NCBI GenBank assembly: GCA_039588935.1
Contig: JBDGYW010000001.1
Coordinates: 13,659 to 77,658, forward strand
Length of the DNA stretch: 64,000 nt
Source of the DNA: Gemmatimonadota bacterium
Lineage (GTDB): Bacteria > Gemmatimonadota > Gemmatimonadetes > Gemmatimonadales > GWC2-71-9
Direction of reading: 5' to 3'
Made by a program: the position numbers and the translations under genes. The number at the start of each line of letters is the position of its first letter. Within the stretch, counting starts at the first letter, position 1. This document shows, piece by piece, positions 1 to 64,000 of this stretch. Below the pieces are notes generated by a model that saw only the letters and a program-made list of their open reading frames with translations, searched no databases and was not told the origin of the DNA.

Positions 1-527
1 GCAAACCAGTCCAGATGCTCACGGAAGGGGGCAACCGTCCATTCGATCTGGCGACCGCTTTTGCCGCGGTAATTGAGAAGTCCCGTCCGCACACCCTCGC
101 GCACCGCCCGCTTCGTGAGCCGACAGACGTCGCCAACCCGGAAGCCACGCATGCAGATCATCATGAGCGCTGCTGCTTCTGCTTCCTTGAAGGGAAGTTC
201 GTCGACGGCTGCGATCACGCCGTCCCACTCATCGAGGGTCAGCGGGCGCTTCTCGTGTATCCGCTCCGGTGGCGGGAGCTTCAGGTCATCGAGCGTCTCG
301 AGCAGCGAGGTGTCTTTCGTGTACTTGGCCCAGGCCCGGAGTGCCGCAAGATTCGTGCGCTTGGTCTTTGGCGCGAGCCCGTCGCGGACGAGGCGGCCGG
401 TGAGGCCGCGCCGGTCGGCGAGGCAGTGCGCGACATTGTGTGCGTAGAGTTCCGCCGTCCCCTCCGTTCGGCCGCGGCCGATGAGCCAATCTGAAAACCG
501 CTGGATCTGCGCTTGTTTGGAGGGCAT
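1..527 (-). CDS. int: Tyrosine recombinase / phage integrase, N-terminal ~175 aa (3' end runs off the window)
   Basis: Absent from the ORF track because it has no stop in the window. ATG at 527-525. My translation is MPSKQAQIQRFSDWLIGRGRTEGTAELYAHNVAHCL...LTLDEWDGVIAAV...ALMMICMRGFRVGDVCRL, which gives a SAM-like N-domain followed by the first catalytic Arg box of phage integrases. Confidence 0.8.
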   Translation of the reverse strand, partial: MPSKQAQIQRFSDWLIGRGRTEGTAELYAHNVAHCLADRRGLTGRLVRDGLAPKTKRTNLAALRAWAKYTKDTSLLETLDDLKLPPPERIHEKRPLTLDEWDGVIAAVDELPFKEAEAAALMMICMRGFRVGDVCRLTKRAVREGVRTGLLNYRGKSGRQIEWTVAPFREHLDWF

Positions 528-544
528 CTGAGGATAAATATTGC

Positions 545-557
545 TTTAGATTCGCAA
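545..557. promoter_or_regulatory. 13-bp dyad copy TTTAGATTCGCAA
   Basis: Intergenic. Lies 17 nt upstream of the integrase ATG (opposite strand) and 6 nt upstream of the -35 of the candidate sRNA promoter. Confidence 0.7.
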
Positions 558-562
558 ACTGG

Positions 563-591
563 TTGACGAAAGGCAAGCCGAACCCTAGGAT
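563..591 (+). promoter_or_regulatory. Candidate sigma70-type promoter TTGACG-N17-TAGGAT
   Basis: -35 at 563-568, 17-nt spacer, -10 at 586-591. Divergent from int. A terminator lies about 60 nt downstream of the predicted transcription start. Confidence 0.35.
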
Positions 592-597
592 GTAGCT

Positions 598-684
598 GCA
601 GAACCCTTCGGGAACTCGGATCGTCCTCCTTGCTCCCACCCCGCTTGCGCCCCTGCTTCTTCGCCGTCGTAGGGGCGTTTTTTT
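598..684 (+). ncRNA. Candidate ~85-nt sRNA carrying an anti-RBS box UCGUCCUCCU
   Basis: Bounded by the promoter-like element (563-591) and the intrinsic terminator (648-684). No ORF. 621-630 TCGTCCTCCT is the exact complement of the AGGAGGACGA cassette found upstream of at least 14 genes here. Confidence 0.3.
648..684 (+). terminator. Rho-independent terminator (orphan, no upstream CDS)
   Basis: Stem CGCCCCT (648-654) pairs with AGGGGCG (671-677), 16-nt loop, followed by T7 (678-684). Confidence 0.55.
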
Positions 685-893
685 GCCTTGAAGTCGGCGG
701 CGCTCTTGGGTAGCCTCAATCTGCCGGGCCGATTGGGCGAGGGTTATCATCTTGACCATGAACGCCGAAAGGCATTTCCCTCCCCGCCACTTGCCCGGCA
801 TTGACAACCAGCTCTCCATTTGCCGAACAAAGGCAAAGGGCCCACCGCGAGCCTGAACGTTACAACGCGCGCAGTAGATCGCGAATCGCGGTA

Positions 894-934
894 GGGGACG
901 CCGGCACGTACAAGCAATCACGCACGGCGTCCCC
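894..934 (+). other. Strong hairpin in the int-tRNA spacer
   Basis: GGGGACGCCG (894-903) pairs with CGGCGTCCCC (925-934), a perfect 10-bp stem with a 21-nt loop. No T-run follows. Confidence 0.5.
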
Positions 935-941
935 GCCTTGA

Positions 942-1016
942 TGCGGTGAGGGACGATCCCCAGCTTGGGCTCATAACCCAATGCCCCTTCAGGTTTGACT
1001 CCTGGCGCCGCTACCA
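942..1016 (+). tRNA. tRNA-like element, anticodon CAU, encoded CCA, no canonical D-arm (pseudo- or non-canonical tRNA)
   Basis: Anticodon arm is TTGGG-CTCATAA-CCCAA, with the three G:C pairs next to the loop typical of initiator tRNA. T-arm is TCAGG-TTTGACT-CCTGG. Acceptor TGCGGTG/CGCCGCT pairs at 6 of 7 positions, then A-CCA. The D region is only 14 nt with no 4-bp stem, and the variable region is 7 nt. Confidence 0.35.
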
Positions 1017-1052
1017 AGACCGCGGCCTCTCGGTGGGGGCCTACACGCACCA

Positions 1053-1126
1053 TTCGACTTAGCTCAGCCTGGTAGAGCTCCGAACTAACACTTCGGTGGT
1101 CGAGAGTTCAATTCTCTCAGTCAAAA
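1053..1126 (+). tRNA. tRNA, anticodon AAC (Val by the code)
   Basis: Hand-folded cloverleaf. Acceptor TTCGACT/AGTCAAA pairs at 6 of 7 positions (C3:A70 mismatch). D-arm GCTC-AGCCTGGTA-GAGC. Anticodon arm CCGAA-CTAACAC-TTCGG with U33 and A37. T-arm GAGAG-TTCAATT-CTCTC. 74 nt, CCA not encoded. Confidence 0.75.
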
Positions 1127-1155
1127 CCGCCCCCACCACTCGGCCGCGGTTTTTC
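1125..1155 (+). terminator. Weak terminator-like hairpin after the tRNA
   Basis: AACCGC (1125-1130) pairs with GCGGTT (1146-1151), followed by TTTT. Short stem that overlaps the tRNA 3' end. Confidence 0.3.
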
Positions 1156-1168
1156 TGTTAGGCTCCCC

Positions 1169-1390
1169 GTGATGCGACTGATCGACGCCAACACGGGTTA
1201 CGAGCCTAAAGCAGGCGAGACCTTCAAAAACGTCCTCGGCTACGTGACGATCCTGAAGGTGCGCGAGGGCATCTTCTCGGCCAAGGTGCTGGTCTCGATC
1301 AATGGCGATGACCCGCAGTGGTGGCCGCTCACCGTGCGCTACCTACACCCCGGCTTCCCGTTTCAGAAGGTCGGCTTCCTCAACAGCTAA
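1169..1390 (+). CDS. Hypothetical protein (73 aa)
   Basis: ORF track. GTG 1169 or ATG 1172 start. First ORF after the tRNA and convergent with 1387..2091(-). No domain recognised. Confidence 0.5.
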   Translation: MMRLIDANTGYEPKAGETFKNVLGYVTILKVREGIFSAKVLVSINGDDPQWWPLTVRYLHPGFPFQKVGFLNS

Positions 1391-2091
1391 AGCTCGACGA
1401 CCGCGGCGGAGCCGATGATCCGGTAGGGCCGCCCGCGTGCCTGGCAGAACCTCTTGAAGACATGGTGGGGCAAAGCGTTCTGATTCCACTCGTCCGGCCA
1501 ATCCCAGTCATCGCAGATGATGAGGCCGTGCTCGACCAGGTGGTTGGCGGCGAACTCGAGCTCCCACCTCATATTCGCCGCGCCGTGGTCGGAATCGTGA
1601 ATGAAGAGATCCCACGGCCCAGTTAGAGCCGCAAGTTCTGGGAGCACCTTCTTGCTCTCGCCGGCCAGGAAGGTGAATCGGTCAAAGCCATTGAAGCCCA
1701 GGGTGTCGCGGATGGCATCCATGGCCTGCTTCTGGCTGTAGTGCCTCGGGTCGCAGCTATACAGTGCGCCGTGTCCATTCCGATCGAGCGCGCGAAGGAC
1801 CAGGGACGCGCCCACACCGAAGCGCGTCCCTGTCTCGATGACCTTCTCGGGCCGGAGGATGCGGCAGATCGCATAGACGTAGTCCTGGTAGAGCAACGGC
1901 CCGTGGCTGTGCAGTCGCTTGTGGTCCGGGATCGCCTTGGCCTCGGCGAGAATCGGGCCCGGGTCGACATTGTGGCGGACGGCTAGGTCGCGAACGTAAT
2001 CCCAGTCACGCATCCGGCGAGAATAGCGCACCTTCGAGCGGTGAGGCCTGATGCAGATCGCGAGTCGGTTCGCAAGGAAAATCAGTTGCAT
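1387..2091 (-). CDS. Class I SAM-dependent methyltransferase (CmcI / O-MTase-like)
   Basis: ORF track 1387..2181 trimmed to ATG 2091 (ATG 2013 also possible) so the DnaA-box spacer stays non-coding. Motif I VIETGTRFGVGAS, then LFIHDSDHGAANMRWELE, as in Methyltransf_24/CmcI-type enzymes. Confidence 0.7.
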   Translation of the reverse strand: MQLIFLANRLAICIRPHRSKVRYSRRMRDWDYVRDLAVRHNVDPGPILAEAKAIPDHKRLHSHGPLLYQDYVYAICRILRPEKVIETGTRFGVGASLVLRALDRNGHGALYSCDPRHYSQKQAMDAIRDTLGFNGFDRFTFLAGESKKVLPELAALTGPWDLFIHDSDHGAANMRWELEFAANHLVEHGLIICDDWDWPDEWNQNALPHHVFKRFCQARGRPYRIIGSAAVVEL

Positions 2092-2126
2092 CTCCCACCA
2101 CCTGGTCGTGGAATTTTTCACCAAAG

Positions 2127-2146
2127 TTATCCACAGGTTATCCACA
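2127..2146 (+). promoter_or_regulatory. Two tandem perfect DnaA boxes TTATCCACA
   Basis: 2127-2135 and 2138-2146, 11 bp start to start. Flanked by GGAATTTTT repeats at 2110 and 2164, in the divergent MTase/XRE spacer. Confidence 0.6.
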
Positions 2147-2234
2147 CGGAATTTCGCGCACTTGGAATTTTTTCCCTCCACGTCGGCAGATAACTTGACC
2201 GGCCGTCACGAACCGTGTGAGATTACTATCCGTC

Positions 2235-2489
2235 ATGGAGGACGAGCCGTTGACCCAAGAGGAAGCTGCCCGCCTGCTCCGCGCTGAGCGGAAGCGAGCG
2301 AACCTCACACAGGACGAGATGGCGAAGGCCCTCGGCATCGGCCAGAGCCACTACAGCCTGCTGGAGCGCGGCAAGAGGCGCTACACCGTCGTCTACCTGA
2401 TGAGGGCGAAACGGAGACTTGGCGTCAGCTACGAATCTCTGCTGGGAGAGACCGAGGGGGACGAACAGAAATGCCACGCAGACGGGTAG
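2235..2489 (+). CDS. XRE / Cro-CI family helix-turn-helix regulator
   Basis: ORF track 2217..2489 with the start moved to ATG 2235 (MEDEPL). LTQDEMAKALGIGQSHYSLLERGKR is a canonical HTH_3 motif. Confidence 0.8.
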   Translation: MEDEPLTQEEAARLLRAERKRANLTQDEMAKALGIGQSHYSLLERGKRRYTVVYLMRAKRRLGVSYESLLGETEGDEQKCHADG

Positions 2490-3643
2490 CGGTCCGGCCG
2501 GACAAGCTGTCGCACACGAAGATCACGCCGCGGCTGATGGAGTGGGGCCCCTGGGAGATGATGTCTCCGACCGCGCGCTGTCTATGGATAGGGCTCTACG
2601 CTAGCCCAGAGGCGCGCAGCGTCGCTCCAGGCCTCTGGAGGGGCGGTGTCGCAGTGATGGCCGAGTCCTCGTGCCTGGGAGTCACGGACACACAGAACGC
2701 ACTGAGCGAGCTGAAGGAGCGAGGCGTCCTTCTCTTCGATCCGGCGACCCGCGTCGCCATCTTCACGAGGCTTCCGGACCGTGCAATGCGCCCCGCAAAC
2801 GGCCGCTGCATCGTCCGCTACTACAAGCGATGGGCGGAGCTGCCGGATTGCCTGTTGGTGGATGCCTGGATTCATCTGCTGCTCTGGCTCTGTCACCCCA
2901 TGACGGGGGACCATGAGAAGCACTGGGACAGCACTTTTGGGGACGCGACAGGTGTAATGTCCAGCACAATCCCGATTTTCCCAATTGAAGGCGTCATTAC
3001 GAACTCCGAAAAACCTGTTGTTCTGGCCAGCACAAATGGTCATGACGAAGCCTCCCGTGGAGAACCTGAGGACAAGGTAGCACAAACATCAATGTTTCAG
3101 CAAGGATCCGATACGGTATCCGAGACTGTTGAGGATACCCTACTTATTACTTATAGCTTGTCCGGAGTAAGAGAAGGGGGTGTGGGGGAAGAGAGGACCC
3201 GGGGGCCAGCCAACGGGGCGGACTTCCTGGAGGGGCGCAGGCGGAAACCGCGGCGAAAGCCAGAGCGCCCCTTCGCCATCAAGGACCTCTTCGCGGCGCT
3301 GCGCGAGACCTCGGCCGGGCGGGTCGCAACGACGCCATGGGACGTGAGGATGGCGAAGCCCCTATGGGACGTCATCGAGGCTTGTGGCCAAGCTGAAGTA
3401 ACACTTGAGGACGTGCGGCTGGCCGGCGACTGGCTCGCGGCCGGCGGTCTCGGCTATCGCGATGACCTCGGCATCCCCTGGATCGCGAAGACTGGCGAGC
3501 TCCTCAACGCCGTCGCGAAGGCGCGGCTCTGGGGTGAGGCCGGCCGCGGAAAAGTTGAGAGTCACAAGAAGGGTTCTGGGCGAGGGGTGACGGCCCGCGA
3601 TCTTGCGGACCGAGCCGCCTCACTCGAGGCTGACGGACAGTAG
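2471..3643 (+). CDS. Hypothetical 390-aa protein; possible replication initiator/organiser (inference only)
   Basis: ORF track. GAGGGGGA RBS. Overlaps the XRE gene end. Winged-helix-like segment NALSELKERGVLLFDPATRVAIF. Sits next to the DnaA boxes. Confidence 0.65.
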   Translation: MPRRRVAVRPDKLSHTKITPRLMEWGPWEMMSPTARCLWIGLYASPEARSVAPGLWRGGVAVMAESSCLGVTDTQNALSELKERGVLLFDPATRVAIFTRLPDRAMRPANGRCIVRYYKRWAELPDCLLVDAWIHLLLWLCHPMTGDHEKHWDSTFGDATGVMSSTIPIFPIEGVITNSEKPVVLASTNGHDEASRGEPEDKVAQTSMFQQGSDTVSETVEDTLLITYSLSGVREGGVGEERTRGPANGADFLEGRRRKPRRKPERPFAIKDLFAALRETSAGRVATTPWDVRMAKPLWDVIEACGQAEVTLEDVRLAGDWLAAGGLGYRDDLGIPWIAKTGELLNAVAKARLWGEAGRGKVESHKKGSGRGVTARDLADRAASLEADGQ

Positions 3644-3657
3644 GAGGACGACGGGGC

Positions 3658-3825
3658 ATGATCTGGCACGATGGACCACGGTGTCCGCACTGCGGGCGAA
3701 GGTTTTGGACGGAGGCCGCGCTGTGGAAGCATTACGAGCGCGGATGTCGGAAGACACCAAAACAGAAGTGGGAGAAGCCGAAGGGCCCGCTGTCGCTCTA
3801 CCCTAACAATCGGCGATGTAGTTAG
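3658..3825 (+). CDS. Small zinc-finger protein (55 aa)
   Basis: Below the ORF-track size cutoff. TAGGAGGACGA cassette followed by ATG 3658. My translation is MIWHDGPRCPHCGRRFWTEAALWKHYERGCRK.... It fills the 3644-3834 gap. Confidence 0.55.
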   Translation: MIWHDGPRCPHCGRRFWTEAALWKHYERGCRKTPKQKWEKPKGPLSLYPNNRRCS

Positions 3826-3834
3826 GAGGACGAC

Positions 3835-4074
3835 ATGCGGGAACGAATAGGACGATCGGGATTGCGGCGCGCTGAGCTGGAGCAAGAGTGCGCGATGATT
3901 GGAAGCGCCCTTGGCGACGTACTCAAGGCAAGAACACCTGGCGCTGGGTTCGCGCTTCTTCTTTTCGACTTTGGCGAAAAAGGGAACATTGCCTACGTCT
4001 CGAATGCGAACCGCGAGGACATGATAGAGGCGCTGGGTGAGTTGTTGGGGAATCTGAAGGCGGAGACACGGTAG
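3835..4074 (+). CDS. Hypothetical protein (79 aa)
   Basis: ORF track. TTAGGAGGACGAC-ATG cassette. ORFan. Confidence 0.65.
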   Translation: MRERIGRSGLRRAELEQECAMIGSALGDVLKARTPGAGFALLLFDFGEKGNIAYVSNANREDMIEALGELLGNLKAETR

Positions 4075-4084
4075 GAGGAGGAGG

Positions 4085-4546
4085 ATGGAGGAAAAACCGA
4101 CCGATGCCGCGATCCTGAAAGAGCTTGCGATAAGGATTCGACAACGACTCGACGAGGTTGATGCGGCCGATCGTCGTGCCGAACGGGCGGAGGCCCAGCT
4201 CGAAGGATTCCATGACGCCCTCGCTGCTATTGCCCAGCACGGGCCACAGCCGAGATGCCAGTGTGGATGCAATGAGGTTGGCAACGAATGTGATGCGGAT
4301 TGTGCGGCCCAGATGGTCGGTTTTGCCATGACGGCACTCAGTAAAACTGACTGGAAGGGCGCCGCTGAGCGTCGTGACGAGTGGGAGCGCGGTATCATGG
4401 AACAGCTAAAGAAGCTGTTCGCAGAGGCCGGTGTGAAGATTCTCGTTGGCCCGCGAGCCCCACTTCAAAACCAGATGGAAGGCCGGCTTCAGAGCGAGGA
4501 CGTGAAGCTCTACTTCCGCCTTGAGTTTTCCAGGCGCGGATTCTAG
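4085..4546 (+). CDS. Hypothetical protein (153 aa)
   Basis: ORF track. TAGGAGGAGGAGG-ATG. Cys cluster CQCGCNEVGNECDADC. Confidence 0.7.
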   Translation: MEEKPTDAAILKELAIRIRQRLDEVDAADRRAERAEAQLEGFHDALAAIAQHGPQPRCQCGCNEVGNECDADCAAQMVGFAMTALSKTDWKGAAERRDEWERGIMEQLKKLFAEAGVKILVGPRAPLQNQMEGRLQSEDVKLYFRLEFSRRGF

Positions 4547-4559
4547 GAAGAAGGACGAG

Positions 4560-4889
4560 ATGAAAGAAAGACACACCTCACCGGAGCTGCTTCAGAGGCT
4601 AAACGCCGCGACAAGGGCTGCTGCAGACAAATTGGGCGACGACTGCGGTGCGGTCATCGTTGTCGGAGTAATGCGCGATCCGGACGGTGTCGCATTCCCA
4701 ATCAAGGATCTTTGGAACTCCGCCTTTACCGACGAGAACATCCGTGACATCTACCCGTTGGTTGGCGAGGTATTCAAGCGGTGGATTGCTGGGCAAGCGA
4801 AGGGTGAGCGTGGCGACGAATGCCCCGACTGCATCAATGCCATCAACAGCGGCGAATTGCTATGCAAGCGCCACCTGGATGAGTACTGA
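4560..4889 (+). CDS. Hypothetical protein (109 aa)
   Basis: ORF track 4521..4889 trimmed to ATG 4560 behind GAAGGACGAG. C-terminal CPDC...CKRH. Confidence 0.65.
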   Translation: MKERHTSPELLQRLNAATRAAADKLGDDCGAVIVVGVMRDPDGVAFPIKDLWNSAFTDENIRDIYPLVGEVFKRWIAGQAKGERGDECPDCINAINSGELLCKRHLDEY

Positions 4890-4890
4890 G

Positions 4891-4910
4891 AACAAACAGC
4901 TCTTTATCAT
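4891..4910 (+). promoter_or_regulatory. Early intercistronic motif copy AACAAACAGCTCTTTATCAT
   Basis: Starts right after stop TGA 4887-4889 and ends 1 nt before ATG 4912. Confidence 0.6.
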
Positions 4911-4911
4911 C

Positions 4912-5337
4912 ATGGCTACCAAGTACCCAACCCCATCACGGCAGCGACCAGACGTTTTCAACGTGTGCGTGAAATGCCTCTTCTCGATTCCGAGTACAGA
5001 ACCGATCGGCTTCGAGTTTCTATTTGGTGAGCACTGGGTTACCTGCCACGCCAGCGACAAGGACTGCTTAGACCGTCAGGATAAGTGCAGGGATCGCCAC
5101 AGGCGCGAGATAGCTCATCGCATGAAGTTTCTAGCCGGAGGTCACTTGGTGGTGATACGCGATCTGCTAGGCCACCACTTCGACACCTATGGGAACTACT
5201 ACCTGAAAGTCGAGGAGGGCGCGGACCCGCTTCAGCGAGCCGAACAGTTCATTCGCGCTCAGGATGAGACGTGGGGTTCTCTCGCGGGGAAGTGCGTTCT
5301 CATCGTCGAAGAGATCCTCTCGGACGGCGCTAGCTAA
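4912..5337 (+). CDS. Hypothetical protein (141 aa)
   Basis: ORF track 4687..5337 trimmed to ATG 4912, which directly follows the early motif. No SD. Confidence 0.6.
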   Translation: MATKYPTPSRQRPDVFNVCVKCLFSIPSTEPIGFEFLFGEHWVTCHASDKDCLDRQDKCRDRHRREIAHRMKFLAGGHLVVIRDLLGHHFDTYGNYYLKVEEGADPLQRAEQFIRAQDETWGSLAGKCVLIVEEILSDGAS

Positions 5338-5355
5338 ACCACAGTTTGTTATCAA
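5335..5355 (+). promoter_or_regulatory. Early intercistronic motif copy TAAACCACAGTTTGTTATCAA
   Basis: Begins with stop TAA 5335-5337. Followed by the GGAGGACGA RBS. Confidence 0.65.
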
Positions 5356-5368
5356 CGGAGGACGACAA

Positions 5369-5608
5369 ATGTCACAGCCAATGGATGAGCAAGAGGTGAG
5401 GCGCCGTCGTCAGCACGCCACCGCGGGCGCTCATATAGCTCAAGCTGTTGAGCATCTTGCGCGTGCCCAGGAAGCAGTGGCGGATCTTTGGGCCGGGGGC
5501 CATGCGATTAGCAGCTACTACCTCGACCAGCTCAGCCGCGCGGCGAACGCGCACCTACAGATTGCGGCTCACGGAGACGAGTTAGGAGGACGAGATGGCC
5601 AAGATTGA
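5369..5608 (+). CDS. Hypothetical protein (79 aa)
   Basis: ORF track 5264..5608 trimmed to ATG 5369 behind GGAGGACGA (5357-5365). Confidence 0.65.
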   Translation: MSQPMDEQEVRRRRQHATAGAHIAQAVEHLARAQEAVADLWAGGHAISSYYLDQLSRAANAHLQIAAHGDELGGRDGQD

Positions 5609-5873
5609 CCCCATACCATTCGCGCAGCACCTCGTCGGATACGCCTGCGGCGTGATGCGCGCAATCACCGAGGCGCTCGAGAGTGCCCAGACCAACGAGG
5701 CATACAGCTGCGAGCAGTTCGAGAAGGCTCGCGATTTCATCGATGAGTTTCTCGTGCAGCACAAGACGGAGAACTCCTCAGGGGAGCCCGTGGGGTACGG
5801 TCCGCTTCGATGTGGCGAGTGCCTCGCATGTCGAAAGAATGAACCGTGCTTTGATCCGCCGACGGCTCTTTGA
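5595..5873 (+). CDS. Hypothetical protein (92 aa)
   Basis: ORF track. GGAGGACGA at 5585-5593. Overlaps the previous gene end. Confidence 0.7.
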   Translation: MAKIDPIPFAQHLVGYACGVMRAITEALESAQTNEAYSCEQFEKARDFIDEFLVQHKTENSSGEPVGYGPLRCGECLACRKNEPCFDPPTAL

Positions 5874-5874
5874 G

Positions 5875-5896
5875 AACAAACAACGCTTTATTATCA
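5875..5896 (+). promoter_or_regulatory. Early intercistronic motif copy AACAAACAACGCTTTATTATCA
   Basis: Follows stop TGA 5871-5873 and precedes GGAGGACGA 5898-5906. Confidence 0.65.
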
Positions 5897-5907
5897 CGGA
5901 GGACGAT

Positions 5908-6336
5908 GTGACGGACGTAGAGCGAGAATGGGCGAAAACGATCATCGACGGAGATAGGCTGGCGCTGTGGGCGCTAGATAGCTGCGATGAGTTCGACACC
6001 GACATGTTCGGCGACGAACTTGAATGGCTCAGGTTTCGCTTTGGGGAAACGTGGTACGTCTGGAATCCAGATGACGACTGGGACGGCGAGGGTGTCGCTG
6101 TGGCTATGCTGATGGTGAAGGCGGTCGAGAACTCTCGCGCCGCCGCCGAAGCCGAAATCGAACACCATGTCAGGAAGCGGGTTGAGTTAACGCAGGCGGT
6201 GCGTCCGGCGGTTGAGTGGATGGAATGGTGGCTAGATCAGCAGGAGTGCGAGTGCGAGGGCATCGGCCATAATTGCGGGCGGGATGGCCGCCAGCGCGAA
6301 TACCGGGTGGCACGCGCCGCGCTAGACGGACGCTGA
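5908..6336 (+). CDS. Hypothetical protein (142 aa)
   Basis: ORF track 5683..6336 trimmed to the in-frame GTG 5908 behind GGAGGACGA. Acidic, Trp-rich ORFan. Confidence 0.65.
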   Translation: MTDVEREWAKTIIDGDRLALWALDSCDEFDTDMFGDELEWLRFRFGETWYVWNPDDDWDGEGVAVAMLMVKAVENSRAAAEAEIEHHVRKRVELTQAVRPAVEWMEWWLDQQECECEGIGHNCGRDGRQREYRVARAALDGR

Positions 6337-6349
6337 GTAGGAGGACGAG

Positions 6350-6751
6350 GTGGCTGAATCGAGTGACGAGGTTGCTGAGTGTGCAGGCTGTGGTGGTGAA
6401 GTCCCCTTCATTGACGCAATCGCCGAGAACAACCAGCAGTGGTGTAGTTACATCTGCATCGCGCGCGACGTTTCCACGAAGGCGATCGAACGCGCAGCAG
6501 AGAAGCCAACCCGACTTCGCAAGGGTTGGAGGAGCACCGCGATCGCCTACATTGAGGTCGTCGCGGACGCGGAGACGATCGGTGCGTTCCGCGACTGGAT
6601 GCGAGCGGAGAAGATAACGTTCTACCACAGCTGCTCGCCTTACAACCCCCTGGCCCACAGTGGCTACTTCCGTGAAGCGGAAGCGAAGCGCATCGAGGCG
6701 TGGCTGGGTGCCCACGTCGAGCAGACGTGGCCGCAAGCCGGCCGCGTCTGA
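6350..6751 (+). CDS. Hypothetical protein (133 aa)
   Basis: ORF track. GTG behind GGAGGACGA 6340-6348. N-terminal CAGCGG...C zinc-ribbon-like. Confidence 0.7.
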   Translation: MAESSDEVAECAGCGGEVPFIDAIAENNQQWCSYICIARDVSTKAIERAAEKPTRLRKGWRSTAIAYIEVVADAETIGAFRDWMRAEKITFYHSCSPYNPLAHSGYFREAEAKRIEAWLGAHVEQTWPQAGRV

Positions 6752-6752
6752 G

Positions 6753-6775
6753 AATAAACGACGGGTTTGTTATCA
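6753..6775 (+). promoter_or_regulatory. Early intercistronic motif copy AATAAACGACGGGTTTGTTATCA
   Basis: Follows stop TGA 6749-6751. Together with the stop it forms the imperfect dyad TGAGAATAAAC / GTTTGTTATCA. Confidence 0.65.
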
Positions 6776-6819
6776 GAGGAGGACGGGATGAGTGAGGTCG
6801 ATGAACAGCGAGAGGGGGA

Positions 6820-7086
6820 TTGACGGTGCAGCAAAGAACCAGGTGCCGCGAAATCCTATCGACGCACGCCGGTGCTGTCGAGTGTCGCCGCAACCGCGAC
6901 ACCGGGACCGTAATTACCCTCTATCGAGCCAGTGAGGCGGGCTTGGACGATGATCCATGGACGCCGTGGGCGACCGTTTGTGAGGATCATGGATCTATCG
7001 TGCTTCACCGGACACGAGCGGATGGCCGTTCCGCGATCGCACACCCGGATTGGTGTCGCGAGTGTGCCGAGCTGTACGGGCGGTGA
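6820..7086 (+). CDS. Hypothetical protein (88 aa)
   Basis: ORF track. TTG start behind GAGAGGGGGA (GTG 6826 is an alternative). Start uncertain. Confidence 0.5.
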   Translation: MTVQQRTRCREILSTHAGAVECRRNRDTGTVITLYRASEAGLDDDPWTPWATVCEDHGSIVLHRTRADGRSAIAHPDWCRECAELYGR

Positions 7087-7087
7087 G

Positions 7088-7110
7088 AATAAACGACGGT
7101 TTGTTATCAA
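7088..7110 (+). promoter_or_regulatory. Early intercistronic motif copy AATAAACGACGGTTTGTTATCAA
   Basis: Follows stop TGA 7084-7086. Confidence 0.65.
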
Positions 7111-7128
7111 CGAAAGGAAGGGAAAGAC

Positions 7129-7368
7129 ATGATCTTTAGAGTCGAAAACAAGTGGAGCGGTGCGAGGCTCGTCGAGGCGCATGCCCTGGACGAAGCGATC
7201 TCGAAGGCACGCGACGCAGAGATCGGCGAGTTCAAAACCTCCTACGCGGAGAACGCGATCCCAGGCAAGAACCTCGAGCCGAAGGATCTAGAAGAGGCAC
7301 TGGTAGACTTTCGGCCCGATCTCGAACCATTTCGGGCAGAACTTGTCGCGCAGGAGGTGCTCCGCTAG
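7129..7368 (+). CDS. Hypothetical protein (79 aa)
   Basis: ORF track. GGAAGGGAAAG RBS-like. Codons 3-7 carry a 13-bp dyad copy. Confidence 0.65.
   Translation: MIFRVENKWSGARLVEAHALDEAISKARDAEIGEFKTSYAENAIPGKNLEPKDLEEALVDFRPDLEPFRAELVAQEVLR
7135..7147. repeat. 13-bp dyad copy TTTAGAGTCGAAA
   Basis: Within codons 3-7 of CDS 7129..7368. Confidence 0.55.
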
Positions 7369-7391
7369 CTAAACGACGGGCGTGTTATCAG
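7369..7391 (+). promoter_or_regulatory. Early intercistronic motif copy CTAAACGACGGGCGTGTTATCAG
   Basis: Follows stop TAG 7366-7368. Confidence 0.6.
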
Positions 7392-7401
7392 TGAGGGAGA
7401 C

Positions 7402-7659
7402 ATGCCAGAGACTAAATCCGACGCCACCCAGCCGCTAAAGGCGTGGGCAGTACAGCACGACTCGCACGGGATCTGCGTTGACACGCTCTGTTTTCTGCAG
7501 GAGGGCGACAAACCTGAAGGCGACCTCGCGTGGGTGCGCCTCCCCTGGTTGGATGAGCCGGAGGGCGACGAGAGTCGGTGTTTCGAATGCCGGAGCACCA
7601 ACCTAGAGTTTGAGGAACGGGTCACATGTCGCACATGCGGCAAGGTCAGCCCGTACTAG
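7402..7659 (+). CDS. Hypothetical protein (85 aa), C-terminal zinc ribbon
   Basis: ORF track. GAGGGAGA RBS. CFECRS...CRTCG. Confidence 0.65.
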   Translation: MPETKSDATQPLKAWAVQHDSHGICVDTLCFLQEGDKPEGDLAWVRLPWLDEPEGDESRCFECRSTNLEFEERVTCRTCGKVSPY

Positions 7660-7668
7660 GAGGATGAC

Positions 7669-7962
7669 ATGTACGGGAAAACGGTGAGGAAAAGGGTCCG
7701 CGCGGTACTGGAGGAGACAACTCGCGCGGAGGCTCACGTTGAGGTGGACGTGCCGGTCTATGTCTGCCAAGCCTGCGAAGAGCAGGCGGAGGCGGAGGTT
7801 ACCTCGATGCGACGCCAGGCCGCAGACGAACAGCTCTACGTGAGCGGATGGAAAAAACCGGAGGGGTGGATTGACACGGTGGTGTCGGACGATAAGTCAC
7901 TTTGCCTCTGTGGGGGCTGTCTCTCGATTGCGCTTGCAGCCGTGAGCCTGGAGCTGGAATAG
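7669..7962 (+). CDS. Hypothetical protein (97 aa)
   Basis: ORF track. TAGGAGGATGAC-ATG. CQAC...CLCGGC. Confidence 0.65.
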   Translation: MYGKTVRKRVRAVLEETTRAEAHVEVDVPVYVCQACEEQAEAEVTSMRRQAADEQLYVSGWKKPEGWIDTVVSDDKSLCLCGGCLSIALAAVSLELE

Positions 7963-7971
7963 GAGAACTGG

Positions 7972-8478
7972 ATGAGCACCAAAGAACACCCATACCGGAA
8001 GATCGCCAGACAGGGGGTGAAGTACCGAGATGGTGAGGGGTGGATCGACTCGGGAAGTGGGAGGCTTCTCTGCCCGGGCAACTCTCGGCTTGTGACTCTC
8101 AATCTGAAACTTGGCGGTGTTGTCAACCACTGCGTGCCTATGCGAGATCTGCTCCACATCTTCCAGATATACGCCCTGCCTCCGCCCGGGTGGGAACCAC
8201 CACCGGCTCCCCCAGTCGACGCCTGCGAGGGTGAGATTGCGATTCAATCCGACGCGACAAACACGATCGTCTTTAGCCGATCCGTTCGCGGGCTTGTCGA
8301 CGATTATTGGTCGCGTCTCACGCGCGATGAAGTCCCAATCACGCTTCTACGCCCGCTTAGCTTTTGGCCAAGTGACTCGATCCGCCTCATCGGCCTCGGA
8401 GCACGCGACGGCACTGAGGTGGAACTGCACGGTTGCTTTGACCCCATCCCACCGCGCACAGGCGTGGGCTGGAGCTAA
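7972..8478 (+). CDS. Hypothetical protein (168 aa)
   Basis: ORF track. TAGGAGAACTGG-ATG. ORFan. Confidence 0.7.
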   Translation: MSTKEHPYRKIARQGVKYRDGEGWIDSGSGRLLCPGNSRLVTLNLKLGGVVNHCVPMRDLLHIFQIYALPPPGWEPPPAPPVDACEGEIAIQSDATNTIVFSRSVRGLVDDYWSRLTRDEVPITLLRPLSFWPSDSIRLIGLGARDGTEVELHGCFDPIPPRTGVGWS

Positions 8479-8500
8479 CTAAATACGAGTTTGTTATCAA
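8479..8500 (+). promoter_or_regulatory. Early intercistronic motif copy CTAAATACGAGTTTGTTATCAA
   Basis: Follows stop TAA 8476-8478. Part of the 225-bp duplicated segment. Confidence 0.65.
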
Positions 8501-8506
8501 CGGGGG

Positions 8507-8519
8507 TTGAGACTCTAAA
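8507..8519. promoter_or_regulatory. 13-bp dyad copy TTGAGACTCTAAA
   Basis: Intergenic. Fused to the AAAGGAGG RBS of 8530. Confidence 0.65.
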
Positions 8520-8529
8520 GGAGGTTGGC

Positions 8530-8742
8530 GTGAACGGAGCAATGGAACTGTTTTTCCGCGAGCTGGTAGACGAGTATGGCTCGGAGGGGGTGGCTCGCGT
8601 CCTACTCGAGCGTCTCTACAAAAATTGCCAGGAACAGTGGCCACTCAATACGACGTGGGCCGCCAGTGACGAGGGGATAATGACTCATGTTCGTGGGTGG
8701 CTACGCGAAGCAGCGCAGCGACGAACAGGGGCGGCCGGATGA
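8530..8742 (+). CDS. Hypothetical protein (70 aa), short paralog of the N-terminus of 11284..11880
   Basis: ORF track 8491..8742 trimmed to GTG 8530 behind GGAGG. NGAMELFFRELV...QEQWPLN..WAASDEGIMTHVRGWL is shared with 11284. Confidence 0.7.
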   Translation: MNGAMELFFRELVDEYGSEGVARVLLERLYKNCQEQWPLNTTWAASDEGIMTHVRGWLREAAQRRTGAAG

Positions 8743-8918
8743 CGGCACGCAAGACATTCCGCGGCGAGAAGCGGGCGACGAAGGCCGAACTTAAGAAGGA
8801 AGCACGGGAGATCGCGAAGTTCGTCGAGATGTTGTTGCAATTCTCGCACGAAGGCCGCTTCCGTATTCTCCGCGCGCTGTCGGCCTACTTTCGCAACTAC
8901 AACGGAGACGTGAAATAG
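8739..8918 (+). CDS. Hypothetical basic protein (59 aa)
   Basis: ORF track 8697..8918 trimmed to ATG 8739 (ATGA overlap with the previous stop). Confidence 0.55.
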   Translation: MTARKTFRGEKRATKAELKKEAREIAKFVEMLLQFSHEGRFRILRALSAYFRNYNGDVK

Positions 8919-8927
8919 GAGGACGAC

Positions 8928-9527
8928 GTGAGTTACGAACACTGCGAGAAACACGACGAGGATGCGACCAACGGCTGCATGGCGTGTGAGAAGGAGCGGG
9001 TTGCAGCGCTGACGGACGCTGATGTCATCAGCGAACTCTCCGCCATGGCCAGTGGCAACTATCGCCGGACGCCAGAGGAACCGATGTTTGTCCGCGCCAA
9101 CGAAATTCGGAAGCGCTTGAGCAAGGGGCTTGAGGAAAGCGTGGGTGAGTCGTGCGTCGAGTCGCTACGAAGAATGGCGAAGCAGGCGCGCGACAACCTC
9201 ACCGACAGGGAGCGCGAGATCCTCGACAAGCACTTTACACCTCCGCGTCGAGCGGACTCCACGGCCGCATTGCGCACGGAATTAGGGGAGGGGAAGTACA
9301 CCAGGTGGATGGCGCGGCTTTCGGACGGCGAACTCGTCGGCTTGCTATGGTTGGTCGGGGAGTACGCGGCGAGATCCGACTCCCAGGAGCACGACATCGC
9401 AAAGTTTGATCACCCAGGGGACCGCCGGAAGTATGGCGCGTTGAATGGCATCGCTGCCTTCAAGCGCAAGCCGATGAGCCTCGATCTGGTTCGTCTCTTC
9501 ATGCGCAACTGCGTGAATGGAGAGTAG
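8928..9527 (+). CDS. Hypothetical protein (199 aa)
   Basis: ORF track. GTG behind GGAGGACGA 8918-8926. Confidence 0.7.
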   Translation: MSYEHCEKHDEDATNGCMACEKERVAALTDADVISELSAMASGNYRRTPEEPMFVRANEIRKRLSKGLEESVGESCVESLRRMAKQARDNLTDREREILDKHFTPPRRADSTAALRTELGEGKYTRWMARLSDGELVGLLWLVGEYAARSDSQEHDIAKFDHPGDRRKYGALNGIAAFKRKPMSLDLVRLFMRNCVNGE

Positions 9528-9536
9528 AAGGACGTC

Positions 9537-9647
9537 ATGGAAAATGTCTATATCGCGATAGTCGTCGGCACGACCACGCTCCTGGGCGCGCTCATCGGCG
9601 TTCTCGGCGGGCACTTAGCCTCGCGGCGTCGGGACCGTGGAGACTGA
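9537..9647 (+). CDS. Small single-pass membrane peptide (36 aa)
   Basis: Below the ORF-track cutoff. ATG 9537 lies 10 nt after the previous stop. MENVYIAIVVGTTTLLGALIGVLGGHLASRRRDRGD gives a TM helix plus a basic tail. Confidence 0.4.
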   Translation: MENVYIAIVVGTTTLLGALIGVLGGHLASRRRDRGD

Positions 9648-9651
9648 GAGC

Positions 9652-9671
9652 AAAACATGAAGTTATCTTCA
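9652..9671 (+). promoter_or_regulatory. Degenerate early motif copy AAAACATGAAGTTATCTTCA
   Basis: AAAAC-N5-GTTATC upstream of the GGAGG RBS of 9683. Weaker match than the others. Confidence 0.35.
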
Positions 9672-9682
9672 CGGAGGTCACG

Positions 9683-9913
9683 ATGAAGATCCGCATAGTC
9701 AAGCCATCGCAGCGACTGCTCGACTACATCGGGTCGCTTGTGTCGCTCGAGGAACGGCGAACAATCACCGACGATGAACTGCTCAGGCGAGACCGCGCGT
9801 CCGACGACCTGTGGAACGACCTCTCGGACGAGGAACAGGAAGAGGTTCGATCTGGAACGGTGTCCGAAGCGGAAGCCGAGGGTCTCCTGGCCGCACTGAA
9901 GCGTCGACCTTGA
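9683..9913 (+). CDS. Hypothetical acidic protein (76 aa)
   Basis: ORF track. ACGGAGGTCACG-ATG. Confidence 0.65.
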   Translation: MKIRIVKPSQRLLDYIGSLVSLEERRTITDDELLRRDRASDDLWNDLSDEEQEEVRSGTVSEAEAEGLLAALKRRP

Positions 9914-9914
9914 G

Positions 9915-9937
9915 ACTAAACACCAATTTATTATCAG
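9915..9937 (+). promoter_or_regulatory. Early intercistronic motif copy ACTAAACACCAATTTATTATCAG
   Basis: Follows stop TGA 9911-9913. Confidence 0.6.
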
Positions 9938-9946
9938 GAGGCCGAG

Positions 9947-10411
9947 GTGAAGGAGATCATGAAAAAATCAACGCCACTGACGGTCTACGACTGGGTGGCC
10001 TGTGTCGCTCGAATCGTGCCTGAGGCAACCTTTTCAGCCGGGACTCGCATCAGGGACAATAAGCACCGCGTTGTCGTCGAAACTCCATGGATGAACCTGG
10101 AGTGCGTAGTAGAGGAGGATAAGGCGGAGGCTGTTCGCGATCACTTATACACGAAGCGCCCATGTATCGCATGTGAAGGAAAGGGATATGTGGGAACCGC
10201 ACGGGCTCGATGTGCGCACTGCAATGGGGCAGATCTTGAGAGTCGCAATCGCGAGAGCGAGTGCGGCGATGAGCCGGAGTTCGCGATTTGCAGTCAATGC
10301 GGGCTCGCCATCGTGCTTGCAGCCAAGGAGAGCGGGCGACTGGTCAAACACGAGGACCCGTGTTCGCGAAAGCCCTGCCTGGGCATGGCCTCAACGGGTT
10401 CGCCGAAGTAG
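9947..10411 (+). CDS. Cys-rich protein (154 aa) with DnaJ-type CxxCxGxG-like fingers
   Basis: ORF track. GTG 9947 (ATG 9959 is an alternative). CIACEGKGYV, CAHCNG, CSQCG. Confidence 0.65.
   Translation: MKEIMKKSTPLTVYDWVACVARIVPEATFSAGTRIRDNKHRVVVETPWMNLECVVEEDKAEAVRDHLYTKRPCIACEGKGYVGTARARCAHCNGADLESRNRESECGDEPEFAICSQCGLAIVLAAKESGRLVKHEDPCSRKPCLGMASTGSPK
10236..10248. repeat. 13-bp dyad copy TTGAGAGTCGCAA
   Basis: Inside CDS 9947..10411, read as cTT GAG AGT CGC AAt (LESRN). Confidence 0.7.
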
Positions 10412-10423
10412 GAGGACGACGGC

Positions 10424-10609
10424 ATGGACTGTTTGCTAACTTTGGACGAGTTTGTGGAGGAATTCGTCAGGGAAATGACTCGTGACGCAGATGCTTTCAA
10501 GTTGCACACAGAGGGACAGACGATGGCGCCAGGACGGATGTGCGTCGACGAATGGCATCGCCTGTATGTCGCCTTCCTGGACCAGCGTGGCGACGGTGTG
10601 CGCAACTAG
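10424..10609 (+). CDS. Hypothetical protein (61 aa)
   Basis: ORF track. GGAGGACGA at 10411-10419. Confidence 0.6.
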   Translation: MDCLLTLDEFVEEFVREMTRDADAFKLHTEGQTMAPGRMCVDEWHRLYVAFLDQRGDGVRN

Positions 10610-10618
10610 GAGGACAAC

Positions 10619-11236
10619 ATGGCACAACTAGACCAGGCATGGCCGGAGCCGAAGGAACGCCCAATTTTGTTCAGCGGACCGATGGTGCTGGCGATCCTTG
10701 CGGGCAAGAAGACGCAAACGCGGCGGGTGATTAAACCGTCGTGGTCACGATGTCTCGACTTGGACGATCCGGACGACCGCGAGAAAGCGCGGCTGGGTTG
10801 TCCACACGGCACATCTCGGGATCGGTTGTGGGTCCGTGAGACATTCTACTGCGACGACTACCGCTACCCGAACGCTCCACCAGGAGAACTCTTACAGCTG
10901 ATGGAGTATCGAGCTGACCATGATTGTCGGACGTGGGAGGCGGGTTGTCCATGCTGCGATGAGGAGGGGCGCGCGTCTTGGAGGCCGTCTATTCATATGC
11001 CCCGATGGGCCTCGCGGATCACACTTGAAGTGATCGCTGTGAGGGTTGAGCGAGTGCAGTCGATCAGCGAGCAAGGCGTGCTCGCCGAGGGCATCGAGCC
11101 CGCGATCGTTGCCGGTGCGGCCTGGCACTGGCGACCGTTCCAGCACCTCTGGGACTCGATAAACGCCAAGCGCGGATACCCGTGGGCGGAAAACCCGTGG
11201 GTCTGGGTCGTCGAATTCAAGGTCCAGCGAAACTAA
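10619..11236 (+). CDS. ASCH/PUA-like domain protein (205 aa)
   Basis: ORF track. TAGGAGGACAAC-ATG. The N-terminus PILFSGPMVLAILAGKKTQTRRV is typical of ASCH-type phage proteins. Confidence 0.65.
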   Translation: MAQLDQAWPEPKERPILFSGPMVLAILAGKKTQTRRVIKPSWSRCLDLDDPDDREKARLGCPHGTSRDRLWVRETFYCDDYRYPNAPPGELLQLMEYRADHDCRTWEAGCPCCDEEGRASWRPSIHMPRWASRITLEVIAVRVERVQSISEQGVLAEGIEPAIVAGAAWHWRPFQHLWDSINAKRGYPWAENPWVWVVEFKVQRN

Positions 11237-11254
11237 ACCACGGTTTGTTATCAG
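11233..11254 (+). promoter_or_regulatory. Early intercistronic motif copy CTAAACCACGGTTTGTTATCAG
   Basis: Overlaps stop TAA 11234-11236. Part of the 225-bp duplicated segment. Confidence 0.65.
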
Positions 11255-11260
11255 TTGGGA

Positions 11261-11273
11261 TTGAGACTCTAAA
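11261..11273. promoter_or_regulatory. 13-bp dyad copy TTGAGACTCTAAA
   Basis: Intergenic. Fused to the GGAGGACGA RBS (11274-11282) of 11284. Confidence 0.65.
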
Positions 11274-11283
11274 GGAGGACGAG

Positions 11284-11880
11284 ATGAATGGAGCAATGGA
11301 ACTATTTTTTCGCGAGCTAGTAGGCGAGTACGGCCCGGAGAGGGTAGCCCGTGTTTTACTCGAGCGCCTTTACAGGAATTGCCAGGAACAGTGGCCGCTC
11401 AATGCAACCTGGGCCGCCAGCGACGAGGGAATAATGACCCACGTTCGTGGCTGGCTATCCGAGGGCGACAGACCTGAGCGAGTGGGATGCCCCGGAGCCA
11501 CCCACGGGCAGAACAGAGGTGCGGACTGCGACGCGGGCAGCGGACCCGCACCTCAGCCGCCCGTCATCTTGTTCCATCCTGCAGGCAAGAAGCTGGTCAT
11601 CGACCACTCGACGCACCCAATCACGCTCCTCGGTGAGGATGCGTTGGGTGGCGAAGTCCAGCCAATCGTCAACATGCGGCCAATCAACAAGTATGGCCGC
11701 GTCGTCGAATCGCACATTGTTCTCATTCCGAACGCATCGTCGCTGCAGCTCTCATGGCACCCGGCTTACGTGTGGCCGGGAAACACGGTGTACATACCAA
11801 GTGACGGCATGGACATGGTGACCGTGGTGATGGATCGAGACGGGCGCATGCTTTCGACTGTCACGCGCGACTTTCAATAG
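11284..11880 (+). CDS. Hypothetical protein (198 aa), long paralog of 8530..8742
   Basis: ORF track 11182..11880 trimmed to ATG 11284 behind GGAGGACGA. The first ~58 aa are shared with 8530, followed by a unique C-terminal ~140 aa. Confidence 0.75.
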   Translation: MNGAMELFFRELVGEYGPERVARVLLERLYRNCQEQWPLNATWAASDEGIMTHVRGWLSEGDRPERVGCPGATHGQNRGADCDAGSGPAPQPPVILFHPAGKKLVIDHSTHPITLLGEDALGGEVQPIVNMRPINKYGRVVESHIVLIPNASSLQLSWHPAYVWPGNTVYIPSDGMDMVTVVMDRDGRMLSTVTRDFQ

Positions 11881-11889
11881 GAGAGGCTG

Positions 11890-12312
11890 ATGTCTACAGC
11901 GTGTTCATGTGTGGCCATCTCTGGAGAAGAAGGCTACGATCACTGGGGCGAGGAACTGTGCATCGCCGGCACCGAGCGCCAGTGTGTTGAGTGCAATCGC
12001 CAGATTGATCTCGGCGAAGAGTACGAGTACAGCTGGGGGGCGAGGCTCGACGATAACGAGGAGGTCGAGGAGTTCAACTCGTTCATTACCTGCGTTGACT
12101 GCACGTCGATGCGTCAGGCGTTCTTTTGCGAGAGCTGGTACGTGGGTAGAACCTGGGATGACCTGGAGGAGCACCTGGCCGAGGTCGTGCAGTACGGCGA
12201 CGGCGTGTCGAGCGAGTGCATGGCACAGCTGACGAAGTCCGCACGCGATGACGTGTGCGACATCGTCGAGAAACTCTGGAAGGAGTGGGACGATGATGAG
12301 GAGGCCGCATGA
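11890..12312 (+). CDS. Hypothetical Cys-rich acidic protein (140 aa)
   Basis: ORF track. TAGGAGAGGCTG-ATG. Confidence 0.7.
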   Translation: MSTACSCVAISGEEGYDHWGEELCIAGTERQCVECNRQIDLGEEYEYSWGARLDDNEEVEEFNSFITCVDCTSMRQAFFCESWYVGRTWDDLEEHLAEVVQYGDGVSSECMAQLTKSARDDVCDIVEKLWKEWDDDEEAA

Positions 12313-12569
12313 CCTGCACGCCATTCAAGAACAAGGACGGCAAGGTGATAGCGATCGTCTGCACGCGCGGTGACCGCGGACGCCGGTGCCGCGTGCCTGG
12401 CTGCGACCGCCGCGCGACCAAGCAGTGCGACTACCCGGTTACGAGTCACAAGTCGGGCACCTGCGATATGTACCTGTGCGATGCCCATGCGACCACGAAG
12501 GGCCCAGATTTGGACCACTGCCCGGCGCATGCCAGGGTCCACCAGCAGCAGGAGCTGTTTGCGCCATGA
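12309..12569 (+). CDS. Cys/His-rich small protein (86 aa)
   Basis: ORF track. ATGA overlap with the previous stop. CRVPGCDRRATKQCDY...CDMYLCDAH...CPAH. Confidence 0.7.
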   Translation: MTCTPFKNKDGKVIAIVCTRGDRGRRCRVPGCDRRATKQCDYPVTSHKSGTCDMYLCDAHATTKGPDLDHCPAHARVHQQQELFAP

Positions 12570-12778
12570 AACCGCCTAGAGACATTCAATTAGTCGTCAT
12601 GGGGATACTCGTGATTCTGATAGCCGTTTTCGTGATCGCCTACTCGACCTTCATCTGGAAGAAGCCACTCTGGGCGCGGATGCTTGTGTCTGGTGGCTAT
12701 GGACTATGGGTCTACATCGGGACGTTGTTTTTGCGCGAGGGGCTGCGAAGTGCGGAGGGATGGCATGAAAAAAAGTGA
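12566..12778 (+). CDS. Small membrane protein (70 aa, 2 TM)
   Basis: ORF track 12386..12778 trimmed to ATG 12566 (ATGA overlap). LVVMGILVILIAVFVIAY and GGYGLWVYIGTLFL. Confidence 0.6.
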   Translation: MKPPRDIQLVVMGILVILIAVFVIAYSTFIWKKPLWARMLVSGGYGLWVYIGTLFLREGLRSAEGWHEKK

Positions 12779-13226
12779 AATATCAAAAGTGCTCACAATG
12801 CTACTGGGTGCCTACCCGAACGCCAATGTCACCGAGGAGACGATCGTCGTCTACGAGACCATGTTGTCGGACCTTCCCTCGAATGACGTGGTGCAGATCG
12901 TCTTGGAGCACATCGCGAGCAGTAAGTGGTTCCCGGCGATCGCTGAGATCCGGGAGAAGGTCTTCGACAAACAGCTCGACTTGCCACCTGCCGAGGCAGT
13001 GCTGGCGTGGCTGAGTGATGGGTCAGTCCCAGAGGGCTCGATTCCTCGAGAGGCCGTGAGGCTTTGCGGCGGCTACCATTCCTACCGACACAGTACGAAG
13101 CCGGAGATCTGGCGCGCCGAGTTTCGCGCTACCTACGAAAAATTGCGCAAACGCGAGCGCGCGAAGCTATCGGATGCCGGCCTGAGGACTCTTGTCGAGT
13201 CGTCCTTCAGGGTGCTCAGTGGGTAG
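12765..13226 (+). CDS. G39P-like replicative-helicase loader/inhibitor
   Basis: ORF track 12684..13226 trimmed to ATG 12765. ISKVLTMLLGAYPNANVTEETIVVYETMLSDLP...KWFPAIAEIRE matches the pattern of the loader-and-inhibitor-of-G40P family. Confidence 0.6.
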   Translation: MKKSEISKVLTMLLGAYPNANVTEETIVVYETMLSDLPSNDVVQIVLEHIASSKWFPAIAEIREKVFDKQLDLPPAEAVLAWLSDGSVPEGSIPREAVRLCGGYHSYRHSTKPEIWRAEFRATYEKLRKRERAKLSDAGLRTLVESSFRVLSG

Positions 13227-13449
13227 ACGTCGACACAAGGAGTCGAAGATCCCATGCCACTGTTCGCGTTGCGGGTGTCGCATGGAGATCGAGGCGTGGC
13301 TGCTATCGGCCGCACGCGGATGGAACCAGAATTGGAAGCGCCGTGAGGAAATCACGGCTGATGACATCGCGCTTTGCGAGAAATGCCAGAAGGCCCTCGC
13401 CGAACCACCACATGAACAGCAGGCGCTGTTCAGGAAGGCAGGAGAATGA
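13219..13449 (+). CDS. Small zinc-ribbon-like protein (start uncertain)
   Basis: ORF track 13192..13449. GTG 13219 overlaps the previous TAG. CHCSRCGC...CEKC. Confidence 0.45.
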   Translation: MGRRRHKESKIPCHCSRCGCRMEIEAWLLSAARGWNQNWKRREEITADDIALCEKCQKALAEPPHEQQALFRKAGE

Positions 13450-13793
13450 GTTTTCGCTGTGAATGCTGCGGCGAGCCGCAGGCACCAAGAAAGCGACCGA
13501 ATCGAGTCGTGGTTGAGACTCGCAAGGTGTTCGAGGGTCACGGCTACGATCGAAAGATGCGAACGGAGATTGCCAAGGAGGAAGACCGCTGCGATGTCTG
13601 TGCGGTCGGCACCATCGCGGTCGGCCAAGGCGGTGAGGAGCAAGCATTCAAATCTGGCCTGGTGACGCTTGGCGACCGGATGCAGAATGGCGTGTTCGAC
13701 GCGGTCATGGATCCGGAGATCTTCACCTTCAAGGGACAGGAGGGGCCCGTTGTCGGCTCGCAAGGGACAAAGCTCGTGCCGAGTGAGTCCTAG
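13446..13793 (+). CDS. Hypothetical protein (115 aa)
   Basis: ORF track. ATGA overlap. CECCG...CDVC. Confidence 0.65.
   Translation: MSFRCECCGEPQAPRKRPNRVVVETRKVFEGHGYDRKMRTEIAKEEDRCDVCAVGTIAVGQGGEEQAFKSGLVTLGDRMQNGVFDAVMDPEIFTFKGQEGPVVGSQGTKLVPSES
13513..13525. repeat. 13-bp dyad copy TTGAGACTCGCAA
   Basis: Inside CDS 13446..13793, read as gTT GAG ACT CGC AAg (VETRK). Confidence 0.7.
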
Positions 13794-13806
13794 GAAGCGC
13801 CGGCCC

Positions 13807-13962
13807 GTGATCGACGAGGCTGACGAATTCCTCGGCAAGGTGTGGTGGAGTCCCGCCATCGACCATCGCTTCTGTAAGCGCTGCAAGCCGCATGCGATGG
13901 AGTTGGCCTCGATCGTCGGGCGGGCAATCGCTCTCATTGAGGGCCTGCGAGGTGTGCGATGA
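13807..13962 (+). CDS. Hypothetical small protein (51 aa, start uncertain)
   Basis: ORF track 13669..13962 trimmed to GTG 13807, after the stop of 13446..13793. CKRCKPH. Confidence 0.4.
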   Translation: MIDEADEFLGKVWWSPAIDHRFCKRCKPHAMELASIVGRAIALIEGLRGVR

Positions 13963-14657
13963 GTGACGAGAAAGCACTGGCGGAGCGCGTGGAGCGCGAG
14001 TATATCGAATGGCGCCGTGCAAACAACGCCTATCAGGCCGAGTTGGCAAGGGGCTTCAACGTCGTAGAGCGCGGTAAGGATGAGAAGCGCGCCCGAGATG
14101 TTTACGGACTAACCTCATTCGACGCCGCGCCCGAACTCGCCCGAGCCTACCTCGACCTGTACGAGGAAAGCATCAAGCTCAAATGTTGGCAGGACGGCCC
14201 AGCGACGCATAGGCTGATACGCCAAGAACGCGACTCCCTCCGCGAGCAGCTCGACGCGAAGCAGAAGGTGATCAACGCCAAGAACCGCGACCTCGACTAC
14301 AAGCTAGAGCAGCTCGCCACCGCCCGCGCCAAGGTCGAGCGCCTGGAGGCAGATGTCACCATGCGCATGGACAACCTCGATTCGCTCACACGCCACTGGG
14401 ATCAGCTTGAGAGCAAGTGGGCGCGCGAAAACGAGCGCCTGCGCGGGGCGTTGGAGGAAGGGTGCCATCGCGTCTCGCGTTACGTTTGCGTCGAAGACGA
14501 GGTGGACGAAACGCGCGTATGGCAAGGCGCATCGGAGGGTGACCGAGAGGCGTCGGAGCTCGAAACGCTGGAAGCAAAGGCCGATTGCTGGCCTGTCGGC
14601 TCCGTGATCGTGGCCTACGAACCAGACACCCGCGCCGCGCTCGGTGGGGAGGGGTAA
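13959..14657 (+). CDS. Coiled-coil protein (232 aa)
   Basis: ORF track. ATGA overlap. Long heptad-like stretch REQLDAKQKVINAKNRDLDYKLEQLATARAKVERLEADV. Confidence 0.7.
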   Translation: MSDEKALAERVEREYIEWRRANNAYQAELARGFNVVERGKDEKRARDVYGLTSFDAAPELARAYLDLYEESIKLKCWQDGPATHRLIRQERDSLREQLDAKQKVINAKNRDLDYKLEQLATARAKVERLEADVTMRMDNLDSLTRHWDQLESKWARENERLRGALEEGCHRVSRYVCVEDEVDETRVWQGASEGDREASELETLEAKADCWPVGSVIVAYEPDTRAALGGEG

Positions 14658-15403
14658 TGGTTGTGAGTCTCAAGACCTGCCAGGTCAACTGCTGCATGAA
14701 CGCGCCGCGCGTGGAGTTGGCGGTTGGCCCTGGCCTTGTGCTCGACGTCTGCCGAAAGTGCGCGACCGACGAGACCGCGAAGGCCTTCGAGTCGGGACAG
14801 AACATTGGGCTCTACACCTACAACGGGAAGCGTGTTGTGCTCCCGTGCGAGGGCGATCCGCCCGTACCGCGCGAGGTCGCCTTCGAGATGGGCATCCCGC
14901 GTTGGTGCGAGGCGCCCCCGACGTGGTCGGCCTACATGCTGCCCTGCTATCTCTGCCAGGAGGAGTTCGCGCACGACCCGACCGGCCGGCTGGGCCGTAG
15001 GTCGATCCTCTGCGCCGAGTGCGGCCAGCAGGAGGAGGCGCCCGCGATCACGCCGCCGATCACCGAGGAGCAGGCCGCGGCAGAGGCTCACGAGTACGCA
15101 AGTACGCAAGTACGCGAGTACGCAAGTACGCGAGAGGAGGAGTCCGTGAGCGCGAAGGACGACGTCGGTAATTTCGATCAGCACAAGCCGCCATGGGGTG
15201 AGAAGAAGCCGCTCTGGGAGCAGCTCGAGGACCCTCGGCACCGTCAGGCCGCGAAGGAGGCCTACGACGAACGCGCCGCGATCATGGAGCACGACGGCGA
15301 GCAGCCGAAGCTGGTCGCCGAAGATGAGGCCTACAGGGAGGTCGCCGACAAGGCGGTAGACGCCAAACTCGTAACACATGAGCAGCTCGGGCTGTTCGGC
15401 TAG
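14657..15403 (+). CDS. Hypothetical protein (248 aa) with an internal 8-bp tandem repeat
   Basis: ORF track 14585..15403 trimmed to ATG 14657 (TAATG overlap). Cys-rich N-half and acidic C-half. Confidence 0.7.
   Translation: MVVSLKTCQVNCCMNAPRVELAVGPGLVLDVCRKCATDETAKAFESGQNIGLYTYNGKRVVLPCEGDPPVPREVAFEMGIPRWCEAPPTWSAYMLPCYLCQEEFAHDPTGRLGRRSILCAECGQQEEAPAITPPITEEQAAAEAHEYASTQVREYASTREEESVSAKDDVGNFDQHKPPWGEKKPLWEQLEDPRHRQAAKEAYDERAAIMEHDGEQPKLVAEDEAYREVADKAVDAKLVTHEQLGLFG
14661..14673. repeat. 13-bp dyad variant TTGTGAGTCTCAA
   Basis: Codons 2-6 of CDS 14657..15403. Two deviations from the consensus. Confidence 0.45.
15092..15131 (+). repeat. Five tandem copies of the 8-mer RAGTACGC
   Basis: GAGTACGC AAGTACGC AAGTACGC GAGTACGC AAGTACGC inside CDS 14657..15403, encoding EYASTQVREYASTR. 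Confidence 0.85.
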
Positions 15404-15411
15404 GAGAAAAC

Positions 15412-15873
15412 ATGAGGATCATCGGGTACATCATCGGATTTCTGTGGTGCCTGCCACACACTCTGTTCGCGCTGTTGGTCATGCTCTGGTACCGGCCGCA
15501 CGGCATCCGCTGGAGTGACGGGTGCATCGAGTTCATTGCGGGTCGCAAGCGAGACAAGGACGGCAACGACCGCACGCGCATCTGGGGGAAATTTGCAGCG
15601 CAGTCATTCGCCTGTCCGGTGATCGGCTACGCCACGGAGGCCGACCGGGCGAATCCGGTCTACCGACGTCATGAGCGAACCCACACGCTCCAGGGCATGG
15701 TGCTAGGTCTCTTGTTCGGACCCATCTACGGCATCATCTGGGCGGCCATCGCCATCTTCGCGATGCCCGACGAGCCGACCCATTGGCCTGGGTGGAGACG
15801 CTCCTACTACGAGATCCCGTTCGAGCGGCAAGCGCGGCGGCGCGGCGATGACATTACGGCCTGGGGGACATAG
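15412..15873 (+). CDS. Integral membrane protein (153 aa)
   Basis: ORF track. TAGGAGAAAAC-ATG. Hydrophobic segments IIGYIIGFLWCLPHTLFALLVMLW and GMVLGLLFGPIYGIIWAAIAIFA. Confidence 0.7.
   Translation: MRIIGYIIGFLWCLPHTLFALLVMLWYRPHGIRWSDGCIEFIAGRKRDKDGNDRTRIWGKFAAQSFACPVIGYATEADRANPVYRRHERTHTLQGMVLGLLFGPIYGIIWAAIAIFAMPDEPTHWPGWRRSYYEIPFERQARRRGDDITAWGT
15536..15548. repeat. 13-bp dyad copy TTGCGGGTCGCAA
   Basis: Inside CDS 15412..15873, read as aTT GCG GGT CGC AAg (IAGRK). Confidence 0.6.
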
Positions 15874-16293
15874 GTGAGCGCAGTCGGCGAGCTGCTACGC
15901 GACGGGCGCCGGTGTGACCGCGGAGGGAAACTCTGGAAGGAGTTCCTTGCATTCCATGACGAGAACCCGTGGGTCTACACGCGACTCAAGCAGATTGTTC
16001 AGCAACTCCGCGAGAAGGGCTTCAAGCGCTACTCGACCAGGACCCTCATCGCAGTGCTGCGTTTCGAGTGGGATCTGCAGACGACGGGCGAGGACGTCAA
16101 GCTCGAGGGTGAGCTGCGGAAGGTGAAGCTGAATGATCACCACACGGCCTACTACGCCCGCATGCTCATCGAGGAACGGCCGGAGCTATGGGAGTTCTTC
16201 GAGCTGCGATCGGCCGAGGGGGATCCTGAAGACCCAGACATTCCCGAGGTGCTGCAGGCCGTATGGGACGGACGGCAGCGCGCACTTTTCTAG
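15874..16293 (+). CDS. Hypothetical protein (139 aa)
   Basis: ORF track. GTG immediately after the previous TAG. Confidence 0.65.
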   Translation: MSAVGELLRDGRRCDRGGKLWKEFLAFHDENPWVYTRLKQIVQQLREKGFKRYSTRTLIAVLRFEWDLQTTGEDVKLEGELRKVKLNDHHTAYYARMLIEERPELWEFFELRSAEGDPEDPDIPEVLQAVWDGRQRALF

Positions 16294-16309
16294 AACGGAG
16301 GACGAGAGA

Positions 16310-16750
16310 ATGCCAGGAGTAAACCCAAAAACTGGCCGACCAGGGCCAGCGCCAAATCCACCGCGCGATGGAGACAAAATCCAGGCGCGACAACGGATCA
16401 ACGTCGAAGTCAAGGGGGGAAGGCGACCGCACCCCAACGAACTTCCATGTGCCGACTGTGGACATGTTTGGTCGCCCGGCGAGCGCCGGCACGAATATGA
16501 CCACCACCTCGGATACTCACCCGAGCACCACTATGACGTGCAGTCCGTCTGCACGCTGTGCCATGCCAAAAGGGACAGTGGGAAGAAGGCGCAAACCCAC
16601 TGCGTTCATGGGCACGAGTTCACAGATGAGAACACCAAGTACAGGGCAAACGGAACCCGTGAGTGCATAGCGTGCCGAAGGAGAATAGACAGGGACCGGC
16701 GCGACGCGGCGTGGTGGCGGGAGTACAGAAGGAGGCGTCAAAATGGGTGA
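16310..16750 (+). CDS. HNH endonuclease-like protein
   Basis: ORF track 16133..16750 trimmed to ATG 16310 behind GGAGGACGA 16297-16305. CADCGH...HEYDHHLGY...VCTLCHAKRD plus a second Cys/His cluster. Confidence 0.65.
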   Translation: MPGVNPKTGRPGPAPNPPRDGDKIQARQRINVEVKGGRRPHPNELPCADCGHVWSPGERRHEYDHHLGYSPEHHYDVQSVCTLCHAKRDSGKKAQTHCVHGHEFTDENTKYRANGTRECIACRRRIDRDRRDAAWWREYRRRRQNG

Positions 16751-17546
16751 GAACAGCAATATTCCATGGACCGACGACACGTTTAACACGCACTGGGGAT
16801 GCACGAAGGTAGCCCCGGAATGTCAAAACTGCTACGCCGAGAAGGTGGGCAAGCGGTTCGGGACGTCATGGGGACCGAAGGCCTTCCGCCGCTTCTTCGG
16901 CGACAAGCACTGGAACGAGCCGCGTAAGTGGCAGCGTAGGGCCGAGAAGGAGGGTCGCCGACGCCGCGTCTTCTGCGGCTCGATGTGTGACGTCTTCGAG
17001 GGCCGCGACGACCTGAACGAGCACCGCGAGCGGCTCTGGACGTTGATCGAAGAGACGCCAAACCTAGACTGGCTCCTGCTCACGAAGAGGCCAGAGAACA
17101 TGCAGGCGATGCTGCCCGGCTCCTGGCTGGAGTACCCGCGCTACAACGTCTGGCTTGGCACCACGTCCGGAACGCAGAAGTCTGCAGACAAGAACATCCC
17201 GCATCTCTTGAACACGCCGGCCCTCGTCCACTTCGTCAGTTGCGAGCCGATTCTCGAACCAGTCAACTTCGAGGCTTACTTCGCGAGGGCCGAGGAGTTG
17301 ATCAAGCCGCACTACCCCTGGGTCATCGTCGGCGATGAGTCCGGCTACCACCGCCGGCCGGCGAAGATCGAGTGGGTGCGAGACATCCAAAAGCAGTGCG
17401 AGCAGGCCGGTGTGCCGTTCTTCTTCAAGCAATTCCACCGCCCGTCGATCATGCGCGGCGACCGCGACCTCGGAAACGTGATCAAGGTCGAGTGCCCAGA
17501 CCTGGACGGCAAGGCCTATCGAGAGTTCCCGCACGTCGTCGTCTGA
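16743..17546 (+). CDS. DUF5131 (phage Gp37/Gp68) family protein
   Basis: ORF track. NIPWTDDTFNTHWGCTKVAPECQNCYAEK carries the family-typical IxWTD...GC-x6-C-xx-CYA three-Cys N-terminus. Confidence 0.8.
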   Translation: MGENSNIPWTDDTFNTHWGCTKVAPECQNCYAEKVGKRFGTSWGPKAFRRFFGDKHWNEPRKWQRRAEKEGRRRRVFCGSMCDVFEGRDDLNEHRERLWTLIEETPNLDWLLLTKRPENMQAMLPGSWLEYPRYNVWLGTTSGTQKSADKNIPHLLNTPALVHFVSCEPILEPVNFEAYFARAEELIKPHYPWVIVGDESGYHRRPAKIEWVRDIQKQCEQAGVPFFFKQFHRPSIMRGDRDLGNVIKVECPDLDGKAYREFPHVVV

Positions 17547-18025
17547 TGGCCAGTCGGACCAAAGACCACTGGACGACGCCCGGGGTCGTCGTCGAGCTGC
17601 TCCACAAGTTCTGGGACGGCCCGCCGTTCCTGGACCCCTGCTCGAACCCGCGCTCGATCGTCGGCGCGAAGGTGGAGTGGTACGGGCCACCGCATGGCAA
17701 GGACGGCCTGGTCCTGCCCTGGACAGTGGGCGGTCTCGTCTACTGGAATCCGCCCTACTCCGACAAACCGAGCTGGGCGCGACGAGCCACTGAGCAGTTC
17801 ATCTACGCGAAGGTTGAGTCCATCGGACTGATCCCCGCGGACACCGATACCGACTGGTTCTTCCGCTACTGCTGGACCGCGCCCAGGCGCTCCTTCTGGA
17901 AAGGGCGTCTAAAATTTGGTGGTGATACGTCCTATGGTGCGAGATTTCCAAGCGTTTTGGTCTACCACGGGCGCCGCGTCTCCAGGTTCAACTCCTACTT
18001 TTGGAAGCTAGGCCACTGTTGCTAG
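17546..18025 (+). CDS. Phage-type DNA N6-adenine methyltransferase
   Basis: ORF track 17372..18025 trimmed to ATG 17546 (TGATG overlap). DHWTTP..., LDPCSN, catalytic NPPYS motif. Confidence 0.8.
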   Translation: MASRTKDHWTTPGVVVELLHKFWDGPPFLDPCSNPRSIVGAKVEWYGPPHGKDGLVLPWTVGGLVYWNPPYSDKPSWARRATEQFIYAKVESIGLIPADTDTDWFFRYCWTAPRRSFWKGRLKFGGDTSYGARFPSVLVYHGRRVSRFNSYFWKLGHCC

Positions 18026-18104
18026 GGCTTTGAATTTTGGTGTGGATCCGCTAACCTAGCGGACAACGCCCTGCCACAGAGGCTCTCCGGCTGCTGGTGC
18101 GGGC

Positions 18105-18767
18105 ATGGGGAGCACCAGCATGGCCAAGCGGACTGCCTCGAGCAAGCTATCCCGCAAAGTTGCGAGTCGCAAGAGCCGGAAGAAGCGGAACCTCAAGAAG
18201 CGCTCCAACCCGTCGGCGGTAGCCAAAGAGGCTGACGGCATTATCTCTCACACCTGGGCGGAGCTCGCCACCATGGCGCTTCCCGGACTCGGTGGTTATG
18301 CTGGCGGTCGTGCAGCCGGGTGGCTTACCTACCGCGTTCTGAAAAAGCGATCGCCGAGACTCGCCAAACACGCCGGACCACTCGGATCTGTGGCCTTCGC
18401 GATCGGCGCCTCCTACGCAACCCGTCGATTCGAGTCGCTGCAGAAGTACGACCTGCCGATCATCGTCGGCGCCTGGATCGCCGCGCTCCAAAGTGGTCTC
18501 CAGACCTACGCTCCAGCCATGTCCTGGGTTCTCGGCGACTGGAACATGACCGAGTTCCTCGCGCCGGCCAAGGCCGCAGCGAGAGCGAACGCCGCACAAG
18601 TCGAGCAGCTCGAGGGCTACGACCAGGCCTACGCGGAAGCCTTCGAGAGCGCGCCCGCGGCAGAGCCGCTGCCGGCAACCAGCGGCGAGGACACCTTCGA
18701 CGACATCCCTGGTCTCAATGACGAGGGGGTGAGGACGGGGATCTTTGCCGGCGGGCTGTCGAACTAG
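18105..18767 (+). CDS. Basic-hydrophobic-acidic protein (220 aa), short paralog of 48682..50211
   Basis: ORF track (ATG 18120 behind GGGAG is an alternative start). K/R-rich N-terminus, hydrophobic core, and a C-terminal TGIFAGG shared with the 509-aa basic protein. Confidence 0.7.
   Translation: MGSTSMAKRTASSKLSRKVASRKSRKKRNLKKRSNPSAVAKEADGIISHTWAELATMALPGLGGYAGGRAAGWLTYRVLKKRSPRLAKHAGPLGSVAFAIGASYATRRFESLQKYDLPIIVGAWIAALQSGLQTYAPAMSWVLGDWNMTEFLAPAKAAARANAAQVEQLEGYDQAYAEAFESAPAAEPLPATSGEDTFDDIPGLNDEGVRTGIFAGGLSN
18160..18172. repeat. 13-bp dyad, perfect palindrome TTGCGAGTCGCAA
   Basis: Inside the 5' part of CDS 18105..18767, read as gTT GCG AGT CGC AAg (VASRK). Confidence 0.75.
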
Positions 18768-18787
18768 CGGCCTCCCTTCCCGACTTC

Positions 18788-18800
18788 TTTAAAGCCGCAA
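18788..18800. promoter_or_regulatory. 13-bp dyad copy TTTAAAGCCGCAA
   Basis: Intergenic. Fused to the GGGAGGAG RBS of 18814. Confidence 0.6.
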
Positions 18801-18813
18801 GGGAGGAGAGCCG

Positions 18814-20076
18814 ATGGCCAACCTGTTCACGAATCTTGCCGTGCCGGCCGGCGACGGCGTGGGCGCGTCTGTAGACACGCGGGCCTACGGTCGCAAGCGG
18901 ACTATCACAATCCAAGGGAATTTTGTCGCGACGCTAACGATCGAGTTCTCGCAGGACAACACCAACTTCTTTCCGCTGATGAGCTTTACTAATGCCGGCC
19001 GAAAGACGGTTGACATCGCAGCTGCGTACATGCGCGTTCGCAGATCAGGTACGGTCGGCGGCACAGCAAACGTCGATGTCGGCTCCGACGATTCCGGTGG
19101 CGAGTACGTTGCTCTCCCGGTTCCGGCCAACGATGGCGCCGGCGCAGCCGTAGACGTGCTTGCCTTCGGCACGTTCAACACGGTAGTGGCATCGGGGACG
19201 TTCACCGGAACGATCACCATCGAGATCAGCGAGGACAATACCGTCTGGGCTCAGAAGATGTCGTTCAATGGCCCGGTCTCCTGGGCCTCGATGGAGTTCG
19301 TGGCGCGCTACATGAGGGTGCGCCGTGTTGGGACTGATCCCCTCCTCCTCGGCACAGGAACCGTTTTCGTCGGCGCTATCAACGACGACAAGGTCGCTGC
19401 CGCACTCGGTTGGCTCGCAGCAACCGACGAAAAGGACAGCGCCTACAACGCGGTCCTGAACGACCTCGTTCAGTGTGACACGAGCGGTGGCGCGTTCAAC
19501 GTCACGCTGCCCCTGGCCGCTGCTTCGGCCGTGGTGACGCCGACGCGCACCTATGGCGGCCACATAGCCGTCAAGGTGACAACGGGCACCAATGTTGTCA
19601 ACGTCGTCCGGTCCGGTGCAGACACCATCGACGGTGCAACCAGCGTGAGCATCCCGGAGGATGGCTGCGTCATCTTCGTATCTGATGGGGTAAGCGCCTG
19701 GCGCATGGTCGCGATCAACCGCGAGACCATGCTCAACCAGGCCAATAACTATAGCGGCGACCAGGGAAGCGGCCCGATCGATCTGGTTGACGAGAACAAC
19801 TTCGCCACCCCTTGCGTTCAGGGTAACTACTTCCGCCTCACGGCCACCGGCAGCCACACGATGGCGGCGCCGACTGGCCCGACCGCCGGCCATACGTACA
19901 TGTGGCGCTTCGTTAGCTCGGGGGCCGGCCGCGTGATCACCTTTCCAGGGGCATTCAAGTTCCCGAATGGAGCTGGTTTCACAACGGGTAGCGGTGGGGC
20001 TGGCAGCGTTGACATCGTTACCGCTGCCTATAACGGGACCAACTTCGACTGCGTCGGGCAGCCGAATATGTCGTAG
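18814..20076 (+). CDS. Fibre/adhesin family member A (420 aa): tandem N-terminal beta-domains plus a fibre-like C-terminus
   Basis: ORF track. N-terminus MANLFTNLAVPAGDGVGA. Two ~90-aa repeats, each ending in YMRVRR.G. The C-terminal part (CDTSGGAFNVTLP...) resembles phage tail-fibre distal domains. Confidence 0.8.
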   Translation: MANLFTNLAVPAGDGVGASVDTRAYGRKRTITIQGNFVATLTIEFSQDNTNFFPLMSFTNAGRKTVDIAAAYMRVRRSGTVGGTANVDVGSDDSGGEYVALPVPANDGAGAAVDVLAFGTFNTVVASGTFTGTITIEISEDNTVWAQKMSFNGPVSWASMEFVARYMRVRRVGTDPLLLGTGTVFVGAINDDKVAAALGWLAATDEKDSAYNAVLNDLVQCDTSGGAFNVTLPLAAASAVVTPTRTYGGHIAVKVTTGTNVVNVVRSGADTIDGATSVSIPEDGCVIFVSDGVSAWRMVAINRETMLNQANNYSGDQGSGPIDLVDENNFATPCVQGNYFRLTATGSHTMAAPTGPTAGHTYMWRFVSSGAGRVITFPGAFKFPNGAGFTTGSGGAGSVDIVTAAYNGTNFDCVGQPNMS

Positions 20077-20089
20077 TCGAGACTCGCAA
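20077..20089. promoter_or_regulatory. 13-bp dyad copy TCGAGACTCGCAA
   Basis: Starts 1 nt after stop TAG 20074-20076 and ends exactly at GTG 20090. No SD in between. Confidence 0.7.
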
Positions 20090-22096
20090 GTGTTTCTAAA
20101 CCCAGTTTGTCATTGGGCAGGTAGACAGGCTCCGTGCCAGGGCGATCTACTCACCCTCGATTACACCAACGGGCCACCGGTGCAGGTCTTTCCAGCAACG
20201 GCGGCTGCAATGGCGACGCAGCTCGGAATCCCGGCCGCGACCCCGTCGCACATTTGGAACTTTGAGGAGACGAGTGGGGACGCTCTCGATCTGGTCGGAT
20301 CCGTTGATCTGACGCCCAATGGCTATGGTGCGGTGCCGATTTTGCGCAACAGGAATGCGTCTGGGTTCGGCAACGGCGCCGGCATTCTCACGGGCAATAA
20401 GCGCGCAATCGAGATGCAGGCGAATACCAACCAGCGCTGGGAGGCCGGCAGCAACAACGACCTCGATCAGGGTTTGAACGACAGCTTCGCGTTCATCGTC
20501 GTGGTGCGTGCCGCCTGGGAAAACCAGGGCGAGTGGCAAATCTTCTCCAAGCACACCGGGGGCGCTAACCCGGGCTACCTCCTTGGACTTGGTACCGCTG
20601 GTCAGTTCTTCTGGAGGCTTTGGGGTGCGGCAGGTAGCGCGAACTCCAACACCCTCTCGCTGCACGGCCGAGGTGCCTGGCACTGCCTGATCATCAGCGT
20701 CAATCGCACCACGGACCAGATGTACATCCGTAGTAGCTACAGGGGCTACGACGTGGATGCTATTGGAGCGGTCACGTCTCCGTCGAATGCGACGACCTTT
20801 CGAGTCGGCGGTGGTCCAGCAAGCGGCGGCTCTCTGGCGAGTACCCGATGCCAGATTGCCTACTGCGCGGAATTCGAGGGGGCTGCGGCCGAGGCGCTCG
20901 GCGATGGCTCTGCGGCGATGGCCGCCCTCTGGACGCACGACGACGATCCGAACGGCAAGATCTCTAGCCTTGAGGTCATCAACAACGGCGTCATGTCGAT
21001 CATCGACGAGCAGGCGGACATCGGGGTCCGGATCCACGACTGGCACGTGAAGAGTTTCCCGTACGGTTACCACAGCCCCTTCCTGCACGGTGGAAAACTG
21101 GGCCTCTTCGTTCCGTATCTCGACACCACGCAGCACATCGTCAACACCGACCGCTTCACACAGCCTACTTGGACCAAGGTCAACATCGCCACTACCGCGT
21201 CCATCACACTCATGGACGACTCACCGCGCGACTGGAAGGAGGCCGAGCAGGTCAGCGCGACGGCGGATAACGGCTATCTCTACGACCAATTCAACTCGGT
21301 GGCCGGTCGTCTTTACTGCCTGTCGATTTTCGTCAAGAGGCACTCCACGCAGGGCAGCGACGTGGCTGGTCGGCTTATTTTCTGGAACGCTAGCGCCGCC
21401 GGGGAACGTGCCGGGCAAGATTTTCTAGCTACCGATCAGTGGAAGGAGATCCGCATCGTGACCACCGCCGCGGTTGGTCAGATCTCAAGCCAGCTTCGCG
21501 TACGCATAGACACGAACGGTGAAAAAATCTCCCTATCACGCTGCACGGCGACTGACAACACAAACTACCCGCAGGGTTGCTACGCTGGTGGCAGCGTAGC
21601 AACCCTCAACGGCTACCAGTTCGATGGTCTGATGCCATCGACGGAGGAGTGGTTCCACAGCGACGAGGGCGAGGTCTACATTCTGTTTGGCACCGTGACG
21701 AACGTCCAGGAGTACGTCGCCCAGCCGTTCAATGTGCGAGGAACCGCCAACAACAAGGACCGCCACTACGGAGTGATCAACACGAGTGAGCAGATCGGCT
21801 ACGTCATCTATGATGATGTTCCGGCGGTTGTTGCAAACTACTACACTGCCGCGGTCCCGGATCTCTCGGCCAGGCATGTGCTTCGCTACCAGTGGGATGC
21901 CGGGAGCGCCAGCCTCGGTGGCTTCCATGCGAGAACGATTCTCGACGGCGTGATCACGAATGGACCAGCCGTCGGCTGGACTCCCGACGGGAATGAGCTG
22001 GACCACTTCTATGTGGGCATGAGCTATGTCTACACCACACCGCTCGGAGGCTTCATCGCCGGTATCTGTGTCTATTCGACGCCGCAGCCCTTATGA
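20090..22096 (+). CDS. LamG/concanavalin-A-like lectin domain protein with a C-terminal CBM-like domain (668 aa)
   Basis: ORF track 19967..22096 trimmed to the in-frame GTG 20090, after the stop of 18814..20076 (ATG 20210 is an alternative). FAFIVVVRAAW...WQIFSK...GYLLGL...FFWRLWG...WHCLIISVN is a LamG-type signature. Confidence 0.7.
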   Translation: MFLNPVCHWAGRQAPCQGDLLTLDYTNGPPVQVFPATAAAMATQLGIPAATPSHIWNFEETSGDALDLVGSVDLTPNGYGAVPILRNRNASGFGNGAGILTGNKRAIEMQANTNQRWEAGSNNDLDQGLNDSFAFIVVVRAAWENQGEWQIFSKHTGGANPGYLLGLGTAGQFFWRLWGAAGSANSNTLSLHGRGAWHCLIISVNRTTDQMYIRSSYRGYDVDAIGAVTSPSNATTFRVGGGPASGGSLASTRCQIAYCAEFEGAAAEALGDGSAAMAALWTHDDDPNGKISSLEVINNGVMSIIDEQADIGVRIHDWHVKSFPYGYHSPFLHGGKLGLFVPYLDTTQHIVNTDRFTQPTWTKVNIATTASITLMDDSPRDWKEAEQVSATADNGYLYDQFNSVAGRLYCLSIFVKRHSTQGSDVAGRLIFWNASAAGERAGQDFLATDQWKEIRIVTTAAVGQISSQLRVRIDTNGEKISLSRCTATDNTNYPQGCYAGGSVATLNGYQFDGLMPSTEEWFHSDEGEVYILFGTVTNVQEYVAQPFNVRGTANNKDRHYGVINTSEQIGYVIYDDVPAVVANYYTAAVPDLSARHVLRYQWDAGSASLGGFHARTILDGVITNGPAVGWTPDGNELDHFYVGMSYVYTTPLGGFIAGICVYSTPQPL

Positions 22097-22109
22097 TCTA
22101 ACCAGGCTC

Positions 22110-22122
22110 TTTAGAGCCACAA
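22110..22122. promoter_or_regulatory. 13-bp dyad copy TTTAGAGCCACAA
   Basis: Intergenic. Embedded in the palindrome GGCTCTTTAGAGCC, 2 nt upstream of the GGAGGA RBS of 22136. Confidence 0.65.
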
Positions 22123-22135
22123 TCGGAGGAACCCA

Positions 22136-23518
22136 ATGGCAAATCTATTTTACAGTCTCGCCGTTCCTGCCGCCGATGGCGTAGGAGCCGGAACGAGCGT
22201 TTCAGCGGCCGGAAACAAGAAAACCATTTCCGTGACCGGCACCTGGGTCGGCACGATCACTGTCGAGGTGAGCATCGACGGTACCAACTACTTTCCCCTG
22301 AAGAGTTACACTCACCCGGACGAGATTACGGTGGATGCTCCGTGCGCAAATATGCGTGTTAGAAGATCCGGAACCCTGAGCGGCACCCCGGCCGTGGGGG
22401 TCTCCGCCGAAGACGACGGGACCGAGAGCAACACGCTGAACATGCCGGTTGCAGACGGGGTCGGAACGGCTATGGACGTCAGCGATTGGGGCAACACGGT
22501 TGGCCTGCTCTTGACTGGCACCTGGACCGGGACGGTGACGATCGAAATCAGCGAGGACGGCACGAGCTGGGCGCAGATCAAGAGTTTCACCGCGAATGAC
22601 TACGTGGTGATGACCTTCATCGCGAGGCGGATGCGCGTCCGTCGTTCGGGCAACAGCACCGGAACTCCGCAGGTGGACATTGCCGCTGGAAACGACGCGG
22701 ACACGCTCGTGAACATCTTCGGCGATGGCTCGGACGGCGACGTCACGCTCGGAAGCAACACCACGCTGACGCGCGATATGTACTACAACTCGCTGAGCAT
22801 GGCCGGCTACGACCTCACGACCGCTGGCTATCGGGTCTTTGTCAAGGAGTCTCTGCTCATCCCGGCGCTCTCGAGTATCCACAACTCGGGCGCTAGCGGC
22901 GTCGCTGACGCGGCCGGGGCTGCGGTCTCGGCCGCGATGCTCGGTGGCTCTGGTGCGGGTGGTGCAGGTCAGACAGGCGCTGGATCGGCCGGCGGTGCGA
23001 TCGCACAGTGCATTGGCGGCGCGGGCGGTGCAGGTGGCGCGGGCGGCGGCGGTGCCCAGGCTGGAGGCGCGGCCGGCGCCAAGACGGCGCCAACCGCCAC
23101 GGAGCCGCTCCCCCGTGCCCTTCCAGTCATTGCTCTCGGTCAGTACTTCACACCCGGTTCCAATCCCGACGTGCTCAAGGGTGGTACCGGAGGCGGCGGG
23201 GGTGGTGGTGACGGTGCGGCCGACGAAGGCGGCGGCGGCGGAAGCGGCGGCGGCGTCGTACTGGTCGCTGCCAACCGTATCGAGATCGCCGCGACTGGTT
23301 CAATCCAGTCGCGTGGTGGCAATGGCGCGGCTGGTACCGCGACGGGCTGTGGCGGCGGCGGTGGTGGTGGTGGCGGCAGCGTAATAGTCGTCTACCGCGC
23401 GCTTCAGAACGCCGGCTCGATCAACGCAACCGCCGGAAGTGGCGGAGCAAGCGGCGGCGGAACCGGAGCACAGGGTGCCTCAGGCAGCGACGGGAACATC
23501 TATCAGAATCAGGTCTAG
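22136..23518 (+). CDS. Fibre/adhesin family member B (460 aa) with a glycine-rich C-terminal domain
   Basis: ORF track. MANLFYSLAVPAADGVGA, two N-terminal repeats, then GDGSDGDVTL...YYNSL and long GGxGG tracts (glycine-rich beta-helix-like). Confidence 0.85.
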   Translation: MANLFYSLAVPAADGVGAGTSVSAAGNKKTISVTGTWVGTITVEVSIDGTNYFPLKSYTHPDEITVDAPCANMRVRRSGTLSGTPAVGVSAEDDGTESNTLNMPVADGVGTAMDVSDWGNTVGLLLTGTWTGTVTIEISEDGTSWAQIKSFTANDYVVMTFIARRMRVRRSGNSTGTPQVDIAAGNDADTLVNIFGDGSDGDVTLGSNTTLTRDMYYNSLSMAGYDLTTAGYRVFVKESLLIPALSSIHNSGASGVADAAGAAVSAAMLGGSGAGGAGQTGAGSAGGAIAQCIGGAGGAGGAGGGGAQAGGAAGAKTAPTATEPLPRALPVIALGQYFTPGSNPDVLKGGTGGGGGGGDGAADEGGGGGSGGGVVLVAANRIEIAATGSIQSRGGNGAAGTATGCGGGGGGGGGSVIVVYRALQNAGSINATAGSGGASGGGTGAQGASGSDGNIYQNQV

Positions 23519-23548
23519 CGACCCACCCTATCGACAGCAACCTGGCTC

Positions 23549-23561
23549 TTTAGAGCCACAA
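23549..23561. promoter_or_regulatory. 13-bp dyad copy TTTAGAGCCACAA
   Basis: Intergenic. Same GGCTCTTTAGAGCCACAA context as at 22110, upstream of 23576. Confidence 0.65.
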
Positions 23562-23575
23562 CCGGAGGAACAATA

Positions 23576-24958
23576 ATGGCAAATCTCTTCTATAGTCTCG
23601 CCGTTCCTGCCGCCGATGGCACGGGGGCCTGGACCAATGTCGCAGCGTCCGGAACGAAGAAGACCATCAACGTTCAGGGAACCTGGGTCGGCACGATTAC
23701 CGTCGAGGTGACCAACGACGCTGGCACCGGCTACCACGCTCTCAAGTCCTTTACTTCGCCTGGTGAAGTGACGCTCGATGCGCCATGTCAGTCCATGCGC
23801 GTTCGTCGCAGCGGGACCGTCAGCGGCACGCCGACTGTCGGTGTGTCCGCCGAGGACGATGGCACGGAAGTCGCGAACCTGCCGGTATCGGCCGGTGATG
23901 GTGTCGGCGCTGGTGTCGATGTCTCCGACTACGGCAACACAATGTCGATCCTGATCGCCGGCACCTGGACGGGAGTCGTTACGATCGAGATCAGCGAGGA
24001 TGGCACCAACTGGGCGCAGATCAAGAGTTTCACCGCGAATGACTACGTGGTGATGACCTTCATCGCGAGGCAGATGCGCGTTCGGCGTTCGGGCAATAGC
24101 GGTGGGACTCCCAATGTGGACGTCGCCGCTGGCAACGACGCCGACACGCTGGTGAACCTGTTCGGTGACGGCTCGGACGGTGACGTGACGCTGGGCGCGC
24201 CAACCACGCTGACCCGCGACATGTACTACAACTCGCTAAACACGGGGGCCTTCGCCCTCAACTGCGCGGGCTACAGGGTCTTCGTCAAGGAAACCCTGAC
24301 TGTCGCAGCGGGCGGATCGATTCACCGCAACGGCAACGCGGCTGCGGCCGAAGTTGCTGGCGCTGCCCTGGCCGCGGCCATGCTTGGCAACTCGGGCGCT
24401 GGCGGAACGGGCGTGAGCGGCAACGGCGCGGCCGGTGGCGCGATTGCCCAGTGCATCGGTGGTGCCGGTGGCGCTGGCGGTACTGGAAACGGTGGGGCGA
24501 CTACGTCTGGCGCTGCTGGGGCTGCGACTGTCCCGACCGCGACAGAGCCGCTCCCACGCGCTCTGCCCGTGATGCTGCTCGGCCAGTACTTCACGCCTGG
24601 CGCTGCGCCTGACGTCCTGAAGGGCGGCTGCGGCGGCGGTAGCGGCGGTGGTGACGGCGCTGCCAACGAAGGCGGTGGCGGTGGCGGTGGCGGTGGCGTT
24701 GTTTTGATCGCGGCCAATAAGATCGACATCGTCGCAACCGGCTCGATCTCTGCGCAAGGCGGCGCCGGCGCTGCCGGAACCGCGGCCAACTGCGGCGGTG
24801 GTGGTGGCGGCGGCGGCGGTGGCATCATCCTCGTCTACCGCGCTCTACAGAACGCGGGTACCATCACGGTGGCTGGTGGCGCTCTCGGTGCTGGCGTATC
24901 CAACGGAACGGACGGAACTGCCGGCGCTGTCGGCGACATCTACCAGAACCAGGTCTAG
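23576..24958 (+). CDS. Fibre/adhesin family member C (460 aa), tandem duplicate of B
   Basis: ORF track. Collinear with 22136..23518 over the full length and contains a 62-bp run identical to B. Confidence 0.85.
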   Translation: MANLFYSLAVPAADGTGAWTNVAASGTKKTINVQGTWVGTITVEVTNDAGTGYHALKSFTSPGEVTLDAPCQSMRVRRSGTVSGTPTVGVSAEDDGTEVANLPVSAGDGVGAGVDVSDYGNTMSILIAGTWTGVVTIEISEDGTNWAQIKSFTANDYVVMTFIARQMRVRRSGNSGGTPNVDVAAGNDADTLVNLFGDGSDGDVTLGAPTTLTRDMYYNSLNTGAFALNCAGYRVFVKETLTVAAGGSIHRNGNAAAAEVAGAALAAAMLGNSGAGGTGVSGNGAAGGAIAQCIGGAGGAGGTGNGGATTSGAAGAATVPTATEPLPRALPVMLLGQYFTPGAAPDVLKGGCGGGSGGGDGAANEGGGGGGGGGVVLIAANKIDIVATGSISAQGGAGAAGTAANCGGGGGGGGGGIILVYRALQNAGTITVAGGALGAGVSNGTDGTAGAVGDIYQNQV

Positions 24959-24982
24959 CAACCCACGCGACGGAGACGGGCG

Positions 24983-25216
24983 ATGAGCTACGTACCAACC
25001 GGCTTCAACCTTCAAGAGGAGACCGAGATTCTCACTGGTCAGCGGACCGCGAAGGACAAGCTGGACGAGATCATCGCACGTCTAAAGGCCGAGGAGAGGC
25101 AGCGCCGATGGACCTTGATTGTCGGGTCCATCGGCGTCCTCTTCGCCGCGATCAAGCTTGGGGTGCTCGTCATTCCGAGTGTGCGCGTGCGCAGCCGGAA
25201 GCTCGGCAGGCTCTAG
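24983..25216 (+). CDS. Small single-pass membrane protein (77 aa)
   Basis: ORF track. TM segment WTLIVGSIGVLFAAIKLGVLVIP followed by a basic tail. A holin-like role is speculation. Confidence 0.6.
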   Translation: MSYVPTGFNLQEETEILTGQRTAKDKLDEIIARLKAEERQRRWTLIVGSIGVLFAAIKLGVLVIPSVRVRSRKLGRL

Positions 25217-25218
25217 CT

Positions 25219-25446
25219 GTGATCAGCGTACCGAAGGGCGACAGCCCGACGCGCAAGGGCACCTGGTGGCCGCTCGGCCACAATAACGGCCGCTCAGCCA
25301 GCTTCTGCTGCCCGAGCTGCGGTCTGATGGGCGTACTCACTGAACACGAGATCGGCGATCGCGGCTCCGTGACACCAAGCGTGGTCTGTCCAGCCGATGA
25401 CTGCGACTTCCACGACTACATCTGCCTCGAGGACTGGGCTGCCTAG
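25219..25446 (+). CDS. Hypothetical Cys-rich protein (75 aa)
   Basis: ORF track 25108..25446 trimmed to GTG 25219, after the previous stop. CCPSCG...CPADDC. Confidence 0.5.
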   Translation: MISVPKGDSPTRKGTWWPLGHNNGRSASFCCPSCGLMGVLTEHEIGDRGSVTPSVVCPADDCDFHDYICLEDWAA

Positions 25447-25733
25447 TACAGCTCGCCCTTCAGCGCAGCTGCGGCCCACGGCAGAATGGTCGATGGGTGC
25501 TTCGTGAGGACATGCCGCTTGATCCGCGCCGCGGCCTCGACGAGGTGATCACCGCAGAACTGCACGGTGAACGGCTCCCCCTCCTTCTCGCCCTCTTCGA
25601 TCAGCGCTTCACAGACCTTGCAGTGGTGCATGAGCGCGCCGTTTTTGTGGCAGCCCTTCTTGAAGCAGGGGCCGTGGTGCGCCTTGGTGTCCGCGCGCTT
25701 GGGTTTGCCCTTCAGGGCCCGGGGCTTGCTCAC
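25443..25733 (-). CDS. Hypothetical Cys/His-rich protein (96 aa); last gene of the leftward array
   Basis: ORF track. GTG start 25733. Its stop shares the CTAG tetranucleotide with the stop of 25219..25446(+). Confidence 0.6.
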   Translation of the reverse strand: MSKPRALKGKPKRADTKAHHGPCFKKGCHKNGALMHHCKVCEALIEEGEKEGEPFTVQFCGDHLVEAAARIKRHVLTKHPSTILPWAAAALKGELY

Positions 25734-26389
25734 TGGCCATTCCTCCGCTTGAGACTCGAAAGTAGCAGGCCAGCCTGAAAGGGGCCGGCTGCGTGGTCCT
25801 GGACCTTGTCCGGCGCCTGGAAGTGGAGCACGATAGTTGTTTGCCTTCTCCCCGTGCCTTTCGTGACCACGCCCAGGACATCAGAGCGGACGACGAGGTC
25901 GTCCTTCTTCGGTTTGTATCTCGCACAGTCCACTAGGAACTCCGCAACCTGTTTCGGATCCTCCACGCGGGCACACTGGAACTCGAAGGCCTGGATGTCG
26001 AAGTCCGCGTACTTCATCTCGATGACGGCCTCGATCATCGCCTTCTGGAAGTCCTCGACGGTCTTGGGTTTGAGCTTCTCGACTGTGGGGAGCTCGACCA
26101 GGCGCGCCTCGCACGGCTCGAACCAGCCCGACTGCGGGTCGGTGTAGCGATTGCACTGGATTGCGTTGCCATTGAGGTAGCTGTGTCCGAGCACGTTGCC
26201 GGTCTTCCTGGCAACGATCTCCACGGACAGGTCGCCAGGCTTCGCGTAGACCCACGACGGCATGTCGGTCCGCATGTGCGGCTGCTCGCCCAGGCACGAC
26301 CTGGAGACCGCATGCTCAGTTGCGACCCGCAAGACCTGGCCACCGCGGCAATGGGTGCAACCGAACTTCTTCTCGAGGGAGAGTTTCAC
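25730..26389 (-). CDS. Hypothetical protein (219 aa)
   Basis: ORF track. GTG start. GTGA overlap with the downstream gene. Confidence 0.7.
   Translation of the reverse strand: MKLSLEKKFGCTHCRGGQVLRVATEHAVSRSCLGEQPHMRTDMPSWVYAKPGDLSVEIVARKTGNVLGHSYLNGNAIQCNRYTDPQSGWFEPCEARLVELPTVEKLKPKTVEDFQKAMIEAVIEMKYADFDIQAFEFQCARVEDPKQVAEFLVDCARYKPKKDDLVVRSDVLGVVTKGTGRRQTTIVLHFQAPDKVQDHAAGPFQAGLLLSSLKRRNGQ
25749..25761. repeat. 13-bp dyad copy TTGAGACTCGAAA
   Basis: In the last codons of 25730..26389, 16 nt upstream of the start of 25443..25733. Confidence 0.55.
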
Positions 26390-26401
26390 GTTGACGACTC
26401 C

Positions 26402-26653
26402 TTAGCTTGGCTCGCTTCGCTCGGCCTTGGAGGCCGCTTCCAGTATCTCATGTCCATAGGCAGGCGCCAGCTCAACGCCACGTAGAAGGATGCTCCACCT
26501 CTCGTCGTCGGTAGCGAGTTCGTTCATCGCCATGACCGCACTGCGAACGCAGCCTTCGCAGAACCCGAGTCGGAGTAGGCCCCCGATTGTCACCCCCAAA
26601 TACTCGTTGAGGGCGCGGAAGTCATCGGCGTGCTTCTCTTGGTCACTGCTCAT
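26402..26653 (-). CDS. Hypothetical protein (83 aa)
   Basis: ORF track 26402..26755 trimmed to ATG 26653 behind GGGAAGGAGA. Confidence 0.65.
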   Translation of the reverse strand: MSSDQEKHADDFRALNEYLGVTIGGLLRLGFCEGCVRSAVMAMNELATDDERWSILLRGVELAPAYGHEILEAASKAERSEPS

Positions 26654-26733
26654 AGCTGTCTCCTTCCCGCGGCCGAGACTAGCACGGCCGCCAGCACACG
26701 CGCGGCCGTGATGATGATGGCGGCCGTGGTCAT
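26650..26733 (-). CDS. Micro-ORF, hydrophobic peptide (27 aa)
   Basis: Tail of track ORF 26650..26865. MTTAAIIITAARVLAAVLVSAAGRRQL. ATGA-coupled to both neighbours. Confidence 0.35.
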   Translation of the reverse strand: MTTAAIIITAARVLAAVLVSAAGRRQL

Positions 26734-26810
26734 CGCCGCGAGCCGAGCACGCCAAGAAGAAACCCAGGCAGCACTGCGATTCCCGTGACGATCCAGGTGC
26801 CAGTGGTCAT
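26730..26810 (-). CDS. Micro-ORF, hydrophobic peptide (26 aa)
   Basis: Not in the ORF track. My translation is MTTGTWIVTGIAVLPGFLLGVLGSRR. ATGA-coupled to both neighbours. Confidence 0.35.
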   Translation of the reverse strand: MTTGTWIVTGIAVLPGFLLGVLGSRR

Positions 26811-27544
26811 ACCTTGATGCCCCCCTTGAGGGCGTTCCCGAGGATGCCGGCACCCAGCGCGCCAAGGCCGCTACCGATTGCGCTCACGGTGCCAGCACTC
26901 TTCGTGCGGCGCGCGAGCAGCCAGATCGCGGCAGCTAGCTCGGAAATACCAGCGACACCAGCGGTCGGCCCATAGTCTTCGGCGTCGGCTAGCATGTGCT
27001 CCGTCATTTTGCACAGGTGCTGGTCAACGCGCTCCTCCAGTTTGCCGAGGCGGATCTTCTCCAGCCTGAGCTGGTCGCAGCCGATGGCGACAGCGCGCAA
27101 ATGGTCACACACGGTCTGCTTCAGCGGAGGGTGATACGTCATCGGATCGCGCGCGGCGCTGTGGTCCCCTTGCGCCTCCAGCTTATCGGCGAGCTCCTCG
27201 AGGAACACGCGATCTTCACTCGGGTCTCCATCGAGGGGGTTGGAGTCGGCTTGCGACTCTGAACTCGGCTGCTCGCCCAGACCCTCGAAGTGCTGCTCGA
27301 CGATCGCAAGCATCTTGTCAGCCTCGGCGTAGTCGCTGGGCTTCTCGCTGCCGGGCAGGTCGGAAAACTTGGTCACCATCTGTCTACGCCAACGCACACA
27401 ACTTTCCGGTGCGATGGTCACGGCGCCATTGTCGTGGGTTTGAGAGCGCTCGCTCGAGAACATGTAGCGCATCCAGCCAGACCAGGCTTCGTGGGCATAG
27501 TCGGCCAGGGCGGTGCGGAGGTCTTGGTTTTTGAAATTAGGCAT
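26807..27544 (-). CDS. Hypothetical protein (245 aa) with a Gly-rich hydrophobic C-terminus
   Basis: ORF track. AGGAGAACCCTA-ATG-type RBS. C-terminal GISELAAAIWLLA...GSGLGALGAGILG. Confidence 0.7.
   Translation of the reverse strand: MPNFKNQDLRTALADYAHEAWSGWMRYMFSSERSQTHDNGAVTIAPESCVRWRRQMVTKFSDLPGSEKPSDYAEADKMLAIVEQHFEGLGEQPSSESQADSNPLDGDPSEDRVFLEELADKLEAQGDHSAARDPMTYHPPLKQTVCDHLRAVAIGCDQLRLEKIRLGKLEERVDQHLCKMTEHMLADAEDYGPTAGVAGISELAAAIWLLARRTKSAGTVSAIGSGLGALGAGILGNALKGGIKV
27251..27263. repeat. 13-bp dyad copy TTGCGACTCTGAA
   Basis: Inside CDS 26807..27544. Confidence 0.55.
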
Positions 27545-27569
27545 TAGGGTTCTCCTTTGTCGTGATTGG

Positions 27570-28001
27570 TTATTGAACGTTGCGTGCTATCAGGCCGCCG
27601 ATGCAGCGACGAACCATTTTTGCTTCCTCGGCTTTCTCTGCCGGCGACTTCCTCTCCCAGCGCTCCCGCGCCTCCTTTTGTTTCTGGAGCTGTTCGGCGT
27701 GGTAGGACTTGCAGGAATCACACTCCTCTTGGTAGTCGATGCGCAGCTCGCGCCGCGGCCGGGCGCAGTTGCAGCAGATGGCCGGTGGCGTTGGCAACCC
27801 GCGCTCGGCCAGGGCGCCCATGAGCATCGCTTCGATCTCGAGGCAACTCTCGTCGTCATCTCGCTCGTAGGCCCGTTCGTGCATGCGGACCAGCGGCAAG
27901 AAGAACGAAGTGCGGCGCAGACTTGCGAATCGCAACCGCAGGCGCTCGCTGACGCTCAGCGCGACGATGGTGGTGATGGCTGGGGTCAGTTCCTCGGACA
28001 T
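27570..28001 (-). CDS. Hypothetical protein (143 aa)
   Basis: ORF track 27570..28100 trimmed to ATG 28001 behind CAGGAGAAAG. CCNC...CDSC. Confidence 0.6.
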   Translation of the reverse strand: MSEELTPAITTIVALSVSERLRLRFASLRRTSFFLPLVRMHERAYERDDDESCLEIEAMLMGALAERGLPTPPAICCNCARPRRELRIDYQEECDSCKSYHAEQLQKQKEARERWERKSPAEKAEEAKMVRRCIGGLIARNVQ

Positions 28002-28300
28002 GGCTTTCTCCTGGCGTCGAATGCTGCGGTCTTCGCAGCCGTGCAATCTTCGCAGATCAACCCAGCGTCGTGGTCGTTTGTCCAGCCCGGAGGCATCCAC
28101 TCATTCCAGTCTGGGCCAGGCCAGAGGAACCCCCCGTCCAACCCCTCGGCCTGCTTCGCCTTCACATACTCGATCAGCACGTCGTGCGTGGGTCGCGGCG
28201 TCTCTTTGCCGCAGACGCCGCAGTCATGATAGCCGATGGTGACCCCCGAAGTGACCGTGTAGCTGACTTCGGTCGAGGTTTCTTCGAGCCGGTGCGCCAT
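27986..28300 (-). CDS. Hypothetical protein (104 aa)
   Basis: ORF track. CGVCG...CEDC. Confidence 0.65.
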   Translation of the reverse strand: MAHRLEETSTEVSYTVTSGVTIGYHDCGVCGKETPRPTHDVLIEYVKAKQAEGLDGGFLWPGPDWNEWMPPGWTNDHDAGLICEDCTAAKTAAFDARRKPCPRN

Positions 28301-28302
28301 CG

Positions 28303-28572
28303 CTAGACCCTCGGCGGCCAGGTCCAGTGCCCGCGCTTGAATTCGGACGAGAACGGCACATCGCGCATGTTGAACTCGCCGTCCTCGTAGAAAATGTGGA
28401 GCGAGACGGAGTAGTGCCGCTCATCCTCCTCTTTGTGACTGCCCTCCTCGACTCCGCGATCGAGATCAATGCGAACCTTGGTGATGATCGCGGCCTGCTG
28501 CGCGGGCGGGTAGCGTCCGTCCGCGTCGCCTAGATTGGTGTAGTGGACGATCCTTCCAACTGTCGGTTTCAT
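28303..28572 (-). CDS. Hypothetical protein (89 aa)
   Basis: ORF track 28303..28614 trimmed to ATG 28572 (ATGA overlap with the upstream stop). Confidence 0.65.
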   Translation of the reverse strand: MKPTVGRIVHYTNLGDADGRYPPAQQAAIITKVRIDLDRGVEEGSHKEEDERHYSVSLHIFYEDGEFNMRDVPFSSEFKRGHWTWPPRV

Positions 28573-28754
28573 GGCTGTCCTCTCTCTTCGAGTTTGCGCA
28601 CCTGACTGAGCCACCAGCGGGTGGCGTTGATCTTGGTCTCGACGAGCCTTCTACCGTCGTCGGTTATTTGGTGCGGTGGGTTCTCGTCTGCAAGCAGCTC
28701 CTTGAAGCGCTTGATGCTCTTCTCCATTTCGGCTTCTAGATCGCGGATTTTCAC
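28569..28754 (-). CDS. Hypothetical protein (61 aa)
   Basis: ORF track. GTG start. 4-nt overlap on both sides. Confidence 0.6.
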   Translation of the reverse strand: MKIRDLEAEMEKSIKRFKELLADENPPHQITDDGRRLVETKINATRWWLSQVRKLEERGQP

Positions 28755-29083
28755 GGCTTCGCTTCTCCCTTCAAGGCCTCAATGCGAGCGATCCAGCGCT
28801 CGGTTGCTTTGAGCGCCCTATTCAACACCTTCGCCTTGAAGGGGTTCCCCTCCAACTGGAGCAGCAGCTTGATGTCGGTGATTGAGGCTCTCATCTCCTT
28901 GACGAGCTCGTCGACTGGGAACGCGGGCAGCTCGGCCAGGTGCTCGGCCTCGGCGGCTTGCTTTGCGTGCCGGCGCATCGCCGCGTGTCGCTCCTCGCAC
29001 TCCGTGCACTCCCATGGAGGCTTCTCGTGGATGCAGATGCTCTGCAAGACCTGGACGGGCTCGACGCGCGGTTTGCCGCCCAT
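28751..29083 (-). CDS. Hypothetical protein (110 aa)
   Basis: ORF track. C-terminal segment (KATERWIARIEALKGE) similar to that of 28569..28754 (INATRWWLSQVRKLEE). Confidence 0.65.
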   Translation of the reverse strand: MGGKPRVEPVQVLQSICIHEKPPWECTECEERHAAMRRHAKQAAEAEHLAELPAFPVDELVKEMRASITDIKLLLQLEGNPFKAKVLNRALKATERWIARIEALKGEAKP

Positions 29084-29086
29084 GGC

Positions 29087-29548
29087 TTAGTCCTCTTGCG
29101 CTGCTTTCGAGTACCGGCCGCCGAAAACCGTGACTCGAATCGGCGCTGGCTGCCTGGGCTGGAAGAACGGATCGATGCGGACGTGCCACGGCCGTTCGGG
29201 CATAATCAGGATGGGCACGAATAGCTGGTGCCTGGACGCCGCGACCTCGATGGGGATCGGATCTGATGCGAACTGCTCGCCGACCACAATACTGACCAAT
29301 CCGTCGAAGAGGGCAGTTTCCTGGACGTAGATGCCCGTGAGAACGATCTTGCGCTCGGCAGGGACGTGGCCGTTCGGTTCGCAGACGCTGGTCTCGTGGC
29401 GCTTCCCCGTCTCGGCGCAACGTCGCACTCGAGCCTCGAATTCTTCGCCAGCGAACGCATAGGTCGCCAGGGACGCTCCGGGCCGGACGATCGGCGTGTC
29501 CCAGAAGGCGGTCGACCGAATCTTCCGTATAAAGTGCAGCTTCGGCAT
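29087..29548 (-). CDS. Hypothetical protein (153 aa)
   Basis: ORF track. Abuts its neighbours. Confidence 0.7.
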   Translation of the reverse strand: MPKLHFIRKIRSTAFWDTPIVRPGASLATYAFAGEEFEARVRRCAETGKRHETSVCEPNGHVPAERKIVLTGIYVQETALFDGLVSIVVGEQFASDPIPIEVAASRHQLFVPILIMPERPWHVRIDPFFQPRQPAPIRVTVFGGRYSKAAQED

Positions 29549-29551
29549 GGC

Positions 29552-29932
29552 TCAGCCCAGGGGCTCGAGGATGACGATCGCGCGGTAGCGCTGCTGGACG
29601 CGCACCCTTGCCCCGTTGTGGTTGCCGTGCTGGAGTGCCGGGTCCAAGCAGACGCGGTAGTTGATCGCCTGGAAGTTCAGGTAGGCGTCCACCTCGGTGT
29701 CCTTCTGGTCGAAGTGCTGCTGCGGCAGCTCGAACGTCGTCGCGAAGACGTGCTCGGCGCGCTCCAGGAGCGGTCCTGCGCCGCCCTGGAGCGCCTGGAT
29801 GCCTTCCTTGGCGTCTCTCAGGAGCGAGAGAGCGTCCTGGAGGGCGTTCTGGAGGCGCGTATCGGCCTCGGCCGCGGCGTTCTCCACGGCCTGGACGGCG
29901 ATCGCGGGGTCGAAGTTCTTCAGCTCGCACAT
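29552..29932 (-). CDS. Hypothetical protein (126 aa)
   Basis: ORF track. AAAGGAGAACCCG-ATG. First gene downstream of the 168-bp spacer 29933-30100. Confidence 0.7.
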   Translation of the reverse strand: MCELKNFDPAIAVQAVENAAAEADTRLQNALQDALSLLRDAKEGIQALQGGAGPLLERAEHVFATTFELPQQHFDQKDTEVDAYLNFQAINYRVCLDPALQHGNHNGARVRVQQRYRAIVILEPLG

Positions 29933-30085
29933 CGGGTTCTCCTTTAGATGGGTGCGCTCGCGCGCGGTGATGGGCTTCTCTCCCGGGGTTTTCGGCCGGT
30001 TTTATGCCGGCGCACGCCAATTTTGGCTCGAAACCCCCATTGAAACACGACGTAAGTACTTGAAATCATTAGGTTATGCGTGGGG

Positions 30086-30114
30086 TTTGATAACAAACTA
30101 CTATTTATTATCAA
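30086..30114. promoter_or_regulatory. Palindromic double copy of the early motif TTTGATAACAAAC-TACTA-TTTATTATCAA
   Basis: 11-bp arms match at 10 of 11 positions. It reads as an early motif on both strands, overlaps the stop codon of 30101..30427, and heads the only sizeable spacer inside the leftward array. Confidence 0.7.
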
Positions 30115-30427
30115 CGTGGTGAGCGCGCGATCGCGCCGAAATCGGCTCCAGAAGCACAGCCAGGGCGCGCAGCGGCGCGTCGCGCTCCACCCAGTCGGCC
30201 GCGGCGTCCAGGCGCGCCGGCTCCTCGTACCCGTGGTTCCACATGGTCCGGATGACGGTCTCCTGCCAGCAGTCAGGCTCCGCGGCGCCGGCCTCCCAGC
30301 GGCACACCTGTCCCTGGCTGGAGTGGACCATGAGGGCGAAGAAGCGCTGCGTGGCGCCGATCCGGCCGCGGAGCAGCCGCGTGATGCGCTGGATCGTCAT
30401 CCCGCCGCGGATGCGGGTCTCGGCCAC
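30101..30427 (-). CDS. XRE-family HTH regulator (108 aa)
   Basis: ORF track. MTIQRITRLLRGRIGATQRFFALMVHSSQGQVCRWEAG. Paralog of 30841..31149 (both end ...ALAVLL.P). Confidence 0.7.
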   Translation of the reverse strand: MAETRIRGGMTIQRITRLLRGRIGATQRFFALMVHSSQGQVCRWEAGAAEPDCWQETVIRTMWNHGYEEPARLDAAADWVERDAPLRALAVLLEPISARSRAHHVDNK

Positions 30428-30430
30428 GGC

Positions 30431-30844
30431 TCAGCCCCTCCTCCGATAGAGCTTCGAGCGGCCGTCCTGGGCGTCGAGAACCTCGACGAGGCCGTGATGA
30501 GCCATCGCGGCCAGACGCCGGCTTGCCGTCGAGATATGCGTTCCGGTCGCCGCGGCGACCTCGGTCGGACATTGAGGTCCCCTCGCGAGGCAGTCGAAGA
30601 CGTCCTCCCATCCGATTGGCCACCGTGCCGCGATCGCGTGCCACCCAGCCGAGAACGCGGCGACGACGTCCAGGAGCGCGTCGCGATAGCCCTCCGCGTA
30701 CTCGCTCACCGGATCTAGAGCCACCGCGCCAGCCCGGAACGCCGCCAGCTCCTCCTGGTTACGCTTCACCATGGCATGTCCGACGTCGCGGCCCGACCGC
30801 CTTTCTCCTTCGCGAACGCGCGGGAGTGTCCTATCGAGTTTCAT
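30431..30844 (-). CDS. Winged-helix (MarR/ArsR-like) regulator (137 aa)
   Basis: ORF track 30431..31018 trimmed to ATG 30844. CPTEVAAATGTHISTASRRLAAMAHHGLVEVLDAQDGRSKLY is a typical wHTH recognition helix plus wing. Confidence 0.65.
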   Translation of the reverse strand: MKLDRTLPRVREGERRSGRDVGHAMVKRNQEELAAFRAGAVALDPVSEYAEGYRDALLDVVAAFSAGWHAIAARWPIGWEDVFDCLARGPQCPTEVAAATGTHISTASRRLAAMAHHGLVEVLDAQDGRSKLYRRRG

Positions 30845-31149
30845 CGCGGCCCCCAATTCGAGGGCGCGAGCAGCACGGCCAGGGCCGCGTGGGGCTGCCC
30901 GGAGCGGACGAGCTCCTTGGCGACCTGCATGCGGTCTGGGTAGGTGACCAGGTTGCGGCTCGCAAGTCTGAGGGCGGCCGTCTGCCACTCGTCGGGGCGG
31001 CCGACGCCACGCTCCCACTTGCTGATCGTGACCCAGTGGGCATTCAGCATGCGGCCGAGCTGGCCCTGGGTGGCCTCGAGCGCGGTTCGAAGCCTCCTGA
31101 GGCGACGCCTGTTCATCGAATCGAGGTCTGTGTTCATGGATCGGGCCAT
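30841..31149 (-). CDS. XRE-family HTH regulator (102 aa)
   Basis: ORF track 30841..31293 trimmed to ATG 31149 behind AGGAGGGGGGA. LEATQGQLGRMLNAHWVTISKWERG. Confidence 0.75.
   Translation of the reverse strand: MARSMNTDLDSMNRRRLRRLRTALEATQGQLGRMLNAHWVTISKWERGVGRPDEWQTAALRLASRNLVTYPDRMQVAKELVRSGQPHAALAVLLAPSNWGPR
30953..30965. repeat. 13-bp dyad copy TTGCGGCTCGCAA
   Basis: Inside CDS 30841..31149 (coding strand CTT GCG AGC CGC AAC). Confidence 0.55.
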
Positions 31150-31153
31150 TTGT

Positions 31154-31372
31154 TCACCGATTCCCCCTCCTGTGCAGCCGCTTGGCGCGGATGACGAGAA
31201 CGTCGACCAGGTGCTGGCGTCCTGCCTGCTGAATGTCGTCGAGCTGGCGCCCGTCGAGCAGGTAGTAAAGTAGCGGGCCGTGAAGCGTCTCATACGTTTT
31301 GTCCGAGATGAGATCGGCAGCGCTGACCGTGAGGGTGCCCTCGCTGTCAGCGTCGGCGAAGACCTTGGTCAT
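31154..31372 (-). CDS. Hypothetical protein (72 aa)
   Basis: ORF track 31154..31531 trimmed to ATG 31372 (ATGA overlap with the upstream stop). Confidence 0.55.
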   Translation of the reverse strand: MTKVFADADSEGTLTVSAADLISDKTYETLHGPLLYYLLDGRQLDDIQQAGRQHLVDVLVIRAKRLHRRGNR

Positions 31373-31617
31373 ACGCCCTCCTTTCGCGCAGCATCCCAGC
31401 CAGCGTCGTAGCCGCGGTCGTACGCCTCCTGCACGGGCGACTTGAGACCCTCGACGCTGTCCATGTAGCAGCCGACGCAGGCCGTCCTGGTCATCGGCTG
31501 CTTGATGCGTCGCCACATCGCGTGGCCGCACTCAAGAACGTGAAGGATTAGCGTTCCTCCGCGCGGGCCGCTGAAGGTGCGCGCCTCAACGACGTCTCGC
31601 ATGGGGGTCTCGCTCAC
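31369..31617 (-). CDS. Hypothetical protein (82 aa)
   Basis: ORF track 31369..31998 trimmed to GTG 31617 (GTGA overlap; ATG 31602 is an alternative). CGH...CVGC. Confidence 0.5.
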   Translation of the reverse strand: MSETPMRDVVEARTFSGPRGGTLILHVLECGHAMWRRIKQPMTRTACVGCYMDSVEGLKSPVQEAYDRGYDAGWDAARKEGV

Positions 31618-31823
31618 AGCTCCGATCCGTGCTTTTGGGCGTAGTCGTCTGCCGCCTTGCAGCACACCGGACAGAGCCAGTTCCCGCACGGCTGTCGCTC
31701 CCAGCCAATGAACTGCGCCTCGACCAGTGTGATGCCGCCCTCCTCGTTGCCGGCGACGATCGCCTGCGACCGCTTGCACTCGGCGCAGACCACGTACTCT
31801 CCTGCCTTGTCGTCCATCGTCAT
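31614..31823 (-). CDS. Zinc-ribbon protein (69 aa)
   Basis: ORF track 31614..32030 trimmed to ATG 31823 (ATGA overlap). CAEC...CPVCC. Confidence 0.6.
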   Translation of the reverse strand: MTMDDKAGEYVVCAECKRSQAIVAGNEEGGITLVEAQFIGWERQPCGNWLCPVCCKAADDYAQKHGSEL

Positions 31824-32128
31824 CTCCACAGCGCCTGGCAGTCGGGGTGGTGGAAGGTTCGCTTGCCCTCTTCCCATGCGACTTTGAGATCGCGAGCGAC
31901 CATGCCGTAGACCGCGAGCCAAAGACTGCCTTCGCCGGCATCGAGTTCTCTGCACTTGCAGTTGAACCGCGGCGCCATGAGGCTGGCCATCTTCGCAATC
32001 GTGGCGAGAAGATTCGCTCGGTTCGGACACAACTTCTTTCGACCGAACGGCTCGATAATCACGTAGCTCCCGTCGTCGTAGGCGATGATGCCATCGCAGA
32101 TTGTCGTCTCCGTGTGTTCGTCACCCAT
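31820..32128 (-). CDS. Hypothetical protein (102 aa)
   Basis: ORF track. Confidence 0.65.
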   Translation of the reverse strand: MGDEHTETTICDGIIAYDDGSYVIIEPFGRKKLCPNRANLLATIAKMASLMAPRFNCKCRELDAGEGSLWLAVYGMVARDLKVAWEEGKRTFHHPDCQALWR

Positions 32129-32549
32129 TGTGCCAACCTGCCAAGAATCGCTCCCACCAGGGCTGGTTCGACTTCGCCTCGGCCTGGTTGAGCGACGTCG
32201 TTAGACTCGCAACCATCGACCTGAGTTCCCGGATGATCTCGAGGTGCTCGTTGATCACCTCGCGGGACTCATCGAGCTCGTCGCGTAGAGCGGCTGTTGG
32301 GTCATTCACCAGCTGCTCGAACAGACGAACCAGGTCTCCCTCCGGCTGCTTGTCCTCGATCGCAACGCGGAGAGCCCACAGCTCGTAGCCATCGAGCGAC
32401 TCGACGTAGTCGATCTGCTCTTGGAAATGTCCGTTGATGACGCGCTCGATCTTGTCGATCCGCGTCCGCAGCCTGTTCTCTTGCCGCTCGAACGTTCCAA
32501 GATCCTCCTTGGCCTTCTTCAGTTCCTGCTCCAGTGCCCTCACCATCAC
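32121..32549 (-). CDS. Coiled-coil protein (142 aa)
   Basis: ORF track. MMVRALEQELKKAKEDLGTFERQENRLRTRIDKIERV. Confidence 0.7.
   Translation of the reverse strand: MMVRALEQELKKAKEDLGTFERQENRLRTRIDKIERVINGHFQEQIDYVESLDGYELWALRVAIEDKQPEGDLVRLFEQLVNDPTAALRDELDESREVINEHLEIIRELRSMVASLTTSLNQAEAKSNQPWWERFLAGWHNG
32200..32212. repeat. 13-bp dyad variant GTTAGACTCGCAA
   Basis: Inside CDS 32121..32549. Confidence 0.5.
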
Positions 32550-32845
32550 TGTCCCCCTCTCGCTTCGCGCTCTTCCGCCTCGTGAGGCAGCCCGTTCTGG
32601 TTGAGGTACTCCTCCAGCGCGTCGGCCGTGGTTTCCTTCTCGTACATGTCGAGATGGTCGCGCCCCTCGTCGTCGAGGGCCCAGCGGCCCTCTTCCACGG
32701 TCAGCTCTCCGTAGAAGTGTGTGTCCTCTTGGCCGTTCTTTCGCGACTCCTCGACGTGGACCATGTCGTCGGTGTAGTAAGTGATCGCGAAGTCAACACC
32801 ATCGGCGGTGAAGTGCCAGGTGGTCTTTCGTCGGTAGGCCGCCAT
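32546..32845 (-). CDS. Hypothetical acidic protein (99 aa)
   Basis: ORF track. ATGA overlap. Confidence 0.7.
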   Translation of the reverse strand: MAAYRRKTTWHFTADGVDFAITYYTDDMVHVEESRKNGQEDTHFYGELTVEEGRWALDDEGRDHLDMYEKETTADALEEYLNQNGLPHEAEEREARGGQ

Positions 32846-33168
32846 TACATCTTCTCCACGATCAGTTTGACGAGCTCATCCAGCGTTCCGACGAACGCCG
32901 CCTTTCTGTCCGGGCCAATGGAGGGCTCCGCGAGTAGCTGTTCGCGTAGTTTTCCAGCTGTCTTGCACAGATTCTCGTCGCTCAGTTTTCCGAAGCCAGG
33001 GTGGATCCCTTGCTGCTTGAGAGTCGCAACAATTCCGTCGTACTGGTCCTTGACGAGGCGAACCAACTCCTTTCTGGTCACCCCGTACTCGATGTAGGAA
33101 CCGATACAGGTGCCCAGCATCATTCCGACGATGTGCGGGCCGAAGTTCTTCTCGTCCGATTTGCCCAT
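32845..33168 (-). CDS. Hypothetical protein (107 aa; longer forms up to 33309 possible)
   Basis: ORF track 32845..33309. I prefer ATG 33168 behind AAGGAGATACAAG. The in-frame upstream ATGs 33240 and 33309 lack an RBS. Confidence 0.55.
   Translation of the reverse strand: MGKSDEKNFGPHIVGMMLGTCIGSYIEYGVTRKELVRLVKDQYDGIVATLKQQGIHPGFGKLSDENLCKTAGKLREQLLAEPSIGPDRKAAFVGTLDELVKLIVEKM
33017..33029. repeat. 13-bp dyad copy TTGAGAGTCGCAA
   Basis: Inside CDS 32845..33168 (coding strand GTT GCG ACT CTC AAG). Confidence 0.7.
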
Positions 33169-33269
33169 CTTGTATCTCCTTGTCGTAAATTCGTCCTCGG
33201 TCATCGGACAACGCATGCAATGGCCGGTAGCGCCGAACATGTGGTAGTCCAAACAGAGGAACTGGATCT

Positions 33270-33437
33270 TCAGTCGCGGTGAACCGTCTTGCCGATCGCC
33301 TGCTGCCATGCTCTCAGTCCTCCTTGCAGGTTGTCGCAGCAGTCGAAATCATGGCAGCGGTGGCAGTTCTGGACGCCCTGTCGCACACAGAGAAACTTCA
33401 CGACGATGGCTTCCAGAACTGCCTGCAGCCAGCTCAT
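33270..33437 (-). CDS. Small Cys/His-rich protein (55 aa)
   Basis: ORF track 33270..33605 trimmed to ATG 33437, 2 nt after the upstream stop. CVRQGVQNCHRCHDFDCC. Confidence 0.45.
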   Translation of the reverse strand: MSWLQAVLEAIVVKFLCVRQGVQNCHRCHDFDCCDNLQGGLRAWQQAIGKTVHRD

Positions 33438-33439
33438 CC

Positions 33440-33823
33440 CTAGCTCGTGATCTTCTCGAGCTTTCGCCCGTTGTTCTTGTCCTCGACGATCTTGACGCCG
33501 GGCACGAAGGTGAGCGCCTCGGCGACCTGGTCGTCTTGCTGGGTCGTGACCTGCACGATGCAGCCGACGCGCTCGATGTACATCGCCTTGGTCGACTTCA
33601 TCCACCTCTCGCGCCTCGACGAAGCCTTACAGAGCAATTGGAACATGTCGGTGTTTCCAACCGCCTTGATGTCGGGCACTTGGTCCCTCGCGTGCGCCTG
33701 GGTGCTGCTGTCGAGCGTCTTGGCGTGTTCGACGTCCTCGGCGCTCGCGAGCCGCTCGGCTTTCATGTGAGCCGCGCTGGCTTCTCGATCGTAGACTGGT
33801 TTTCCATTGTTCTCGTCACCCAT
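33440..33823 (-). CDS. Hypothetical protein (127 aa)
   Basis: ORF track 33440..33907 trimmed to ATG 33823 behind GAAAGGAACATC. Confidence 0.65.
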   Translation of the reverse strand: MGDENNGKPVYDREASAAHMKAERLASAEDVEHAKTLDSSTQAHARDQVPDIKAVGNTDMFQLLCKASSRRERWMKSTKAMYIERVGCIVQVTTQQDDQVAEALTFVPGVKIVEDKNNGRKLEKITS

Positions 33824-33845
33824 GATGTTCCTTTCGGTTGTGGTT

Positions 33846-34085
33846 CTAAACTGCGTCGTAGGTGTGGTGGCACCGCGGGCAGCACCGTCGAGTGAGGGTT
33901 GACTCATCAGGATTTGGACAGCGCTTCCTCAGTTCCCGGATCGCGCGGTCGGCCGTGTCGAGCGACATCGCGAACGGCTCCGCGCAGTCCGGCTCCTTGA
34001 CCAGCGCGCAAAAAGCTGACTCGAAGCAACGTTCCCAGAAGGCCCTTTCGGCGGGGGTTAGGCAGAGTGGCTTCCGGTCGGCCAT
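33846..34085 (-). CDS. Hypothetical Cys-rich protein (79 aa)
   Basis: ORF track. Confidence 0.6.
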   Translation of the reverse strand: MADRKPLCLTPAERAFWERCFESAFCALVKEPDCAEPFAMSLDTADRAIRELRKRCPNPDESTLTRRCCPRCHHTYDAV

Positions 34086-34288
34086 CAGCTCACTTCCTTG
34101 ATGTCAACGGTTATCGAGACCGCGACTTTGCGCGCACCCTCGCTGCAGATGCCGGGGTCGGTGAAGACAACACTCGATGGATCGAACTCGACGCCGGCAG
34201 ACTTCGCGCCGTCGATCACCTTGTCGGTTGTGTCTTCGGAGACGGGCACGTAGCCAGTGGCCCTGAATGTTCGTCGCTTGAAGCCCAT
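34085..34288 (-). CDS. Hypothetical protein (67 aa)
   Basis: ORF track. 1-nt overlaps on both sides. Confidence 0.6.
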   Translation of the reverse strand: MGFKRRTFRATGYVPVSEDTTDKVIDGAKSAGVEFDPSSVVFTDPGICSEGARKVAVSITVDIKEVS

Positions 34289-34911
34289 CAGTCTTCTCCT
34301 CGCTCCAACTCGTCCAGGTACGCATCGTCCAGGCCCTCGCCGCCGATGCTGGATTCCGACAGGAAGCTCCGCTCCTCGCCGTCCTGGAGCGAGTCGAGCT
34401 GGGAGTTATCGGGGGCATCGAGCCGCGGCCTGGGCGGTTCGCGCATCTCGCCCTGGATCTGCGGGGCCTGCGGCGCTTGCAGTGCGAGCTGGTGACCCTT
34501 CTTCTTGAGACCCTTGATCTCCTCCAGGGTCGGCAGGTCGGCCGGGTCGGGCAGCGCCAGGAGCATCTCGTCCTCCGCGCGCAGGCCCAGGCGCTGGTCT
34601 CGGGCATCGGCCGCGGCCGAGAGTTTCAGCCGCATGTCCGCGAAGTCCGGTATGTCCAGATCTTCGGCGGCCGGATGGTCGACCACGCGAGCGCCGAGGC
34701 ATTCTGGGCAGGAGGTCCCGAGTGAGCCCGCGTAGATCGAGCCGGCGCCGCCGCACTCGGGGCAGGGCATCTTCATGGTTTTCAGGTAGGCCAGACGCTC
34801 CCAGATGGTCTGCGCCTCATGCAGGGCGCGTAGCCGATCATCGACGTCGTCGAGTTCGGAAAAATCGTCCTCGTCAGGGTCCTCCCCTGGGGTTCGGTAC
34901 GGATGGTCCAT
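34288..34911 (-). CDS. Acidic protein with a DnaJ-type zinc finger (207 aa)
   Basis: ORF track 34288..35115 trimmed to ATG 34911 behind GGAGGACGA (34913-34921). CPECGGAGS...CPECLGARV. Confidence 0.7.
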   Translation of the reverse strand: MDHPYRTPGEDPDEDDFSELDDVDDRLRALHEAQTIWERLAYLKTMKMPCPECGGAGSIYAGSLGTSCPECLGARVVDHPAAEDLDIPDFADMRLKLSAAADARDQRLGLRAEDEMLLALPDPADLPTLEEIKGLKKKGHQLALQAPQAPQIQGEMREPPRPRLDAPDNSQLDSLQDGEERSFLSESSIGGEGLDDAYLDELERGED

Positions 34912-35293
34912 GTCGTCCTCCTCTCGGCCGCGGCCGGTCAGGAATGTGAGGCGGGCGAGCCCGCCAGGGAACTGTACGCGCGACAGCATCGAGCGCACGT
35001 TGAATGTCGGTAGCTCGCTTATGGCAGACATCGATGTCCTCGGCCAGGACGGCGAGCTTGCCCTGGGACGCGGTGACGGCCACGCTGTTCTCTTCGACCG
35101 TCGTCTGCATGTCAATGTCGAGTAAGTCCTTTAGAGTCGCAACTTCAGCCTCGAGCCGCCTGGCCTTAGCCTTCAGCTCTCGGATCTCACCAGTGTTGTA
35201 GCCGATCGCATAGCCGAGAAAGACCACGCCAAGCACGTACCAGATCCAGAGCGGTCGAAGATCGCGAGGCGGCCGGCCGGCCCATTCATCCAT
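34874..35293 (-). CDS. Membrane-anchored coiled-coil protein (139 aa)
   Basis: ORF track 34874..35326 trimmed to ATG 35293, which overlaps the upstream stop. TM segment LWIWYVLGVVFLGYAIGY followed by ELKAKARRLEAEVATLKDLL. Confidence 0.6.
   Translation of the reverse strand: MDEWAGRPPRDLRPLWIWYVLGVVFLGYAIGYNTGEIRELKAKARRLEAEVATLKDLLDIDMQTTVEENSVAVTASQGKLAVLAEDIDVCHKRATDIQRALDAVARTVPWRARPPHIPDRPRPRGGRHGPSVPNPRGGP
35130..35142. repeat. 13-bp dyad copy TTTAGAGTCGCAA
   Basis: Inside CDS 34874..35293 (coding strand GTT GCG ACT CTA AAG). Confidence 0.7.
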
Positions 35294-36017
35294 CGATGAG
35301 CCCCGTATTCCGCTCGTCCCAGGCATGACGGTCTAACTCTGGCAAGAGGTCGCGGACGTCGGCGTCGGTGTCGATGTCGTTCGTCCAGTCGGAAATAACG
35401 GTCATCAGCTCCTCGGCGTACTCATGCAGGGTCGATGGCTTCAGGCCAAGGAACTGCATCCAGATCCAGAGCAAATTCCGAAGATGCCCAGCCTGCCCCC
35501 TGTCGAACTGAAGTTTTCGACACTCCACTCGCATGAGCAGCTCGGCCGTCGTGTTCACGGCCGCTCCGGCCATGGTGTAGGCGAATAGCTCTCCCGTGGC
35601 TCGGTTGAGGTCGTCCGTGCCGAAGAACATAACGTCTTCGTCGCAAGATAGGATGGTGTCCATCGCCGCGCGCGAGTAGACGACATCCCCAAGAAGGAAA
35701 ATGTTCCGGTGGGCACTCCAGTGCGGGTCGGTCCCGTGCATGCCGTCAAGGATGCAGGACCCGGCGTAGCGCAGCGTGAGTAGCTCGCAGCCGTACTCCT
35801 GTTCGACTAGCGTTGAGAAATCCGGCCAGCCCACGACAGTTGGCTCCATCGTCATCGACGTGGGTGCGTCGACGGGCATGTACCAGTGCGACCTGACAAG
35901 ACCGATCGTCCTGGCGAGGATCGGCTGGCCGCCAACGCGCAGGAGCTGCTTCCGGAACTTCAAGCCGGTCATGCGGGATTGCATCCCCTGCGCCATGATG
36001 AATATTCTGGTGCTCAT
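35286..36017 (-). CDS. Nucleotidyltransferase (NTP_transferase / MobA-like fold)
   Basis: ORF track. N-terminus IFIMAQGMQSRMTGLKFRKQLLRVGGQPILARTI matches the G-x-G-x-R...K signature of sugar-nucleotidyl/cytidylyl-transferases. Confidence 0.7.
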   Translation of the reverse strand: MSTRIFIMAQGMQSRMTGLKFRKQLLRVGGQPILARTIGLVRSHWYMPVDAPTSMTMEPTVVGWPDFSTLVEQEYGCELLTLRYAGSCILDGMHGTDPHWSAHRNIFLLGDVVYSRAAMDTILSCDEDVMFFGTDDLNRATGELFAYTMAGAAVNTTAELLMRVECRKLQFDRGQAGHLRNLLWIWMQFLGLKPSTLHEYAEELMTVISDWTNDIDTDADVRDLLPELDRHAWDERNTGLIDG

Positions 36018-36322
36018 GTCTTCAGGATCACCCCTCGCAGGTCTTCCTGCTTCGGAAGGAAGCCGCGCAGCCAGCCGAAGTAGAGAATGTTGGAGTGCGC
36101 ACCGAAGCAGCGCTGGCGTAGTCTCCGCTGGGCAGTATCGAAGTCGGGGCCGCGCTCCTTACTGAACAGGCACTGGCAAGTCCCCATGTTGATTTGGGTC
36201 ATTGGGTACTCGCTGCTGATGTCGGCTCGCTTCAAGAGTCCCGTCCGGATGTCGATGTGACCGACGAGGTAGGCCGTAGCCCTATTCTTCTTCAGTCGGA
36301 GTCTCGTCCACGTCTTCCTCAT
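36014..36322 (-). CDS. Hypothetical protein (102 aa)
   Basis: ORF track 36014..36355 trimmed to ATG 36322 behind GGAGGACGA (36325-36333). Overlaps the end of the upstream gene by 41 nt. Confidence 0.5.
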   Translation of the reverse strand: MRKTWTRLRLKKNRATAYLVGHIDIRTGLLKRADISSEYPMTQINMGTCQCLFSKERGPDFDTAQRRLRQRCFGAHSNILYFGWLRGFLPKQEDLRGVILKT

Positions 36323-36575
36323 CGTCGTCCTCCCCGATCGAGAAGTCCTCGGCATCCATCTCCTTCATGGCGTTCTGCGCCTTGGAGATCGCGATCGCCG
36401 CAGTGTGGCAGAAAAGGAATGACGTATCAATCTCATCGGCGCGCACCGCCCCATCTGCGTCCTCCTCGGGATCGCAGAAGTATGACTGCACTAGCTCGAT
36501 CGAGGCCCGCGCATCCCGCAGGTTCACGTCGGCCGCCACCAGCCGCGCCATGGCTTCATCCCGTTTGGTCGTCAT
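36282..36575 (-). CDS. Hypothetical acidic protein (97 aa)
   Basis: ORF track. TGATG overlap with the upstream gene. Confidence 0.6.
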   Translation of the reverse strand: MTTKRDEAMARLVAADVNLRDARASIELVQSYFCDPEEDADGAVRADEIDTSFLFCHTAAIAISKAQNAMKEMDAEDFSIGEDDDEEDVDETPTEEE

Positions 36576-36802
36576 CAGTTTTTCCTCACTATCTCTGCCT
36601 CAAGGCCCCGTGTGGTGAGTGTGATCTTCACGTCCGCGCGCGACCCGGAGGGTAATTCGACAGTTGTGAATCGCAATTGGCAGCTGGTGCTGACCAGCTT
36701 GCCCTTCTTGAGTTGCCCGCACTGCCGCCGCCGACGCACGAAACTCCCGTCCACGCGGGACTCGATCACGTGCGTCGGCGCACCGCAGCGCGGGCAGAGC
36801 AC
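36575..36802 (-). CDS. NrdR-like zinc-ribbon protein without an ATP-cone (75 aa)
   Basis: ORF track. MLCPRCGAPTHVIESRVDGSFVRRRRQC...CQLRFTTVE parallels the NrdR N-terminus (CPxC..T.V.DSR......RRRR.C..C..RFTT.E). Confidence 0.6.
   Translation of the reverse strand: MLCPRCGAPTHVIESRVDGSFVRRRRQCGQLKKGKLVSTSCQLRFTTVELPSGSRADVKITLTTRGLEAEIVRKN
36664..36676. repeat. 13-bp dyad variant TTGTGAATCGCAA
   Basis: Inside CDS 36575..36802. Confidence 0.45.
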
Positions 36803-37159
36803 CTACTTGCCCCGGTCCTTGTTCATCTCAGCCCAGACCTCGCCGGCCTCGAACTCAGCCCGCTCCTCGTCGGTCTGGACGTGCGTGAATTCCCCCGCAT
36901 CGGCCTTGGATTTCCGCAGCCGAACCAGGACGGGTCGATCGACGGCGACGATCTGAAACCGCTTGCCACAGCCGATGTCCTCCTCGTACTCATTGCCGAA
37001 CTCGTCCTTCTTCGGGACCTTGCGCTCACAGGCGAAAACCGGCTTCTGGTTGTCAGGAATCAGCAGGTAATCGAAGGCCGTCAGGTCGTTCGGCACACCG
37101 CAGTGGGGGCACTTGGCCTTCGCCCACCGCATCCACTTGGTCCACTTCTCGGGCATCAC
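36803..37159 (-). CDS. Hypothetical zinc-ribbon protein (118 aa)
   Basis: ORF track. CPHCG...C...CGKRF. Confidence 0.65.
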   Translation of the reverse strand: MMPEKWTKWMRWAKAKCPHCGVPNDLTAFDYLLIPDNQKPVFACERKVPKKDEFGNEYEEDIGCGKRFQIVAVDRPVLVRLRKSKADAGEFTHVQTDEERAEFEAGEVWAEMNKDRGK

Positions 37160-37485
37160 TGAGGCCTTTGCGGAATGTCCCCGGGGTGTGCGAGGGTGAT
37201 GTTGCTCTGCTCCTGCTCCTTCATGATCCGCTGGACCGCGTCGGCCTCGAAGAACATGGAGACGGCCAGCAGCTGCTCCTTGGGGAGTCGCTGAGCGATT
37301 TGCTGCGGCACATCGGCCGGCGCGCTCCAGGTCAGCATCTCGTAGAGACCATCGAAGCCCTTGACCCTGCGCACAGCTCCCGCGTTGGCGCCCATGCCGG
37401 GCTGGAAGATGATCTGCATCTCGACACCATCGCCACCTCCTTCATCGAGAAGATGGTCGAGGTAGGCCTTCATGGGTGTGCTCAT
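37156..37485 (-). CDS. Hypothetical protein (109 aa)
   Basis: ORF track. ATGA overlaps on both sides. Confidence 0.65.
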   Translation of the reverse strand: MSTPMKAYLDHLLDEGGGDGVEMQIIFQPGMGANAGAVRRVKGFDGLYEMLTWSAPADVPQQIAQRLPKEQLLAVSMFFEADAVQRIMKEQEQSNITLAHPGDIPQRPQ

Positions 37486-37631
37486 TTCCGGTTCTCCTTT
37501 CGTGGCCGCAGATAGCGCTCTAGCGCTCGACAGACGATCTTGGTTCGAGTGACCCCCTCGGCCTCGGCCTTGCGGCTCAGGCTGGCCCAGAGTTTCTCAG
37601 GTATCAGGATGTGTGTGTTGTGGAGTTTCAC
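37482..37631 (-). CDS. Ribbon-helix-helix (CopG/Arc-like) protein (49 aa)
   Basis: Below the ORF-track cutoff. GTG 37631 (GTGA overlap with the GT1 stop) and stop TGA overlapping the next ATG. My translation is MKLHNTHILIPEKLWASLSRKAEAEGVTRTKIVCRALERYLRPRKENRK, a typical RHH pattern. Confidence 0.65.
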   Translation of the reverse strand: MKLHNTHILIPEKLWASLSRKAEAEGVTRTKIVCRALERYLRPRKENRK

Positions 37632-38815
37632 AAAGCCTCCAAAAGGCGTCGAAATTCTGCTCCGATGCTCGCGTACGAGTACCGTTTCAGGAAGTCGGCC
37701 CTGGCCTGGCAGACCCGGTCGGCGCCCCAGGTCTCATCGGTCGGATCGCGACCGGCTCGGGACTCGAAGAGATGCCGCATCCGTGTCTGGAGCATGGCCA
37801 GGTCGGGCTCTAGCCAGTGCTGCGTAGCATCGACTCCCTTCGGTGCGATCGATTCGATCGCTTTGAGCTTCATGACCTGGCCGCCCATCGCGATCGTTTT
37901 GGCCGAGATCGACGCAGTCCAGATCGCAGGCGTTCGGAAGGTGCGAACCAGGTGCTTCTGTCCCTTGTAACTCGACAAAAACTCCACCTGGCCGCCCTCG
38001 CCAGGCGCGATCACAGGCGCCCCGAGCGCGCAGGCCTCGAAGGCCCCCAGGCCGAAGCCCTCCCCGCGGGTGGCGGTGACGTAGCAATCGCAGGCCTGGT
38101 GAAACTCCAGCAGCTCCGCCTCGGTCAGCCAGCTGTCATCGAAGCTGACCGCTGGGAACTCTCTCAGGTTGGTCCCGAGCTTTAGAGCCTCAAGCGTCGC
38201 CTTGTCCACCTGGTTGGTTTTCAGGTAGAGCTCGACGTTCTCGCGAATGGTGAACTCCGTCAGATAGGCCTTGAGCAGACCCAGTAGATTTTTCCGCTCG
38301 CCCCAGGCGCCGATAGAGTAGAAGGCATAGGGCTCATCGCTGCCGTAATTCCAATTACGGGTCTCGCCCCAGAGCGGCCCGATCGCGTGCGGCAGCACTT
38401 CGACCCGGACGTCCATGTCGGCCTCGACGGTCGCCGCCTTCGCATACGCGCTGGGCATAAGGACCAGGTCGAAGACCTCGCTGAGCGGTCCGGCGAGGGT
38501 AGTCGGCAATCGGCTCGTCTCCCAGGTGGTCACGCAGATCTTCGCGCGGCACTCTGGCATGTAGAGCTGGATGTCACGGACATCGGACGGCATCGCGTGG
38601 ACGATCCAGATGTCATCCGCGGTGTCCTTCGGCCAGCCCGGGGTTGTGATCGCAGCGAGCGGTTCGTAATGCGGCTCCAGGTCGTCGGTATCGCACTCGA
38701 ACATCGGGATGATCCGGAGATCGACCCCGGCCTCGAGAAGGGACATGCAGTAGTCCTGGGCGGCGCGGGCAACACCGTTCGGCTGTGCGAAGGGGCAGAG
38801 GTAGTTAACTTTCAC
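37628..38815 (-). CDS. GT-B fold glycosyltransferase (GT1/GT4-like)
   Basis: ORF track. CYVTATRGEGFGLGAFEACALGAPVIAPGEGGQVEF is the EX7E-type C-terminal sugar-donor motif. Confidence 0.8.
   Translation of the reverse strand: MKVNYLCPFAQPNGVARAAQDYCMSLLEAGVDLRIIPMFECDTDDLEPHYEPLAAITTPGWPKDTADDIWIVHAMPSDVRDIQLYMPECRAKICVTTWETSRLPTTLAGPLSEVFDLVLMPSAYAKAATVEADMDVRVEVLPHAIGPLWGETRNWNYGSDEPYAFYSIGAWGERKNLLGLLKAYLTEFTIRENVELYLKTNQVDKATLEALKLGTNLREFPAVSFDDSWLTEAELLEFHQACDCYVTATRGEGFGLGAFEACALGAPVIAPGEGGQVEFLSSYKGQKHLVRTFRTPAIWTASISAKTIAMGGQVMKLKAIESIAPKGVDATQHWLEPDLAMLQTRMRHLFESRAGRDPTDETWGADRVCQARADFLKRYSYASIGAEFRRLLEAL
38181..38193. repeat. 13-bp dyad copy TTTAGAGCCTCAA
   Basis: Inside the GT1 CDS (coding strand CTT GAG GCT CTA AAG). 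Confidence 0.5.
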
Positions 38816-39024
38816 TTGACTTTCCTGAGTGGCAGACCGAAGAAGTGTCTGGCGTTGCGTAGGCGTTTGCGCTGGGCGAGGTCTTCCCTGCGATACCTGT
38901 TCAGTGTTTCAAGAAGCGCGTCCGCTCGACGTCGCGCCTCATCGCGTTCTCGCCGAACCCGCGCATTGTCTCGGGTTAGTGTCTTGATCATCGCCTCGTA
39001 GACGCTTCCGAGCACCTTCGCCAT
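38812..39024 (-). CDS. Hypothetical basic coiled-coil protein (70 aa)
   Basis: ORF track 38812..39108 trimmed to ATG 39024 (overlaps the upstream stop). Confidence 0.55.
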   Translation of the reverse strand: MAKVLGSVYEAMIKTLTRDNARVRRERDEARRRADALLETLNRYRREDLAQRKRLRNARHFFGLPLRKVK

Positions 39025-39203
39025 CAGGCATCTCCAGCTTCCCGAGCGTGGGTGTCTTCGCTGGCTTGTGAATCTGAGTCGCAAACCGTACCAGTTTCGA
39101 GGTGGCACTCATCACAGTAATCGAACGGGCACAGGCAGTCCGGGGACATGCGCCGATAGCAGCGTTTGCAGCGCCGCCAGCGCTTCTTTTGCCGACTAGG
39201 CAT
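39024..39203 (-). CDS. Small Cys-rich protein (59 aa)
   Basis: ORF track 39024..39215 (ATG 39203 or 39215). CKRC...CLCPFDYCDEC. Confidence 0.45.
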   Translation of the reverse strand: MPSRQKKRWRRCKRCYRRMSPDCLCPFDYCDECHLETGTVCDSDSQASEDTHAREAGDA

Positions 39204-39789
39204 CCCCGCGTCCATCGATCATCGCGAGGACTTCCGCAACATCCCCCGTCAATTCCTCGGGTGACAGCGCGAAGGCCGAGACCCCAAGTGCAAGTAACTC
39301 GATGGCATCCTTCTTGGCGGGCGTGATCACCGTGTCATACCGCTTTAGAGCCGCAATTTCAGCGTTGTTTGGGGCCTTTGGCGCGGTGCCAGTGATTGCG
39401 ATGTTGCGCAGGCCTTCAGTCCAGTAGTGGCCGAGGGCGTAGCCAGGCTCGTAGACGATCTCGTCGGCGTTCTCGATCGGCGGTGCGTTGGCTGGCAGGA
39501 AGTTCCCACGTTTCATCTGCCGACCAGTCTCTATGCCGGCCGGACAGCAGACCACATTCAGAGGTCGCTCGCTGACCGGCACCTGCATGCAGTCGCTGAC
39601 GGCCTCCCAGTGTTTCCAGGCCGGGTCGTGGGTCTGGAAGTGGGCGAACCCAATCGGGATCAGTCGAACCTCGAAGCCGCGGCGGAAGGCCACCAGGTAC
39701 TCGTAGCTGAGATCTGGCCACCAGCGGTCCTGGCTTTGCGAGCGAGGGCCGATCAGGGCGAAGTAGCGAACCATCGCAGACATGTACAT
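39196..39789 (-). CDS. Hypothetical protein (197 aa)
   Basis: ORF track. Three candidate ATGs lie within the ATGTACAT palindrome. No domain recognised. Confidence 0.65.
   Translation of the reverse strand: MYMSAMVRYFALIGPRSQSQDRWWPDLSYEYLVAFRRGFEVRLIPIGFAHFQTHDPAWKHWEAVSDCMQVPVSERPLNVVCCPAGIETGRQMKRGNFLPANAPPIENADEIVYEPGYALGHYWTEGLRNIAITGTAPKAPNNAEIAALKRYDTVITPAKKDAIELLALGVSAFALSPEELTGDVAEVLAMIDGRGDA
39344..39356. repeat. 13-bp dyad copy TTTAGAGCCGCAA
   Basis: Inside CDS 39196..39789 (coding strand ATT GCG GCT CTA AAG). Confidence 0.6.
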
Positions 39790-39801
39790 AGTATGTACAT
39801 G
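39781..39801. promoter_or_regulatory. AT-rich palindrome CATGTACAT-AGT-ATGTACATG
   Basis: Perfect 9-bp inverted repeat (two copies of the self-complementary ATGTACAT) at the junction between the kinase-like gene and 39196..39789. Confidence 0.6.
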
Positions 39802-39817
39802 CTGCCGATCGACCGCG

Positions 39818-40504
39818 TCAACCCCTTTCGAGTCGAAACAGGCGCTTCACGATAGGTTTCGCGACCTTCTCATCGACCCGTTCCATCAGGATCTCCGTCT
39901 GTAGATCCATCGCTACGTCGCTCGGACTCCCCTGGTAGGGATCTCGCTTCCCGGAGGCGACGTCCCTGGCGTACTTGAGCATGCCGATCCCGATTCGGAT
40001 GGGGAAGCTGGCATCGACGAGCGTTGCGCTTCCGTCATCGCCGATGATGTAGGAGTCCGTCTTGAACTCGGGCATCTTCCAGCCGGCCTTCTCCATGGCC
40101 GGCGCCATCTCTTCATAGTGAAGCTCCTGAAGGCGCTTTGTGTCCGCCCAGCCGCCTGGCCGGCCGACTGGACAGGTTCTGACGATGACGAGCTCGTCGA
40201 GGTCCAGTTCAACCGGCTCGGAGACCGGAAGGCCGATGCTGAAGGCTTCCTCAAGCCACTCGAACTCGCGCTGGAACGTACCGCGGCTGTGGTCGTCCTG
40301 GTAGTGAGCGACCTTGTAGGCCAGCGATTGCGCGTCGCAAAACACGCTGCCGGTCATACCGCTGCCGACCCACTCCAGCGGCGGCTCGGCGCCTACATTG
40401 AGCGCACGCTGAACCTCATCCTGGAGGCGGTCGGTGCCGACGTGGTACCTGACGTCCTTTGGGATCTCGTCCCAGTTCTCGACGATGTCGAGGACCGTCG
40501 TCAT
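39818..40504 (-). CDS. Protein-kinase-like fold protein (tentative, 228 aa)
   Basis: ORF track. Gly-rich loop VGSGMTGSVF followed by AYKV (Lys). Later LVDASF is DFG-like. No clear HRD loop, so the call is weak. Confidence 0.45.
   Translation of the reverse strand: MTTVLDIVENWDEIPKDVRYHVGTDRLQDEVQRALNVGAEPPLEWVGSGMTGSVFCDAQSLAYKVAHYQDDHSRGTFQREFEWLEEAFSIGLPVSEPVELDLDELVIVRTCPVGRPGGWADTKRLQELHYEEMAPAMEKAGWKMPEFKTDSYIIGDDGSATLVDASFPIRIGIGMLKYARDVASGKRDPYQGSPSDVAMDLQTEILMERVDEKVAKPIVKRLFRLERG
40328..40340. repeat. 13-bp dyad copy TTGCGCGTCGCAA
   Basis: Inside CDS 39818..40504. Confidence 0.5.
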
Positions 40505-40896
40505 CAGCAGCGGCGCGGTTTCGGTGCTCCGAAGTCCTGGCCGAAGCAGGAGACCACCAGCGAGGTCTTTGGCAGAGCGAAGCCCATGCCGGCCCAGACG
40601 GCCGCCCAGAAGATGGACCGGTTGCGCTTGTAGCCGTGGTAGAGCATCGCGAGCGCCGTGAGGCGGCGCCCGAGCGGAGAGGTGAAGAACGCAATCAGCT
40701 CCTCACCCTCGTAGCCGAGACCGTCGAGGTCGCCGACCTTCATGAGCGTGTCCACGCCGCGCACCGGCTGCGGCTCGTACTCGAGGTCGAGGCCCAGGCC
40801 GGGCAAGTCCGCTCCGTACTCCTGCTCTGCCATGCGCTTCCAGGTCTCCCCGGAGTAGATGTTCATCTGCTGTGGTTTGGTGAGCATGCCTGCCAT
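40504..40896 (-). CDS. Hypothetical protein (130 aa) with a C-terminal hydrophobic segment
   Basis: ORF track. 1-nt overlap with the downstream gene. Confidence 0.65.
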   Translation of the reverse strand: MAGMLTKPQQMNIYSGETWKRMAEQEYGADLPGLGLDLEYEPQPVRGVDTLMKVGDLDGLGYEGEELIAFFTSPLGRRLTALAMLYHGYKRNRSIFWAAVWAGMGFALPKTSLVVSCFGQDFGAPKPRRC

Positions 40897-40911
40897 CGTA
40901 TCCTCCCAGGC

Positions 40912-41316
40912 TCAGCGGGAGCGCTTCTTGCGCTTGAGGCTCTTCTTGCCGGCCCTCTTCTCCATCGGCGTTCCGCGAGTCACTCTGATATTCTTGACCC
41001 CGCGCCCCTTGAACATCTTGCGAAGTTCCTCCGCCCTCTTCTTGCTGTAGACAATCCATCCCTTCCTATTGCCGTACGGCGTCGTGTAGGTGATGGACCA
41101 GGCCTGGCTTCTGCTTGTCTTCGCAGGAGCGGTCTTTTTTCGGCCAGGGTTTTTCCGCTTCTTCTTGCCGGTCAGCTTGATGGCCAGGAGGCCAATACCG
41201 ACAAGAACGACCATCGGGAGCCAGCCCTTCAGCTTCTCGCCGATGCTGACTGCGCCGGTTGGCAGCGGTGCGGTGAGTTCGGTGCCGCGGTAGGATCCTG
41301 TGCTGTGGTAACTCAT
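40912..41316 (-). CDS. Single-pass membrane protein with a K/R-rich C-domain (134 aa)
   Basis: ORF track 40912..41442 trimmed to ATG 41316 behind GGAGAAGCGCACC. TM segment WLPMVVLVGIGLLAI followed by KLTGKKKRKNPGRKK. Confidence 0.6.
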   Translation of the reverse strand: MSYHSTGSYRGTELTAPLPTGAVSIGEKLKGWLPMVVLVGIGLLAIKLTGKKKRKNPGRKKTAPAKTSRSQAWSITYTTPYGNRKGWIVYSKKRAEELRKMFKGRGVKNIRVTRGTPMEKRAGKKSLKRKKRSR

Positions 41317-41384
41317 GGTGCGCTTCTCCGAAAAGGCTTGGGGTCGATAGCTGGTCTTGGGTGGGAGCTCCGTGAAGTACGGAC

Positions 41385-41397
41385 TTGCGGGTCGCAA
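41385..41397. promoter_or_regulatory. 13-bp dyad copy TTGCGGGTCGCAA
   Basis: In the 122-nt spacer upstream of ATG 41316 (it would be coding only if the long form of the ORF were real). Confidence 0.55.
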
Positions 41398-41438
41398 CCT
41401 CGTCGCGTCCCAGGCGTAGCCCGCGTAGTGTCGACGCC

Positions 41439-41654
41439 TCACTTCTTCCGCCTCCGTCTGCGGAAGCCGAGGTACTCCTTGAAGCCGAAGAAGGTAAAGA
41501 GCGGGATGGCGACGGTCGCCACCTGGGCGGCCGTCTTCCAGAACGTGCTCTTCGAGGCCTCGTATTCCGCCAGGTCTACTTCGCGCTTCCGCAGTGCGAT
41601 GTACTCACTGCGGAATTCGTCCTCGGAGAGACCCTGTGCTATGTACCCCATCAT
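41439..41654 (-). CDS. C-terminally anchored small membrane protein (71 aa)
   Basis: ORF track. N-terminus MMGYIAQG. TM segment AAQVATVAIPLFTFFGF followed by RRRRRKK. Confidence 0.6.
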   Translation of the reverse strand: MMGYIAQGLSEDEFRSEYIALRKREVDLAEYEASKSTFWKTAAQVATVAIPLFTFFGFKEYLGFRRRRRKK

Positions 41655-41671
41655 GCCCCATCGGCTGGCGG

Positions 41672-42037
41672 CTAGACGTCAATCATCTGGTTCCGCTCGA
41701 CCCTGACATGGAGGCCGCAGCCATCCCAGGTGCAGCGGAATTCCTCGATGTTGATCTCGCCGCCGGTTCGGTCATTGCGCTGAAAGCGGATGGCCTTCAT
41801 CTTGTCGGTGATCCGCAGTGCATTGCTGCAGCGCGGACAGTAGAGGTGGAGAAACAGCTCCCCATCGGCGGCGTAGACATCTGGAGTGGTGATCCGGTCG
41901 CCGTAGCGGATGCGCGGATGGCCGATCGCCGTCTTCGTGAGGTCGACTTCGGCCGACACGCCCCTGGCTCCGCTGCCGGCAGGATCCGGAACGTCACCCT
42001 TGATCTCGTAAAGGTCTTCTGGTCGTGAATTGGTCAT
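41672..42037 (-). CDS. Hypothetical zinc-ribbon protein (121 aa)
   Basis: ORF track. CPRC...CTWDGC. Confidence 0.65.
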   Translation of the reverse strand: MTNSRPEDLYEIKGDVPDPAGSGARGVSAEVDLTKTAIGHPRIRYGDRITTPDVYAADGELFLHLYCPRCSNALRITDKMKAIRFQRNDRTGGEINIEEFRCTWDGCGLHVRVERNQMIDV

Positions 42038-42046
42038 GCGACCAGT

Positions 42047-42361
42047 CTACTTCTTTTTCTTGCCCTTGAGCACGACGGCGATGATGACGAGGCCGCCGCC
42101 GATGACGATGTAGGGCAGGTACTTCTCGACTGCCGAGGGAGGCCGGTAGGCGACGCCAGGCTGCTGGCCCTTCTGCGCCAGGCCGGCGCCGTAGGCTTTC
42201 GCGCCGCCCGTCAGAACGTCCTTGATGAAGCCGAAGACACCACTGTCTGTCTTCGGGGCCGGCGTAGCGGTTGCCGCTGGCTTCTTCTCTTCCGGCTTGG
42301 GCAGGTACTCATCCCAAAAGGCGCCGAGGCCATTGGTCGGGGTTCCGGTGAAGTAGGGCAT
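42047..42361 (-). CDS. C-terminally anchored membrane protein (104 aa)
   Basis: ORF track 42047..42637 trimmed to ATG 42361 behind AGGAGAACCC. TM segment YIVIGGGLVIIAVVL followed by KGKKKK. Confidence 0.65.
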   Translation of the reverse strand: MPYFTGTPTNGLGAFWDEYLPKPEEKKPAATATPAPKTDSGVFGFIKDVLTGGAKAYGAGLAQKGQQPGVAYRPPSAVEKYLPYIVIGGGLVIIAVVLKGKKKK

Positions 42362-42369
42362 GGGTTCTC

Positions 42370-42948
42370 CTATTTTGCTGCGGGCTTCTTGCGCCGCTTC
42401 TTCCAGATGATGAGCCCGGCCAGGGCAGCAGCACCCAGGCCTCCGAGAATGAGTAGTTTTCTGCGCTTGCGACTCGCAACTAGGGCTTGCTCCTGGGCGA
42501 TCTGCGCCTGTTCGGCCGCGCTGGCCTGGGCGGCGAGCTCCGCGATGACCTTGTCGATCTCGGAAAACGGGATCCCCTGCTTTCGACCGTCGATGCAGAC
42601 CTCGAGCGACTGGCCCGTGTAGCCTCGGTCGGCGCACAGCTTGGCGATGGCGAAGTCGTCGTAGGGCCTACCCGCTCCCACCCAGGAGATGCACTCCTTC
42701 CAGGCCTCCCCGCGGAAGGCGGAGCACTTCTTCCGCTCAGCGTCCGCAGGCGTCTCCCTAACGGTCACAGCGCCGTTGACCGGCCCGCACGGATTCTGCC
42801 CGTCAGCCCGCTTCCGGGCGCAGTAGCCTGCCTTACCGGCGGCTGGCGGGCACCAGACCTTGCCGGCCCCACAGAGTGTCGCGGCGATGCGCTCTGGGGT
42901 CATCACCGTGAATCCGGCTTTCGTTGCGCCTGTTCCCACGTATCCCAT
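42370..42948 (-). CDS. Cys-rich, C-terminally anchored membrane protein (192 aa)
   Basis: ORF track 42370..43128 trimmed to ATG 42948. N-terminus MGYVGTGA. 10 Cys. TM segment LLILGGLGAAALAGLIIW followed by KKRRKK. Confidence 0.7.
   Translation of the reverse strand: MGYVGTGATKAGFTVMTPERIAATLCGAGKVWCPPAAGKAGYCARKRADGQNPCGPVNGAVTVRETPADAERKKCSAFRGEAWKECISWVGAGRPYDDFAIAKLCADRGYTGQSLEVCIDGRKQGIPFSEIDKVIAELAAQASAAEQAQIAQEQALVASRKRRKLLILGGLGAAALAGLIIWKKRRKKPAAK
42467..42479. repeat. 13-bp dyad, perfect palindrome TTGCGACTCGCAA
   Basis: Inside CDS 42370..42948 (coding strand GTT GCG AGT CGC AAG). Confidence 0.75.
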
Positions 42949-42950
42949 GA

Positions 42951-43538
42951 CTAGCTCCCCCAGATGGCGTAGGCCGCGGCGAGGGCCGCTGCGCCAATAA
43001 GCGCTATAGTGCCAACCCCCGTTTTCTTCTTCGGCGGTGCGGCCGGCTCGATTTCCGCCTCGTCGAGAAGCTCGTCGACGATCTCCTGCGGTGATTTTGC
43101 CCCGGCCCAGCTCTCGTCGGTCCACCACTGGCTGGCTCCCGCGCCTGATGGGTCGATGACCGGCTGCGGCGGAGGGGCCACGGGCGGAGGAGGCGGAGGG
43201 GAAGGCGCGGTCGTGAACCGCGGAGGCTGGCTGATTATCCTTGGCTCCTTGGTAACGAGCGGCTCCTTCGTCGGCCGGATCGGCGCCGCCTCGAGGACGG
43301 TGATTCCACCCTTGTCCCTGGACACCTCGGGCGAGGGGAAGAGCGTTCTCGTACCAGTCGGGAGCGGGGGGGGCTTCTCCAGCACGAGGGCGCCACCTCC
43401 ATAGATGGGTCGAGTGACCCTGGTCGGGGAGACGATCCTCGGGCTCTTCTTGACGACACGCCCAGTGAGTTCCGTTTCCTGCGCACCGGTCCCGAAGGTC
43501 CGCGACCGCGTGATAGCACCTGTTGCGACGTAGCCCAT
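42951..43538 (-). CDS. Pro-rich, C-terminally anchored membrane protein (195 aa)
   Basis: ORF track. N-terminus MGYVATGA. SPPPPPPVAPPPQP linker. TM segment VGTIALIGAAALAAAYAIW. Confidence 0.7.
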   Translation of the reverse strand: MGYVATGAITRSRTFGTGAQETELTGRVVKKSPRIVSPTRVTRPIYGGGALVLEKPPPLPTGTRTLFPSPEVSRDKGGITVLEAAPIRPTKEPLVTKEPRIISQPPRFTTAPSPPPPPPVAPPPQPVIDPSGAGASQWWTDESWAGAKSPQEIVDELLDEAEIEPAAPPKKKTGVGTIALIGAAALAAAYAIWGS

Positions 43539-43546
43539 GTCGGCTC

Positions 43547-44176
43547 CTAGGATTCGAGTTTCTTGGCTACCTTCTTGAGCAGCGGTGGTCCGAGGATGAA
43601 GACAGCGACAGCGACAGCGCCCCAGATGAGGAGCTTCTTCACGCCGCTACCAACGACATCAGTCGCCAGCGCGATTCCGCCGGCAATGTTCTCCGGCAGC
43701 TCCGCGACGGACTCGATGATCGCTTCGCGCGCCATCGTCCACTTCCCCTGGACCATGCCGGCAGCATTGCGAGCCATCGCGTATCGATTCGCAGTCTCCC
43801 AGAACTCCGTGTTCCAGGGATACTCTTCGTTCATCGCAGACTTGGCCGCGAGCAGCGCCGGTGCGGTCATTGGGTTTTGCCGCCAGAGCTTCACGAACGG
43901 CAGTTGAGACTCGAAAGCCATCCGCGCCGATTTATAGGAGTGGGTCTCGACAAACTTCTTTGGACAGTCGAGATTCCTGTCGAGCTGCATCTCACGAACG
44001 TTGCACGCGAGAGATGCGTAGTTCGAGGTCTGCGCAAGAAAGGCAGCTCCAAACATGTAGACATCCCGCCAGGTCGTCTTCGGGATCGCCTTCCCGCGTG
44101 GGCCGCGCGTGCCGCCGCGCAGTCCGACGTAGCGACGCTTCTCACGGAGGAAGACATCTAGTGCGTTGAAGGCCAT
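43547..44176 (-). CDS. C-terminally anchored membrane protein (209 aa)
   Basis: ORF track. TM segment LLIWGAVAVAVFILGPPLL followed by KKVAKK. Confidence 0.7.
   Translation of the reverse strand: MAFNALDVFLREKRRYVGLRGGTRGPRGKAIPKTTWRDVYMFGAAFLAQTSNYASLACNVREMQLDRNLDCPKKFVETHSYKSARMAFESQLPFVKLWRQNPMTAPALLAAKSAMNEEYPWNTEFWETANRYAMARNAAGMVQGKWTMAREAIIESVAELPENIAGGIALATDVVGSGVKKLLIWGAVAVAVFILGPPLLKKVAKKLES
43904..43916. repeat. 13-bp dyad copy TTGAGACTCGAAA
   Basis: Inside CDS 43547..44176. Confidence 0.55.
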
Positions 44177-44194
44177 CGCGATCCCCTTCCGGCG

Positions 44195-44812
44195 CTAGCG
44201 CGCCATCCTCCTGGCGAGAAAGAGCCCGATTGTGCCGGCGATGCCGATATTGCGGAGCTTCGGCTTGTTCGTGAACCAGCCGAAGGCCATGAGGGCCATG
44301 GCGCCGAAGTTGGCGATGTCGATAGCATCGACCGTCGAAACACCCTGCACGGCGAATAGCTCGCCACGCTCCGTCCACGCGCGGGTGTCGCGGCCCTTGT
44401 GGCTGGGGCGTCCGACACGCTCGACACCCTTGTCGATGATGCAGTTCGTGCCGAAGATGCGCCGGCCGTTCATCTCGATCTCGCAGAGGCCGGTCTCGGC
44501 GCCCTCGGGAACCACGACGGACGCCATGGTCGGGCCCATCATCTGCGGGTAGAGCCAACTCGTGCCCTGGAACTTGACGCGGACCTGGCCCTGGCCGAAG
44601 CCACCGAACGGCCCGGTCACGTTAACCACGTCCCCAACCCGCGTGTGCGTTGGGAAGATGCCGCCAGGCGTGGTCGGGCCCGGGGCGCCGGGGTGGGGCG
44701 CGATCGGACCGGGTAGGCCTCCAGGGAAGCCCGGCCAGCCGCCGGGCAGATTGAACTGGCCCAGCTCGGTGAGGAGACCACGTTCGCCGCGGCCGGTTTG
44801 CTTGTAGCTCAT
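44195..44812 (-). CDS. Gly/Pro-rich protein with an IPT/TIG-like beta domain and a C-terminal anchor (205 aa)
   Basis: ORF track 44195..44920 trimmed to ATG 44812 behind GGAGGAAAGCGGC (ATGA overlap). GDVVNVTGPFGGFGQGQVRVKFQG...VVVPEGAETGLCEIEMNG. Confidence 0.65.
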   Translation of the reverse strand: MSYKQTGRGERGLLTELGQFNLPGGWPGFPGGLPGPIAPHPGAPGPTTPGGIFPTHTRVGDVVNVTGPFGGFGQGQVRVKFQGTSWLYPQMMGPTMASVVVPEGAETGLCEIEMNGRRIFGTNCIIDKGVERVGRPSHKGRDTRAWTERGELFAVQGVSTVDAIDIANFGAMALMAFGWFTNKPKLRNIGIAGTIGLFLARRMAR

Positions 44813-45162
44813 GCCGCTTTCCTCCGCTTGCCGGCCTTGTAGCCGACGAGAAAGGTCAAGCCCAGAACCCCGGCAACGACGGTCGGCAGGAGCCATGGGT
44901 GCTGGCGCTGGTAGATCCAAATCTTGAGTGGCGTCACGGCGAACCGAAGGCCGATTCCCCTCTTGACAGCCGCGGTGCTCAGACCCACCGTAGTTCTACA
45001 CGGAGCCCCGGGTGCCTGGCCGCGCTCGACCTTTGCGAGTCGCAACACCTCGCAGGTGAACTGCGGGAGATAGGGATCGTCCAGGACGTTCTTGCCGACC
45101 TCCAGTGCCGAGGCTACCTTGCCCCAATCTGCTCCGAGTGCTTGACGTTTCCTGTAACTCAC
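44809..45162 (-). CDS. C-terminally anchored membrane protein (117 aa)
   Basis: ORF track 44809..45243 trimmed to GTG 45162 behind AGGGGGG. TM segment LLPTVVAGVLGLTFLVGY followed by KAGKRRK. Confidence 0.55.
   Translation of the reverse strand: MSYRKRQALGADWGKVASALEVGKNVLDDPYLPQFTCEVLRLAKVERGQAPGAPCRTTVGLSTAAVKRGIGLRFAVTPLKIWIYQRQHPWLLPTVVAGVLGLTFLVGYKAGKRRKAA
45033..45045. repeat. 13-bp dyad, perfect palindrome TTGCGAGTCGCAA
   Basis: Inside CDS 44809..45162. Confidence 0.75.
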
Positions 45163-45369
45163 AATGGACCCCCCTGAGTCGCCCGCTGGCCTGCCTCGCG
45201 AGGCTTGTCGGTCGGACTCTCCGGTTGTTTCCGACCGCGGCAATCACGCCGTGAGCTGGCGGAAAGGAGTAAGCGCCAGCTGGGACTCGTTTGGTTGGCT
45301 CTGCAGACCATGGGTTTTGATGCCCCCCTCATGACTAGGCCAGCGGGCCACGCAGAGGGGTCCGTTGTG

Positions 45370-45522
45370 TCAGTCGCCCTTGAGCGCGCTCCAGATGAGG
45401 ATGCCGACCGCTGCGTAGATCCCAAGCTTCATGATATTGGAGAAGTCGGGGACCGCCGCGAGCGGTGCTGGTTTCCTCTTCGGTGCGTAGAGAGACGCAC
45501 CGCTGCAACCCGCGCAGGGCAT
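45370..45522 (-). CDS. Small membrane peptide (50 aa)
   Basis: Not in the ORF track. ATG 45522 lies 2 nt after the upstream stop. My translation is MPCAGCSGASLYAPKRKPAPLAAVPDFSNIMKLGIYAAVGILIWSALKGD. Confidence 0.4.
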   Translation of the reverse strand: MPCAGCSGASLYAPKRKPAPLAAVPDFSNIMKLGIYAAVGILIWSALKGD

Positions 45523-45524
45523 CG

Positions 45525-45749
45525 CTAGCAGAGGCTCCCGTAGCCGCAGCTACTGAGGCTTCCGAGGCTGCCACCGCCGAGCGTGCCCAGGCCGTCGCTC
45601 GAGAGCGAGCCCAGGCCGCTCGGGGCCTGCTTGCCCGCCGCGGGTGCCGGAAGCTTCGCTGCAGCCTTCTTCTTGTGGACCAAGAAGTAGTAGCCGAGCG
45701 CGAGGCCGGCGAGGCCCAGACCGATCTTGGTTTTCTTGCTGAGTTTCAT
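45525..45749 (-). CDS. N-terminally anchored Gly/Ser-rich small protein (74 aa)
   Basis: Tail of track ORF 45525..46409. ATG 45749 behind CAGGGAGTCAGCA. MKLSKKTKIGLGLAGLALGYYFLV... Confidence 0.6.
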   Translation of the reverse strand: MKLSKKTKIGLGLAGLALGYYFLVHKKKAAAKLPAPAAGKQAPSGLGSLSSDGLGTLGGGSLGSLSSCGYGSLC

Positions 45750-45776
45750 TGCTGACTCCCTGTTGAGCTGACTCGC

Positions 45777-45789
45777 TTGCGACTCGCAG
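45777..45789. promoter_or_regulatory. 13-bp dyad copy TTGCGACTCGCAG
   Basis: Intergenic, between stop 45796 and start 45749. Confidence 0.6.
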
Positions 45790-45795
45790 GCGGTG

Positions 45796-46440
45796 CTACA
45801 TGTTGACGATGCGATAGCCGGGGAAGCCGACGACCAGTGTTCCCTGCGTGGTGGCCGGCGTCTCGACCGAAAAGAGGATCCGCTGATAGATCGGCGTGAA
45901 GTTGACGACGGTGTTCGGCGTCCAGAGCGTCGGCACCGGCAGTGGGATCGCATTGCCCGGCATCGACAGGAGCGGAGGCCGCTCGGAGTTCTGGAAGTTC
46001 CGCTGCGAACCGCCATCGCTGATCTCATAGGAGATCGCGATGATGTCCTCATCGAAGTCGACCGCGCCGTTGGCCTGGTCGGGCAGCGGCCAGCCGGCCC
46101 AGACCGGACGCCAGAAGCCCCAGTAGACACCGTTGGACGGAAGCGACGGATACCACATGCAGACCGGGTAGTGCGTCCCAATGAACGGACCATCCTGCGA
46201 GACCTGCATGGGGATCGGGTTCCCGCGGAGCCCATTCTGGGCGATGGCGAAGGTCTGCTCACCGCAGAGCATGTACTCGACCCGGCGACCCGGGATCTTG
46301 TCGATCTCGTCGGTGATGCTCTTGGGGCCCTTGCGAAGCTCCTCGACCTGTTTGGAGAGCTGGTCGACCTCGGCATTGAGGTTCGCGATGCTCTGCATCG
46401 CCTTACCAATTACTGCTCTTACGTATTCCTGTAGTCCCAT
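45796..46440 (-). CDS. Coiled-coil plus beta-rich protein, candidate capsid/vertex component (214 aa)
   Basis: ORF track 45796..46491 trimmed to ATG 46440, whose first 22 nt match the start of 50389..50850 (MGLQE.V). The C-terminal ~150 aa are beta-rich (ISYEISDGGSQRNFQN...). Confidence 0.65.
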   Translation of the reverse strand: MGLQEYVRAVIGKAMQSIANLNAEVDQLSKQVEELRKGPKSITDEIDKIPGRRVEYMLCGEQTFAIAQNGLRGNPIPMQVSQDGPFIGTHYPVCMWYPSLPSNGVYWGFWRPVWAGWPLPDQANGAVDFDEDIIAISYEISDGGSQRNFQNSERPPLLSMPGNAIPLPVPTLWTPNTVVNFTPIYQRILFSVETPATTQGTLVVGFPGYRIVNM

Positions 46441-46521
46441 TGGGGTACCCCTTGGTCGGGCTTGGGTTGGGGTGGCTTTTGCCCTCGGCATGGCAGGCCC
46501 GAGCTACCTGGCCGGATTCAG

Positions 46522-46534
46522 TTGAGAGTCGTAA
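46522..46534. promoter_or_regulatory. 13-bp dyad copy TTGAGAGTCGTAA
   Basis: Intergenic, 3 nt from the stop codon of 46538..47893. Confidence 0.6.
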
Positions 46535-46537
46535 GTG

Positions 46538-47893
46538 CTAGTCGCTTAACTCCAGAATCGTGCCGAACCGTTGGGCTCGGTAGTGAAGGTCAGAGGAAAG
46601 AAGTGCCAGGTTCGCTGCTGGCGTCCCGGAACCCTTACCCGTGTCGTAGGTGTCCAGCACGTTGGTGCCTTCGCGGATCAAGTAAAGAAACAGGCAGGTC
46701 GATGGCGTTGGGCTGGCCGGCGCGTTGATCACTGCGATCTCCGCAATCTTGTGCTTGTAGATCTCGCCGTTAGCGACCGCCATCGTCGCTGTAAATGGCG
46801 TCCAACTAGCGACGGCTGGCACGGGTGAGAAGTTGACCGGTGCCCAGGTGTAGTAGCCGGAGAAGTAGGCGTTCTCAGTGGACGCTGGATCGGCAAGCGG
46901 CATGACGTGGAGATGGACGCGAACAGCAGTCGTTGTCCTCCACTTGTGGGGAAGCTGGTAGACGTAGTGCAGGCTGTCGTCCTGGTCATGCCGAAAATGG
47001 AGCAGGAGGAGCGCCGTGTCGCGAAACACCTCTTGCGTCAGCGCCGCAGCGCGGTTGCCGATGTCGGGAGCGCCTATGAGGTCGTCCCAGCGGCCCTGCG
47101 TCTGGGCGATCCAATAGCCACCGTCCTGGGCGGCGATGATCTCGAGCCCATCTGGCGTGTACGGGCCGCCGAGTTTGGTGAGCGTGTAGAGGTCGTCCAT
47201 GGTGCGAACGTAAGCGACCGAGCCGTCCTTGAGAGGGTCGGAGTTTACGTTTCCAAGCGCAGTCACGTCCTCGACATTGATGAGCGTCTCTCCGTCGTTG
47301 CCGGACACGGGCGGGTTGACGGCCACGGTGTAGACAACAGGCGTGCCGCTGCTTCCACCGCTTCGTCTGACGCGCATGTACTGCGCGACGATCGATCTAC
47401 TGAAGTGCCCGGGCTCTGCGAAGCTCTCGATTTCCTGCCATGCCGTGTTGTCCTGGCTGATCTCAATATGGACCGTGCCCGCAGTCAGGGTGCCCCCAAT
47501 GACAACCGTATTGAAGGTGCCGAGGGCACTCACGTCGGAAGCTGCGCCCGCACCGTCTCCGGCGGGCACGACGAGCTGGGCATACTGAGTGCCGTCGTTC
47601 GTTGCACCTACATCCACGTTCGCAGTCAGGACCATGCCGGTGCCGGCGAGAAATCCAGAGATGCGAACGCGCATGTAGCGCGCAGCGAGCTCAAAGGTCT
47701 TCTGCCCTGGTTTCGAGAAGGTCCAGAGCGGTCGCCAGTTCGCGTTGTCCGGCGAGAATTCGATCGTGAGCGCGGGGCCGGAGAGGCCGCCGCCGATTGT
47801 AATCGTCTTGACGCGCCCCATAATGGACACATCAGTCGACGCACCGACGCCATCGGCGGCGGGTACGGCGAGGTTGACGAAAACGTTCGACAC
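46538..47893 (-). CDS. Fibre/adhesin family member D (451 aa)
   Basis: ORF track. GTG start. MSNVFVNLAVPAADGVGAS, the same two N-terminal repeats (YMRVRISG / YMRVRRSG), and a unique C-terminal ~250 aa. Confidence 0.85.
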   Translation of the reverse strand: MSNVFVNLAVPAADGVGASTDVSIMGRVKTITIGGGLSGPALTIEFSPDNANWRPLWTFSKPGQKTFELAARYMRVRISGFLAGTGMVLTANVDVGATNDGTQYAQLVVPAGDGAGAASDVSALGTFNTVVIGGTLTAGTVHIEISQDNTAWQEIESFAEPGHFSRSIVAQYMRVRRSGGSSGTPVVYTVAVNPPVSGNDGETLINVEDVTALGNVNSDPLKDGSVAYVRTMDDLYTLTKLGGPYTPDGLEIIAAQDGGYWIAQTQGRWDDLIGAPDIGNRAAALTQEVFRDTALLLLHFRHDQDDSLHYVYQLPHKWRTTTAVRVHLHVMPLADPASTENAYFSGYYTWAPVNFSPVPAVASWTPFTATMAVANGEIYKHKIAEIAVINAPASPTPSTCLFLYLIREGTNVLDTYDTGKGSGTPAANLALLSSDLHYRAQRFGTILELSD

Positions 47894-47906
47894 TTGCGAC
47901 TCTCAA
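47894..47906. promoter_or_regulatory. 13-bp dyad copy (minus-strand reading TTGAGAGTCGCAA)
   Basis: Ends exactly at GTG start 47893. No SD. Confidence 0.7.
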
Positions 47907-47947
47907 TATAAGAACGGCCGCCCCTCCACCAAGGGAGAGGCGGCCGT
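47905..47947 (-). terminator. Rho-independent terminator downstream of the candidate major capsid gene
   Basis: 14-bp stem 47914-47927 / 47934-47947 with 1 mismatch and a 6-nt loop. On the minus strand it is followed by TCTTATATT. Confidence 0.6.
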
Positions 47948-47987
47948 GCCAGTCAGGTGGAGTGAACTAGCTGACCGACAGCAAGCT

Positions 47988-48569
47988 CTACTGGACGTCT
48001 CGGGTCTGGAGGCCGTCGATCATGAACATGATGACCTTCTGGTCATCGGTCGCACCGCTGTTCAGGATCGTCAGCGCGTTCGTCGCCCCGATCGCGAAGA
48101 ACTCCATGTTCACGTTGAAGTTCTGGCGCACGGGCACGACGATGGGACGGGCCAGCTTGAGGATCGCCTCCTGGCTCGGTTCACCGAGGTTGAAGATCGA
48201 AGTCGCGCTGGTGCCGTCGAAGCCCCAGAGGCCGCCGCCCGTCGGTACGTACCAGATGGGCGCCTGGAACTGAGGCTTATCGCCCAAATTCAAGGTGAAG
48301 TACAGCTGCGAGGTGACCTGCACGTAGTTCTGGCGATGGTTGGTGCCCTCGAAGAAGAGGTAGCAACGTAGCGACAGAATCACATATGTTTGATCCGATG
48401 CCAACTGGCCAGCCACCTGCAGATTGGTGAGTGCTAGCGTCCCCACGTTGGCGTTGCCAAACAGTCGGGTGCTCGCACCGATCGCGGTTGCGGGGTTGCC
48501 AGTGGTGCGGACGAGGGTGTCCCAGAAGGGCTGGTGGCGGCGTTCGCGTACGCCATGAAGTCTCGGCAT
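47988..48569 (-). CDS. Candidate major capsid protein, small beta-rich (193 aa)
   Basis: ORF track. AGGAGAGAAAA-ATG RBS. Dyad copy upstream and a strong terminator downstream. Beta-strand-like alternating pattern (TYVILSLRCYLFF, LYFTLNL, FNVNMEFFAIG). The function is inferred. Confidence 0.6.
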   Translation of the reverse strand: MPRLHGVRERRHQPFWDTLVRTTGNPATAIGASTRLFGNANVGTLALTNLQVAGQLASDQTYVILSLRCYLFFEGTNHRQNYVQVTSQLYFTLNLGDKPQFQAPIWYVPTGGGLWGFDGTSATSIFNLGEPSQEAILKLARPIVVPVRQNFNVNMEFFAIGATNALTILNSGATDDQKVIMFMIDGLQTRDVQ

Positions 48570-48590
48570 TTTTCTCTCCTGTACGTAGTG

Positions 48591-48603
48591 TTTCGGCTCT
48601 AAA
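48591..48603. promoter_or_regulatory. 13-bp dyad copy (minus-strand reading TTTAGAGCCGAAA)
   Basis: Intergenic, 21 nt upstream of ATG 48569 and just upstream of its RBS. Confidence 0.6.
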
Positions 48604-48681
48604 GCCAGGTCGGGTGTCGTCCCGCCTTGGGTTGATGGCGTGAGGGAGTCGAAAGGGAGGAGTCAGGAGGGAAACGCGAGC

Positions 48682-50211
48682 CTAGAAGCCGCCCGCGAAG
48701 ATTCCGGTGTAGAGGTTGGCCATCTTGTCGTAGCCGGGGCCGACCTTCGGCACCTGGCGCACGAAGCTGCGAGAGGGCACCGGGGCGACCATCGCGCGAC
48801 GCGGGACGGCCTTGAGCATGGCGGGGTTCTGCGTGCCGATGCCGGTGCCGATGTTGGAGCCGCCGAGCGCTTCCTCGAAGCCCTCGCCCATCTCCTCCAT
48901 CATGCCGAGCTCCTCTTCGGCGCCCATGTCGATGTACTCGCCCATCTCCTCCTCGTAGCCGCCGACATCGATGTACTCGCCGACGTCCACGTACTCGCCC
49001 ATGGCCGAGTCGTAGATGCCCTCGTCACCGGACAGACCGATGGTGCCGAGCCAGTTCGCCGGCACGTACGAGGTGAGGACGATCTCGATGAAGTTCAGGC
49101 CGAGGCCCATGAGGACTTCCTGCCGGTACTTCCGCAGGAGTGCCACCTTCTTGGTGGCGAAGCTGCCCGCGAGCAGCATCAGGCCGGCGCCGGCCGGCGC
49201 CGCGTGCTGGCCGAGGCTCGAGAGTCCGGGGACCATCGGGAGGACTTTGCGAGCCACAACCCGGCCACCGTACATCGCCGCGGCGACGGGGATCGCCTTC
49301 TTGACGGCATCGACGACGCCACCCTGGACGTTCGCGCGCATCTTGTAGCGGCGCATGAAGGCCTTGGAGCCGGAGCTGCCGTGAGCCTTCTGGAACTTGA
49401 TGGTCTTGCGAGCGCGCTTCACGCTCTTGGAGACGCGGCGCTTGCCCTTCCACTTCCGGCTCTTGAACTTCCGCTTCAGGCTCTTGCGATGGGCCTTGCG
49501 GGTGCGACGCCAGGACTTGATCGCCTTGGTTCCGCCTTTCCGCTTTCGCTTGCGCCATCCCTTGAGGGCCGCACGCCGACGAGCGGCCTTGGTCGTCTTG
49601 CTCTTCTTCTTGGCCACAGTCTTCCTCCTGGTGGTCTTGGCGGCGGTCTTCCTCTTGGTTGTCTTCCGCCTGGTCGTGGTGGTCTTGCGGGCCCGCTTCT
49701 TCGCGGTGGCTTTCCGCTTCCGGGTCGCGGCGGCCTTCTTGGCGGCGGCGCTCCGCTTGCGAGCCTTCGTGGCCCGGGTCGCGGCGGCCTTCTTGGCGGC
49801 GCGCTTCCGCATGGCGGAGATGGCGCGCGGCGTCTTGGCCTTCTTGGCGGTCTTCCGCTTCTTGGCCGGCTTCCGCTTCTTGCCTCCCCAAGTCGCGCCC
49901 TTCGTGATGCGCGGCTTGTACTTGGCCTTCATCTTCACGCCGACCGGGTTTTTGCGACGAGCCTTCGCGAGACTCTTGAGCCGGGCCTTGCGAGCAGCGC
50001 CGTGCAGCTTGCTCAGCGGGGTCTTCCGCTTGGCCACTTTTCGTTTGGCCTTGGGCATTCGCTTCCCTCCTGGGTTCTTGACAGACTGAGGAACTCCCGG
50101 CGGTCGACCTTTCCTAACGGGCTTGCGTCGGCCCGAGGCAGCCTTCTGCTTCGGGATGTACCGTTTCGTCGATCGTCGCGTAGTTCGCGGGTTGACGTAG
50201 AAAAGGGGCAT
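48682..50211 (-). CDS. Hyper-basic protein (509 aa): ~300-aa K/R/A/T low-complexity region, hydrophobic core, acidic tract, C-terminal TGIFAGGF
   Basis: ORF track. Repeated KKAA.TRK.K motifs. The C-terminal ~200 aa are paralogous to 18105..18767. Confidence 0.75.
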   Translation of the reverse strand: MPLFYVNPRTTRRSTKRYIPKQKAASGRRKPVRKGRPPGVPQSVKNPGGKRMPKAKRKVAKRKTPLSKLHGAARKARLKSLAKARRKNPVGVKMKAKYKPRITKGATWGGKKRKPAKKRKTAKKAKTPRAISAMRKRAAKKAAATRATKARKRSAAAKKAAATRKRKATAKKRARKTTTTRRKTTKRKTAAKTTRRKTVAKKKSKTTKAARRRAALKGWRKRKRKGGTKAIKSWRRTRKAHRKSLKRKFKSRKWKGKRRVSKSVKRARKTIKFQKAHGSSGSKAFMRRYKMRANVQGGVVDAVKKAIPVAAAMYGGRVVARKVLPMVPGLSSLGQHAAPAGAGLMLLAGSFATKKVALLRKYRQEVLMGLGLNFIEIVLTSYVPANWLGTIGLSGDEGIYDSAMGEYVDVGEYIDVGGYEEEMGEYIDMGAEEELGMMEEMGEGFEEALGGSNIGTGIGTQNPAMLKAVPRRAMVAPVPSRSFVRQVPKVGPGYDKMANLYTGIFAGGF

Positions 50212-50327
50212 TCGATCCGACTTGCGTTAGGTTGTGTCGTCCGAGCCGGAGAGCCCCCTGACGAGTAGCCTCGATGATGCGGGAGAAAGTCGTGACCTGT
50301 CAAGGACTTCGGGCGCGCCCGGGCGAC

Positions 50328-50340
50328 TTGCGACTCTCAA
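50328..50340. promoter_or_regulatory. 13-bp dyad copy (minus-strand reading TTGAGAGTCGCAA)
   Basis: In the 177-nt spacer upstream of 48682..50211. On the minus strand a TTGACA hexamer (50303-50298) follows about 24 nt downstream. Confidence 0.65.
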
Positions 50341-50388
50341 CAGGGCCAGCGTGTAGGCCCCGGAGTGAAACACCAGTGCTAGCGGTTT

Positions 50389-50850
50389 TCAGCGTCCGCG
50401 GCGCCGCAAAAGAAGGTCGAGTTTTTCAGTGTTGGTCTGCTGCGACTGTTTGATCAGGCCCTGTTCGGTCCTCACATCCTTTATAAGGCCCTTCTGCTCG
50501 CCGATCTCACCGCGCAGTTCACTGATATCCCGGCGCGTCGTCTCATGACCGTTTTTGTCGTGTTGGATCATCACGTCGCGGAGCTGCGAGGTGGTCGGCC
50601 TGTCCGCGAGCATGCTCGAGAGCGCCCACAGCGCGCCTGACAGAATCACGAAGGCACCGAAGGTGATCGACACGACCCGCAAGATCGATGGCGGCTTCGG
50701 TGTGGTCTTATGCTCCACTTCCGTGATCCTGGCGTCCTGCTTGGAGAAGACCTCGCTGCCGTTCTCAAGCCGGACTCGGTGCTCCACTGCGGCGTCTCGT
50801 AGTTTTCTAACTGCGAGCTGCAAACCAGCCACGTCTTCCTGTAGTCCCAT
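50389..50850 (-). CDS. Coiled-coil single-pass membrane protein (153 aa)
   Basis: ORF track. N-terminus MGLQEDV. TM segment ILRVVSITFGAFVILSGALWALSSML. Confidence 0.7.
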   Translation of the reverse strand: MGLQEDVAGLQLAVRKLRDAAVEHRVRLENGSEVFSKQDARITEVEHKTTPKPPSILRVVSITFGAFVILSGALWALSSMLADRPTTSQLRDVMIQHDKNGHETTRRDISELRGEIGEQKGLIKDVRTEQGLIKQSQQTNTEKLDLLLRRRGR

Positions 50851-50856
50851 TGACGA

Positions 50857-51345
50857 TCATCCCACGAGGCCCTGCGGTTTCCAATCGAGTTCTCCACCCC
50901 AGATGATCGCTACGAGTTTCCGGCGGTTGCGAATGAGCAAGAGGGCCTTCCCCTGTGGGTGCCAGTACCACTTGCAGCCTGCCGCCGTCGCGTCAACGAG
51001 CTCCCCGTCTCCCCCCCGATACCCAAATCCGAGAGCCTTCTTATTCAGACCCACCAGCGTCGTGTTGTCGCAGATTCGTTTCGGAACCCGACGCTTGCGA
51101 GAGGTTTTCTGACCTACCAGCCCAACAACGACGCGCGGAAAGGACTCGATGTCATGCACGTAGTCGTGCGTGCCGTCCTTCCACTTGTCGCTGCGGTAGG
51201 TCACATAGACACAGGGCCCTGCGTAGTAGACAGAAGTAGGGATCGCGACGCTCGACGGGAGGCGTTTGGCGTCCTTCACGTCGTAGGCGTGGAAGTCCTC
51301 GAACAGCCTAATAGCCCTGCGAAAGCCTGGCGGGCAGCTGGGCAT
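50857..51345 (-). CDS. Hypothetical protein (162 aa)
   Basis: ORF track. YVTYRSDKWKDGTHDYVHD motif. No family assigned. Confidence 0.7.
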   Translation of the reverse strand: MPSCPPGFRRAIRLFEDFHAYDVKDAKRLPSSVAIPTSVYYAGPCVYVTYRSDKWKDGTHDYVHDIESFPRVVVGLVGQKTSRKRRVPKRICDNTTLVGLNKKALGFGYRGGDGELVDATAAGCKWYWHPQGKALLLIRNRRKLVAIIWGGELDWKPQGLVG

Positions 51346-51678
51346 CTACTTCTTGGCTTCCTCGCTGAACACGTACTTCCAGAGGAGGTAGCCGGCGATC
51401 CCGAGCATAAGCAATTCCTTGTTGCTGATGTCGAGGGTGATTCCCGCGAGCGGATTGCCGCTCTTGCGAGTCGCAATCGAGCCCCTTGGATAGAGTCCTT
51501 TTCCGATCAAGACAGCCCCCATGGGTAGCGGTTGTGCGGCGTCGTCGGGCGCAACGCCCAGTTTTCCTCCGCCGCGGATCTTCGGTTTCTTGGCGAACAC
51601 TCCGTCGCGCAGCTCTCCAGAGGCGCGATAGTAATCGTAGCCCTTGCCATTCCAAACGGAGTAGTCGGCCATGATCAT
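51346..51678 (-). CDS. C-terminally anchored membrane protein (110 aa)
   Basis: Tail of track ORF 51346..52449. ATG 51678 (ATGA overlap). TM segment LLMLGIAGYLLWKYVF. Confidence 0.65.
   Translation of the reverse strand: MIMADYSVWNGKGYDYYRASGELRDGVFAKKPKIRGGGKLGVAPDDAAQPLPMGAVLIGKGLYPRGSIATRKSGNPLAGITLDISNKELLMLGIAGYLLWKYVFSEEAKK
51464..51476. repeat. 13-bp dyad, perfect palindrome TTGCGAGTCGCAA
   Basis: Inside CDS 51346..51678 (coding strand ATT GCG ACT CGC AAG). Confidence 0.75.
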
Positions 51679-51908
51679 CTCCCGCCGATCGCGTCGACGA
51701 CGGTTCGGTCGAAGAAGGTCTTCCCGCGCTTGTCCTTGCGGATGAAGACCAGGTAGGCGCCGATCCCGAGGAACGCGAGCGGCAGCACCGACCCTGCGAG
51801 CTTCGCATCCCCGAACTGCATCATCGGCGGCTTCGTCGATGGCATTGGGTAGCCCTTCCAGTTGTACTCGTATTGGTAGGGCTGGGCTCCGTATCTGTAG
51901 TAGCGCAT
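51675..51908 (-). CDS. Tyr-rich single-pass membrane protein (77 aa)
   Basis: ORF track. MRYYRYGAQPYQYEYNWKGY. TM segment LAGSVLPLAFLGIGAYLVFI. Confidence 0.65.
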   Translation of the reverse strand: MRYYRYGAQPYQYEYNWKGYPMPSTKPPMMQFGDAKLAGSVLPLAFLGIGAYLVFIRKDKRGKTFFDRTVVDAIGGR

Positions 51909-51917
51909 CGCGCCCTC

Positions 51918-52823
51918 CTAGAAGATGCCCTTGAGGAGCTTGGGTGGCTTGAGCTTCTTGCCCTTCTTCTTGGACTCGTAGTAGTAGAGACCACCGACGA
52001 CCGCCAGGCCGATGCCGACCAGGGCGAGGTTGCTCTGCTGCACGCGCTGGAGCAGCGGCAAACCCGCGACGATCTGATCGCGGGGCGGGTTCACGACACC
52101 GCCGGTGCCAGACGGGGGCGCCTTCGGCGGAGGCGACGGGACCTTGGTCGCGACGTTGAGCTGGTTGGCCTGACTGTGGAGTTTCTCCATCGCGAGGTCG
52201 GCCGTCAGTGCCAAACCATCGACATCGGAGAAGGTCGGCGCGGGGATCTTTGCCAGGCACTTGTTCACGAGCGACAGCGTACCGGACCCGAGGCGCCCAT
52301 CCACCGCGATGCGAGACCAACCATAGGAGCTGGCAACCCGATTGGCCTGATTCTGCACGGCCTTGAAGAGGTTCGCGGTCTCGATCGTCATCGGCAGAAC
52401 GATGCCGCGAATCGGTTTGCAGTTGCCCTGCGGGTTCTTCGTGCTGCACCAGTTGGGCTGCAAGACGAGGCCCATCGAAGAGTAGCCCATGCCCATTGCT
52501 CCAGTCGGCGACGCGGAGTGGTTGCCTCGGTACAGCACGTCGCCATAGAGCTGCAGCCAGGTTTTGGATTTCCAGTTCGGACCGCTGAGTTCCCGCATCG
52601 CAGCGGCAGTGGCCTTGTCTACGAAACCGTCCTGGCGGTTTGGGTAGCCAAGCGTCGCCAGCTTGTGCTGAAGCGTCTCCACGATCATGATCGTCACCGG
52701 ATTGTAGACGTCCGTGGTGGCAGCCATCAGCCAGAGCTGCGGGACGGCCATCCCGGCATTCACGCGATCCATCCCCATTTCCATGGCGACGGTCACGGCA
52801 TCGTAGGTGTCATAGTCGGACAT
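51918..52823 (-). CDS. Membrane-anchored protein with two peptidoglycan-binding-like repeats (301 aa)
   Basis: ORF track 51918..52850 trimmed to ATG 52823 behind AAGGAG. LQHKLATLGYPNRQDGFVDKATAAAMREL resembles PG_binding_1. C-terminal TM segment ALVGIGLAVVGGLYYY followed by KKKGKK. Confidence 0.65.
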   Translation of the reverse strand: MSDYDTYDAVTVAMEMGMDRVNAGMAVPQLWLMAATTDVYNPVTIMIVETLQHKLATLGYPNRQDGFVDKATAAAMRELSGPNWKSKTWLQLYGDVLYRGNHSASPTGAMGMGYSSMGLVLQPNWCSTKNPQGNCKPIRGIVLPMTIETANLFKAVQNQANRVASSYGWSRIAVDGRLGSGTLSLVNKCLAKIPAPTFSDVDGLALTADLAMEKLHSQANQLNVATKVPSPPPKAPPSGTGGVVNPPRDQIVAGLPLLQRVQQSNLALVGIGLAVVGGLYYYESKKKGKKLKPPKLLKGIF

Positions 52824-52833
52824 CGATTGCTCC

Positions 52834-53823
52834 TTACTTGAGAGCCACAACCGCGATCAGGAGGACCGCTCCGCCTGCCACCAGGACTGGAACGAGCGGG
52901 AAGGGTTTCGCCGGGGCGGCATAGGCAGCACCGGGCTGGTCCGCACAGGCCGACGCGACCAGGTTTGCACCCTTCTGGCCAACCTCCGGCGGTGCGCCGG
53001 CTGCCGCGGCACCTCCGGAAGCAGCGAGCTGGCCCACCCTCGAGCCAGCGACATTGCAGGCCAGGCTACCGATCGAGCTGATGACCCCCTTGCCCCATTC
53101 GGCGGCCTTCATACCGGCAGGCGCCGCGGTCGCGGTCGCCTTGCTTACGCCCTTCGCAACCCAGGACAGCGGGTTGTACCAGGCGCCGAGTGCGCCCTGC
53201 ATGCCCTCCAGGACGACGATCTCGGAGGCCTCCCCGTAGGCGGCCAGGCCGAGCATCGACTTGACCTCGACACGGCCGGTCTGGCCGGCCCGGATGAACT
53301 CCTCAAGAAGGCCCATCGAGGTACTCGCGGCGATCGCCTGGTGGAGCGCGTGCTTCGGCGGCAAACCTTGTCGCTCGAACTTCCTACCCTGTGCGGCGAC
53401 GCGGCCCCAGAGCTTCGGATCGAGCTGATCGAAGACTGCCTTGAGGGCTGGCTTTCGCTCCTCGACTGGAAGCTGCCGGATGCTCGACATGATGCGGCTG
53501 GCCACCTGCTGTCCAAAGTTGGCGATCGGGTCCTTGCCCTGAACTGCGCCGGGCTCGTCGTCGCCCAGATACTTCGGGACCAGGACGTCGATGGATTTCC
53601 GCGGGTAGTACTTCGTGCGGTGAACCCCACGCCCGATCGGCTCCTGGCCAACGTAGTTCGGATAGGCGTAGCCCGGCTGCCACGGTGTCGGGATCGCTGG
53701 GTTGTCGATGCTCTTGCGACGCCGATACTTCGTGGTCGCCGTGCCGCGGCCAGGTGGCTCTGCCATCACATAGTCGGGAATAGCGTACTGCCCATCCCAC
53801 GGGTGCGGTTTGCGAAAGAACAT
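52834..53823 (-). CDS. C-terminally anchored protein with an N-terminal duplicated 28-aa motif (329 aa)
   Basis: ORF track. YAIPDYVMAEPPGRGTATTKYRRRKSID / YAYPNYVGQEPIGRGVHRTKYYPRKSID. TM segment LVPVLVAGGAVLLIAVVAL. Confidence 0.7.
   Translation of the reverse strand: MFFRKPHPWDGQYAIPDYVMAEPPGRGTATTKYRRRKSIDNPAIPTPWQPGYAYPNYVGQEPIGRGVHRTKYYPRKSIDVLVPKYLGDDEPGAVQGKDPIANFGQQVASRIMSSIRQLPVEERKPALKAVFDQLDPKLWGRVAAQGRKFERQGLPPKHALHQAIAASTSMGLLEEFIRAGQTGRVEVKSMLGLAAYGEASEIVVLEGMQGALGAWYNPLSWVAKGVSKATATAAPAGMKAAEWGKGVISSIGSLACNVAGSRVGQLAASGGAAAAGAPPEVGQKGANLVASACADQPGAAYAAPAKPFPLVPVLVAGGAVLLIAVVALK
52838..52850. promoter_or_regulatory. 13-bp dyad copy TTGAGAGCCACAA
   Basis: In the last codons of 52834..53823. 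On the minus strand it reads TTGTGGCTCTCAA-GT-AAGGAG, directly upstream of the RBS of 51918..52823. Confidence 0.6.
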
Positions 53824-53831
53824 GGATCCTC

Positions 53832-54362
53832 CTAGGCGACCGGCCAGACTTTGGCGGCCACGACGCGGCTGAGCATACGCTTGGTTCGACTGGCGGCGAC
53901 TGGATCGAGCGCGATCCAGCGATTGGTTTGTGGCTCTAAAGCCTCGGTGAAGACGTGCGAGAACTGGCGCTGCCCATGATGGAACATGTGCCGAAACGCA
54001 ACGGTGACGATTCGCGCCCGGCCGCCCCCCATGAGCACCATGGCCGTGAGCAGCGCGCAGGAATCATCGCAGTCGAGGGACGGCTTCTTGCCACTCACAA
54101 GTTCGCGAGCGACCACGTAGGGAGCCCTGACGAGCTCGACGGTCCTGGGGTCCCGCATGTAGCGGGTGTTGCCCAGGACGAAGTAGTAGTAGGCGAGGTA
54201 CTCGTCGAGGTAGGCCTTTCCCGGCAGACCCGCGACGATCTGCTCGAGGAAGAGACGCAGGTTATAGTCACGCTGCGAGGAGAGCGCAGCGTCGATGATC
54301 ACGCCGACTGTCTGTGGAGCACCGCGGTACGGAAACTTCAGTACTCGATCGTGGCCTCGCAA
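53832..54362 (-). CDS. Transglutaminase-like cysteine peptidase fold protein (176 aa)
   Basis: ORF track. Cys-His-Asp arrangement SLDCDDSCALLTAMV ... FSHVFTEA ... IALDP, as in the transglutaminase core. Confidence 0.65.
   Translation of the reverse strand: MRGHDRVLKFPYRGAPQTVGVIIDAALSSQRDYNLRLFLEQIVAGLPGKAYLDEYLAYYYFVLGNTRYMRDPRTVELVRAPYVVARELVSGKKPSLDCDDSCALLTAMVLMGGGRARIVTVAFRHMFHHGQRQFSHVFTEALEPQTNRWIALDPVAASRTKRMLSRVVAAKVWPVA
53928..53940. repeat. 13-bp dyad copy (minus-strand reading TTTAGAGCCACAA)
   Basis: Inside CDS 53832..54362. Confidence 0.6.
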
Positions 54363-54363
54363 C

Positions 54364-56070
54364 TCATGTTTCTTCTACCGGAGAGTCGTCGGGAGGGGTC
54401 TCGGGGTCGCCGAGGTCGTCGGGAAGGTCGTCGGTCAGATCGTCTGGAGCCTCTTCGTCTGGCTCCTCCGCTGGCTCTGGCTCCTCACTGATTTCGCCAG
54501 TGAGCAGGAACTCGGCGACCTGCCTGACCCAAACTCGACCGGGTACCGTCGCAAGCGGCGAGCCCGTCTGTATTTTAGCCATCTTACCAAGGAAGACGTC
54601 AACCCCGAGCCGACGCAGGCCGTCGAGAATGTCGTCCGGCAGCATGTTGCGTGCCGTAGCGGCAAAGACGGCAGGAGGCGTGTTATTTCGGATAGCTGTC
54701 TCCATGAAGGCCACGGCCTTGGCCATGTCCTCGTCGGAAACCTCAGGGATTTCGGGCTCGCCGGCCGCGCGGCGCGCCTCCCTCTCGGCCTGTTTGGCAG
54801 CCTGCTGCTCGCGCATCTTGTCCACCACGCCCTTGGGCATCTCGACGACCCGACCGTCCTGGAGGCGCACCTGCACGAGCTGCTCGTCCTCTTCCCCCTC
54901 CGCCCCTACTCCGGCCGCCGCCCCTGCGACGCGCCCGGCGATGGCTCCGGCAATCGGCGAGTTCGTGACCATTTCCAGTGCGCGCTCCCATCCGGCCTTG
55001 TCGCCGCCGCCGCTTGGCACCAGGGCCTCGAAGGCTTCCTTGACGGTCACGAGATTCTGGATCTGATCGATTGGCCCCTGCTCCTTTCGCGTGCGGAGCG
55101 CGACTGTCTCGGTCTCGGCCTTGTTGACCTCGCGCTCCAGACGCTTCTGGATGTCCCTTAGTCCATCGATCCGCATCTCGAATCCGTGCCGCTGGGAGTC
55201 CATCGCCTGCTGGTGCGCCGACTTCAGAGTATGAACTTCTCGCTGGCAGGCCGATCGGACCTCAGCGAGTTCTCGCTCAAAGCGAGCCTCATAGCGCTTC
55301 AGCTCCTCGAGGTGGAAGTCTTCACGCCGCGCCATCCTCGCCTCGTACTGCTGGCGGATCGCTTCCAAATTGTTGGAGTGCGTGGCTTCCTTGCTCTCCA
55401 TGATCCCGAACAGGCGCTCCTGGCCGGTGTTGTCGGGCTCCTTGTTGAGAGCCTCAACCAGGCGGTCGTCCTTGTCGGCCAGGCGCTCGCGGAGTGCCTT
55501 CATCTCCTCGCGCATCGGGGCGAGGATCAACTCCAACATCTCCAGGTCCTTACCTCCGCTATCGGCGCGGCTATCACGGAGTTGTCGCGCTTCTTCGCGG
55601 GATTCACGTACTTGCTGGGTCATGACGTTCATCGCCTGGCTCGCGAGGCCCTGATTCTCGCCGTTGCTGCTCGCCTGCTGCTCGTCTTCTTCGTCGTCGG
55701 CGTTGAGTAGGGAGTCCAGTTTTGGCGCTCCGGCAACGTCGAAGGTCCGACCCTCGATGTAGCCCCACCGACGTTTCTTGGTCTTCGGGTCCCTGCGGTA
55801 GCCCTCGACCCGAATCTGGAACTTGCCACCACCGTGTTCTTCCTTGATGCGATCGACGGTGACCGGTTCCTGGTAGGTTTCGAGTGCGCCGTCGACCTTC
55901 ACGCCGCGGTGTTTCGTCGGCGACAGGCGTGCGAGCCGCACCTTGATTTCGCCCGTGGCCCCGAACTGCTGGATCCACTCGTAGAGATCCTTGTCGGTTT
56001 CGCGCTGGATGTCACCGATCGGGTCATCCTTCGCGTCTGGTTCGTCAGTCTTTTGCGTCGTCGCTGCCAT
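54364..56070 (-). CDS. Large coiled-coil protein with an acidic C-terminus (568 aa), scaffold-like (inference)
   Basis: ORF track 54364..56112. ATG 56070 (MAATTQ) preferred. About 250 aa of heptad-like E/R/K/L sequence and a D/E/P-rich tail. Confidence 0.7.
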   Translation of the reverse strand: MAATTQKTDEPDAKDDPIGDIQRETDKDLYEWIQQFGATGEIKVRLARLSPTKHRGVKVDGALETYQEPVTVDRIKEEHGGGKFQIRVEGYRRDPKTKKRRWGYIEGRTFDVAGAPKLDSLLNADDEEDEQQASSNGENQGLASQAMNVMTQQVRESREEARQLRDSRADSGGKDLEMLELILAPMREEMKALRERLADKDDRLVEALNKEPDNTGQERLFGIMESKEATHSNNLEAIRQQYEARMARREDFHLEELKRYEARFERELAEVRSACQREVHTLKSAHQQAMDSQRHGFEMRIDGLRDIQKRLEREVNKAETETVALRTRKEQGPIDQIQNLVTVKEAFEALVPSGGGDKAGWERALEMVTNSPIAGAIAGRVAGAAAGVGAEGEEDEQLVQVRLQDGRVVEMPKGVVDKMREQQAAKQAEREARRAAGEPEIPEVSDEDMAKAVAFMETAIRNNTPPAVFAATARNMLPDDILDGLRRLGVDVFLGKMAKIQTGSPLATVPGRVWVRQVAEFLLTGEISEEPEPAEEPDEEAPDDLTDDLPDDLGDPETPPDDSPVEET

Positions 56071-56497
56071 CGGGCTCCTCCTCCTCCTCGTCCTCTTCTT
56101 CCACCAGAACATCGTCGACCATCTGGATCATGACGGCCGCCGAGTCACGGAAGGTCTGGATGAGCATCATCAGCTCTGGCTCGGGTGGATTCTCTGGGCT
56201 CGCACCCTTGGTCGCGTACTCGCAGAGCTGCATGCCGAGCGCAACCGTTGTTTGAATTCGGGCCGCGAGCCGTTGATGGATTCGATCATCGCTGCCGGTG
56301 ATCATCTCCGCGACTGCTCCCTCGCAGAGGTCTAGCCGCTCATTGACGTTCTTCTCCAGCTTGGCTTGGCTCTGCGCGAGCAGTTTCAGGAGCGGGTAGA
56401 CATTTCCGAGAAACTCGGCCTTCTGATCGATGATCGCGGCGTTACTCAGCCTGCTGATCGACGCATCGATCTCCGTCTGAATCGTCTCTGCTTTCAT
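56045..56497 (-). CDS. Hypothetical acidic helical protein (150 aa)
   Basis: Tail of track ORF 56045..56785. ATG 56497 behind GGAGGACGA (56503-56511). Confidence 0.65.
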   Translation of the reverse strand: MKAETIQTEIDASISRLSNAAIIDQKAEFLGNVYPLLKLLAQSQAKLEKNVNERLDLCEGAVAEMITGSDDRIHQRLAARIQTTVALGMQLCEYATKGASPENPPEPELMMLIQTFRDSAAVMIQMVDDVLVEEEDEEEEEPDGSDDAKD

Positions 56498-57011
56498 TCT
56501 CGTCGTCCTCCTCCTCGTCGTCGTCCAGGTCGAGGTCGTCGTCCAGGTCGGGCAAGTCCGTTGGACGTACGGGTCGGTGTTTCGGGTGCTGGGCGAAGTA
56601 CTTCTTGCGCCGCTTCTCCAGCTTGCGCAGCTCGCGCTTGGTGAACGGATCCCAGCGGTCACAGTCCAGGACTGGCGAATCTCCTGATAGCTCCAGGTAG
56701 ACGCCTGGCTGGATGATGCAGCAGCGGTGATGTTCTTGTGGCCGGTAGTCCTCGAGCCCGAGGGCCTCGAAGGTACCGCCCGCATTGCCGTGATCGAAGT
56801 GCGACATGACGTGTAGGTAGTAGCGGCAGTTTCGCTCGCAGGGGCAGTTCTGTGGGGTGTGGGGTGGCCCTGGCTCCGGCGGACTGATGAGGTTCACGGC
56901 CTCCGGCGTTGGGCCTCCGTCCGGCGCGGGCGGTCCCCAGGTCGCTGGCTCCCCCTCTTCGAGTGCTCCGGCAGGTCGAGCTACCCCATCAGGATCATCG
57001 TGTCCCTTCAT
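56442..57011 (-). CDS. First gene of the leftward array: Cys/His-rich N-half, basic then poly-acidic C-half (189 aa)
   Basis: ORF track 56442..57032 trimmed to ATG 57011 behind GGAAGGAGATCC. Overlaps the next gene by 56 nt. Confidence 0.6.
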   Translation of the reverse strand: MKGHDDPDGVARPAGALEEGEPATWGPPAPDGGPTPEAVNLISPPEPGPPHTPQNCPCERNCRYYLHVMSHFDHGNAGGTFEALGLEDYRPQEHHRCCIIQPGVYLELSGDSPVLDCDRWDPFTKRELRKLEKRRKKYFAQHPKHRPVRPTDLPDLDDDLDLDDDEEEDDENESRDDSDGDRCVDQQAE

Positions 57012-57047
57012 GGATCTCCTTCCGCCGGCCAATGTACACGACCTGAG

Positions 57048-57060
57048 TTCAGACTCGCAA
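57048..57060. promoter_or_regulatory. 13-bp dyad copy TTCAGACTCGCAA
   Basis: 37 nt upstream of ATG 57011 (opposite strand). Confidence 0.6.
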
Positions 57061-57066
57061 GCACCC

Positions 57067-57122
57067 CCCGCAGTTCAGCCGCACATTATCTGCAAAAGAT
57101 CCGCAGATCACCCGCAGTTCAG
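57067..57122 (+). repeat. 12-bp direct repeat CCCGCAGTTCAG x2 flanking the small palindrome ATCTGC-N9-GCAGAT
   Basis: Copies at 57067-57078 and 57111-57122. Confidence 0.7.
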
Positions 57123-57208
57123 ATGACAGTCGGGCGTCTCTGACTTTGAAGACGACCGAGGGATGCGTCTCGCGCCGTTCCTGCGGGCCGCAAGACGCAC
57201 CTCTCCCG

Positions 57209-57638
57209 CCCGGTTTTGAGCCGTCTTACCGGGGCCCGCAACCACCGGAATCCGCAGGGTCAGCGGCCAGGGCCCGCGGTCGCACCGGGGACACCCCCAC
57301 CGGGAGGCACAAAAACCGACATGTCGGATACGCTCGCCCGGTGGCCACCCGTAGCAAGAACTATGCCAGCCCGGTTTAGACTCGCAATCGCCCCACACCA
57401 GCCTACACTGGCCCCGGTTGAGGATTCGTCACTTCCCGGTGAGAATTCACCACAAATCCGGTGAAAAGTTGACACCTACAGGTAGGCGCCCGGTGATTAC
57501 GCGGGGTTACCCGGTTGGTCCCCGGATTGCACTACCCTTGGTTGGACCCATGTCCCACCTTTACCGACAGCTGGCCCCGGTGGCCAGTTCCCGCCCCCCG
57601 GTAACGCGCTGCGTTACCCCTGGTGTGGGCCCCGGTGC
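57209..57638 (+). repeat. Array of 12 same-orientation CCCGGT-type hexamers, preceded by 4 inverted copies
   Basis: Direct copies start at 57209, 57337, 57370, 57413, 57435, 57457 (TCCGGT), 57489, 57510, 57521 (CCCGGA), 57576, 57597 and 57631. Inverted ACCGGR copies start at 57228, 57244, 57284 and 57299. Confidence 0.8.
57375..57387. promoter_or_regulatory. 13-bp dyad copy TTTAGACTCGCAA
   Basis: Inside the non-coding control region, overlapping CCCGGT copy 57370. Confidence 0.6.
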
Positions 57639-57670
57639 AATGGGTGGGGAATTGTCCTGCATCCCCGGGC

Positions 57671-57782
57671 GCGCCCCATGCGCCCCACGACGCGCCCCGA
57701 CCGACCGCCCCCCCGCGGTCAGCGGTCGGGCCCCGCGCGCGTCGTGGGGCCTGTGGGGGGCCCCACGGGGGCCTGTGGGGGG
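57671..57782 (+). repeat. G/C-rich direct repeats: GCGCCCC x3 and GGGGCCTGTGGGGGG x2
   Basis: GCGCCCC at 57671, 57680 and 57692. GGGGCCTGTGGGGGG at 57746-57760 and 57768-57782. A partial inverted copy CCCCCACAGG lies near 57861. Confidence 0.75.
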
Positions 57783-57896
57783 CGCGTTGCCCCCTACCCC
57801 TACCGCGCAACTCGACGCGACGCGGCAACTGTAGGGGTTTGTCATACATGCCGCAACCGTCCCCCACAGGGGGGCGGCGATAGGAGGGTTCTGCAA

Positions 57897-58160
57897 ATGT
57901 CCGATACCAAGAAGTCCGATACCAAGAAGTCCGACAGCGAGACTACCCTGGCAAAGGCTCCCGCTCTGTTGTCAGAGGTACGCCCGGCCCGCGTGATTGC
58001 CGCGGACGCGGTTCTTTTCGCCCCGGTGGGGGACGGTTCCGTTTCCGTCGAAATCAGCGGTTCCGACCTGAAACGGCTGACGCTGCGCGCCCTGTCGGCC
58101 GAATTCGTGCGGCCCGGCGTTCGCGCCGCTGTCGAAGCCTGGAAGGCCTCCAAGAAGTAG
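57897..58160 (+). CDS. Hypothetical protein (87 aa) with an N-terminal SDTKK tandem repeat
   Basis: ORF track 57678..58160 trimmed to ATG 57897 behind TAGGAGGG. Followed by a strong terminator. Confidence 0.6.
   Translation: MSDTKKSDTKKSDSETTLAKAPALLSEVRPARVIAADAVLFAPVGDGSVSVEISGSDLKRLTLRALSAEFVRPGVRAAVEAWKASKK
57900..57929 (+). repeat. Perfect 15-bp tandem duplication TCCGATACCAAGAAG x2
   Basis: Codons 2-11 of CDS 57897..58160. A third partial copy follows. Confidence 0.85.
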
Positions 58161-58200
58161 GCGCGCCTACATAGCCCGCGACCGGCCCGCTCCCGCGACT

Positions 58201-58232
58201 GGCCCGCCCCTTACCGGGGGGCGGGCCTTTTT
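58201..58232 (+). terminator. Rho-independent terminator
   Basis: GGCCCGCCCC (58201-58210) pairs with GGGGCGGGCC (58218-58227), followed by TTTTT (58228-58232). Confidence 0.75.
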
Positions 58233-58339
58233 CGTGGGCTAACGCCGGGGCGCGCCCGGGAATTGCACCGGGGCGCCCCGGGGTTGGCCCACCCGTGCGC
58301 CTATGGGGGGCGCACAAACGGCCGTTGGAGGGTTCTATC

Positions 58340-58522
58340 ATGGCGAAACTGCCCAAGAAAACCACGGTTGCGCGGGCGATTCAGGACTTCTTCGGCTGCA
58401 ACCGGCGCGAGATTCTTGCGCTCACGCGCCGCGAACGGCTGGATTTGGCACGCGCCGCTGCCGAGGTGCGCGGCGAGCTGCTCAAGGACGCGGACGAGTA
58501 CCCCGTTGCCGACCCGGCGTAG
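58340..58522 (+). CDS. Hypothetical protein (60 aa)
   Basis: ORF track 58295..58522 trimmed to ATG 58340 behind GGAGGGTTCT, the same leader as 57897. Confidence 0.6.
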   Translation: MAKLPKKTTVARAIQDFFGCNRREILALTRRERLDLARAAAEVRGELLKDADEYPVADPA

Positions 58523-58534
58523 TACCATCTGCGC

Positions 58535-59476
58535 ATGGCACGCCGCGACGACGACCCCCGCGCTCACCTGAAACGCATCCAACGGCAGCTGGCGCGCGGC
58601 GGCCGTCCGAAACTCAAGCCAGCCAGCAAGCTGGCGCGTCTCTACGATGACTTGCGCGACCAGGCCGTCGCCGATTGGGCCGAGTCCCAACGGAAACGCG
58701 CCCTCGACGGCCTCGAGCCGGAAGCCCCGGCCGCTGTGCGCGAGCGCCAGGAGGTGGAGCGGATCTCCGCCTCCGACTTCCTGGACGTGCTCGCCGACCA
58801 GGGCGAGGCAATCTCCGGCGCGCTGACGTCGGCGATGCTCGATCCCGAGGTGGCGGAGCTCTATCGGCCATGGGTCGAAAACGCCGAACACCCGGTGCTC
58901 GCTTTCGAGGCAGTGATCAGCCAGCCATTCGAGGCCTGGACGGGCGACATCGTACTCGGCGATCCGCCCGACCCCAATCGGCTCAAAGCCTACCTCTTGC
59001 AGCACGCGATCGAGTTGCGCGCGACTCTCGAAGAACGGCCCGCGAAGGAACTCGCCGCGGAGCTGTCCGCGATCCTCGCTGAACCGGAGTACGAACCGAA
59101 GCGTGGGCCATCGATGCTTGCGCCTGGACAGTGGCGCGGGCTTCCGTCAGGCATCGGCAAAGATCCGGGAACCTACTCCGTTTTCCTCGCCCCCGATGAC
59201 AAGCGCTTTTGGGCCTACGCCAAGCGAGTCCGCTCACGTGAGCAACGCCGCGCTCGCGACCGCCAGAAGGTCTTCGACAAGGCACTCGCGGAAATCCGCT
59301 CGAAGGGGGGCGACGAGCGGCGCGCGATCTTCTGGGTGCGCGTCCACAACCGCATGATGCAGCTCGCCGACAGGCTCGCCCGCAAGCGGCGTAAGCACAA
59401 GCGGGAGTACTTCGGAGGCATGTCGCGCGCTGGGACCTATCACGCAGGTCATCGCCGCAAACGCAAGCGGCGCTAA
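58535..59476 (+). CDS. Hypothetical protein (313 aa) with a very basic C-terminus
   Basis: ORF track. The C-terminal 60 aa are rich in R/K (KRRKHKREY...HRRKRKRR). Confidence 0.7.
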   Translation: MARRDDDPRAHLKRIQRQLARGGRPKLKPASKLARLYDDLRDQAVADWAESQRKRALDGLEPEAPAAVRERQEVERISASDFLDVLADQGEAISGALTSAMLDPEVAELYRPWVENAEHPVLAFEAVISQPFEAWTGDIVLGDPPDPNRLKAYLLQHAIELRATLEERPAKELAAELSAILAEPEYEPKRGPSMLAPGQWRGLPSGIGKDPGTYSVFLAPDDKRFWAYAKRVRSREQRRARDRQKVFDKALAEIRSKGGDERRAIFWVRVHNRMMQLADRLARKRRKHKREYFGGMSRAGTYHAGHRRKRKRR

Positions 59477-59567
59477 CGTTCGGCCGTGGTGGGCAGAACG
59501 GGCCCGCGAGCGCAGTCTAGCTCCTACTGCGTTCGCGGGCTCACTTGTGTCGACCAAGGAGGACAAA

Positions 59568-60044
59568 ATGGCAGAAAATAGAGGCTGGAAGGTGATCGGC
59601 CGTGGGAAGAACGGCTGGCACGCGGACAACGGGACCACATCGCTATCCGGCGCCTACGCGGAGGGACGTGGCATCGAGCTGGCCGCGGAGGCCGCCGAGG
59701 GCGCGCTGGTCTACGACGCGAAGGACGCCGACGAGGGCCAGTTCATCAGACTGGTCATGGCCGGACCGATGTGCTGCTGCAAGCTCGATCCCGACAGCTA
59801 CGACAAGCTCGACGGCAAGACGCGCAAGGCAGCCTTGCGCATGGCCCCGCTCATGGAGGGGTCGTTCAAACAGTACGCGCTCATGGCACAGAACCCCAGG
59901 TTCGGTGGGCTCGACCAGGTCGGCGTGCATATCTACGAGGGTCTGCTTCGCCAGGTCGACGGCATGCGTATCGGTCACGTCAAGAACGGCGAGATCGTCT
60001 GGGAAGAGCCAGGGCCGGAAGCGCAGTTGGAGCTTCTGTCATGA
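59568..60044 (+). CDS. Hypothetical protein (158 aa)
   Basis: ORF track 59547..60044 trimmed to ATG 59568 behind AAGGAGGACAAA. Confidence 0.7.
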   Translation: MAENRGWKVIGRGKNGWHADNGTTSLSGAYAEGRGIELAAEAAEGALVYDAKDADEGQFIRLVMAGPMCCCKLDPDSYDKLDGKTRKAALRMAPLMEGSFKQYALMAQNPRFGGLDQVGVHIYEGLLRQVDGMRIGHVKNGEIVWEEPGPEAQLELLS

Positions 60045-60241
60045 AGATGCACCCGTCGATCACGAGCGAGCGCGTCATGTCGGCTGTGCGCGAGTCGATG
60101 TTCGACCTTGCCAACCCGGGCTTCTGCATCAATTGCGGCGCGGACGCGGATGGATGCGAGCCGGACATGCGCCGAGGCAAGTGCGATAGCTGCAATACCT
60201 ACAAGGTGTACGGCGCGGAAGAACTGCTGATCTACATCTAG
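60041..60241 (+). CDS. Small zinc-ribbon protein (66 aa)
   Basis: Tail of track ORF 59771..60241. ATG 60041 (ATGA overlap). CINCG...CDSC. Confidence 0.6.
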   Translation: MKMHPSITSERVMSAVRESMFDLANPGFCINCGADADGCEPDMRRGKCDSCNTYKVYGAEELLIYI

Positions 60242-60258
60242 ACCGGGGTTGCGGGCAC

Positions 60259-60271
60259 TTGTGGCTCGCAA
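60259..60271. promoter_or_regulatory. 13-bp dyad copy TTGTGGCTCGCAA
   Basis: Intergenic. Its right half begins the left arm of a 21-bp inverted repeat. Confidence 0.55.
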
Positions 60272-60360
60272 CTGCGCGCGGGGCCCAAACTGACGATAGG
60301 CGTTGTGCCTGTTCGCCAGAATTTAAAGTTGGAATGAGATTGGGCCCCGCGCGGAGTTGC
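60268..60360 (+). other. Long inverted repeat (21-bp arms, 1 mismatch, 51-nt loop)
   Basis: GCAACTGCGCGCGGGGCCCAA (60268-60288) pairs with TTGGGCCCCGCGCGGAGTTGC (60340-60360). Ends 3 nt before the AAGGAGGAC RBS region of 60379. Confidence 0.7.
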
Positions 60361-60378
60361 GAAATCAAGGAGGACACC

Positions 60379-60822
60379 ATGAGAGAGTATGAGATACACG
60401 GCCGAATCGGCTGCTGGGATGATTTGCGAGGCCTCGGGATTCACGCACTGACCGGCGAAGCGTGCGGCTGGAGCCTGCGATTGCTCTGCGACGTGACCGC
60501 GCGCGGAAAACAGGTGGTCGAACGCTTCCTCGGTGGGAACGTGACGATCGCGGCCGAAAGCAACTGGAACGGCGGATCGGACGGCGAGGAGCACGTCGGA
60601 AGCGTCATGCTGCCCTGCAGCATCCTGCCGGAGCTGGCTGCGTTTGCGCTCGCGTTCCGCGGGCCCCACGGAGTTGTGATCACCAAGGACGGCGATGCAG
60701 TCGAGTACACGGGGCACTGGGACCAGGAGTTCTACCCGATTCGCCGCATCGTCCGCTTACCCGAGAAGCCCGCGCAGCTTGGCGACCGCAATGAGCACGC
60801 CATGAGCGGCCGGGTAATCTGA
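60379..60822 (+). CDS. Hypothetical protein (147 aa)
   Basis: ORF track 60259..60822 trimmed to ATG 60379 behind AAGGAGGACACC. Confidence 0.7.
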   Translation: MREYEIHGRIGCWDDLRGLGIHALTGEACGWSLRLLCDVTARGKQVVERFLGGNVTIAAESNWNGGSDGEEHVGSVMLPCSILPELAAFALAFRGPHGVVITKDGDAVEYTGHWDQEFYPIRRIVRLPEKPAQLGDRNEHAMSGRVI

Positions 60823-61118
60823 TGCCCTGGATCATCGATCGCGACTACATCTCGTCCGGCGAAGATCGCGTTCCGTCCAAGAAGGGAACGAATGCCTTCG
60901 CCGTTGGCGTCTGTTCGCGCTCCTGGCTGAAGCTCACTTCCGAGCAACGCAAGAAGGCGACCGCGCGGTTCCGCATGCTCGATGACGACGGCAACGTCTA
61001 CTACGGTGGGCGCTGCACTGCCGACGTTGAGTTTCAGCCGCTCGACGACTTTGGCATGCCGAATGCCGGCTGCACGACGATCCAATTTCGCGAAAACGGA
61101 GAGTGGAGGACACTGTAA
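60822..61118 (+). CDS. Hypothetical protein (98 aa)
   Basis: ORF track. 1-nt overlap (TGATG). Confidence 0.65.
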   Translation: MPWIIDRDYISSGEDRVPSKKGTNAFAVGVCSRSWLKLTSEQRKKATARFRMLDDDGNVYYGGRCTADVEFQPLDDFGMPNAGCTTIQFRENGEWRTL

Positions 61119-61315
61119 TGAAACGCTACTGGATCCTGTGGACTTACATTGCCAACTACAATTCGATTCCGCTGACGGTGACTGCGGATTCACCAATGCG
61201 CGCCGCCGAAGTGGTCTTCGAGGGCTTCAGTGAGGAATTTCGCGAGAAGGCAACCCTTCACATCTTCGATCGCCCCCCCGCGATGACCATTCGCAAAGGA
61301 GTGACCAATGGCTAG
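61118..61315 (+). CDS. Hypothetical protein (65 aa)
   Basis: ORF track 61103..61315 trimmed to ATG 61118 (TAATG overlap). Confidence 0.6.
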   Translation: MKRYWILWTYIANYNSIPLTVTADSPMRAAEVVFEGFSEEFREKATLHIFDRPPAMTIRKGVTNG

Positions 61316-61496
61316 TCGCCAATTCGCACTCACAATCAAGCTGGGCAACGATGCGATGCGGACCCTGGAGGATGTTGCCGATGCGCTCGAAAGCGTTGCC
61401 AGAAGCCTCCGGGTCGGAACCTGCTACGGACAAACGCGCCCCATCCACGACATCAACGGCAATCGGGTCGGTGAGTGGAAGTGGCCGGAGAGGTAG
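61308..61496 (+). CDS. Hypothetical protein (62 aa)
   Basis: ORF track. Overlaps the previous gene end by 8 nt. Confidence 0.6.
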   Translation: MASRQFALTIKLGNDAMRTLEDVADALESVARSLRVGTCYGQTRPIHDINGNRVGEWKWPER

Positions 61497-61507
61497 GGTG
61501 ACATCCA

Positions 61508-61870
61508 ATGATCGAATATCCATACGGCGATGACGCCTGGGTCAAGTGCTCCTGCTGCGGAGCGCTGATCGAGAACGATCCCGACCACAACGTCTACCTG
61601 CACGAACCAGACGGCTCGCCCTACCCGAGCGATGACGGCTTTGGGATGTGCATCCCCTGCGGCGGCGATCCCAAGGCCGATCGCAGCGACACCTCCGAGG
61701 CGAATCTCAGAAAACGCCTCGGCTGGGGCATGCAGTGCTTCTACGACACGCGCATCGAGACGCTGGAGAAGAGTCTCAACGAGAAGAACGCTGCCAAGTT
61801 CAAGGCGATGCCCTATGGGGAGAAGGTCGCGTTCATCATGGCCGCGATCGAAGACGGGATCATGTTCTGA
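61508..61870 (+). CDS. Hypothetical protein (120 aa)
   Basis: ORF track. CSCCG...CIPCGG. Confidence 0.65.
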   Translation: MIEYPYGDDAWVKCSCCGALIENDPDHNVYLHEPDGSPYPSDDGFGMCIPCGGDPKADRSDTSEANLRKRLGWGMQCFYDTRIETLEKSLNEKNAAKFKAMPYGEKVAFIMAAIEDGIMF

Positions 61871-61880
61871 GGAGGATTCC

Positions 61881-62108
61881 ATGGCCGACGTCTACAAGCC
61901 CGAAGCGAGCTACGAATTCATGCGCGAGCTTGCCCTCGTTGCCAAAAACAACGGCGACGCCTACCGCGATGGAAAGAACGCGGAGCGCGCGGTAGAGGAG
62001 GCCTTCCGTGATTACCAGCATCGCAAACGCGAGCAGGAGCGGGAGGATCTTTCCCTCTGCAGGGATGCTCTCATTCGCGAACTGGCCGACTACTGGTCAG
62101 AGCACTAA
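61881..62108 (+). CDS. Hypothetical protein (75 aa)
   Basis: Tail of track ORF 61632..62108. ATG 61881 behind GAGGAGGATTCC. Confidence 0.65.
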   Translation: MADVYKPEASYEFMRELALVAKNNGDAYRDGKNAERAVEEAFRDYQHRKREQEREDLSLCRDALIRELADYWSEH

Positions 62109-62115
62109 CCGCGAC

Positions 62116-62128
62116 TTGCGAGTCGCAA
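62116..62128. promoter_or_regulatory. 13-bp dyad, perfect palindrome TTGCGAGTCGCAA
   Basis: Intergenic, 4 nt upstream of the GGAGGACGA RBS (62133-62141) of 62143. Confidence 0.75.
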
Positions 62129-62142
62129 TCAAGGAGGACGAG

Positions 62143-62421
62143 ATGGGATCGAAACCACGGGCCGCACCGGGCCTACCCGACAAAGTGCGCGAGAATCTGC
62201 CGACCTACGTGCAGCTGCTGCTTGACAACCTGGGCGAGGAGGATCTCGCCGAGGGGAATTTCGAGGCGGCCAACGATGAGGACGACGATGATGTCAGCTA
62301 TGGCTTCGCAGTCGGCTACATCAACTGCTGCGCGGACATCTGCGGCGTTGCCTTCAACGAGTTCGTCGAGCAGATCGCCGTCGAGGCTGAGTTAATCGAG
62401 AAGGGCGACGGCGATGGGTAG
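62143..62421 (+). CDS. Hypothetical acidic protein (92 aa)
   Basis: Tail of track ORF 62008..62421. ATG 62143 behind GGAGGACGA. Confidence 0.65.
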   Translation: MGSKPRAAPGLPDKVRENLPTYVQLLLDNLGEEDLAEGNFEAANDEDDDDVSYGFAVGYINCCADICGVAFNEFVEQIAVEAELIEKGDGDG

Positions 62422-62761
62422 GGGCGACTTCGACATCCCGGACGGTCTGTCGGATCGCGGACACAAAGCAGCCGAGCAGATCGTCGCGCTTGCCCGCAAT
62501 CACTTCGGGGCGGATTCGTCCGGCGGCGGATGCCGCGCGTTCTACACGCCGGCTGAGTGGCGCGAGCGGAGCGAGGAGTACGGACTGGAGAGCGAGCTTA
62601 TCGTCGTCCATGACGGCGGCGATCTCGCGCCGTTCTTCAACTACGACTATCTCGTCTACACGCTCATTGAGAAGATGGACGGCCGTCTTCGCGCCATCGA
62701 CTGCTACGCACAGAACTGCACTTGCTGGTACACGGCGATCTATAGGAGTAGCGATGCCTGA
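62414..62761 (+). CDS. Hypothetical protein (115 aa)
   Basis: ORF track. Overlaps the previous gene end by 8 nt. Confidence 0.65.
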   Translation: MGRGDFDIPDGLSDRGHKAAEQIVALARNHFGADSSGGGCRAFYTPAEWRERSEEYGLESELIVVHDGGDLAPFFNYDYLVYTLIEKMDGRLRAIDCYAQNCTCWYTAIYRSSDA

Positions 62762-62945
62762 TCTGAAGAAGTTGACCCAGGAGGAGTTCGACGCGCTGCT
62801 TGAGGAGATCGTGAGCGAAGAGGGCCACAACCTCCTGTCTGTCCCCGGCGTCTACGAGATTGTGGCGGAGCACTTCAACAACGAGGTGCTCCGAAAATGG
62901 GAGGACAGCCAGGAGGACGAGGAGGACGAGGATGGCGATTCCTGA
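62754..62945 (+). CDS. Hypothetical acidic protein (63 aa)
   Basis: Tail of track ORF 62490..62945. ATG 62754 behind TAGGAGTAGCG. Confidence 0.6.
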   Translation: MPDLKKLTQEEFDALLEEIVSEEGHNLLSVPGVYEIVAEHFNNEVLRKWEDSQEDEEDEDGDS

Positions 62946-63192
62946 ACACCACCGAACCAACTTCGGCACGCTACAGACGGCATTCGACTCGCGCGACGTC
63001 GTCCTGGTCGAGTGCACCTCCACAAAGACGGGGGAGCCGGTCTACATGCTCTGCATCGCCTATCGCGACGGTGATGATCGCTACGTGCTCCGTCCATTCG
63101 CAAAGCTGATGGAGGATCCGTTCGAGGAGGTGGATCCTCCGGGGCTCAATCAGCCGCGTGTTCCCGATCGCGCGCTCGGGGAATCGCCATGA
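62932..63192 (+). CDS. Hypothetical protein (86 aa)
   Basis: Tail of track ORF 62860..63192. ATG 62932. Confidence 0.6.
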   Translation: MAIPEHHRTNFGTLQTAFDSRDVVLVECTSTKTGEPVYMLCIAYRDGDDRYVLRPFAKLMEDPFEEVDPPGLNQPRVPDRALGESP

Positions 63193-63509
63193 AGTGCTCC
63201 GTCTGCGGCGGCGAGCTCCAGCTGCTCGGTCAACTCGGCCGCGTGAAGCATCTGCGCTGTCGCCAGTGCGGCGGCGAGTGCAGCTACGAGCCAGCGGACT
63301 ACTACTGCGAGGCGTGCGGAGAAGACAAGCAGGTTTTCCCGATCACCTTTCGCGGGCAGAATGGCGAGCTGAAGAAGCACTATGACCCGTTCGGCTGGAT
63401 CGAGGGCTGGTGCATCCACTGTGAACACACCGCATTGAAGCGCAAAGGCGCAAGCGAGGAGGAGGAATGTACGACTTCCAAGGACCGCAAGGGCGTCCCT
63501 GCGGCGTAG
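63189..63509 (+). CDS. Multi-zinc-ribbon protein (106 aa)
   Basis: ORF track. ATGA overlap. CSVCGG...CRQCGGEC...CEACG...CIHC. Confidence 0.65.
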   Translation: MKCSVCGGELQLLGQLGRVKHLRCRQCGGECSYEPADYYCEACGEDKQVFPITFRGQNGELKKHYDPFGWIEGWCIHCEHTALKRKGASEEEECTTSKDRKGVPAA

Positions 63510-64000
63510 AAGCGCGCGATCTGCGTCGCAATCTCACGATTCCGGTTGCGGCTGCCATCATCGCTTCCCGGTTTCGACCGCTATCCAAACCGGGAAAGAT
63601 GCCGGGATTTGCATGGGGAATCCCTGCATTTCAGTGTAAGCGAGGTGAGCAACTAGCGCAGGAACCGGGAACGGTGTGCCATGCCTGCTATGCGCGAATC
63701 GGATGGTACTGTGCGCGCAATGTCGCCAAGACCCAGTACGCTCGCATGGAGGGTCTCGCGCATCCCCGCTGGGCCGACGCGATGACTTACCTCATCAAGC
63801 ATTGCGTCGATGGCTGGTTTCGCTGGTTCGATAGCGGAGATCTGCAGTCCCTCGGGCACCTGGCGCAAGTCGTTCGCATCTGCGAGGACACGCCGAAGAT
63901 CCGACACTGGCTTCCCACCCACGAGCCGTACATGATTGGCGACTTCCTGGACCAGGGCGGCGAGTTCCCGCCGAACCTCTGCATCAGGATTTCTGCCGAC
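63468..64000 (+). CDS. GP88-family protein, N-terminal 177 aa (runs off the right edge)
   Basis: Absent from the ORF track because it has no stop in the window. ATG 63468 behind GAGGAGGAGGA. My translation contains ...IPAFQCKRGEQLAQEPGTVCHACYARIGWYCARNV...FRWFDSGDLQSLGHL...RHWLPTHEP, the pattern I associate with the phage gene-product-88 domain. Confidence 0.6.

Follow-up and report, generated by a model that had tools for sequence, protein, structure and literature searches.

The window analysed here, a stretch of 64,000 nucleotides, is part of the genome of an uncharacterised soil phage in which a repeated element of 26-27 bp lies at ten gene junctions (Table 1). The element is AT-rich (21-52% GC) within a 62%-GC genome, and its most conserved part, TTTRTTATCA, has nine exact matches in the window vs 0.04 expected (100 shuffles, maximum 1): at 5345, 5887, 6766, 7100, 8490, 9927, 11244 and 30104 on the + strand and at 30088 on the - strand. 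When one or two mismatches were allowed, further copies appeared at 4903 (TTTATCATCA) and 7381 (CGTGTTATCA). A sequence profile built from the ten aligned copies and run unfiltered over the whole window recovered ten loci with E values from 9e-8 to 4e-4, nine on the + strand within 4887-11253 and one on the - strand at 30088-30113, and all of the remaining matches (E of at least 0.07) were reverse-strand echoes of the same ten sites. A weak look-alike lies directly before the integrase ATG.

The original prediction of a shared motif repeated at the junctions between 4.9 and 11.3 kb was confirmed; beyond the ten loci, no copy is present in the window or in the 7.5 kb upstream of it (L122). The related phages, which it had suggested searching, yielded no motif (L121, L124-126 and L145-149), and no second lineage bearing it was found. 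Some details of the prediction need correction. The fragment placed at 743 (GGTTATCATC, 742-751) amounts to no more than a 7-mer match of the sort that chance would give; the degenerate copy placed at 9652 received no profile score and contains a different 14-bp palindrome (TGAAGTTATCTTCA); and the 30.1-kb copy, regarded as exceptional, is an ordinary co-oriented copy with the same architecture when read on the - strand.

Table 1. Copies of the element, the surrounding block and the candidate reader genes
Feature	Position	Strand	Sequence or basis	Profile E	Upstream stop	What follows
Lineage-specific accessory block, ~25 small orphan genes	3658..11880	+	tblastn vs relative L121
Copy 1	4887..4912	+	TGAGAACAAAC-AGCT-CTTTATCATCA	9e-5	TGA of gene 4560-4889 (first 3 nt of the copy)	final A doubles as A of ATG 4912; no SD
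Copy 2, left-arm type B	5329..5354	+	GCTAGCTAAAC-CACA-GTTTGTTATCA	3e-6	TAA 5335-5337	SD 2 nt past element; ATG 5369
Copy 3, type A	5871..5896	+	TGAGAACAAAC-AACG-CTTTATTATCA	3e-6	TGA 5871-5873	SD 1 nt past element; GTG 5908
Copy 4, type A, N6	6749..6775	+	TGAGAATAAAC-GACGG-GTTTGTTATCA	5e-7	TGA 6749-6751	
Copy 5, type A	7084..7109	+	TGAGAATAAAC-GACG-GTTTGTTATCA	9e-8	TGA 7084-7086	ATG 7129
Copy 6, type B, N6, weakest	7364..7390	+	GCTAGCTAAAC-GACGG-GCGTGTTATCA	4e-4	TAG 7366-7368	ATG 7402
Copy 7, type B	8474..8499	+	GCTAACTAAAT-ACGA-GTTTGTTATCA	3e-5	TAA 8476-8478	conserved leader TTGAGACTCTAAAGGAGG; GTG 8530
Decayed or doubtful copy	9645..9671	+	TGAGAGCAAAAC, then different palindrome TGAAGTTATCTTCA			
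Copy 8, type A	9911..9936	+	TGAGACTAAAC-ACCA-ATTTATTATCA	3e-6	TGA 9911-9913	SD immediately after element
Copy 9	11228..11253	+	CGAAACTAAAC-CACG-GTTTGTTATCA	7e-7	TAA 11234-11236	leader as in copy 7; ATG 11284
Copy 10, most symmetric	30088..30113	-	TGATAATAAAT-AGTA-GTTTGTTATCA; RNA fold z -3.3	1e-5	TAG of gene 30427->30101; left arm codes its final residues VDNK and stop, then TTTGTTATCA	gene 29932->29552, 155 nt downstream
Candidate reader 1, 137 aa, C-terminal winged helix (IclR/ArsR-like)	30431..30844	-	Pfam, PDB, NCBIfam			
Candidate reader 2, 108 aa, weak XRE/MqsA-type HTH	30101..30427	-	E 0.006, sub-threshold			

The right arm is nearly invariant, as first noted for TTT[G/A]TTATCA, with columns T22, T24, A26, T27, C28 and A29 unchanged throughout the ten-copy alignment. 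An invariant AAA(C) lies 5 nt upstream of the right arm, or 6 nt in two copies; the half-site spacing is therefore N5 in eight copies and N6 in two, tighter than the N4-7 initially given. The left arm TGAGAAYAAAC repeats GTTTRTTATCA imperfectly in inverted form, with the same G/A mismatch in five copies and at the decayed 9645 junction, in agreement with the imperfect 11-bp dyad originally described. A second left-arm type, GCTARCTAAAY, is kept in three different reading frames, and the four copies with this arm (type B) are poor palindromes. The dyad register is real, since 70.9% of the dyad cells pair in register vs 34-56% when the arms are slid. The conservation is base-specific rather than structural, in that AAAC and ten contiguous right-arm positions are kept although the bases opposite them in the dyad vary.

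All ten loci are co-oriented with transcription. In every one the preceding gene ends within the element, its stop codon falling in the left arm or in the spacer, much as the left half had been said to include or abut it, and the distance from stop to right arm is 3-14 nt. The element also stands just before the next gene, as claimed, ending 0-30 nt before its start (155 nt at 30.1 kb), and an SD follows within 0-4 nt in six of the ten copies. Base composition at the codon positions, a measure also used to check the choice of ORF upstream of copy 5, makes the proposed SD-less start at 4912 plausible, but a public gene caller picked 4837. The element had been assigned to every non-overlapping junction of this region; however, only ten of the 17 such junctions between 4889 and 11284 have it, the one at 9647/9683 in decayed form only, together with a hairpin, while the other seven are 9-13-nt links of the TAGGAGGACGAnnATG type with the stop codon in the SD. 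Every junction longer than ~22 nt carries the element, which stands at the front of ten groups, each of 1-4 genes with coupled translation (4.9-11.9 kb).

All of the early copies lie within an accessory block of ~8 kb, the last gene of which starts at ATG 11284. This block has no counterpart in the nearest relative, L121, which also lacks the motif and whose early region is ~8.6 kb shorter. Two segments of the block, 8477-8708 and 11231-11462, form a duplicated pair (232 nt, 82% identical) starting exactly at the element. Their arms are intact (AACTAAA 7/7 and GTTTGTTATCA 11/11) while the spacer and the 3 nt following the element have diverged, a pattern that indicates selection on the arms. 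In addition, some spacers are common across arm types: GACGG(G) in 6749, 7084 and 7364, and CACRG in 5329 and 11228. The copies appear to be related by descent and to travel with the gene cassettes.

Copy 10 adjoins two genes of DNA-binding type, overlapping the stop of the HTH-like gene and following the winged-helix gene. The winged-helix product matched Pfam HTH_IclR (5e-9) and HTH_20 (3e-6), the ArsR-family structure 2kko in the PDB (4.6e-4) and, below the family cut-off, ArsR/SmtB in NCBIfam (8.9e-5); the HTH-like product was found in this phage lineage only, as was the motif. A near-identical palindrome, TTGAGAACAAAC-AATC-TTTGTTATCAA, is present on an unrelated 71%-GC contig, L129, in the divergent promoter region of a MarR-family regulator, a match expected there by chance ~0.006 times or less by a rough estimate that takes the collection to hold ~10^12 bp of high-GC DNA. 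The element thus has exactly the look that a winged-helix dimer site can have.

We tentatively favour the interpretation that a phage (w)HTH protein uses the element as an operator-like DNA site in many copies and so gates transcription into each cassette. The existence, distribution, orientation, conservation pattern and evolutionary setting of the element are shown here; that a protein binds it, which protein does so and how transcription responds are what we infer. The element would be a repeated cis-regulatory site, an imperfect 11-4/5-11 dyad with the indispensable core AAAC-N5-TTTRTTATCA, recognised sequence-specifically by a phage-encoded protein, most likely the winged-helix or the HTH-like product encoded beside the most symmetric copy. 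One copy heads each of ten orphan mini-operons, plus one leftward module at 30.1 kb, and its occupancy would gate RNA polymerase at each cassette. The bound site could be a roadblock to the long transcript that begins at the ~2.2-kb early promoter, or binding could close weak promoter-like sequences within the element. If so, the whole accessory block and the genes behind it could be silenced or timed together. The site is probably not that of the immunity repressor, as it is absent from the conserved early promoter (2195-2223), the region of which (2100-2230) holds other repeats (GGAATTT) and DnaA boxes.

Among the roles first suggested, that of an operator is the best supported, if indirectly. 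It is favoured by the extreme non-randomness of the element and its restriction to one phage lineage, by base-specific conservation, near-fixed half-site spacing and the real dyad register, by the intact arms of the duplicated pair, by the position of the most symmetric copy beside the HTH-like and winged-helix genes, and by the palindrome in the MarR promoter. Counted against it are the 1-bp change of spacing in two copies and the four poor palindromes, together with the fixed relation to the upstream stop instead of the next start, which an operator does not need. Strict co-orientation and closeness to the SD would suit a role in RNA equally well, and classical autoregulation would place the winged-helix gene downstream of copy 10, whereas it is found upstream.

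An unlikely alternative is that host RNA polymerase uses each element, in the way of PeSLs, as an early promoter in its own right, with no dedicated binding protein. The -35 would be (T/C/G)TGAGA, the 16-17-nt spacer would hold the small dyad and TGnTATCAn would form the extended -10, each promoter driving its own mini-operon of orphan genes. PeSLs, which are located in hyperplastic regions preceding ORFans (PMC2839356), show the same order of parts, in which AT-rich sequence with the upstream stop codon precedes the -35 and is followed by a stem-loop between the boxes, the -10, the SD and the start; and every copy heads a group of coupled genes. Scored with a sigma-70 matrix, copy 10 is the best match among the copies (TTGATA-16-TGtTATCAA, 10.8 bits) and comes close to the conserved early promoter (11.1 bits); type-A copies reach 5.6-8.6 bits (top 0.05-0.24% of positions), and the copies without TG (5871 and 9911) own the best -35 (TTGAGA). 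However, likeness to a host-type promoter is good for the 30.1-kb copy only. Copies 5329, 7364, 8474 and 11228 (-1.8 to 2.5 bits) are without it yet keep the conserved core; as no phage RNA polymerase or sigma factor was detectable either, a pure promoter fails to explain that core. Moreover, the hexamer TATCAN lacks the near-universal final T, the strongest conservation (AAAC and TTT) falls in what would be the non-conserved spacer, and transcripts starting ~7 nt past the hexamer would begin inside or after the SD in five or six copies. A consensus scan yielded no terminators and did not place a promoter at any of the copies, and a repressor would be needed in any case, since unregulated promoters would feed the downstream lytic genes of an integrase-bearing phage.

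Somewhat less probable again is a linear element acting in the mRNA, in which transcribed UUURUUAUCA (plus AAAC) just upstream of the SD serves as the target of an RNA-binding protein, for instance a translational repressor, much as with T4 RegA or with Aca2 when it binds RNA, as an AU-rich ribosome standby site or enhancer, or as a nuclease entry site, wherever stop-in-SD coupling is broken and ribosomes load de novo. The co-orientation of all ten scored copies, the proximity of the SD in six, the junction with the SD-less ATG 4912 (and likewise the look-alike before the integrase ATG) and the occurrence of the element exactly at junctions without translational coupling are consistent with such a role, and the similarly laid-out ESAS repeats of Cluster K have been tentatively tied to translation (PMC3203893). 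Against it, the distance to SD or start is variable, a single-stranded site does not require a left arm mirroring the right, and ten invariant bases exceed the needs of a general AU-rich enhancer; no RNA-binding protein family was detected, and the palindrome of the same kind in the MarR promoter points to recognition of DNA.

The original suggestion of recombination boundaries between cassettes is partly supported, by the orphan block, by the mosaic copies with their two left-arm types and shared spacers, and by the duplication beginning at the element; a variant contig, L123, also terminates ~90 nt past the first copy. On this reading, the elements are core-type sites, all in direct orientation, with 10-bp arms and a 6-7-bp centre, at which site-specific or short-homology recombination inserts, deletes and shuffles promoterless orphan-gene cassettes, and regulatory effects are secondary. 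In this geometry, and in having arms that are unequally conserved, the elements resemble dif/pdif sites. Nonetheless, we consider recombination improbable as the main function. The variants compared, all of them 99-100% identical, showed no cassette differences and no indels bounded by copies; the differing central regions would hinder exchange by a tyrosine recombinase; no integron-type integrase was detected, the enzymes present being just one HNH nuclease and an integrase of the ordinary phage type; attC sites are much longer than the elements; and purifying selection on both arms of the duplicated pair is also expected of a regulatory site.

The remaining explanations are very improbable. 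A role as an RNA hairpin in processing or stability had also been proposed, comparable to REP-type 3' hairpins or to the RNase III sites in the early region of T7, and 6749, alone among the early copies, and 30113(-) do form the 11-bp dyad hairpin beyond shuffles (z -3.4 and -3.3), with a U-G wobble at arm position 7, tolerable in RNA, in seven of ten copies. That role is already largely refuted by the pairing and folding tests: none of the 11 pairs is changed on both sides in the ten-copy alignment, pairing (70.9%) does not exceed that with shuffled partners (72.5%), and the other nine of 11 junction RNAs fold non-significantly or differently (z -1.7 to +1.2), mostly without adopting the dyad fold. 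Furthermore, copy 7364 changes GTTT to GCGT without compensation in AAAC, the right-arm TTATCA is invariant despite varying partners, RNase III cleavage or protection from exonucleases would call for longer, less AU-rich stems, and the element has no Rfam match. That the element has no function of its own, being a host REP-like repeat, an AT-seeking silencer patch of the host or a passenger of gene duplication, would fit its AT-richness and the descent of its copies but is as improbable, given that no GC-rich contig had multiple copies in a metagenome-wide scan with the type-A form (the sole match being the single MarR-promoter site), that arms outlasted spacer in the duplicated pair, and that ten invariant positions are more than a composition-driven silencer needs.

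Repeated control sites are already known in phages, namely stoperators, the CIRs of phiC31, ESAS and PeSLs, and for the present element, a probable site of this kind, it is the form that is new. Ingham et al. (1994) are said to have described conserved inverted repeats in the early intergenic regions of phiC31. With regard to the operator-like site favoured here, stoperators of the L5 type are, like the element, oriented with transcription and located in short intergenic gaps (PMC6550527, PMC9283540); unlike them, the element is probably not the main immunity operator. A further parallel is offered by SIRV2, where a single regulatory sequence, to which the wHTH protein Aca8 probably binds, is common to the early genes (PMC11065993).

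The decamer TTTRTTATCA does recur at the early gene junctions, as originally predicted: the window holds nine exact matches compared with 0.04 expected, and a mismatch-tolerant search added two more copies, at 4903 and 7381. Ten copies were aligned, and a profile built from their sequences alone and run over the whole window without filters returned the same ten loci (E 9e-8 to 4e-4), the only other returns being reverse-strand echoes. A repeat finder recovered the same families independently. The element so defined is a 26-27-bp AT-rich imperfect dyad with an 11-nt left arm, 4-5 variable bases and the right arm GTTTRTTATCA. The left arm occurs in two forms, TGAGAAYAAAC (type A) and GCTARCTAAAY / CGAAACTAAAC (type B). 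The alignment shows no variation in AAA or in most of the right arm. AAAC and TTTR are 5 nt apart in eight of the copies and 6 nt apart in the other two, and the stop codon of the upstream gene lies inside the left arm or the spacer in every copy. All ten scored copies are co-oriented with transcription; nine fall within 6.4 kb and one lies at 30.1 kb, and the profile scan found no copy in the early promoter region (2100-2250).

Several details of the original prediction were revised. The 30.1-kb copy, described as an exceptional palindromic double copy at 30086-30114, is the most symmetric of the set, but on the minus strand it shows the usual layout and orientation; the gene running from 30427 to 30101 ends there with ...GTT GAT AAT AAA TAG, followed by TAG TTTGTTATCA. 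The element does not occupy every non-overlapping junction, as seven of those in the span lack it, being short junctions of the stop-in-SD kind (TAGGAGGACGAnnATG; 9-13-nt links with the stop codon inside the Shine-Dalgarno (SD) sequence). The fragment reported at 743 is a chance-level match, and the degenerate copy reported at 9652 receives no profile score. That junction (9647/9683, at 9645-9671) carries a left-arm-like TGAGAGCAAAAC and then a different, perfect 5-4-5 palindrome (TGAAG-TTAT-CTTCA); it is either a copy that has decayed or a site of a second kind. Codon-position base composition and the look of the translated products favoured the proposed start at 4912, which differs from the public gene call, and likewise an ORF at 6820-7086 over the public call.

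Other features were seen near element copies or resemble them. An 11-codon mini-ORF with a strong SD (6789-6824) directly follows copy 6749 and runs into the next gene at its TTG/GTG start (6820/6826); it is possibly a leader peptide or a coupling device. Behind copies 8474 and 11228, a conserved leader TTGAGACTCTAAAGGAGG (8506-8523 and 11260-11277) is fused to the SD and is itself left-arm-like, comparable to TTGAGACTAAAC of copy 9911. The integrase ATG has no SD and is abutted by a weak look-alike, CTAAAGCAATATTTATCCTCAG (526-557, minus strand; profile E 2.9), and in L121, a contig of a related phage, TTTGTTCTCG (7281-7320) lies about 12 nt before the integrase start.

The window (62% GC) is part of a phage genome of about 80 kb, recovered so far from soil metagenomes only: a protein identical to the 390-aa product of gene 2471-3643 occurs on contigs of up to 80.6 kb, and its relatives on contigs of 78.6 and 79.2 kb. 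The window is 100% identical to contig L122 and 99% identical to L123 and L150. The left-end genes (see the table) are followed downstream by a long rightward array of small genes. Pfam, PHROGs and NCBIfam gave almost no matches for the proteins of the window, no RNA polymerase (giant and T7-like enzymes included) or sigma factor was detectable in it, and no DNA-level similarity to GenBank phages was found. The anticodon of the tRNA-Val, AAC, is unusual, and its acceptor stem contains a C3-A70 mismatch; the gene is flanked by the integrase and a small ORF and may be associated with an att site. No exact match to a 24-mer from the T-arm was present in 185,579 GTDB genomes, and a profile of gene 2471-3643 found no relative or host among GTDB genomes. 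Two tandem paralogues of 460 aa each (22136-23518 and 23576-24958), with DNA blocks 71-86% identical at a spacing of 1443 nt, contain Gly-rich GGCGGYGGY repeats, part of which recurs in 18814-20076, and are probably fibre or spike proteins.

Positions, strands and sigma-70 matrix results for the left-end features and for the element
Feature	Position	Strand	Sigma-70 matrix (bits)	Remarks
Integrase	3-527	-		left end of window
tRNA-Val(AAC)	1053-1128			left end of window
Methyltransferase	1387-2091	-		
DnaA boxes, two, perfect (TTATCCACA)	2127-2135 and 2138-2146			between methyltransferase and XRE genes, just upstream of early promoter
Early promoter, sigma-70-like, conserved	2195-2223		11.1	TTGACC-17-TGAGAT; TTGACC-18-tgtGAGATT in the matrix's alignment
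XRE gene	2250-2489			after early promoter
Element, early copies (starts)	4887, 5329, 5871, 6749, 7084, 7364, 8474, 9911, 11228	+		
Element, type-A copies			5.6-8.6	
Element, four type-B copies			-1.8 to 2.5	
Element, 30.1-kb copy	30088-30113	-	10.8	TTGATA-16-TGtTATCAA

The location of the DnaA boxes suggests either an input of host DnaA into early transcription or a replication origin; in the relatives L121, L124 and L125, TTATCCACA, TTGTCCACA or AATTCACA boxes occupy the same place upstream of the XRE genes. Three GGAATTT(T/C) repeats (2110-2120, 2148-2158 and 2164-2175) flank the boxes and are likelier operators of the immunity switch. The early promoter of the relatives reads TTGAC(A/G)-17/18-TGGAAT or TTGAAT, a -10 form (TGnnAT) without the usual A at the second position.

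The copies divide their region into ten groups of one to four genes, linked within each group by overlaps or stop-in-SD junctions. L121, the closest relative with DNA to compare (about 55% protein identity), has homologues of genes 2250 and 2471 and of every tested gene from 11890 onward, and of none of the approximately 25 genes in 3658-11880; the early region of L121 is shorter by about 8.6 kb. The same TAGGAGGACGA junctions are in use there. A search of related phages for the element, as suggested with the original prediction, returned no copy in L121. In addition, one block protein and the HTH-like protein beside the 30.1-kb copy had no homologues outside this phage among 5.8 billion proteins, and exact-protein look-ups returned the same contig. 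Thus, the element is a lineage-specific trait of a lineage-specific orphan block, with one further copy heading the last leftward module; a single motif-bearing lineage is present in the searched collections. In the nearly identical L123, whose contig ends about 90 nt past the first element copy, we also noted a 22-nt deletion at window 1616-1637; at the site matching window 3639, its stop-in-SD junction motif is duplicated in tandem over 12 nt (AGTAGGAGGACG).

Loose scans of viral contigs with AAAC-N5/6-TTTGTTATCA and TAAAC-N5/6-TTTGTTATCA gave single chance matches in AT-rich DNA only, and the type-A pattern gave nothing there. In metagenomes, the latter pattern gave 17 AT-rich chance matches and one match on an unrelated contig, L129, and no GC-rich contig with multiple type-A copies. 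Four AT-rich loci with three to five TTTRTTATCA (L088, L102, L115 and L005) have neither common flanks nor an AAAC partner and were set aside as chance or coding low complexity. A literature search for the literal sequence returned primers and unrelated matches only.

Autonomous promoter cassettes are an unlikely explanation of the element as a whole. A simple consensus scan found no sigma-70 promoter and no terminator at any copy, with counts equal to those of shuffles, and neither was there a GC-rich stem with a T run, the hairpins at the copies being weak. With a sigma-70 matrix, the scores range widely between copies (see the table); in addition, the -10-like hexamer (TATCAN) does not end in T, conservation is highest in the would-be promoter spacer, and the predicted transcription start would cut into the SD at several copies. 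Therefore, a host promoter can explain some copies, notably that at 30.1 kb, but not the shared core. An alternative -10, TRTTAT, suggested by the TGnnAT form of the early promoter, leaves no -35 or TG element. On the plus strand, a sigma-70-like promoter (TTGAAA-18-AATCAT with an upstream TG, 30040-30069; 13.4 bits, second best on that strand) faces the promoter-like 30.1-kb copy; its rightward RNA would be antisense to the HTH genes and would include UGAUAACAAAC, which is complementary to the right arm of all early junctions.

Recognition in the RNA, as a linear site beside the SD, is a doubtful alternative. An SD lies within 0-4 nt of the element in six of the ten copies, and the next start codon follows the early copies after 0-30 nt.

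Several observations indicate common descent of the copies and selection on them. The type-B left arms (GCTAGCTAAAC twice, and GCTAACTAAAT) are conserved despite upstream genes ending in three different frames, and spacers are common to both arm types, with GACGG(G) in copies 6749, 7084 and 7364 and CACRG in 5329 and 11228. A 232-nt duplication (8477-8708 / 11231-11462; 82% identical), whose genes are 80% identical over 71 residues, begins exactly at the element; divergence there affects the spacer and the three bases behind the element, with both arms left intact. One could read these copies as recombination sites, that is, ten co-oriented miniature core-type sites with 10-bp arms and a 6-7-bp centre, which would make 4.9-11.9 kb a cassette-capture array. 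We consider this improbable: no cassette differences were seen among the variants, all of them 99-100% identical, and the only integrase gene in the window is an ordinary Phage_integrase gene. The element also lies outside the attC and dif classes, as attC (55-141 bp, RYYYAAC ... GTTRRRY, IntI) is longer and the cores YAAAC / GTTTR of the 26-27-bp element misfit, and dif is defined as an 11-6-11 site matching XerC/D arms. Were it true, the element would be the place where promoterless orphan genes are acquired, lost and rearranged and would also supply their expression signals, and the array would be functionally akin to an integron, a pdif-module array or PeSL mini-circles inside a phage genome, a new route of phage gene acquisition.

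The proposed RNA hairpin is disfavoured, and we regard it as a most improbable role of the element. None of the 11 dyad pairs is changed on both sides, and paired cells amount to 70.9%, which is not above the 72.5% of shuffled partners; slid registers give 34-56%, so that the consensus is a genuine dyad. Only two of the 11 junctions fold better than shuffles at z <= -3 (6749 and the 30.1-kb copy), most other junction RNAs having different folds or none. In copy 7364, GTTT is changed to GCGT with AAAC unchanged, and the distal right arm TTATCA is invariant opposite TGAGAA, GCTAGC, GCTAAC or CGAAAC. Because compensation is lacking, few folds are significant, the partners vary and Rfam gave no match even at E <= 1, what is conserved is bases and not pairs. 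A functionless element or a host repeat of the REP/BIME type, which would have many copies in intergenic regions of the host chromosome, is likewise very hard to credit.

The reading we favour, tentatively and at somewhat less than even confidence, is that the element is a multi-copy, operator-like DNA site read by a (winged) helix-turn-helix protein of the phage, which would gate transcription at the head of each cassette; what the element does is here inferred from sequence throughout. Some copies probably coincide with weak promoters as well, that at 30.1 kb with a good one. Candidate readers are encoded beside the 30.1-kb copy, which overlaps the stop codon of a 108-aa protein (30101-30427) with a weak XRE/MqsA-type HTH signature and adjoins the upstream gene of a 137-aa protein (30431-30844) with a C-terminal winged helix. 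The latter matches HTH_IclR (5e-9), HTH_20 (3e-6) and the ArsR-family structure 2kko (4.6e-4), and NCBIfam ArsR/SmtB at 8.9e-5, below the family cut-off. ArsR/SmtB regulators classically bind imperfect 12-2-12 repeats, which have the same overall length as the element. As a dimer operator, the element offers a nearly constant spacing (N5 in eight copies, N6 in two) and an in-register dyad, but its type-B left arms are poor mirrors.

Other known sites were compared with the aligned copies. The DnaA box TTATCCACA has only TTATC in common with the element, which has A where the box needs C. By eye, IHF (WATCAANNNNTTR), sigma-54 (GG-N10-GC) and sigma-28 sites, ECF-type -35/-10 spacing, the Bacteroidetes TAnnTTTG/TTTG promoter, lambda boxA/nut, the N4 virion-polymerase hairpin promoters and the RNase E consensus did not fit all copies.

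A near-identical palindrome, TTGAGAACAAACAATCTTTGTTATCAA (TTGAGAACAAAC-AATC-TTTGTTATCAA), occurs on L129 (Ga0247786_1000284, 71% GC; 3923-3949), in the divergent intergenic region between a MarR-family and a tautomerase-family gene. The match was forced by the search pattern, its chance expectation in such GC-rich DNA being, by rough estimate, well below once. Its position is that of a typical MarR operator, which it presumably is. The L129 MarR protein and the phage winged-helix protein have no significant similarity (E 0.23), and all that the case demonstrates, by analogy, is that the site of a winged-helix dimer can resemble the element.

The Streptomyces phage phiC31 reportedly carries conserved inverted repeats (CIRs) of 17 bp, a repressor operator present in many highly conserved early intergenic copies, which are said to be bound by the immunity repressor and to accompany a separate conserved early-promoter motif. 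The CIRs resemble the element in their early-region intergenic copies in a GC-rich temperate phage, whereas the sequences are unrelated. If the element is operator-like, its logic is that of the phiC31 CIRs, of stoperators and of the early sequence shared in SIRV2 and associated with Aca8.

Stoperators, the L5 gp71 sites of Cluster A mycobacteriophages (PMC6550527, PMC9283540), are similarly many copies of one short site; they occupy short gaps between genes, follow the direction of transcription, belong to a GC-rich phage with an integrase and are proposed to block the elongating polymerase. However, the stoperator is a 13-bp asymmetric site of a monomeric two-domain immunity repressor, present in 20-30 copies across the whole genome and identical to the operator in the early lytic promoter; the element is an imperfect dyad twice that length, confined to a 6.4-kb block and one outlier and absent from the early promoter. 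In archaeal viruses, early genes have a common regulatory sequence and a winged-helix-turn-helix protein, Aca8 (SIRV2; PMC11065993), and inverted repeats in acr promoters are bound by Aca proteins (PMC6765145). As with the element, one highly similar sequence precedes many small unrelated early accessory genes, and the presumed repressor is a virus-encoded (winged) helix-turn-helix protein; however, the Aca-type elements have been shown to act as strong promoters and have defined TATA/BRE or sigma-70 boxes, whereas for ours promoter activity and an anti-defence function are hypothetical.

Start-associated sequences (SAS) and extended SAS (ESAS) of Cluster K mycobacteriophages (Pope et al. 2011, PMC3203893) also include a phage-specific, SD-containing junction motif (here TAGGAGGACGA) and, directly upstream of it at roughly half of the sites, an imperfect inverted repeat of which one arm is the better conserved, all in a single orientation. 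The ESAS has 17-bp arms, a variable 4-13-bp spacer and a 13-bp SAS (GGGATAGGAGCCC), is conserved across subclusters and is tied to particular gene families; in contrast, the element has 11-bp arms, a nearly fixed 4-5-bp spacer and an unrelated sequence, includes the upstream stop codon, is lineage-specific and is not an ESAS.

The promoter-early stem-loops (PeSLs) of T4-type phages (Arbiol et al. 2010, PMC2839356; Comeau et al. 2014, PMC4122927) are likewise repeated intergenic cassettes that begin at the upstream stop codon in an AT-rich stretch and end at the SD and start codon of the next gene, with -35/-10-like boxes and a small dyad that lies between these or overlaps them. PeSLs cluster in hyperplastic regions before ORFans, and the element, with a stop codon within all copies, likewise lies in a block without L121 homologues. 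PeSL copies recombine with each other; here the copies are mosaic and a duplication starts at the element, and the variants, 99-100% identical, show no cassette differences. In PeSLs, however, the boxes are sigma-70 consensus and the GC-rich stem-loops are proven terminators, whereas only some element copies are promoter-like rather than every one carrying a sigma-70 consensus promoter, and the dyad is AU-rich and mostly unstable, with no stable terminator or attenuator stem-loop and no terminator signature; the carrier phage also differs in its integrase and high G + C content.

As the element lacks defining features of each family compared, it is not filed as a member of any. Most phage genes without assigned function sit in variable early blocks like 3658-11880, and the regulation and assembly of such blocks are known for few groups, namely those with T4-like PeSLs, mycobacteriophage stoperators and SAS/ESAS, and archaeal-virus early promoters. 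A single, sharply defined element heading every mini-operon of such a block offers a handle on a co-regulated gene set, possibly for host takeover or anti-defence, as shared regulatory sequences did in archaeal viruses (PMC11065993), a compact test of whether repeats of this kind work at the level of DNA, RNA or recombination, and a candidate for an orthogonal operator/regulator pair, in a phage from soil that otherwise resists annotation. In its layout, the element is closest to the PeSLs (PMC2839356).

Follow-up and report, generated by a model that had tools for sequence, protein, structure and literature searches.

A previously unnamed tandem N-terminal domain with exchangeable C-terminal modules in probable receptor-binding or depolymerase proteins of an apparently undescribed virus lineage

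The window, i.e., the whole stretch of 64,000 nucleotides that was analysed, contains four open reading frames (ORFs) sharing an N-terminal module of about 190 aa (hereafter N-module): 18814-20076, 22136-23518 and 23576-24958 on the + strand, and 46538-47893 on the - strand. In the four proteins the N-module is made of two repeats of about 95 aa in tandem. Member 1 (18814-20076, 420 aa, HMM E 2e-99) is composed of the N-module (18814-19383; repeat 1, 18814-19098; repeat 2, 19099-19383) and two distal modules. Member 2 (22136-23518, 460 aa) contains the N-module (22136-22705), then a glycine-rich C-terminus. Member 3 (23576-24958, 460 aa, N-module 23576-24148) is its tandem paralogue, the nucleotide identity between the two being 70%. 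Member 4 (46538-47893, 451 aa, N-module 47300-47893, C-terminus 46541-47299) has a GTG start and lies between conserved genes for proteins of 193 and 231 aa; its MSNVF... aligns from residue 1 with the MANLF... of the other three. No signal peptide is apparent by eye in the N-terminus MANLFxNLAVPAGDG.

The HMM built from the four N-termini, run against all 529 ORFs of the window with 50 aa or more, retrieves exactly these four, with E from 1e-97 to 1e-105. The pairwise identity of the N-modules is 46-58%, and 76% in the tandem pair 22136/23576. The profiles of repeat 1 and repeat 2 align with an hhalign probability of 99.96% (P 5e-39, 45% identity over 89 columns). The claim of an earlier note on this DNA, that four proteins have in common an N-terminus of two tandem repeats, is thus confirmed by the ORFs, the HMM and hhalign. 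Repeat 1 is 44-59% identical to repeat 1 of the other paralogues (77% for the tandem pair) and 41-44% identical to repeat 2 of the same protein. Since repeat 1 is closer to its counterparts in the paralogues than to its own repeat 2, the internal duplication is older than the paralogues.

The same + strand cluster contains a gene for a ConA/LamG-like protein without N-module (20090-22096; the JGI gene call begins at about 20210, 628 aa), which has no homologue among N-module proteins. The protein itself has no Pfam match at E ≤ 1. Its homologues P0321 and P0320 carry Laminin_G_3 (6.8e-13 and 3.3e-5, respectively), and its family profile matches the lectin-like HCN domain of botulinum NTNH (9e-4). 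The LamG/CBM assignment made earlier thus has no basis in Pfam for the protein taken alone and is plausible through its homologues.

A 13-bp dyad, TTKAGAGYCRCAA, had been described ahead of all four genes, and the copies are present: 18788-18800, 22110-22122 and 23549-23561 (+ strand), ending 13-14 nt ahead of the ATG of members 1-3, and 47894-47906 (- strand), abutting the GTG of member 4. As a mark of N-module genes the dyad was nevertheless rejected, since it is dispersed genome-wide: 35 copies at up to one mismatch, on both strands, vs. 0.37 expected, 20 of them inside ORFs.

Proteins with the N-module form at least 1,334 clusters. The 150 representatives listed for them, 146-1195 aa long, all have the best-matching repeat within the first ~200 residues, and in most matched ORFs of the loci the N-module begins at residue 1. 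Among 72 N-module proteins at least 17 classes of C-termini, unrelated to one another, can be distinguished. This polarity of conservation is typical of phage receptor-binding proteins. One locus, L014, contains two N-module proteins amid cellular genes, with no other gene of the virus lineage nearby.

The distal parts are shuffled among N-module proteins, as the comparison of relatives proposed in the earlier note makes clear. Distal module A of member 1 (19438-19710, residues ~209-299), which holds the CDTSGGAFNVTLP motif, is common to about 25 other N-module proteins, at varying positions and sometimes duplicated. Distal module B (19732-20022, residues ~307-403) gives BLASTP matches to P0033 and P0045; PF26209 (Phage_phiTE_241_C) is listed in the Pfam tables for P0026, P0033 and P0045, weakly for the last. 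The whole C-terminus of member 1 matches residues 431-645 of P0192 (645 aa) with 65% identity. The C-termini of members 2 and 3 are 71% identical, and that of member 2 also has relatives in P0236 and P0275; that of member 4 is 44-51% identical to P0233 and P0195. Thus the earlier statement that the proteins are unrelated after the repeats holds except for 22136/23576, whose C-termini are those of paralogues.

The C-termini of the window's N-module proteins have no Pfam, PDB or INPHARED match: (i) the PDB sequence search with those of members 1 and 4 gave nothing significant; (ii) tblastn of the three C-terminal types against INPHARED gave no match; (iii) none of the window's own distal modules matches an annotated receptor-binding-protein family. 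Neither these searches nor the model of member 1, whose C-terminus has a pLDDT below 50, bear out the fibre-tip-like and beta-helix-like labels that the earlier note gave to the window's distal modules. The distal parts of relatives are more telling: Pect-lyase_RHGA_epim (1.3e-20) in L003 (836 aa), Phage_depo_C (6.9e-9) in L011 (705 aa) and a PHROG tail protein (7e-31) in L013 (610 aa). Other PHROGs matched by the relatives' distal parts are tail fibre (1.4e-36), tail spike, pre-neck appendage and EPS depolymerase, and further head decoration, virion structural protein and baseplate wedge. Collagen-like G-X-Y runs are found directly behind the N-module in two N-module proteins.

These modules bear on the orientation of the proteins. 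It could be supposed that the N-module recognises a conserved host receptor while the variable C-termini attach to different sites of the virion, and the lectin-like fold of the N-module (see below) would suit such an arrangement. However, relatives have C-termini of enzymatic or receptor-binding types, namely a pectate-lyase beta-helix, a depolymerase C-domain and tail-fibre tips. The contigs, of 68-89 kb, have been assigned by binning to bacterial phyla unrelated to each other; if the hosts are so diverse, a conserved receptor is unlikely. A reversed polarity thus appears extremely improbable.

A short way upstream of N-module genes there is usually the gene of the 193-aa protein (47988-48569, - strand). 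This protein is hyperconserved: it forms 767 clusters at 90% identity, 120 of which, as listed, are 72-94% identical. Its AlphaFold2 model (pLDDT 74) retrieves with Foldseek mostly viral jelly-roll capsid proteins (best E 1.8e-4, TM ~0.3), and among the 50 listed matches the highest target-normalised TM-score, a weak 0.37, is that of SPV1 chain 6oj0_Z. It is thus a putative single-jelly-roll major capsid protein, on the strength of a medium-confidence model and a weak likeness. Near it are encoded two further proteins. One, of 231 aa (45796-46491, - strand), has a coiled-coil N-terminus and a beta-rich C-terminus; it is conserved in 9 relatives at 42-54% identity, and its gene keeps synteny with that of the 193-aa protein. 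The other, upstream of the 193-aa gene, is an extremely basic 509-aa protein (48682-50211, - strand), also syntenic in relatives. A short paralogue of the basic protein (18105-18767, + strand, 220 aa; BLASTP E 9e-7, C-terminal GIFAGG motif common to both) heads the + strand cluster of three N-module genes.

Searches of PDB sequences with the 193-aa and 231-aa proteins and with the 193-aa profile gave nothing significant, and tblastn of both proteins against INPHARED gave no match. When profiles of the N-module and of the 193-aa and 231-aa proteins were compared pairwise, none of the three pairs showed a relation.

N-module genes are syntenic with the conserved core (structural) block, three of the four window genes being in a second cluster. 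An N-module gene lies within 10 kb downstream of the 193-aa gene, and co-oriented with it, in 13 of 19 close-clade loci, and directly after it in the window and in L008. The other 6 loci have no N-module gene within 10 kb of the 193-aa gene.

The genome has a circular map of about 80.5 kb, composed of the window and a 16.5-kb gap read from contig SRR34092662_1. There is no terminal repeat in the window; the circularity is inferred since one contig bridges both window ends. The virus, a temperate element without a cultivated representative, appears to be bacterial, given its Shine-Dalgarno sites, integrase and tRNA, and encodes many small membrane proteins. Among about 45 window and locus proteins, Pfam and PHROGs recognise only GT4, PG_binding, DUF5131, Dam, NTP_transf_3 (weak) and Transglut_core (weak); the genome encodes a GT4 glycosyltransferase and a nucleotidyl-transferase-like protein. 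Lysis-type genes (SLT and M23) are localized in the 16.5-kb gap. Nine of the 11 close IMG/VR contigs measure 75-86 kb. INPHARED contains no relative of the lineage, whether cultured or deposited, and no matching description was found in the literature; the lineage is apparently undescribed.

Since the relatives' distal modules match tail-spike, tail-fibre, baseplate-wedge and pre-neck-appendage PHROGs, and since the best BFVD fold matches of the N-module are labelled uncultured Caudovirales, the four proteins might be tail fibres or spikes of a tailed phage, the N-module binding a baseplate or tail adaptor encoded by genes too divergent to be recognised. The gene content does not agree with this. 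Pfam and PHROG detect no terminase, portal, HK97 capsid, tail, tail tube or tape-measure gene in the scanned parts of the ~80.5-kb map, which comprise all window ORFs of at least 400 aa and what the precomputed Pfam tables cover for L001 and L031-L034. Once a few ORFs taken as non-coding from their strand and codon GC are set aside, those of that size encode just the four N-module proteins, the LamG-like protein, an acidic protein with a coiled coil and the basic protein. A scan for the packaging ATPase found a canonical Walker A in no likely gene of window or gap, except a ParB-like ORF of the gap. A HerA/Zot-like ATPase is found only in the more distant relative L003, and a 596-aa Walker A protein of the distant clade has no PDB relative. 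Moreover, the most conserved protein, of 193 aa, models as a jelly roll, and modules held in common with tailed phages need no tail. A tailed phage is thus very unlikely. It remains that these proteins resemble spikes and fibres with a T7 gp17-type adaptor: conserved N-terminal particle-binding part, horizontally exchanged C-termini, multiple paralogues and homologous distal modules in relatives. They differ from them by the absence of detectable tail genes and by an anchor unrelated to known adaptors, which matches nothing in PHROG, Pfam or INPHARED.

The tandem N-module is a previously unnamed domain, without annotation in any source searched. No match above threshold was obtained in Pfam, PHROG and the PDB sequence families, and none by tblastn against INPHARED; the earlier statement that it is no described family thus holds. 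The structure prediction that had been proposed for residues 1-190 gives two beta-sandwiches and fold likenesses, no sequence family being assigned. In the AlphaFold2 model of member 1 these residues form two all-beta domains (pLDDT 94-98), the remainder after residue 190 having a pLDDT below 50. The best PDB match by Foldseek is XepA (PDB 6I56; E 4e-7, 13% identity); further matches are discoidin pairs, botulinum HA70 and the collagen-binding domain of collagenase. The best BFVD fold matches are uncharacterised proteins.

The earlier note had found the IE.S.DG..W stretch reminiscent of discoidin. Pfam F5_F8_type_C (PF00754) matches this stretch in three of the four window proteins with E 0.002-0.015, i.e., 15.9-18.6 bits, which is below the gathering cut-off of 28.2 bits, and does not match the fourth; at E ≤ 0.01 it matches 6 of 72 N-module proteins. 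The likeness thus fails at the level of Pfam scores and reappears at that of the fold, since Foldseek retrieves tandem discoidins (factor V/VIII C1-C2, neuropilin b1b2) for the two-domain unit (E ~2e-5). The domains differ however in size (~95 aa vs. ~150 aa for discoidins), and the ligand-binding spikes of discoidins are not inferable here. The likeness of the N-module fold to lectin-type domains (discoidin pairs, botulinum HA70) counts against reading it as an anchor.

Double-jelly-roll (DJR) capsid proteins of Bamfordvirae are encoded by a single, highly conserved gene, usually accompanied by an FtsK/HerA ATPase. The N-module was considered as a DJR major capsid protein, as a primary reading, and this was rejected: (i) no DJR protein is among its best 50 Foldseek PDB matches, PRD1 P3, PM2 P2 and STIV B345 included; (ii) there are up to four paralogues; (iii) its conservation is below that of the 193-aa protein.

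The match to XepA raises another question, i.e., whether the proteins belong to the virion at all. XepA (PBSX) and YomS (SPbeta) have, like the N-module, two 4+4 beta-sandwich (jelly-roll) domains in one chain. In XepA these are separated by a 30-aa linker and assemble into a pentameric dumbbell, which belongs to the lysis cassette and is not in mature particles. The domains of the N-module, on the contrary, follow each other directly, precede large variable modules and belong to proteins of the structural block. The four proteins could be soluble or cell-surface-acting XepA-like lysis factors or free depolymerases, with the N-module as a carbohydrate- or membrane-binding lectin; XepA as first PDB fold match, followed by the lectin-like discoidin pairs, HA70 and the collagen-binding domain, the sub-threshold F5/8 type C matches and the presence of the GT4 and nucleotidyl-transferase-like proteins all go in that direction. 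Against this, no signal peptide is visible, and the genes belong to the core block beside the putative capsid gene, away from the SLT and M23 genes. A targeting lectin is also not expected as an invariant N-terminus beside at least 17 variable C-terminal classes, and collagen-like stalks point to fibres. A non-virion role is consequently unlikely.

The four proteins probably sit on the virion as receptor-binding or depolymerase proteins, in which a constant part anchors to the capsid and the distal modules can be swapped. The first ~190 residues are the constant part, two predicted jelly-roll-like beta-sandwiches born from an ancient internal duplication; they would dock the protein onto or into a capsid probably built from the jelly-roll-like 193-aa protein encoded next door. 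Against this reading count the 6 close-clade loci without an N-module gene within 10 kb of the 193-aa gene, the two N-module proteins of L014, the lack of annotated receptor-binding matches for the window's distal modules and the weak capsid likeness of the 193-aa protein. The distal modules would bind or cleave host surface structures, and paralogues differing in these modules would give one particle several specificities. The proteins are probably trimeric. The earlier view of a constant attachment module with exchangeable distal modules is upheld by the N-terminal constancy, the shuffling and the tail-spike, tail-fibre and depolymerase homology of relatives; we infer that the four proteins are present in the virion, that the N-module acts as the anchor and that the window's distal modules bind receptors.

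Phage host-recognition proteins that combine a constant anchor with swappable tips are well known; it is the anchor domain and the virus lineage that are unfamiliar. In PRD1 (Tectiviridae), the N-terminal part of spike P5 is tied to P31 at the vertex and is followed by a trimeric, collagen-like shaft, with a knob for receptor binding at the distal end. P31 is a jelly-roll penton protein (PMC6834076). The collagen-like runs right behind the N-module in two N-module proteins recall this P5/P31 arrangement. The differences are that the anchor of the present proteins consists of two ~95-aa domains in tandem, that the N-module has neither a sequence match nor a best-50 Foldseek match to P31 or P5, that there are several paralogues per genome, and that the FtsK/HerA ATPase is not in this genome. 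PM2 P1 and the STIV turret protein A223 combine capsid-embedded jelly roll(s) and outward domains in one polypeptide; neither is among the best 50 Foldseek PDB matches of the N-module.

A more daring reading, tentative and rather doubtful, makes the N-module itself a capsid building block, the proteins being interchangeable «armed capsomers» of an undescribed lineage of ~75-86-kb temperate bacterial viruses. The collagen-like stalks and the beta-helix modules in relatives imply trimers; a trimer of N-modules implies six small jelly rolls, and thus a pseudo-hexameric base. Such a base might take the position of a capsomer in a lattice where the single-jelly-roll protein of 193 aa forms hexamers; or the vertex might be made by a pentamer of N-modules. 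The lineage would then appear membrane-containing and tailless, and this genome at least appears to be without packaging ATPase.

[quoted passage not shown] The likeness extends to a single small jelly-roll capsid candidate (weak here), a very basic protein adjoining the capsid gene and many small membrane proteins. SPV1 is however archaeal and has 20 kb, vs. ~80 kb and an apparently bacterial virus here; the similarity is weak and there is no sequence relation. Should both the jelly-roll capsid and the lack of a packaging ATPase be confirmed, the virus would be a large-genome bacterial counterpart of the portoglobovirus architecture, which would bear on the evolution of jelly-roll capsids. 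With regard to the preferred reading, i.e., a constant anchor with swappable distal modules, naming the N-module could let annotation pipelines flag host-range determinants across the virus lineage, and would expose a pool of depolymerase and adhesin modules held in common with tailed phages. Finally, the product of member 4 is also called on NCBI MAG contig JBTXWH010000002.1.

The earlier note had described four proteins with a common N-terminus made of two tandem repeats, and both points are confirmed. The ORFs are found at 18814-20076 (+), 22136-23518 (+), 23576-24958 (+) and 46538-47893 (-; 451 aa), and their products can be aligned from residue 1 across ~190 aa (N-module). A profile of the four N-termini, run against all 529 window ORFs that reach 50 aa, retrieves exactly these four (E 1e-97 to 1e-105). 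Pairwise identity of the N-module is 46-58%, reaching 76% for the adjacent pair 22136/23576. Profiles of repeat 1 and repeat 2 (72 family members) are aligned by hhalign with a probability of 99.96%, P 5e-39 and 45% identity; at the sequence level, the internal repeat is beyond doubt.

The first relatives came from a word-indexed search (68, all labelled «hypothetical»). When a profile of one repeat was used in an exhaustive HMMER search, 1,334 clusters at 50% identity were obtained, 817 of them at E ≤1e-10. The best 150 of these 1,334 clusters range from 146 to 1195 aa in total length; two repeat stretches are present in 150/150 representatives and the best-matching repeat always lies inside the first ~200 residues. 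Same-position repeats are more similar across paralogues than repeat 1 and repeat 2 within one protein which, with the two stretches found in all 150, indicates that the duplication is ancestral to the family.

In Pfam, the N-module matches F5/8 type C only, below threshold (16-18.6 bits vs. a cut-off of 28.2 bits) and on the IE.S.DG..W stretch. It has no match in PHROGs, in PDB sequences (profile search) or in INPHARED (tblastn). AlphaFold2 (72-sequence alignment) predicts residues 1-190 as two successive all-beta domains (pLDDT 94-98); the remainder of the 420-aa protein (18814-20076) has a pLDDT below 50. The top Foldseek match in PDB is XepA of prophage PBSX (6I56, E 4e-7), whose two 4+4 jelly-roll sandwiches form a pentameric dumbbell (PMC6834076). 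The next ones are tandem discoidin pairs (factor V/VIII C1-C2, neuropilin b1b2), botulinum HA70 and PHM. In BFVD, uncharacterised proteins from uncultured tailed phages match best (E 2e-12); stand-alone phage proteins of ~100 aa, e.g., from Synechococcus phage S-CAM8, are also found (TM ~0.6-0.7, 21-27% identity). The sequence searches and the predicted structure lead to the conclusion that the N-module, as modelled, is a tandem of small jelly-roll/discoidin-like sandwiches outside every named family. The discoidin likeness claimed earlier thus holds for the fold and for the IE.S.DG..W stretch, but stays below the Pfam cut-off; that the domain falls outside described families is borne out. No double-jelly-roll capsid protein is among its top 50 Foldseek matches in PDB. 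It is doubtful, though conceivable, that a jelly-roll capsid uses the N-module itself as a building block, in a capsomer or at a vertex.

Among the first 72 members, at least 17 classes of C-terminus, unrelated to each other, can be told apart, and the distal modules of the window reappear in other members in different arrangements. A 645-aa member carries a counterpart of the complete C-terminus of the 18814 protein at its residues 431-645 (65% identity), and module A of the 18814 protein, with the motif CDTSGGAFNVTLP, occurs in ~25 members, twice in some. The C-terminus of the 451-aa protein is found again in the relatives P0233 and P0195, and the glycine-rich C-terminus in P0236, P0275 and P0208. 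The window's own distal modules have no annotated match in Pfam, PHROGs, PDB or INPHARED. Larger relatives contain, in Pfam, a pectate-lyase-like beta-helix (1.3e-20) and a phage-depolymerase C-terminal domain (6.9e-9). Their PHROG matches are tail fibre (1.4e-36), tail spike, pre-neck appendage, EPS depolymerase, head decoration, virion structural protein and a separate «tail protein» (7e-31), i.e., all the annotated ones are virion proteins or depolymerases. Two members have collagen-like G-X-Y runs right behind the N-module, which suggests trimeric stalks.

Mainly on these distal-module matches and collagen-like runs, the family proteins are fairly likely to be virion receptor-binding/depolymerase proteins with a constant N-terminal anchor and exchangeable tips, presumably attached to the virion. 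This interpretation, already proposed in the earlier note, is the best supported one. A reversed polarity of the family proteins is extremely improbable. Non-virion lectin-enzymes of the XepA kind, which would agree with the top structural match, are unlikely. Constant anchors with exchangeable tips are a known design; the tandem mini-jelly-roll anchor and its virus lineage appear undescribed.

The member at 46538-47893 belongs to a conserved core block with the following order (window gene sizes in aa): 582 (acidic coiled coil), 176, 329, 310 (PG-binding), 162, 153, 509 (extremely basic), 193, 231, further genes up to 121, then family member(s). In 13 of 19 close-clade loci, the 193-aa gene is followed on its own strand by one or more members no further than 10 kb away; in the window and in locus L008, the very next gene is a member. 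The 193-aa protein (47988-48569, -) is conserved to an exceptional degree, with 767 clusters, of which the 120 listed are 72-94% identical; it has no annotation in any source searched and no INPHARED relative. Its AF2 model (pLDDT 74) matches mostly viral jelly-roll capsid proteins in Foldseek (TYMV, a tombus-like virus, circoviruses, sobemoviruses, SPV1, PRD1 P3, vaccinia D13), weakly (best E 1.8e-4, TM ~0.3). On this model, its probable role is that of major capsid protein in an undescribed lineage whose genomes measure ~75-86 kb.

In relatives too, the 509-aa gene (48682-50211, -) directly precedes the putative capsid gene. The first ~300 residues of its product are nearly all K/R/A/T; behind them come a hydrophobic segment, an acidic stretch of the EEMGEY type and, at the C-terminus, a GIFAGG motif. 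This product is a candidate for a core protein that condenses DNA. The core block also encodes at least 11 small proteins (40900-53900, -; e.g., 42370-43128, 42047-42637, 43547-44176 and 52834-53823) with a single hydrophobic segment, which in most of them is close to the C-terminus and in many precedes a K/R tail; this is consistent with a membrane-containing particle. The 176-aa protein (53832-54362, -), conserved in relatives at 46-63% identity, weakly matches a transglutaminase core (cysteine protease fold; E 9.6e-4) and is possibly a maturation protease.

Homologues of the 193-aa protein are found on 68-89-kb MAG contigs binned to seven unrelated phyla, the pattern expected of mis-binned viral contigs, and on 11 close IMG/VR contigs, 9 of them of 75-86 kb. 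A Logan contig identical to the window (SRR34092662_1, with loci L032 and L033) joins position 64000 to 1 via ~16.5 kb, which gives a circular map of ~80.5 kb. This gap encodes a tyrosine integrase, which overlaps the window start and adjoins tRNA-Val (1053-1128), an HTH regulator, ParB, C5 and other methylases, SLT and two M23 peptidases. No terminase, portal, HK97 capsid or tail gene is recognisable by Pfam or PHROGs wherever the map was scanned; tail fibres of an unrecognised tailed phage, in line with the BFVD and tail-fibre matches, are thereby very unlikely. No FtsK/HerA ATPase is recognisable in the window and gap, and the canonical Walker A motif ([GA]xxxxGK[ST]) is found in no likely window gene and, in the gap, only in a ParB-like 383-aa ORF. 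Judged from its genes, the virus may do without an ATP-driven packaging motor, like SPV1 and, to our knowledge, FLiP. SPV1, with its jelly-roll capsid and no packaging ATPase, is a precedent (PMC8812541). A more distant relative (L003) encodes a HerA/Zot-like ATPase. In a distant clade (L026-L030, IMG/VR, 95-179 kb), a ~250-aa homologue is 31% identical to the 193-aa protein, with no N-module protein within 10 kb; in L028, a 596-aa Walker A protein is encoded directly upstream. With moderate confidence, the element would be a temperate virus that has a jelly-roll capsid and a membrane but no tail.

A second cluster is made up of the remaining three members of the window; at its head is a 220-aa paralogue (18105-18767, +) of the basic protein, with the same layout. 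This cluster also contains a ConA/LamG-like protein (20090-22096, +); the LamG call of the earlier note is plausible and rests on the domains of homologues and on a profile match to the NTNH lectin domain. Directly upstream (16743-18025, +) are a DUF5131 protein (1.2e-66) and a phage-type Dam methyltransferase (1.5e-12). A GT4 glycosyltransferase (37628-38815, -; PHROG 7.7e-21), with homologues near family genes in L003 and L013, and a MobA-like nucleotidyl-transferase (35286-36017, -; weak match) adjoin the core block; glycosylation of the particle or of the host surface is possible. In L014 (ENA contig_58308, 89,256 bp), two adjacent members of 471 and 343 aa (8593-11032) lie downstream of cellular genes (acyl-CoA dehydrogenase, TetR, ABC transporter), and the locus contains no further gene of this virus lineage. 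The contig could be a chimera; alternatively, the N-module is perhaps not confined to one type of element.

The 13-bp dyad TTKAGAGYCRCAA (ideal form TTGCGAGTCGCAA) indeed precedes all four family genes, as noted earlier, but is no signature of the family. It has 35 window copies at ≤1 mismatch (0.37 expected), in both orientations, 15 of them intergenic (e.g., 10236-10248, 33017-33029, 47894-47906, 50328-50340 and 62116-62128). Copies are also located ahead of the 193-aa (22 nt from the start), 231-aa (45796-46491, -; 31 nt) and 509-aa (117 nt) genes, and are frequently found 0-31 nt ahead of core-block gene starts. A copy with 2 mismatches abuts the GTG at 20090. The dyad is lineage-specific, being present in the window/L001 and L006 and missing from more distant relatives. 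It is best read as a motif for regulation or binding that serves the genome as a whole, possibly a promoter or a regulator binding site.
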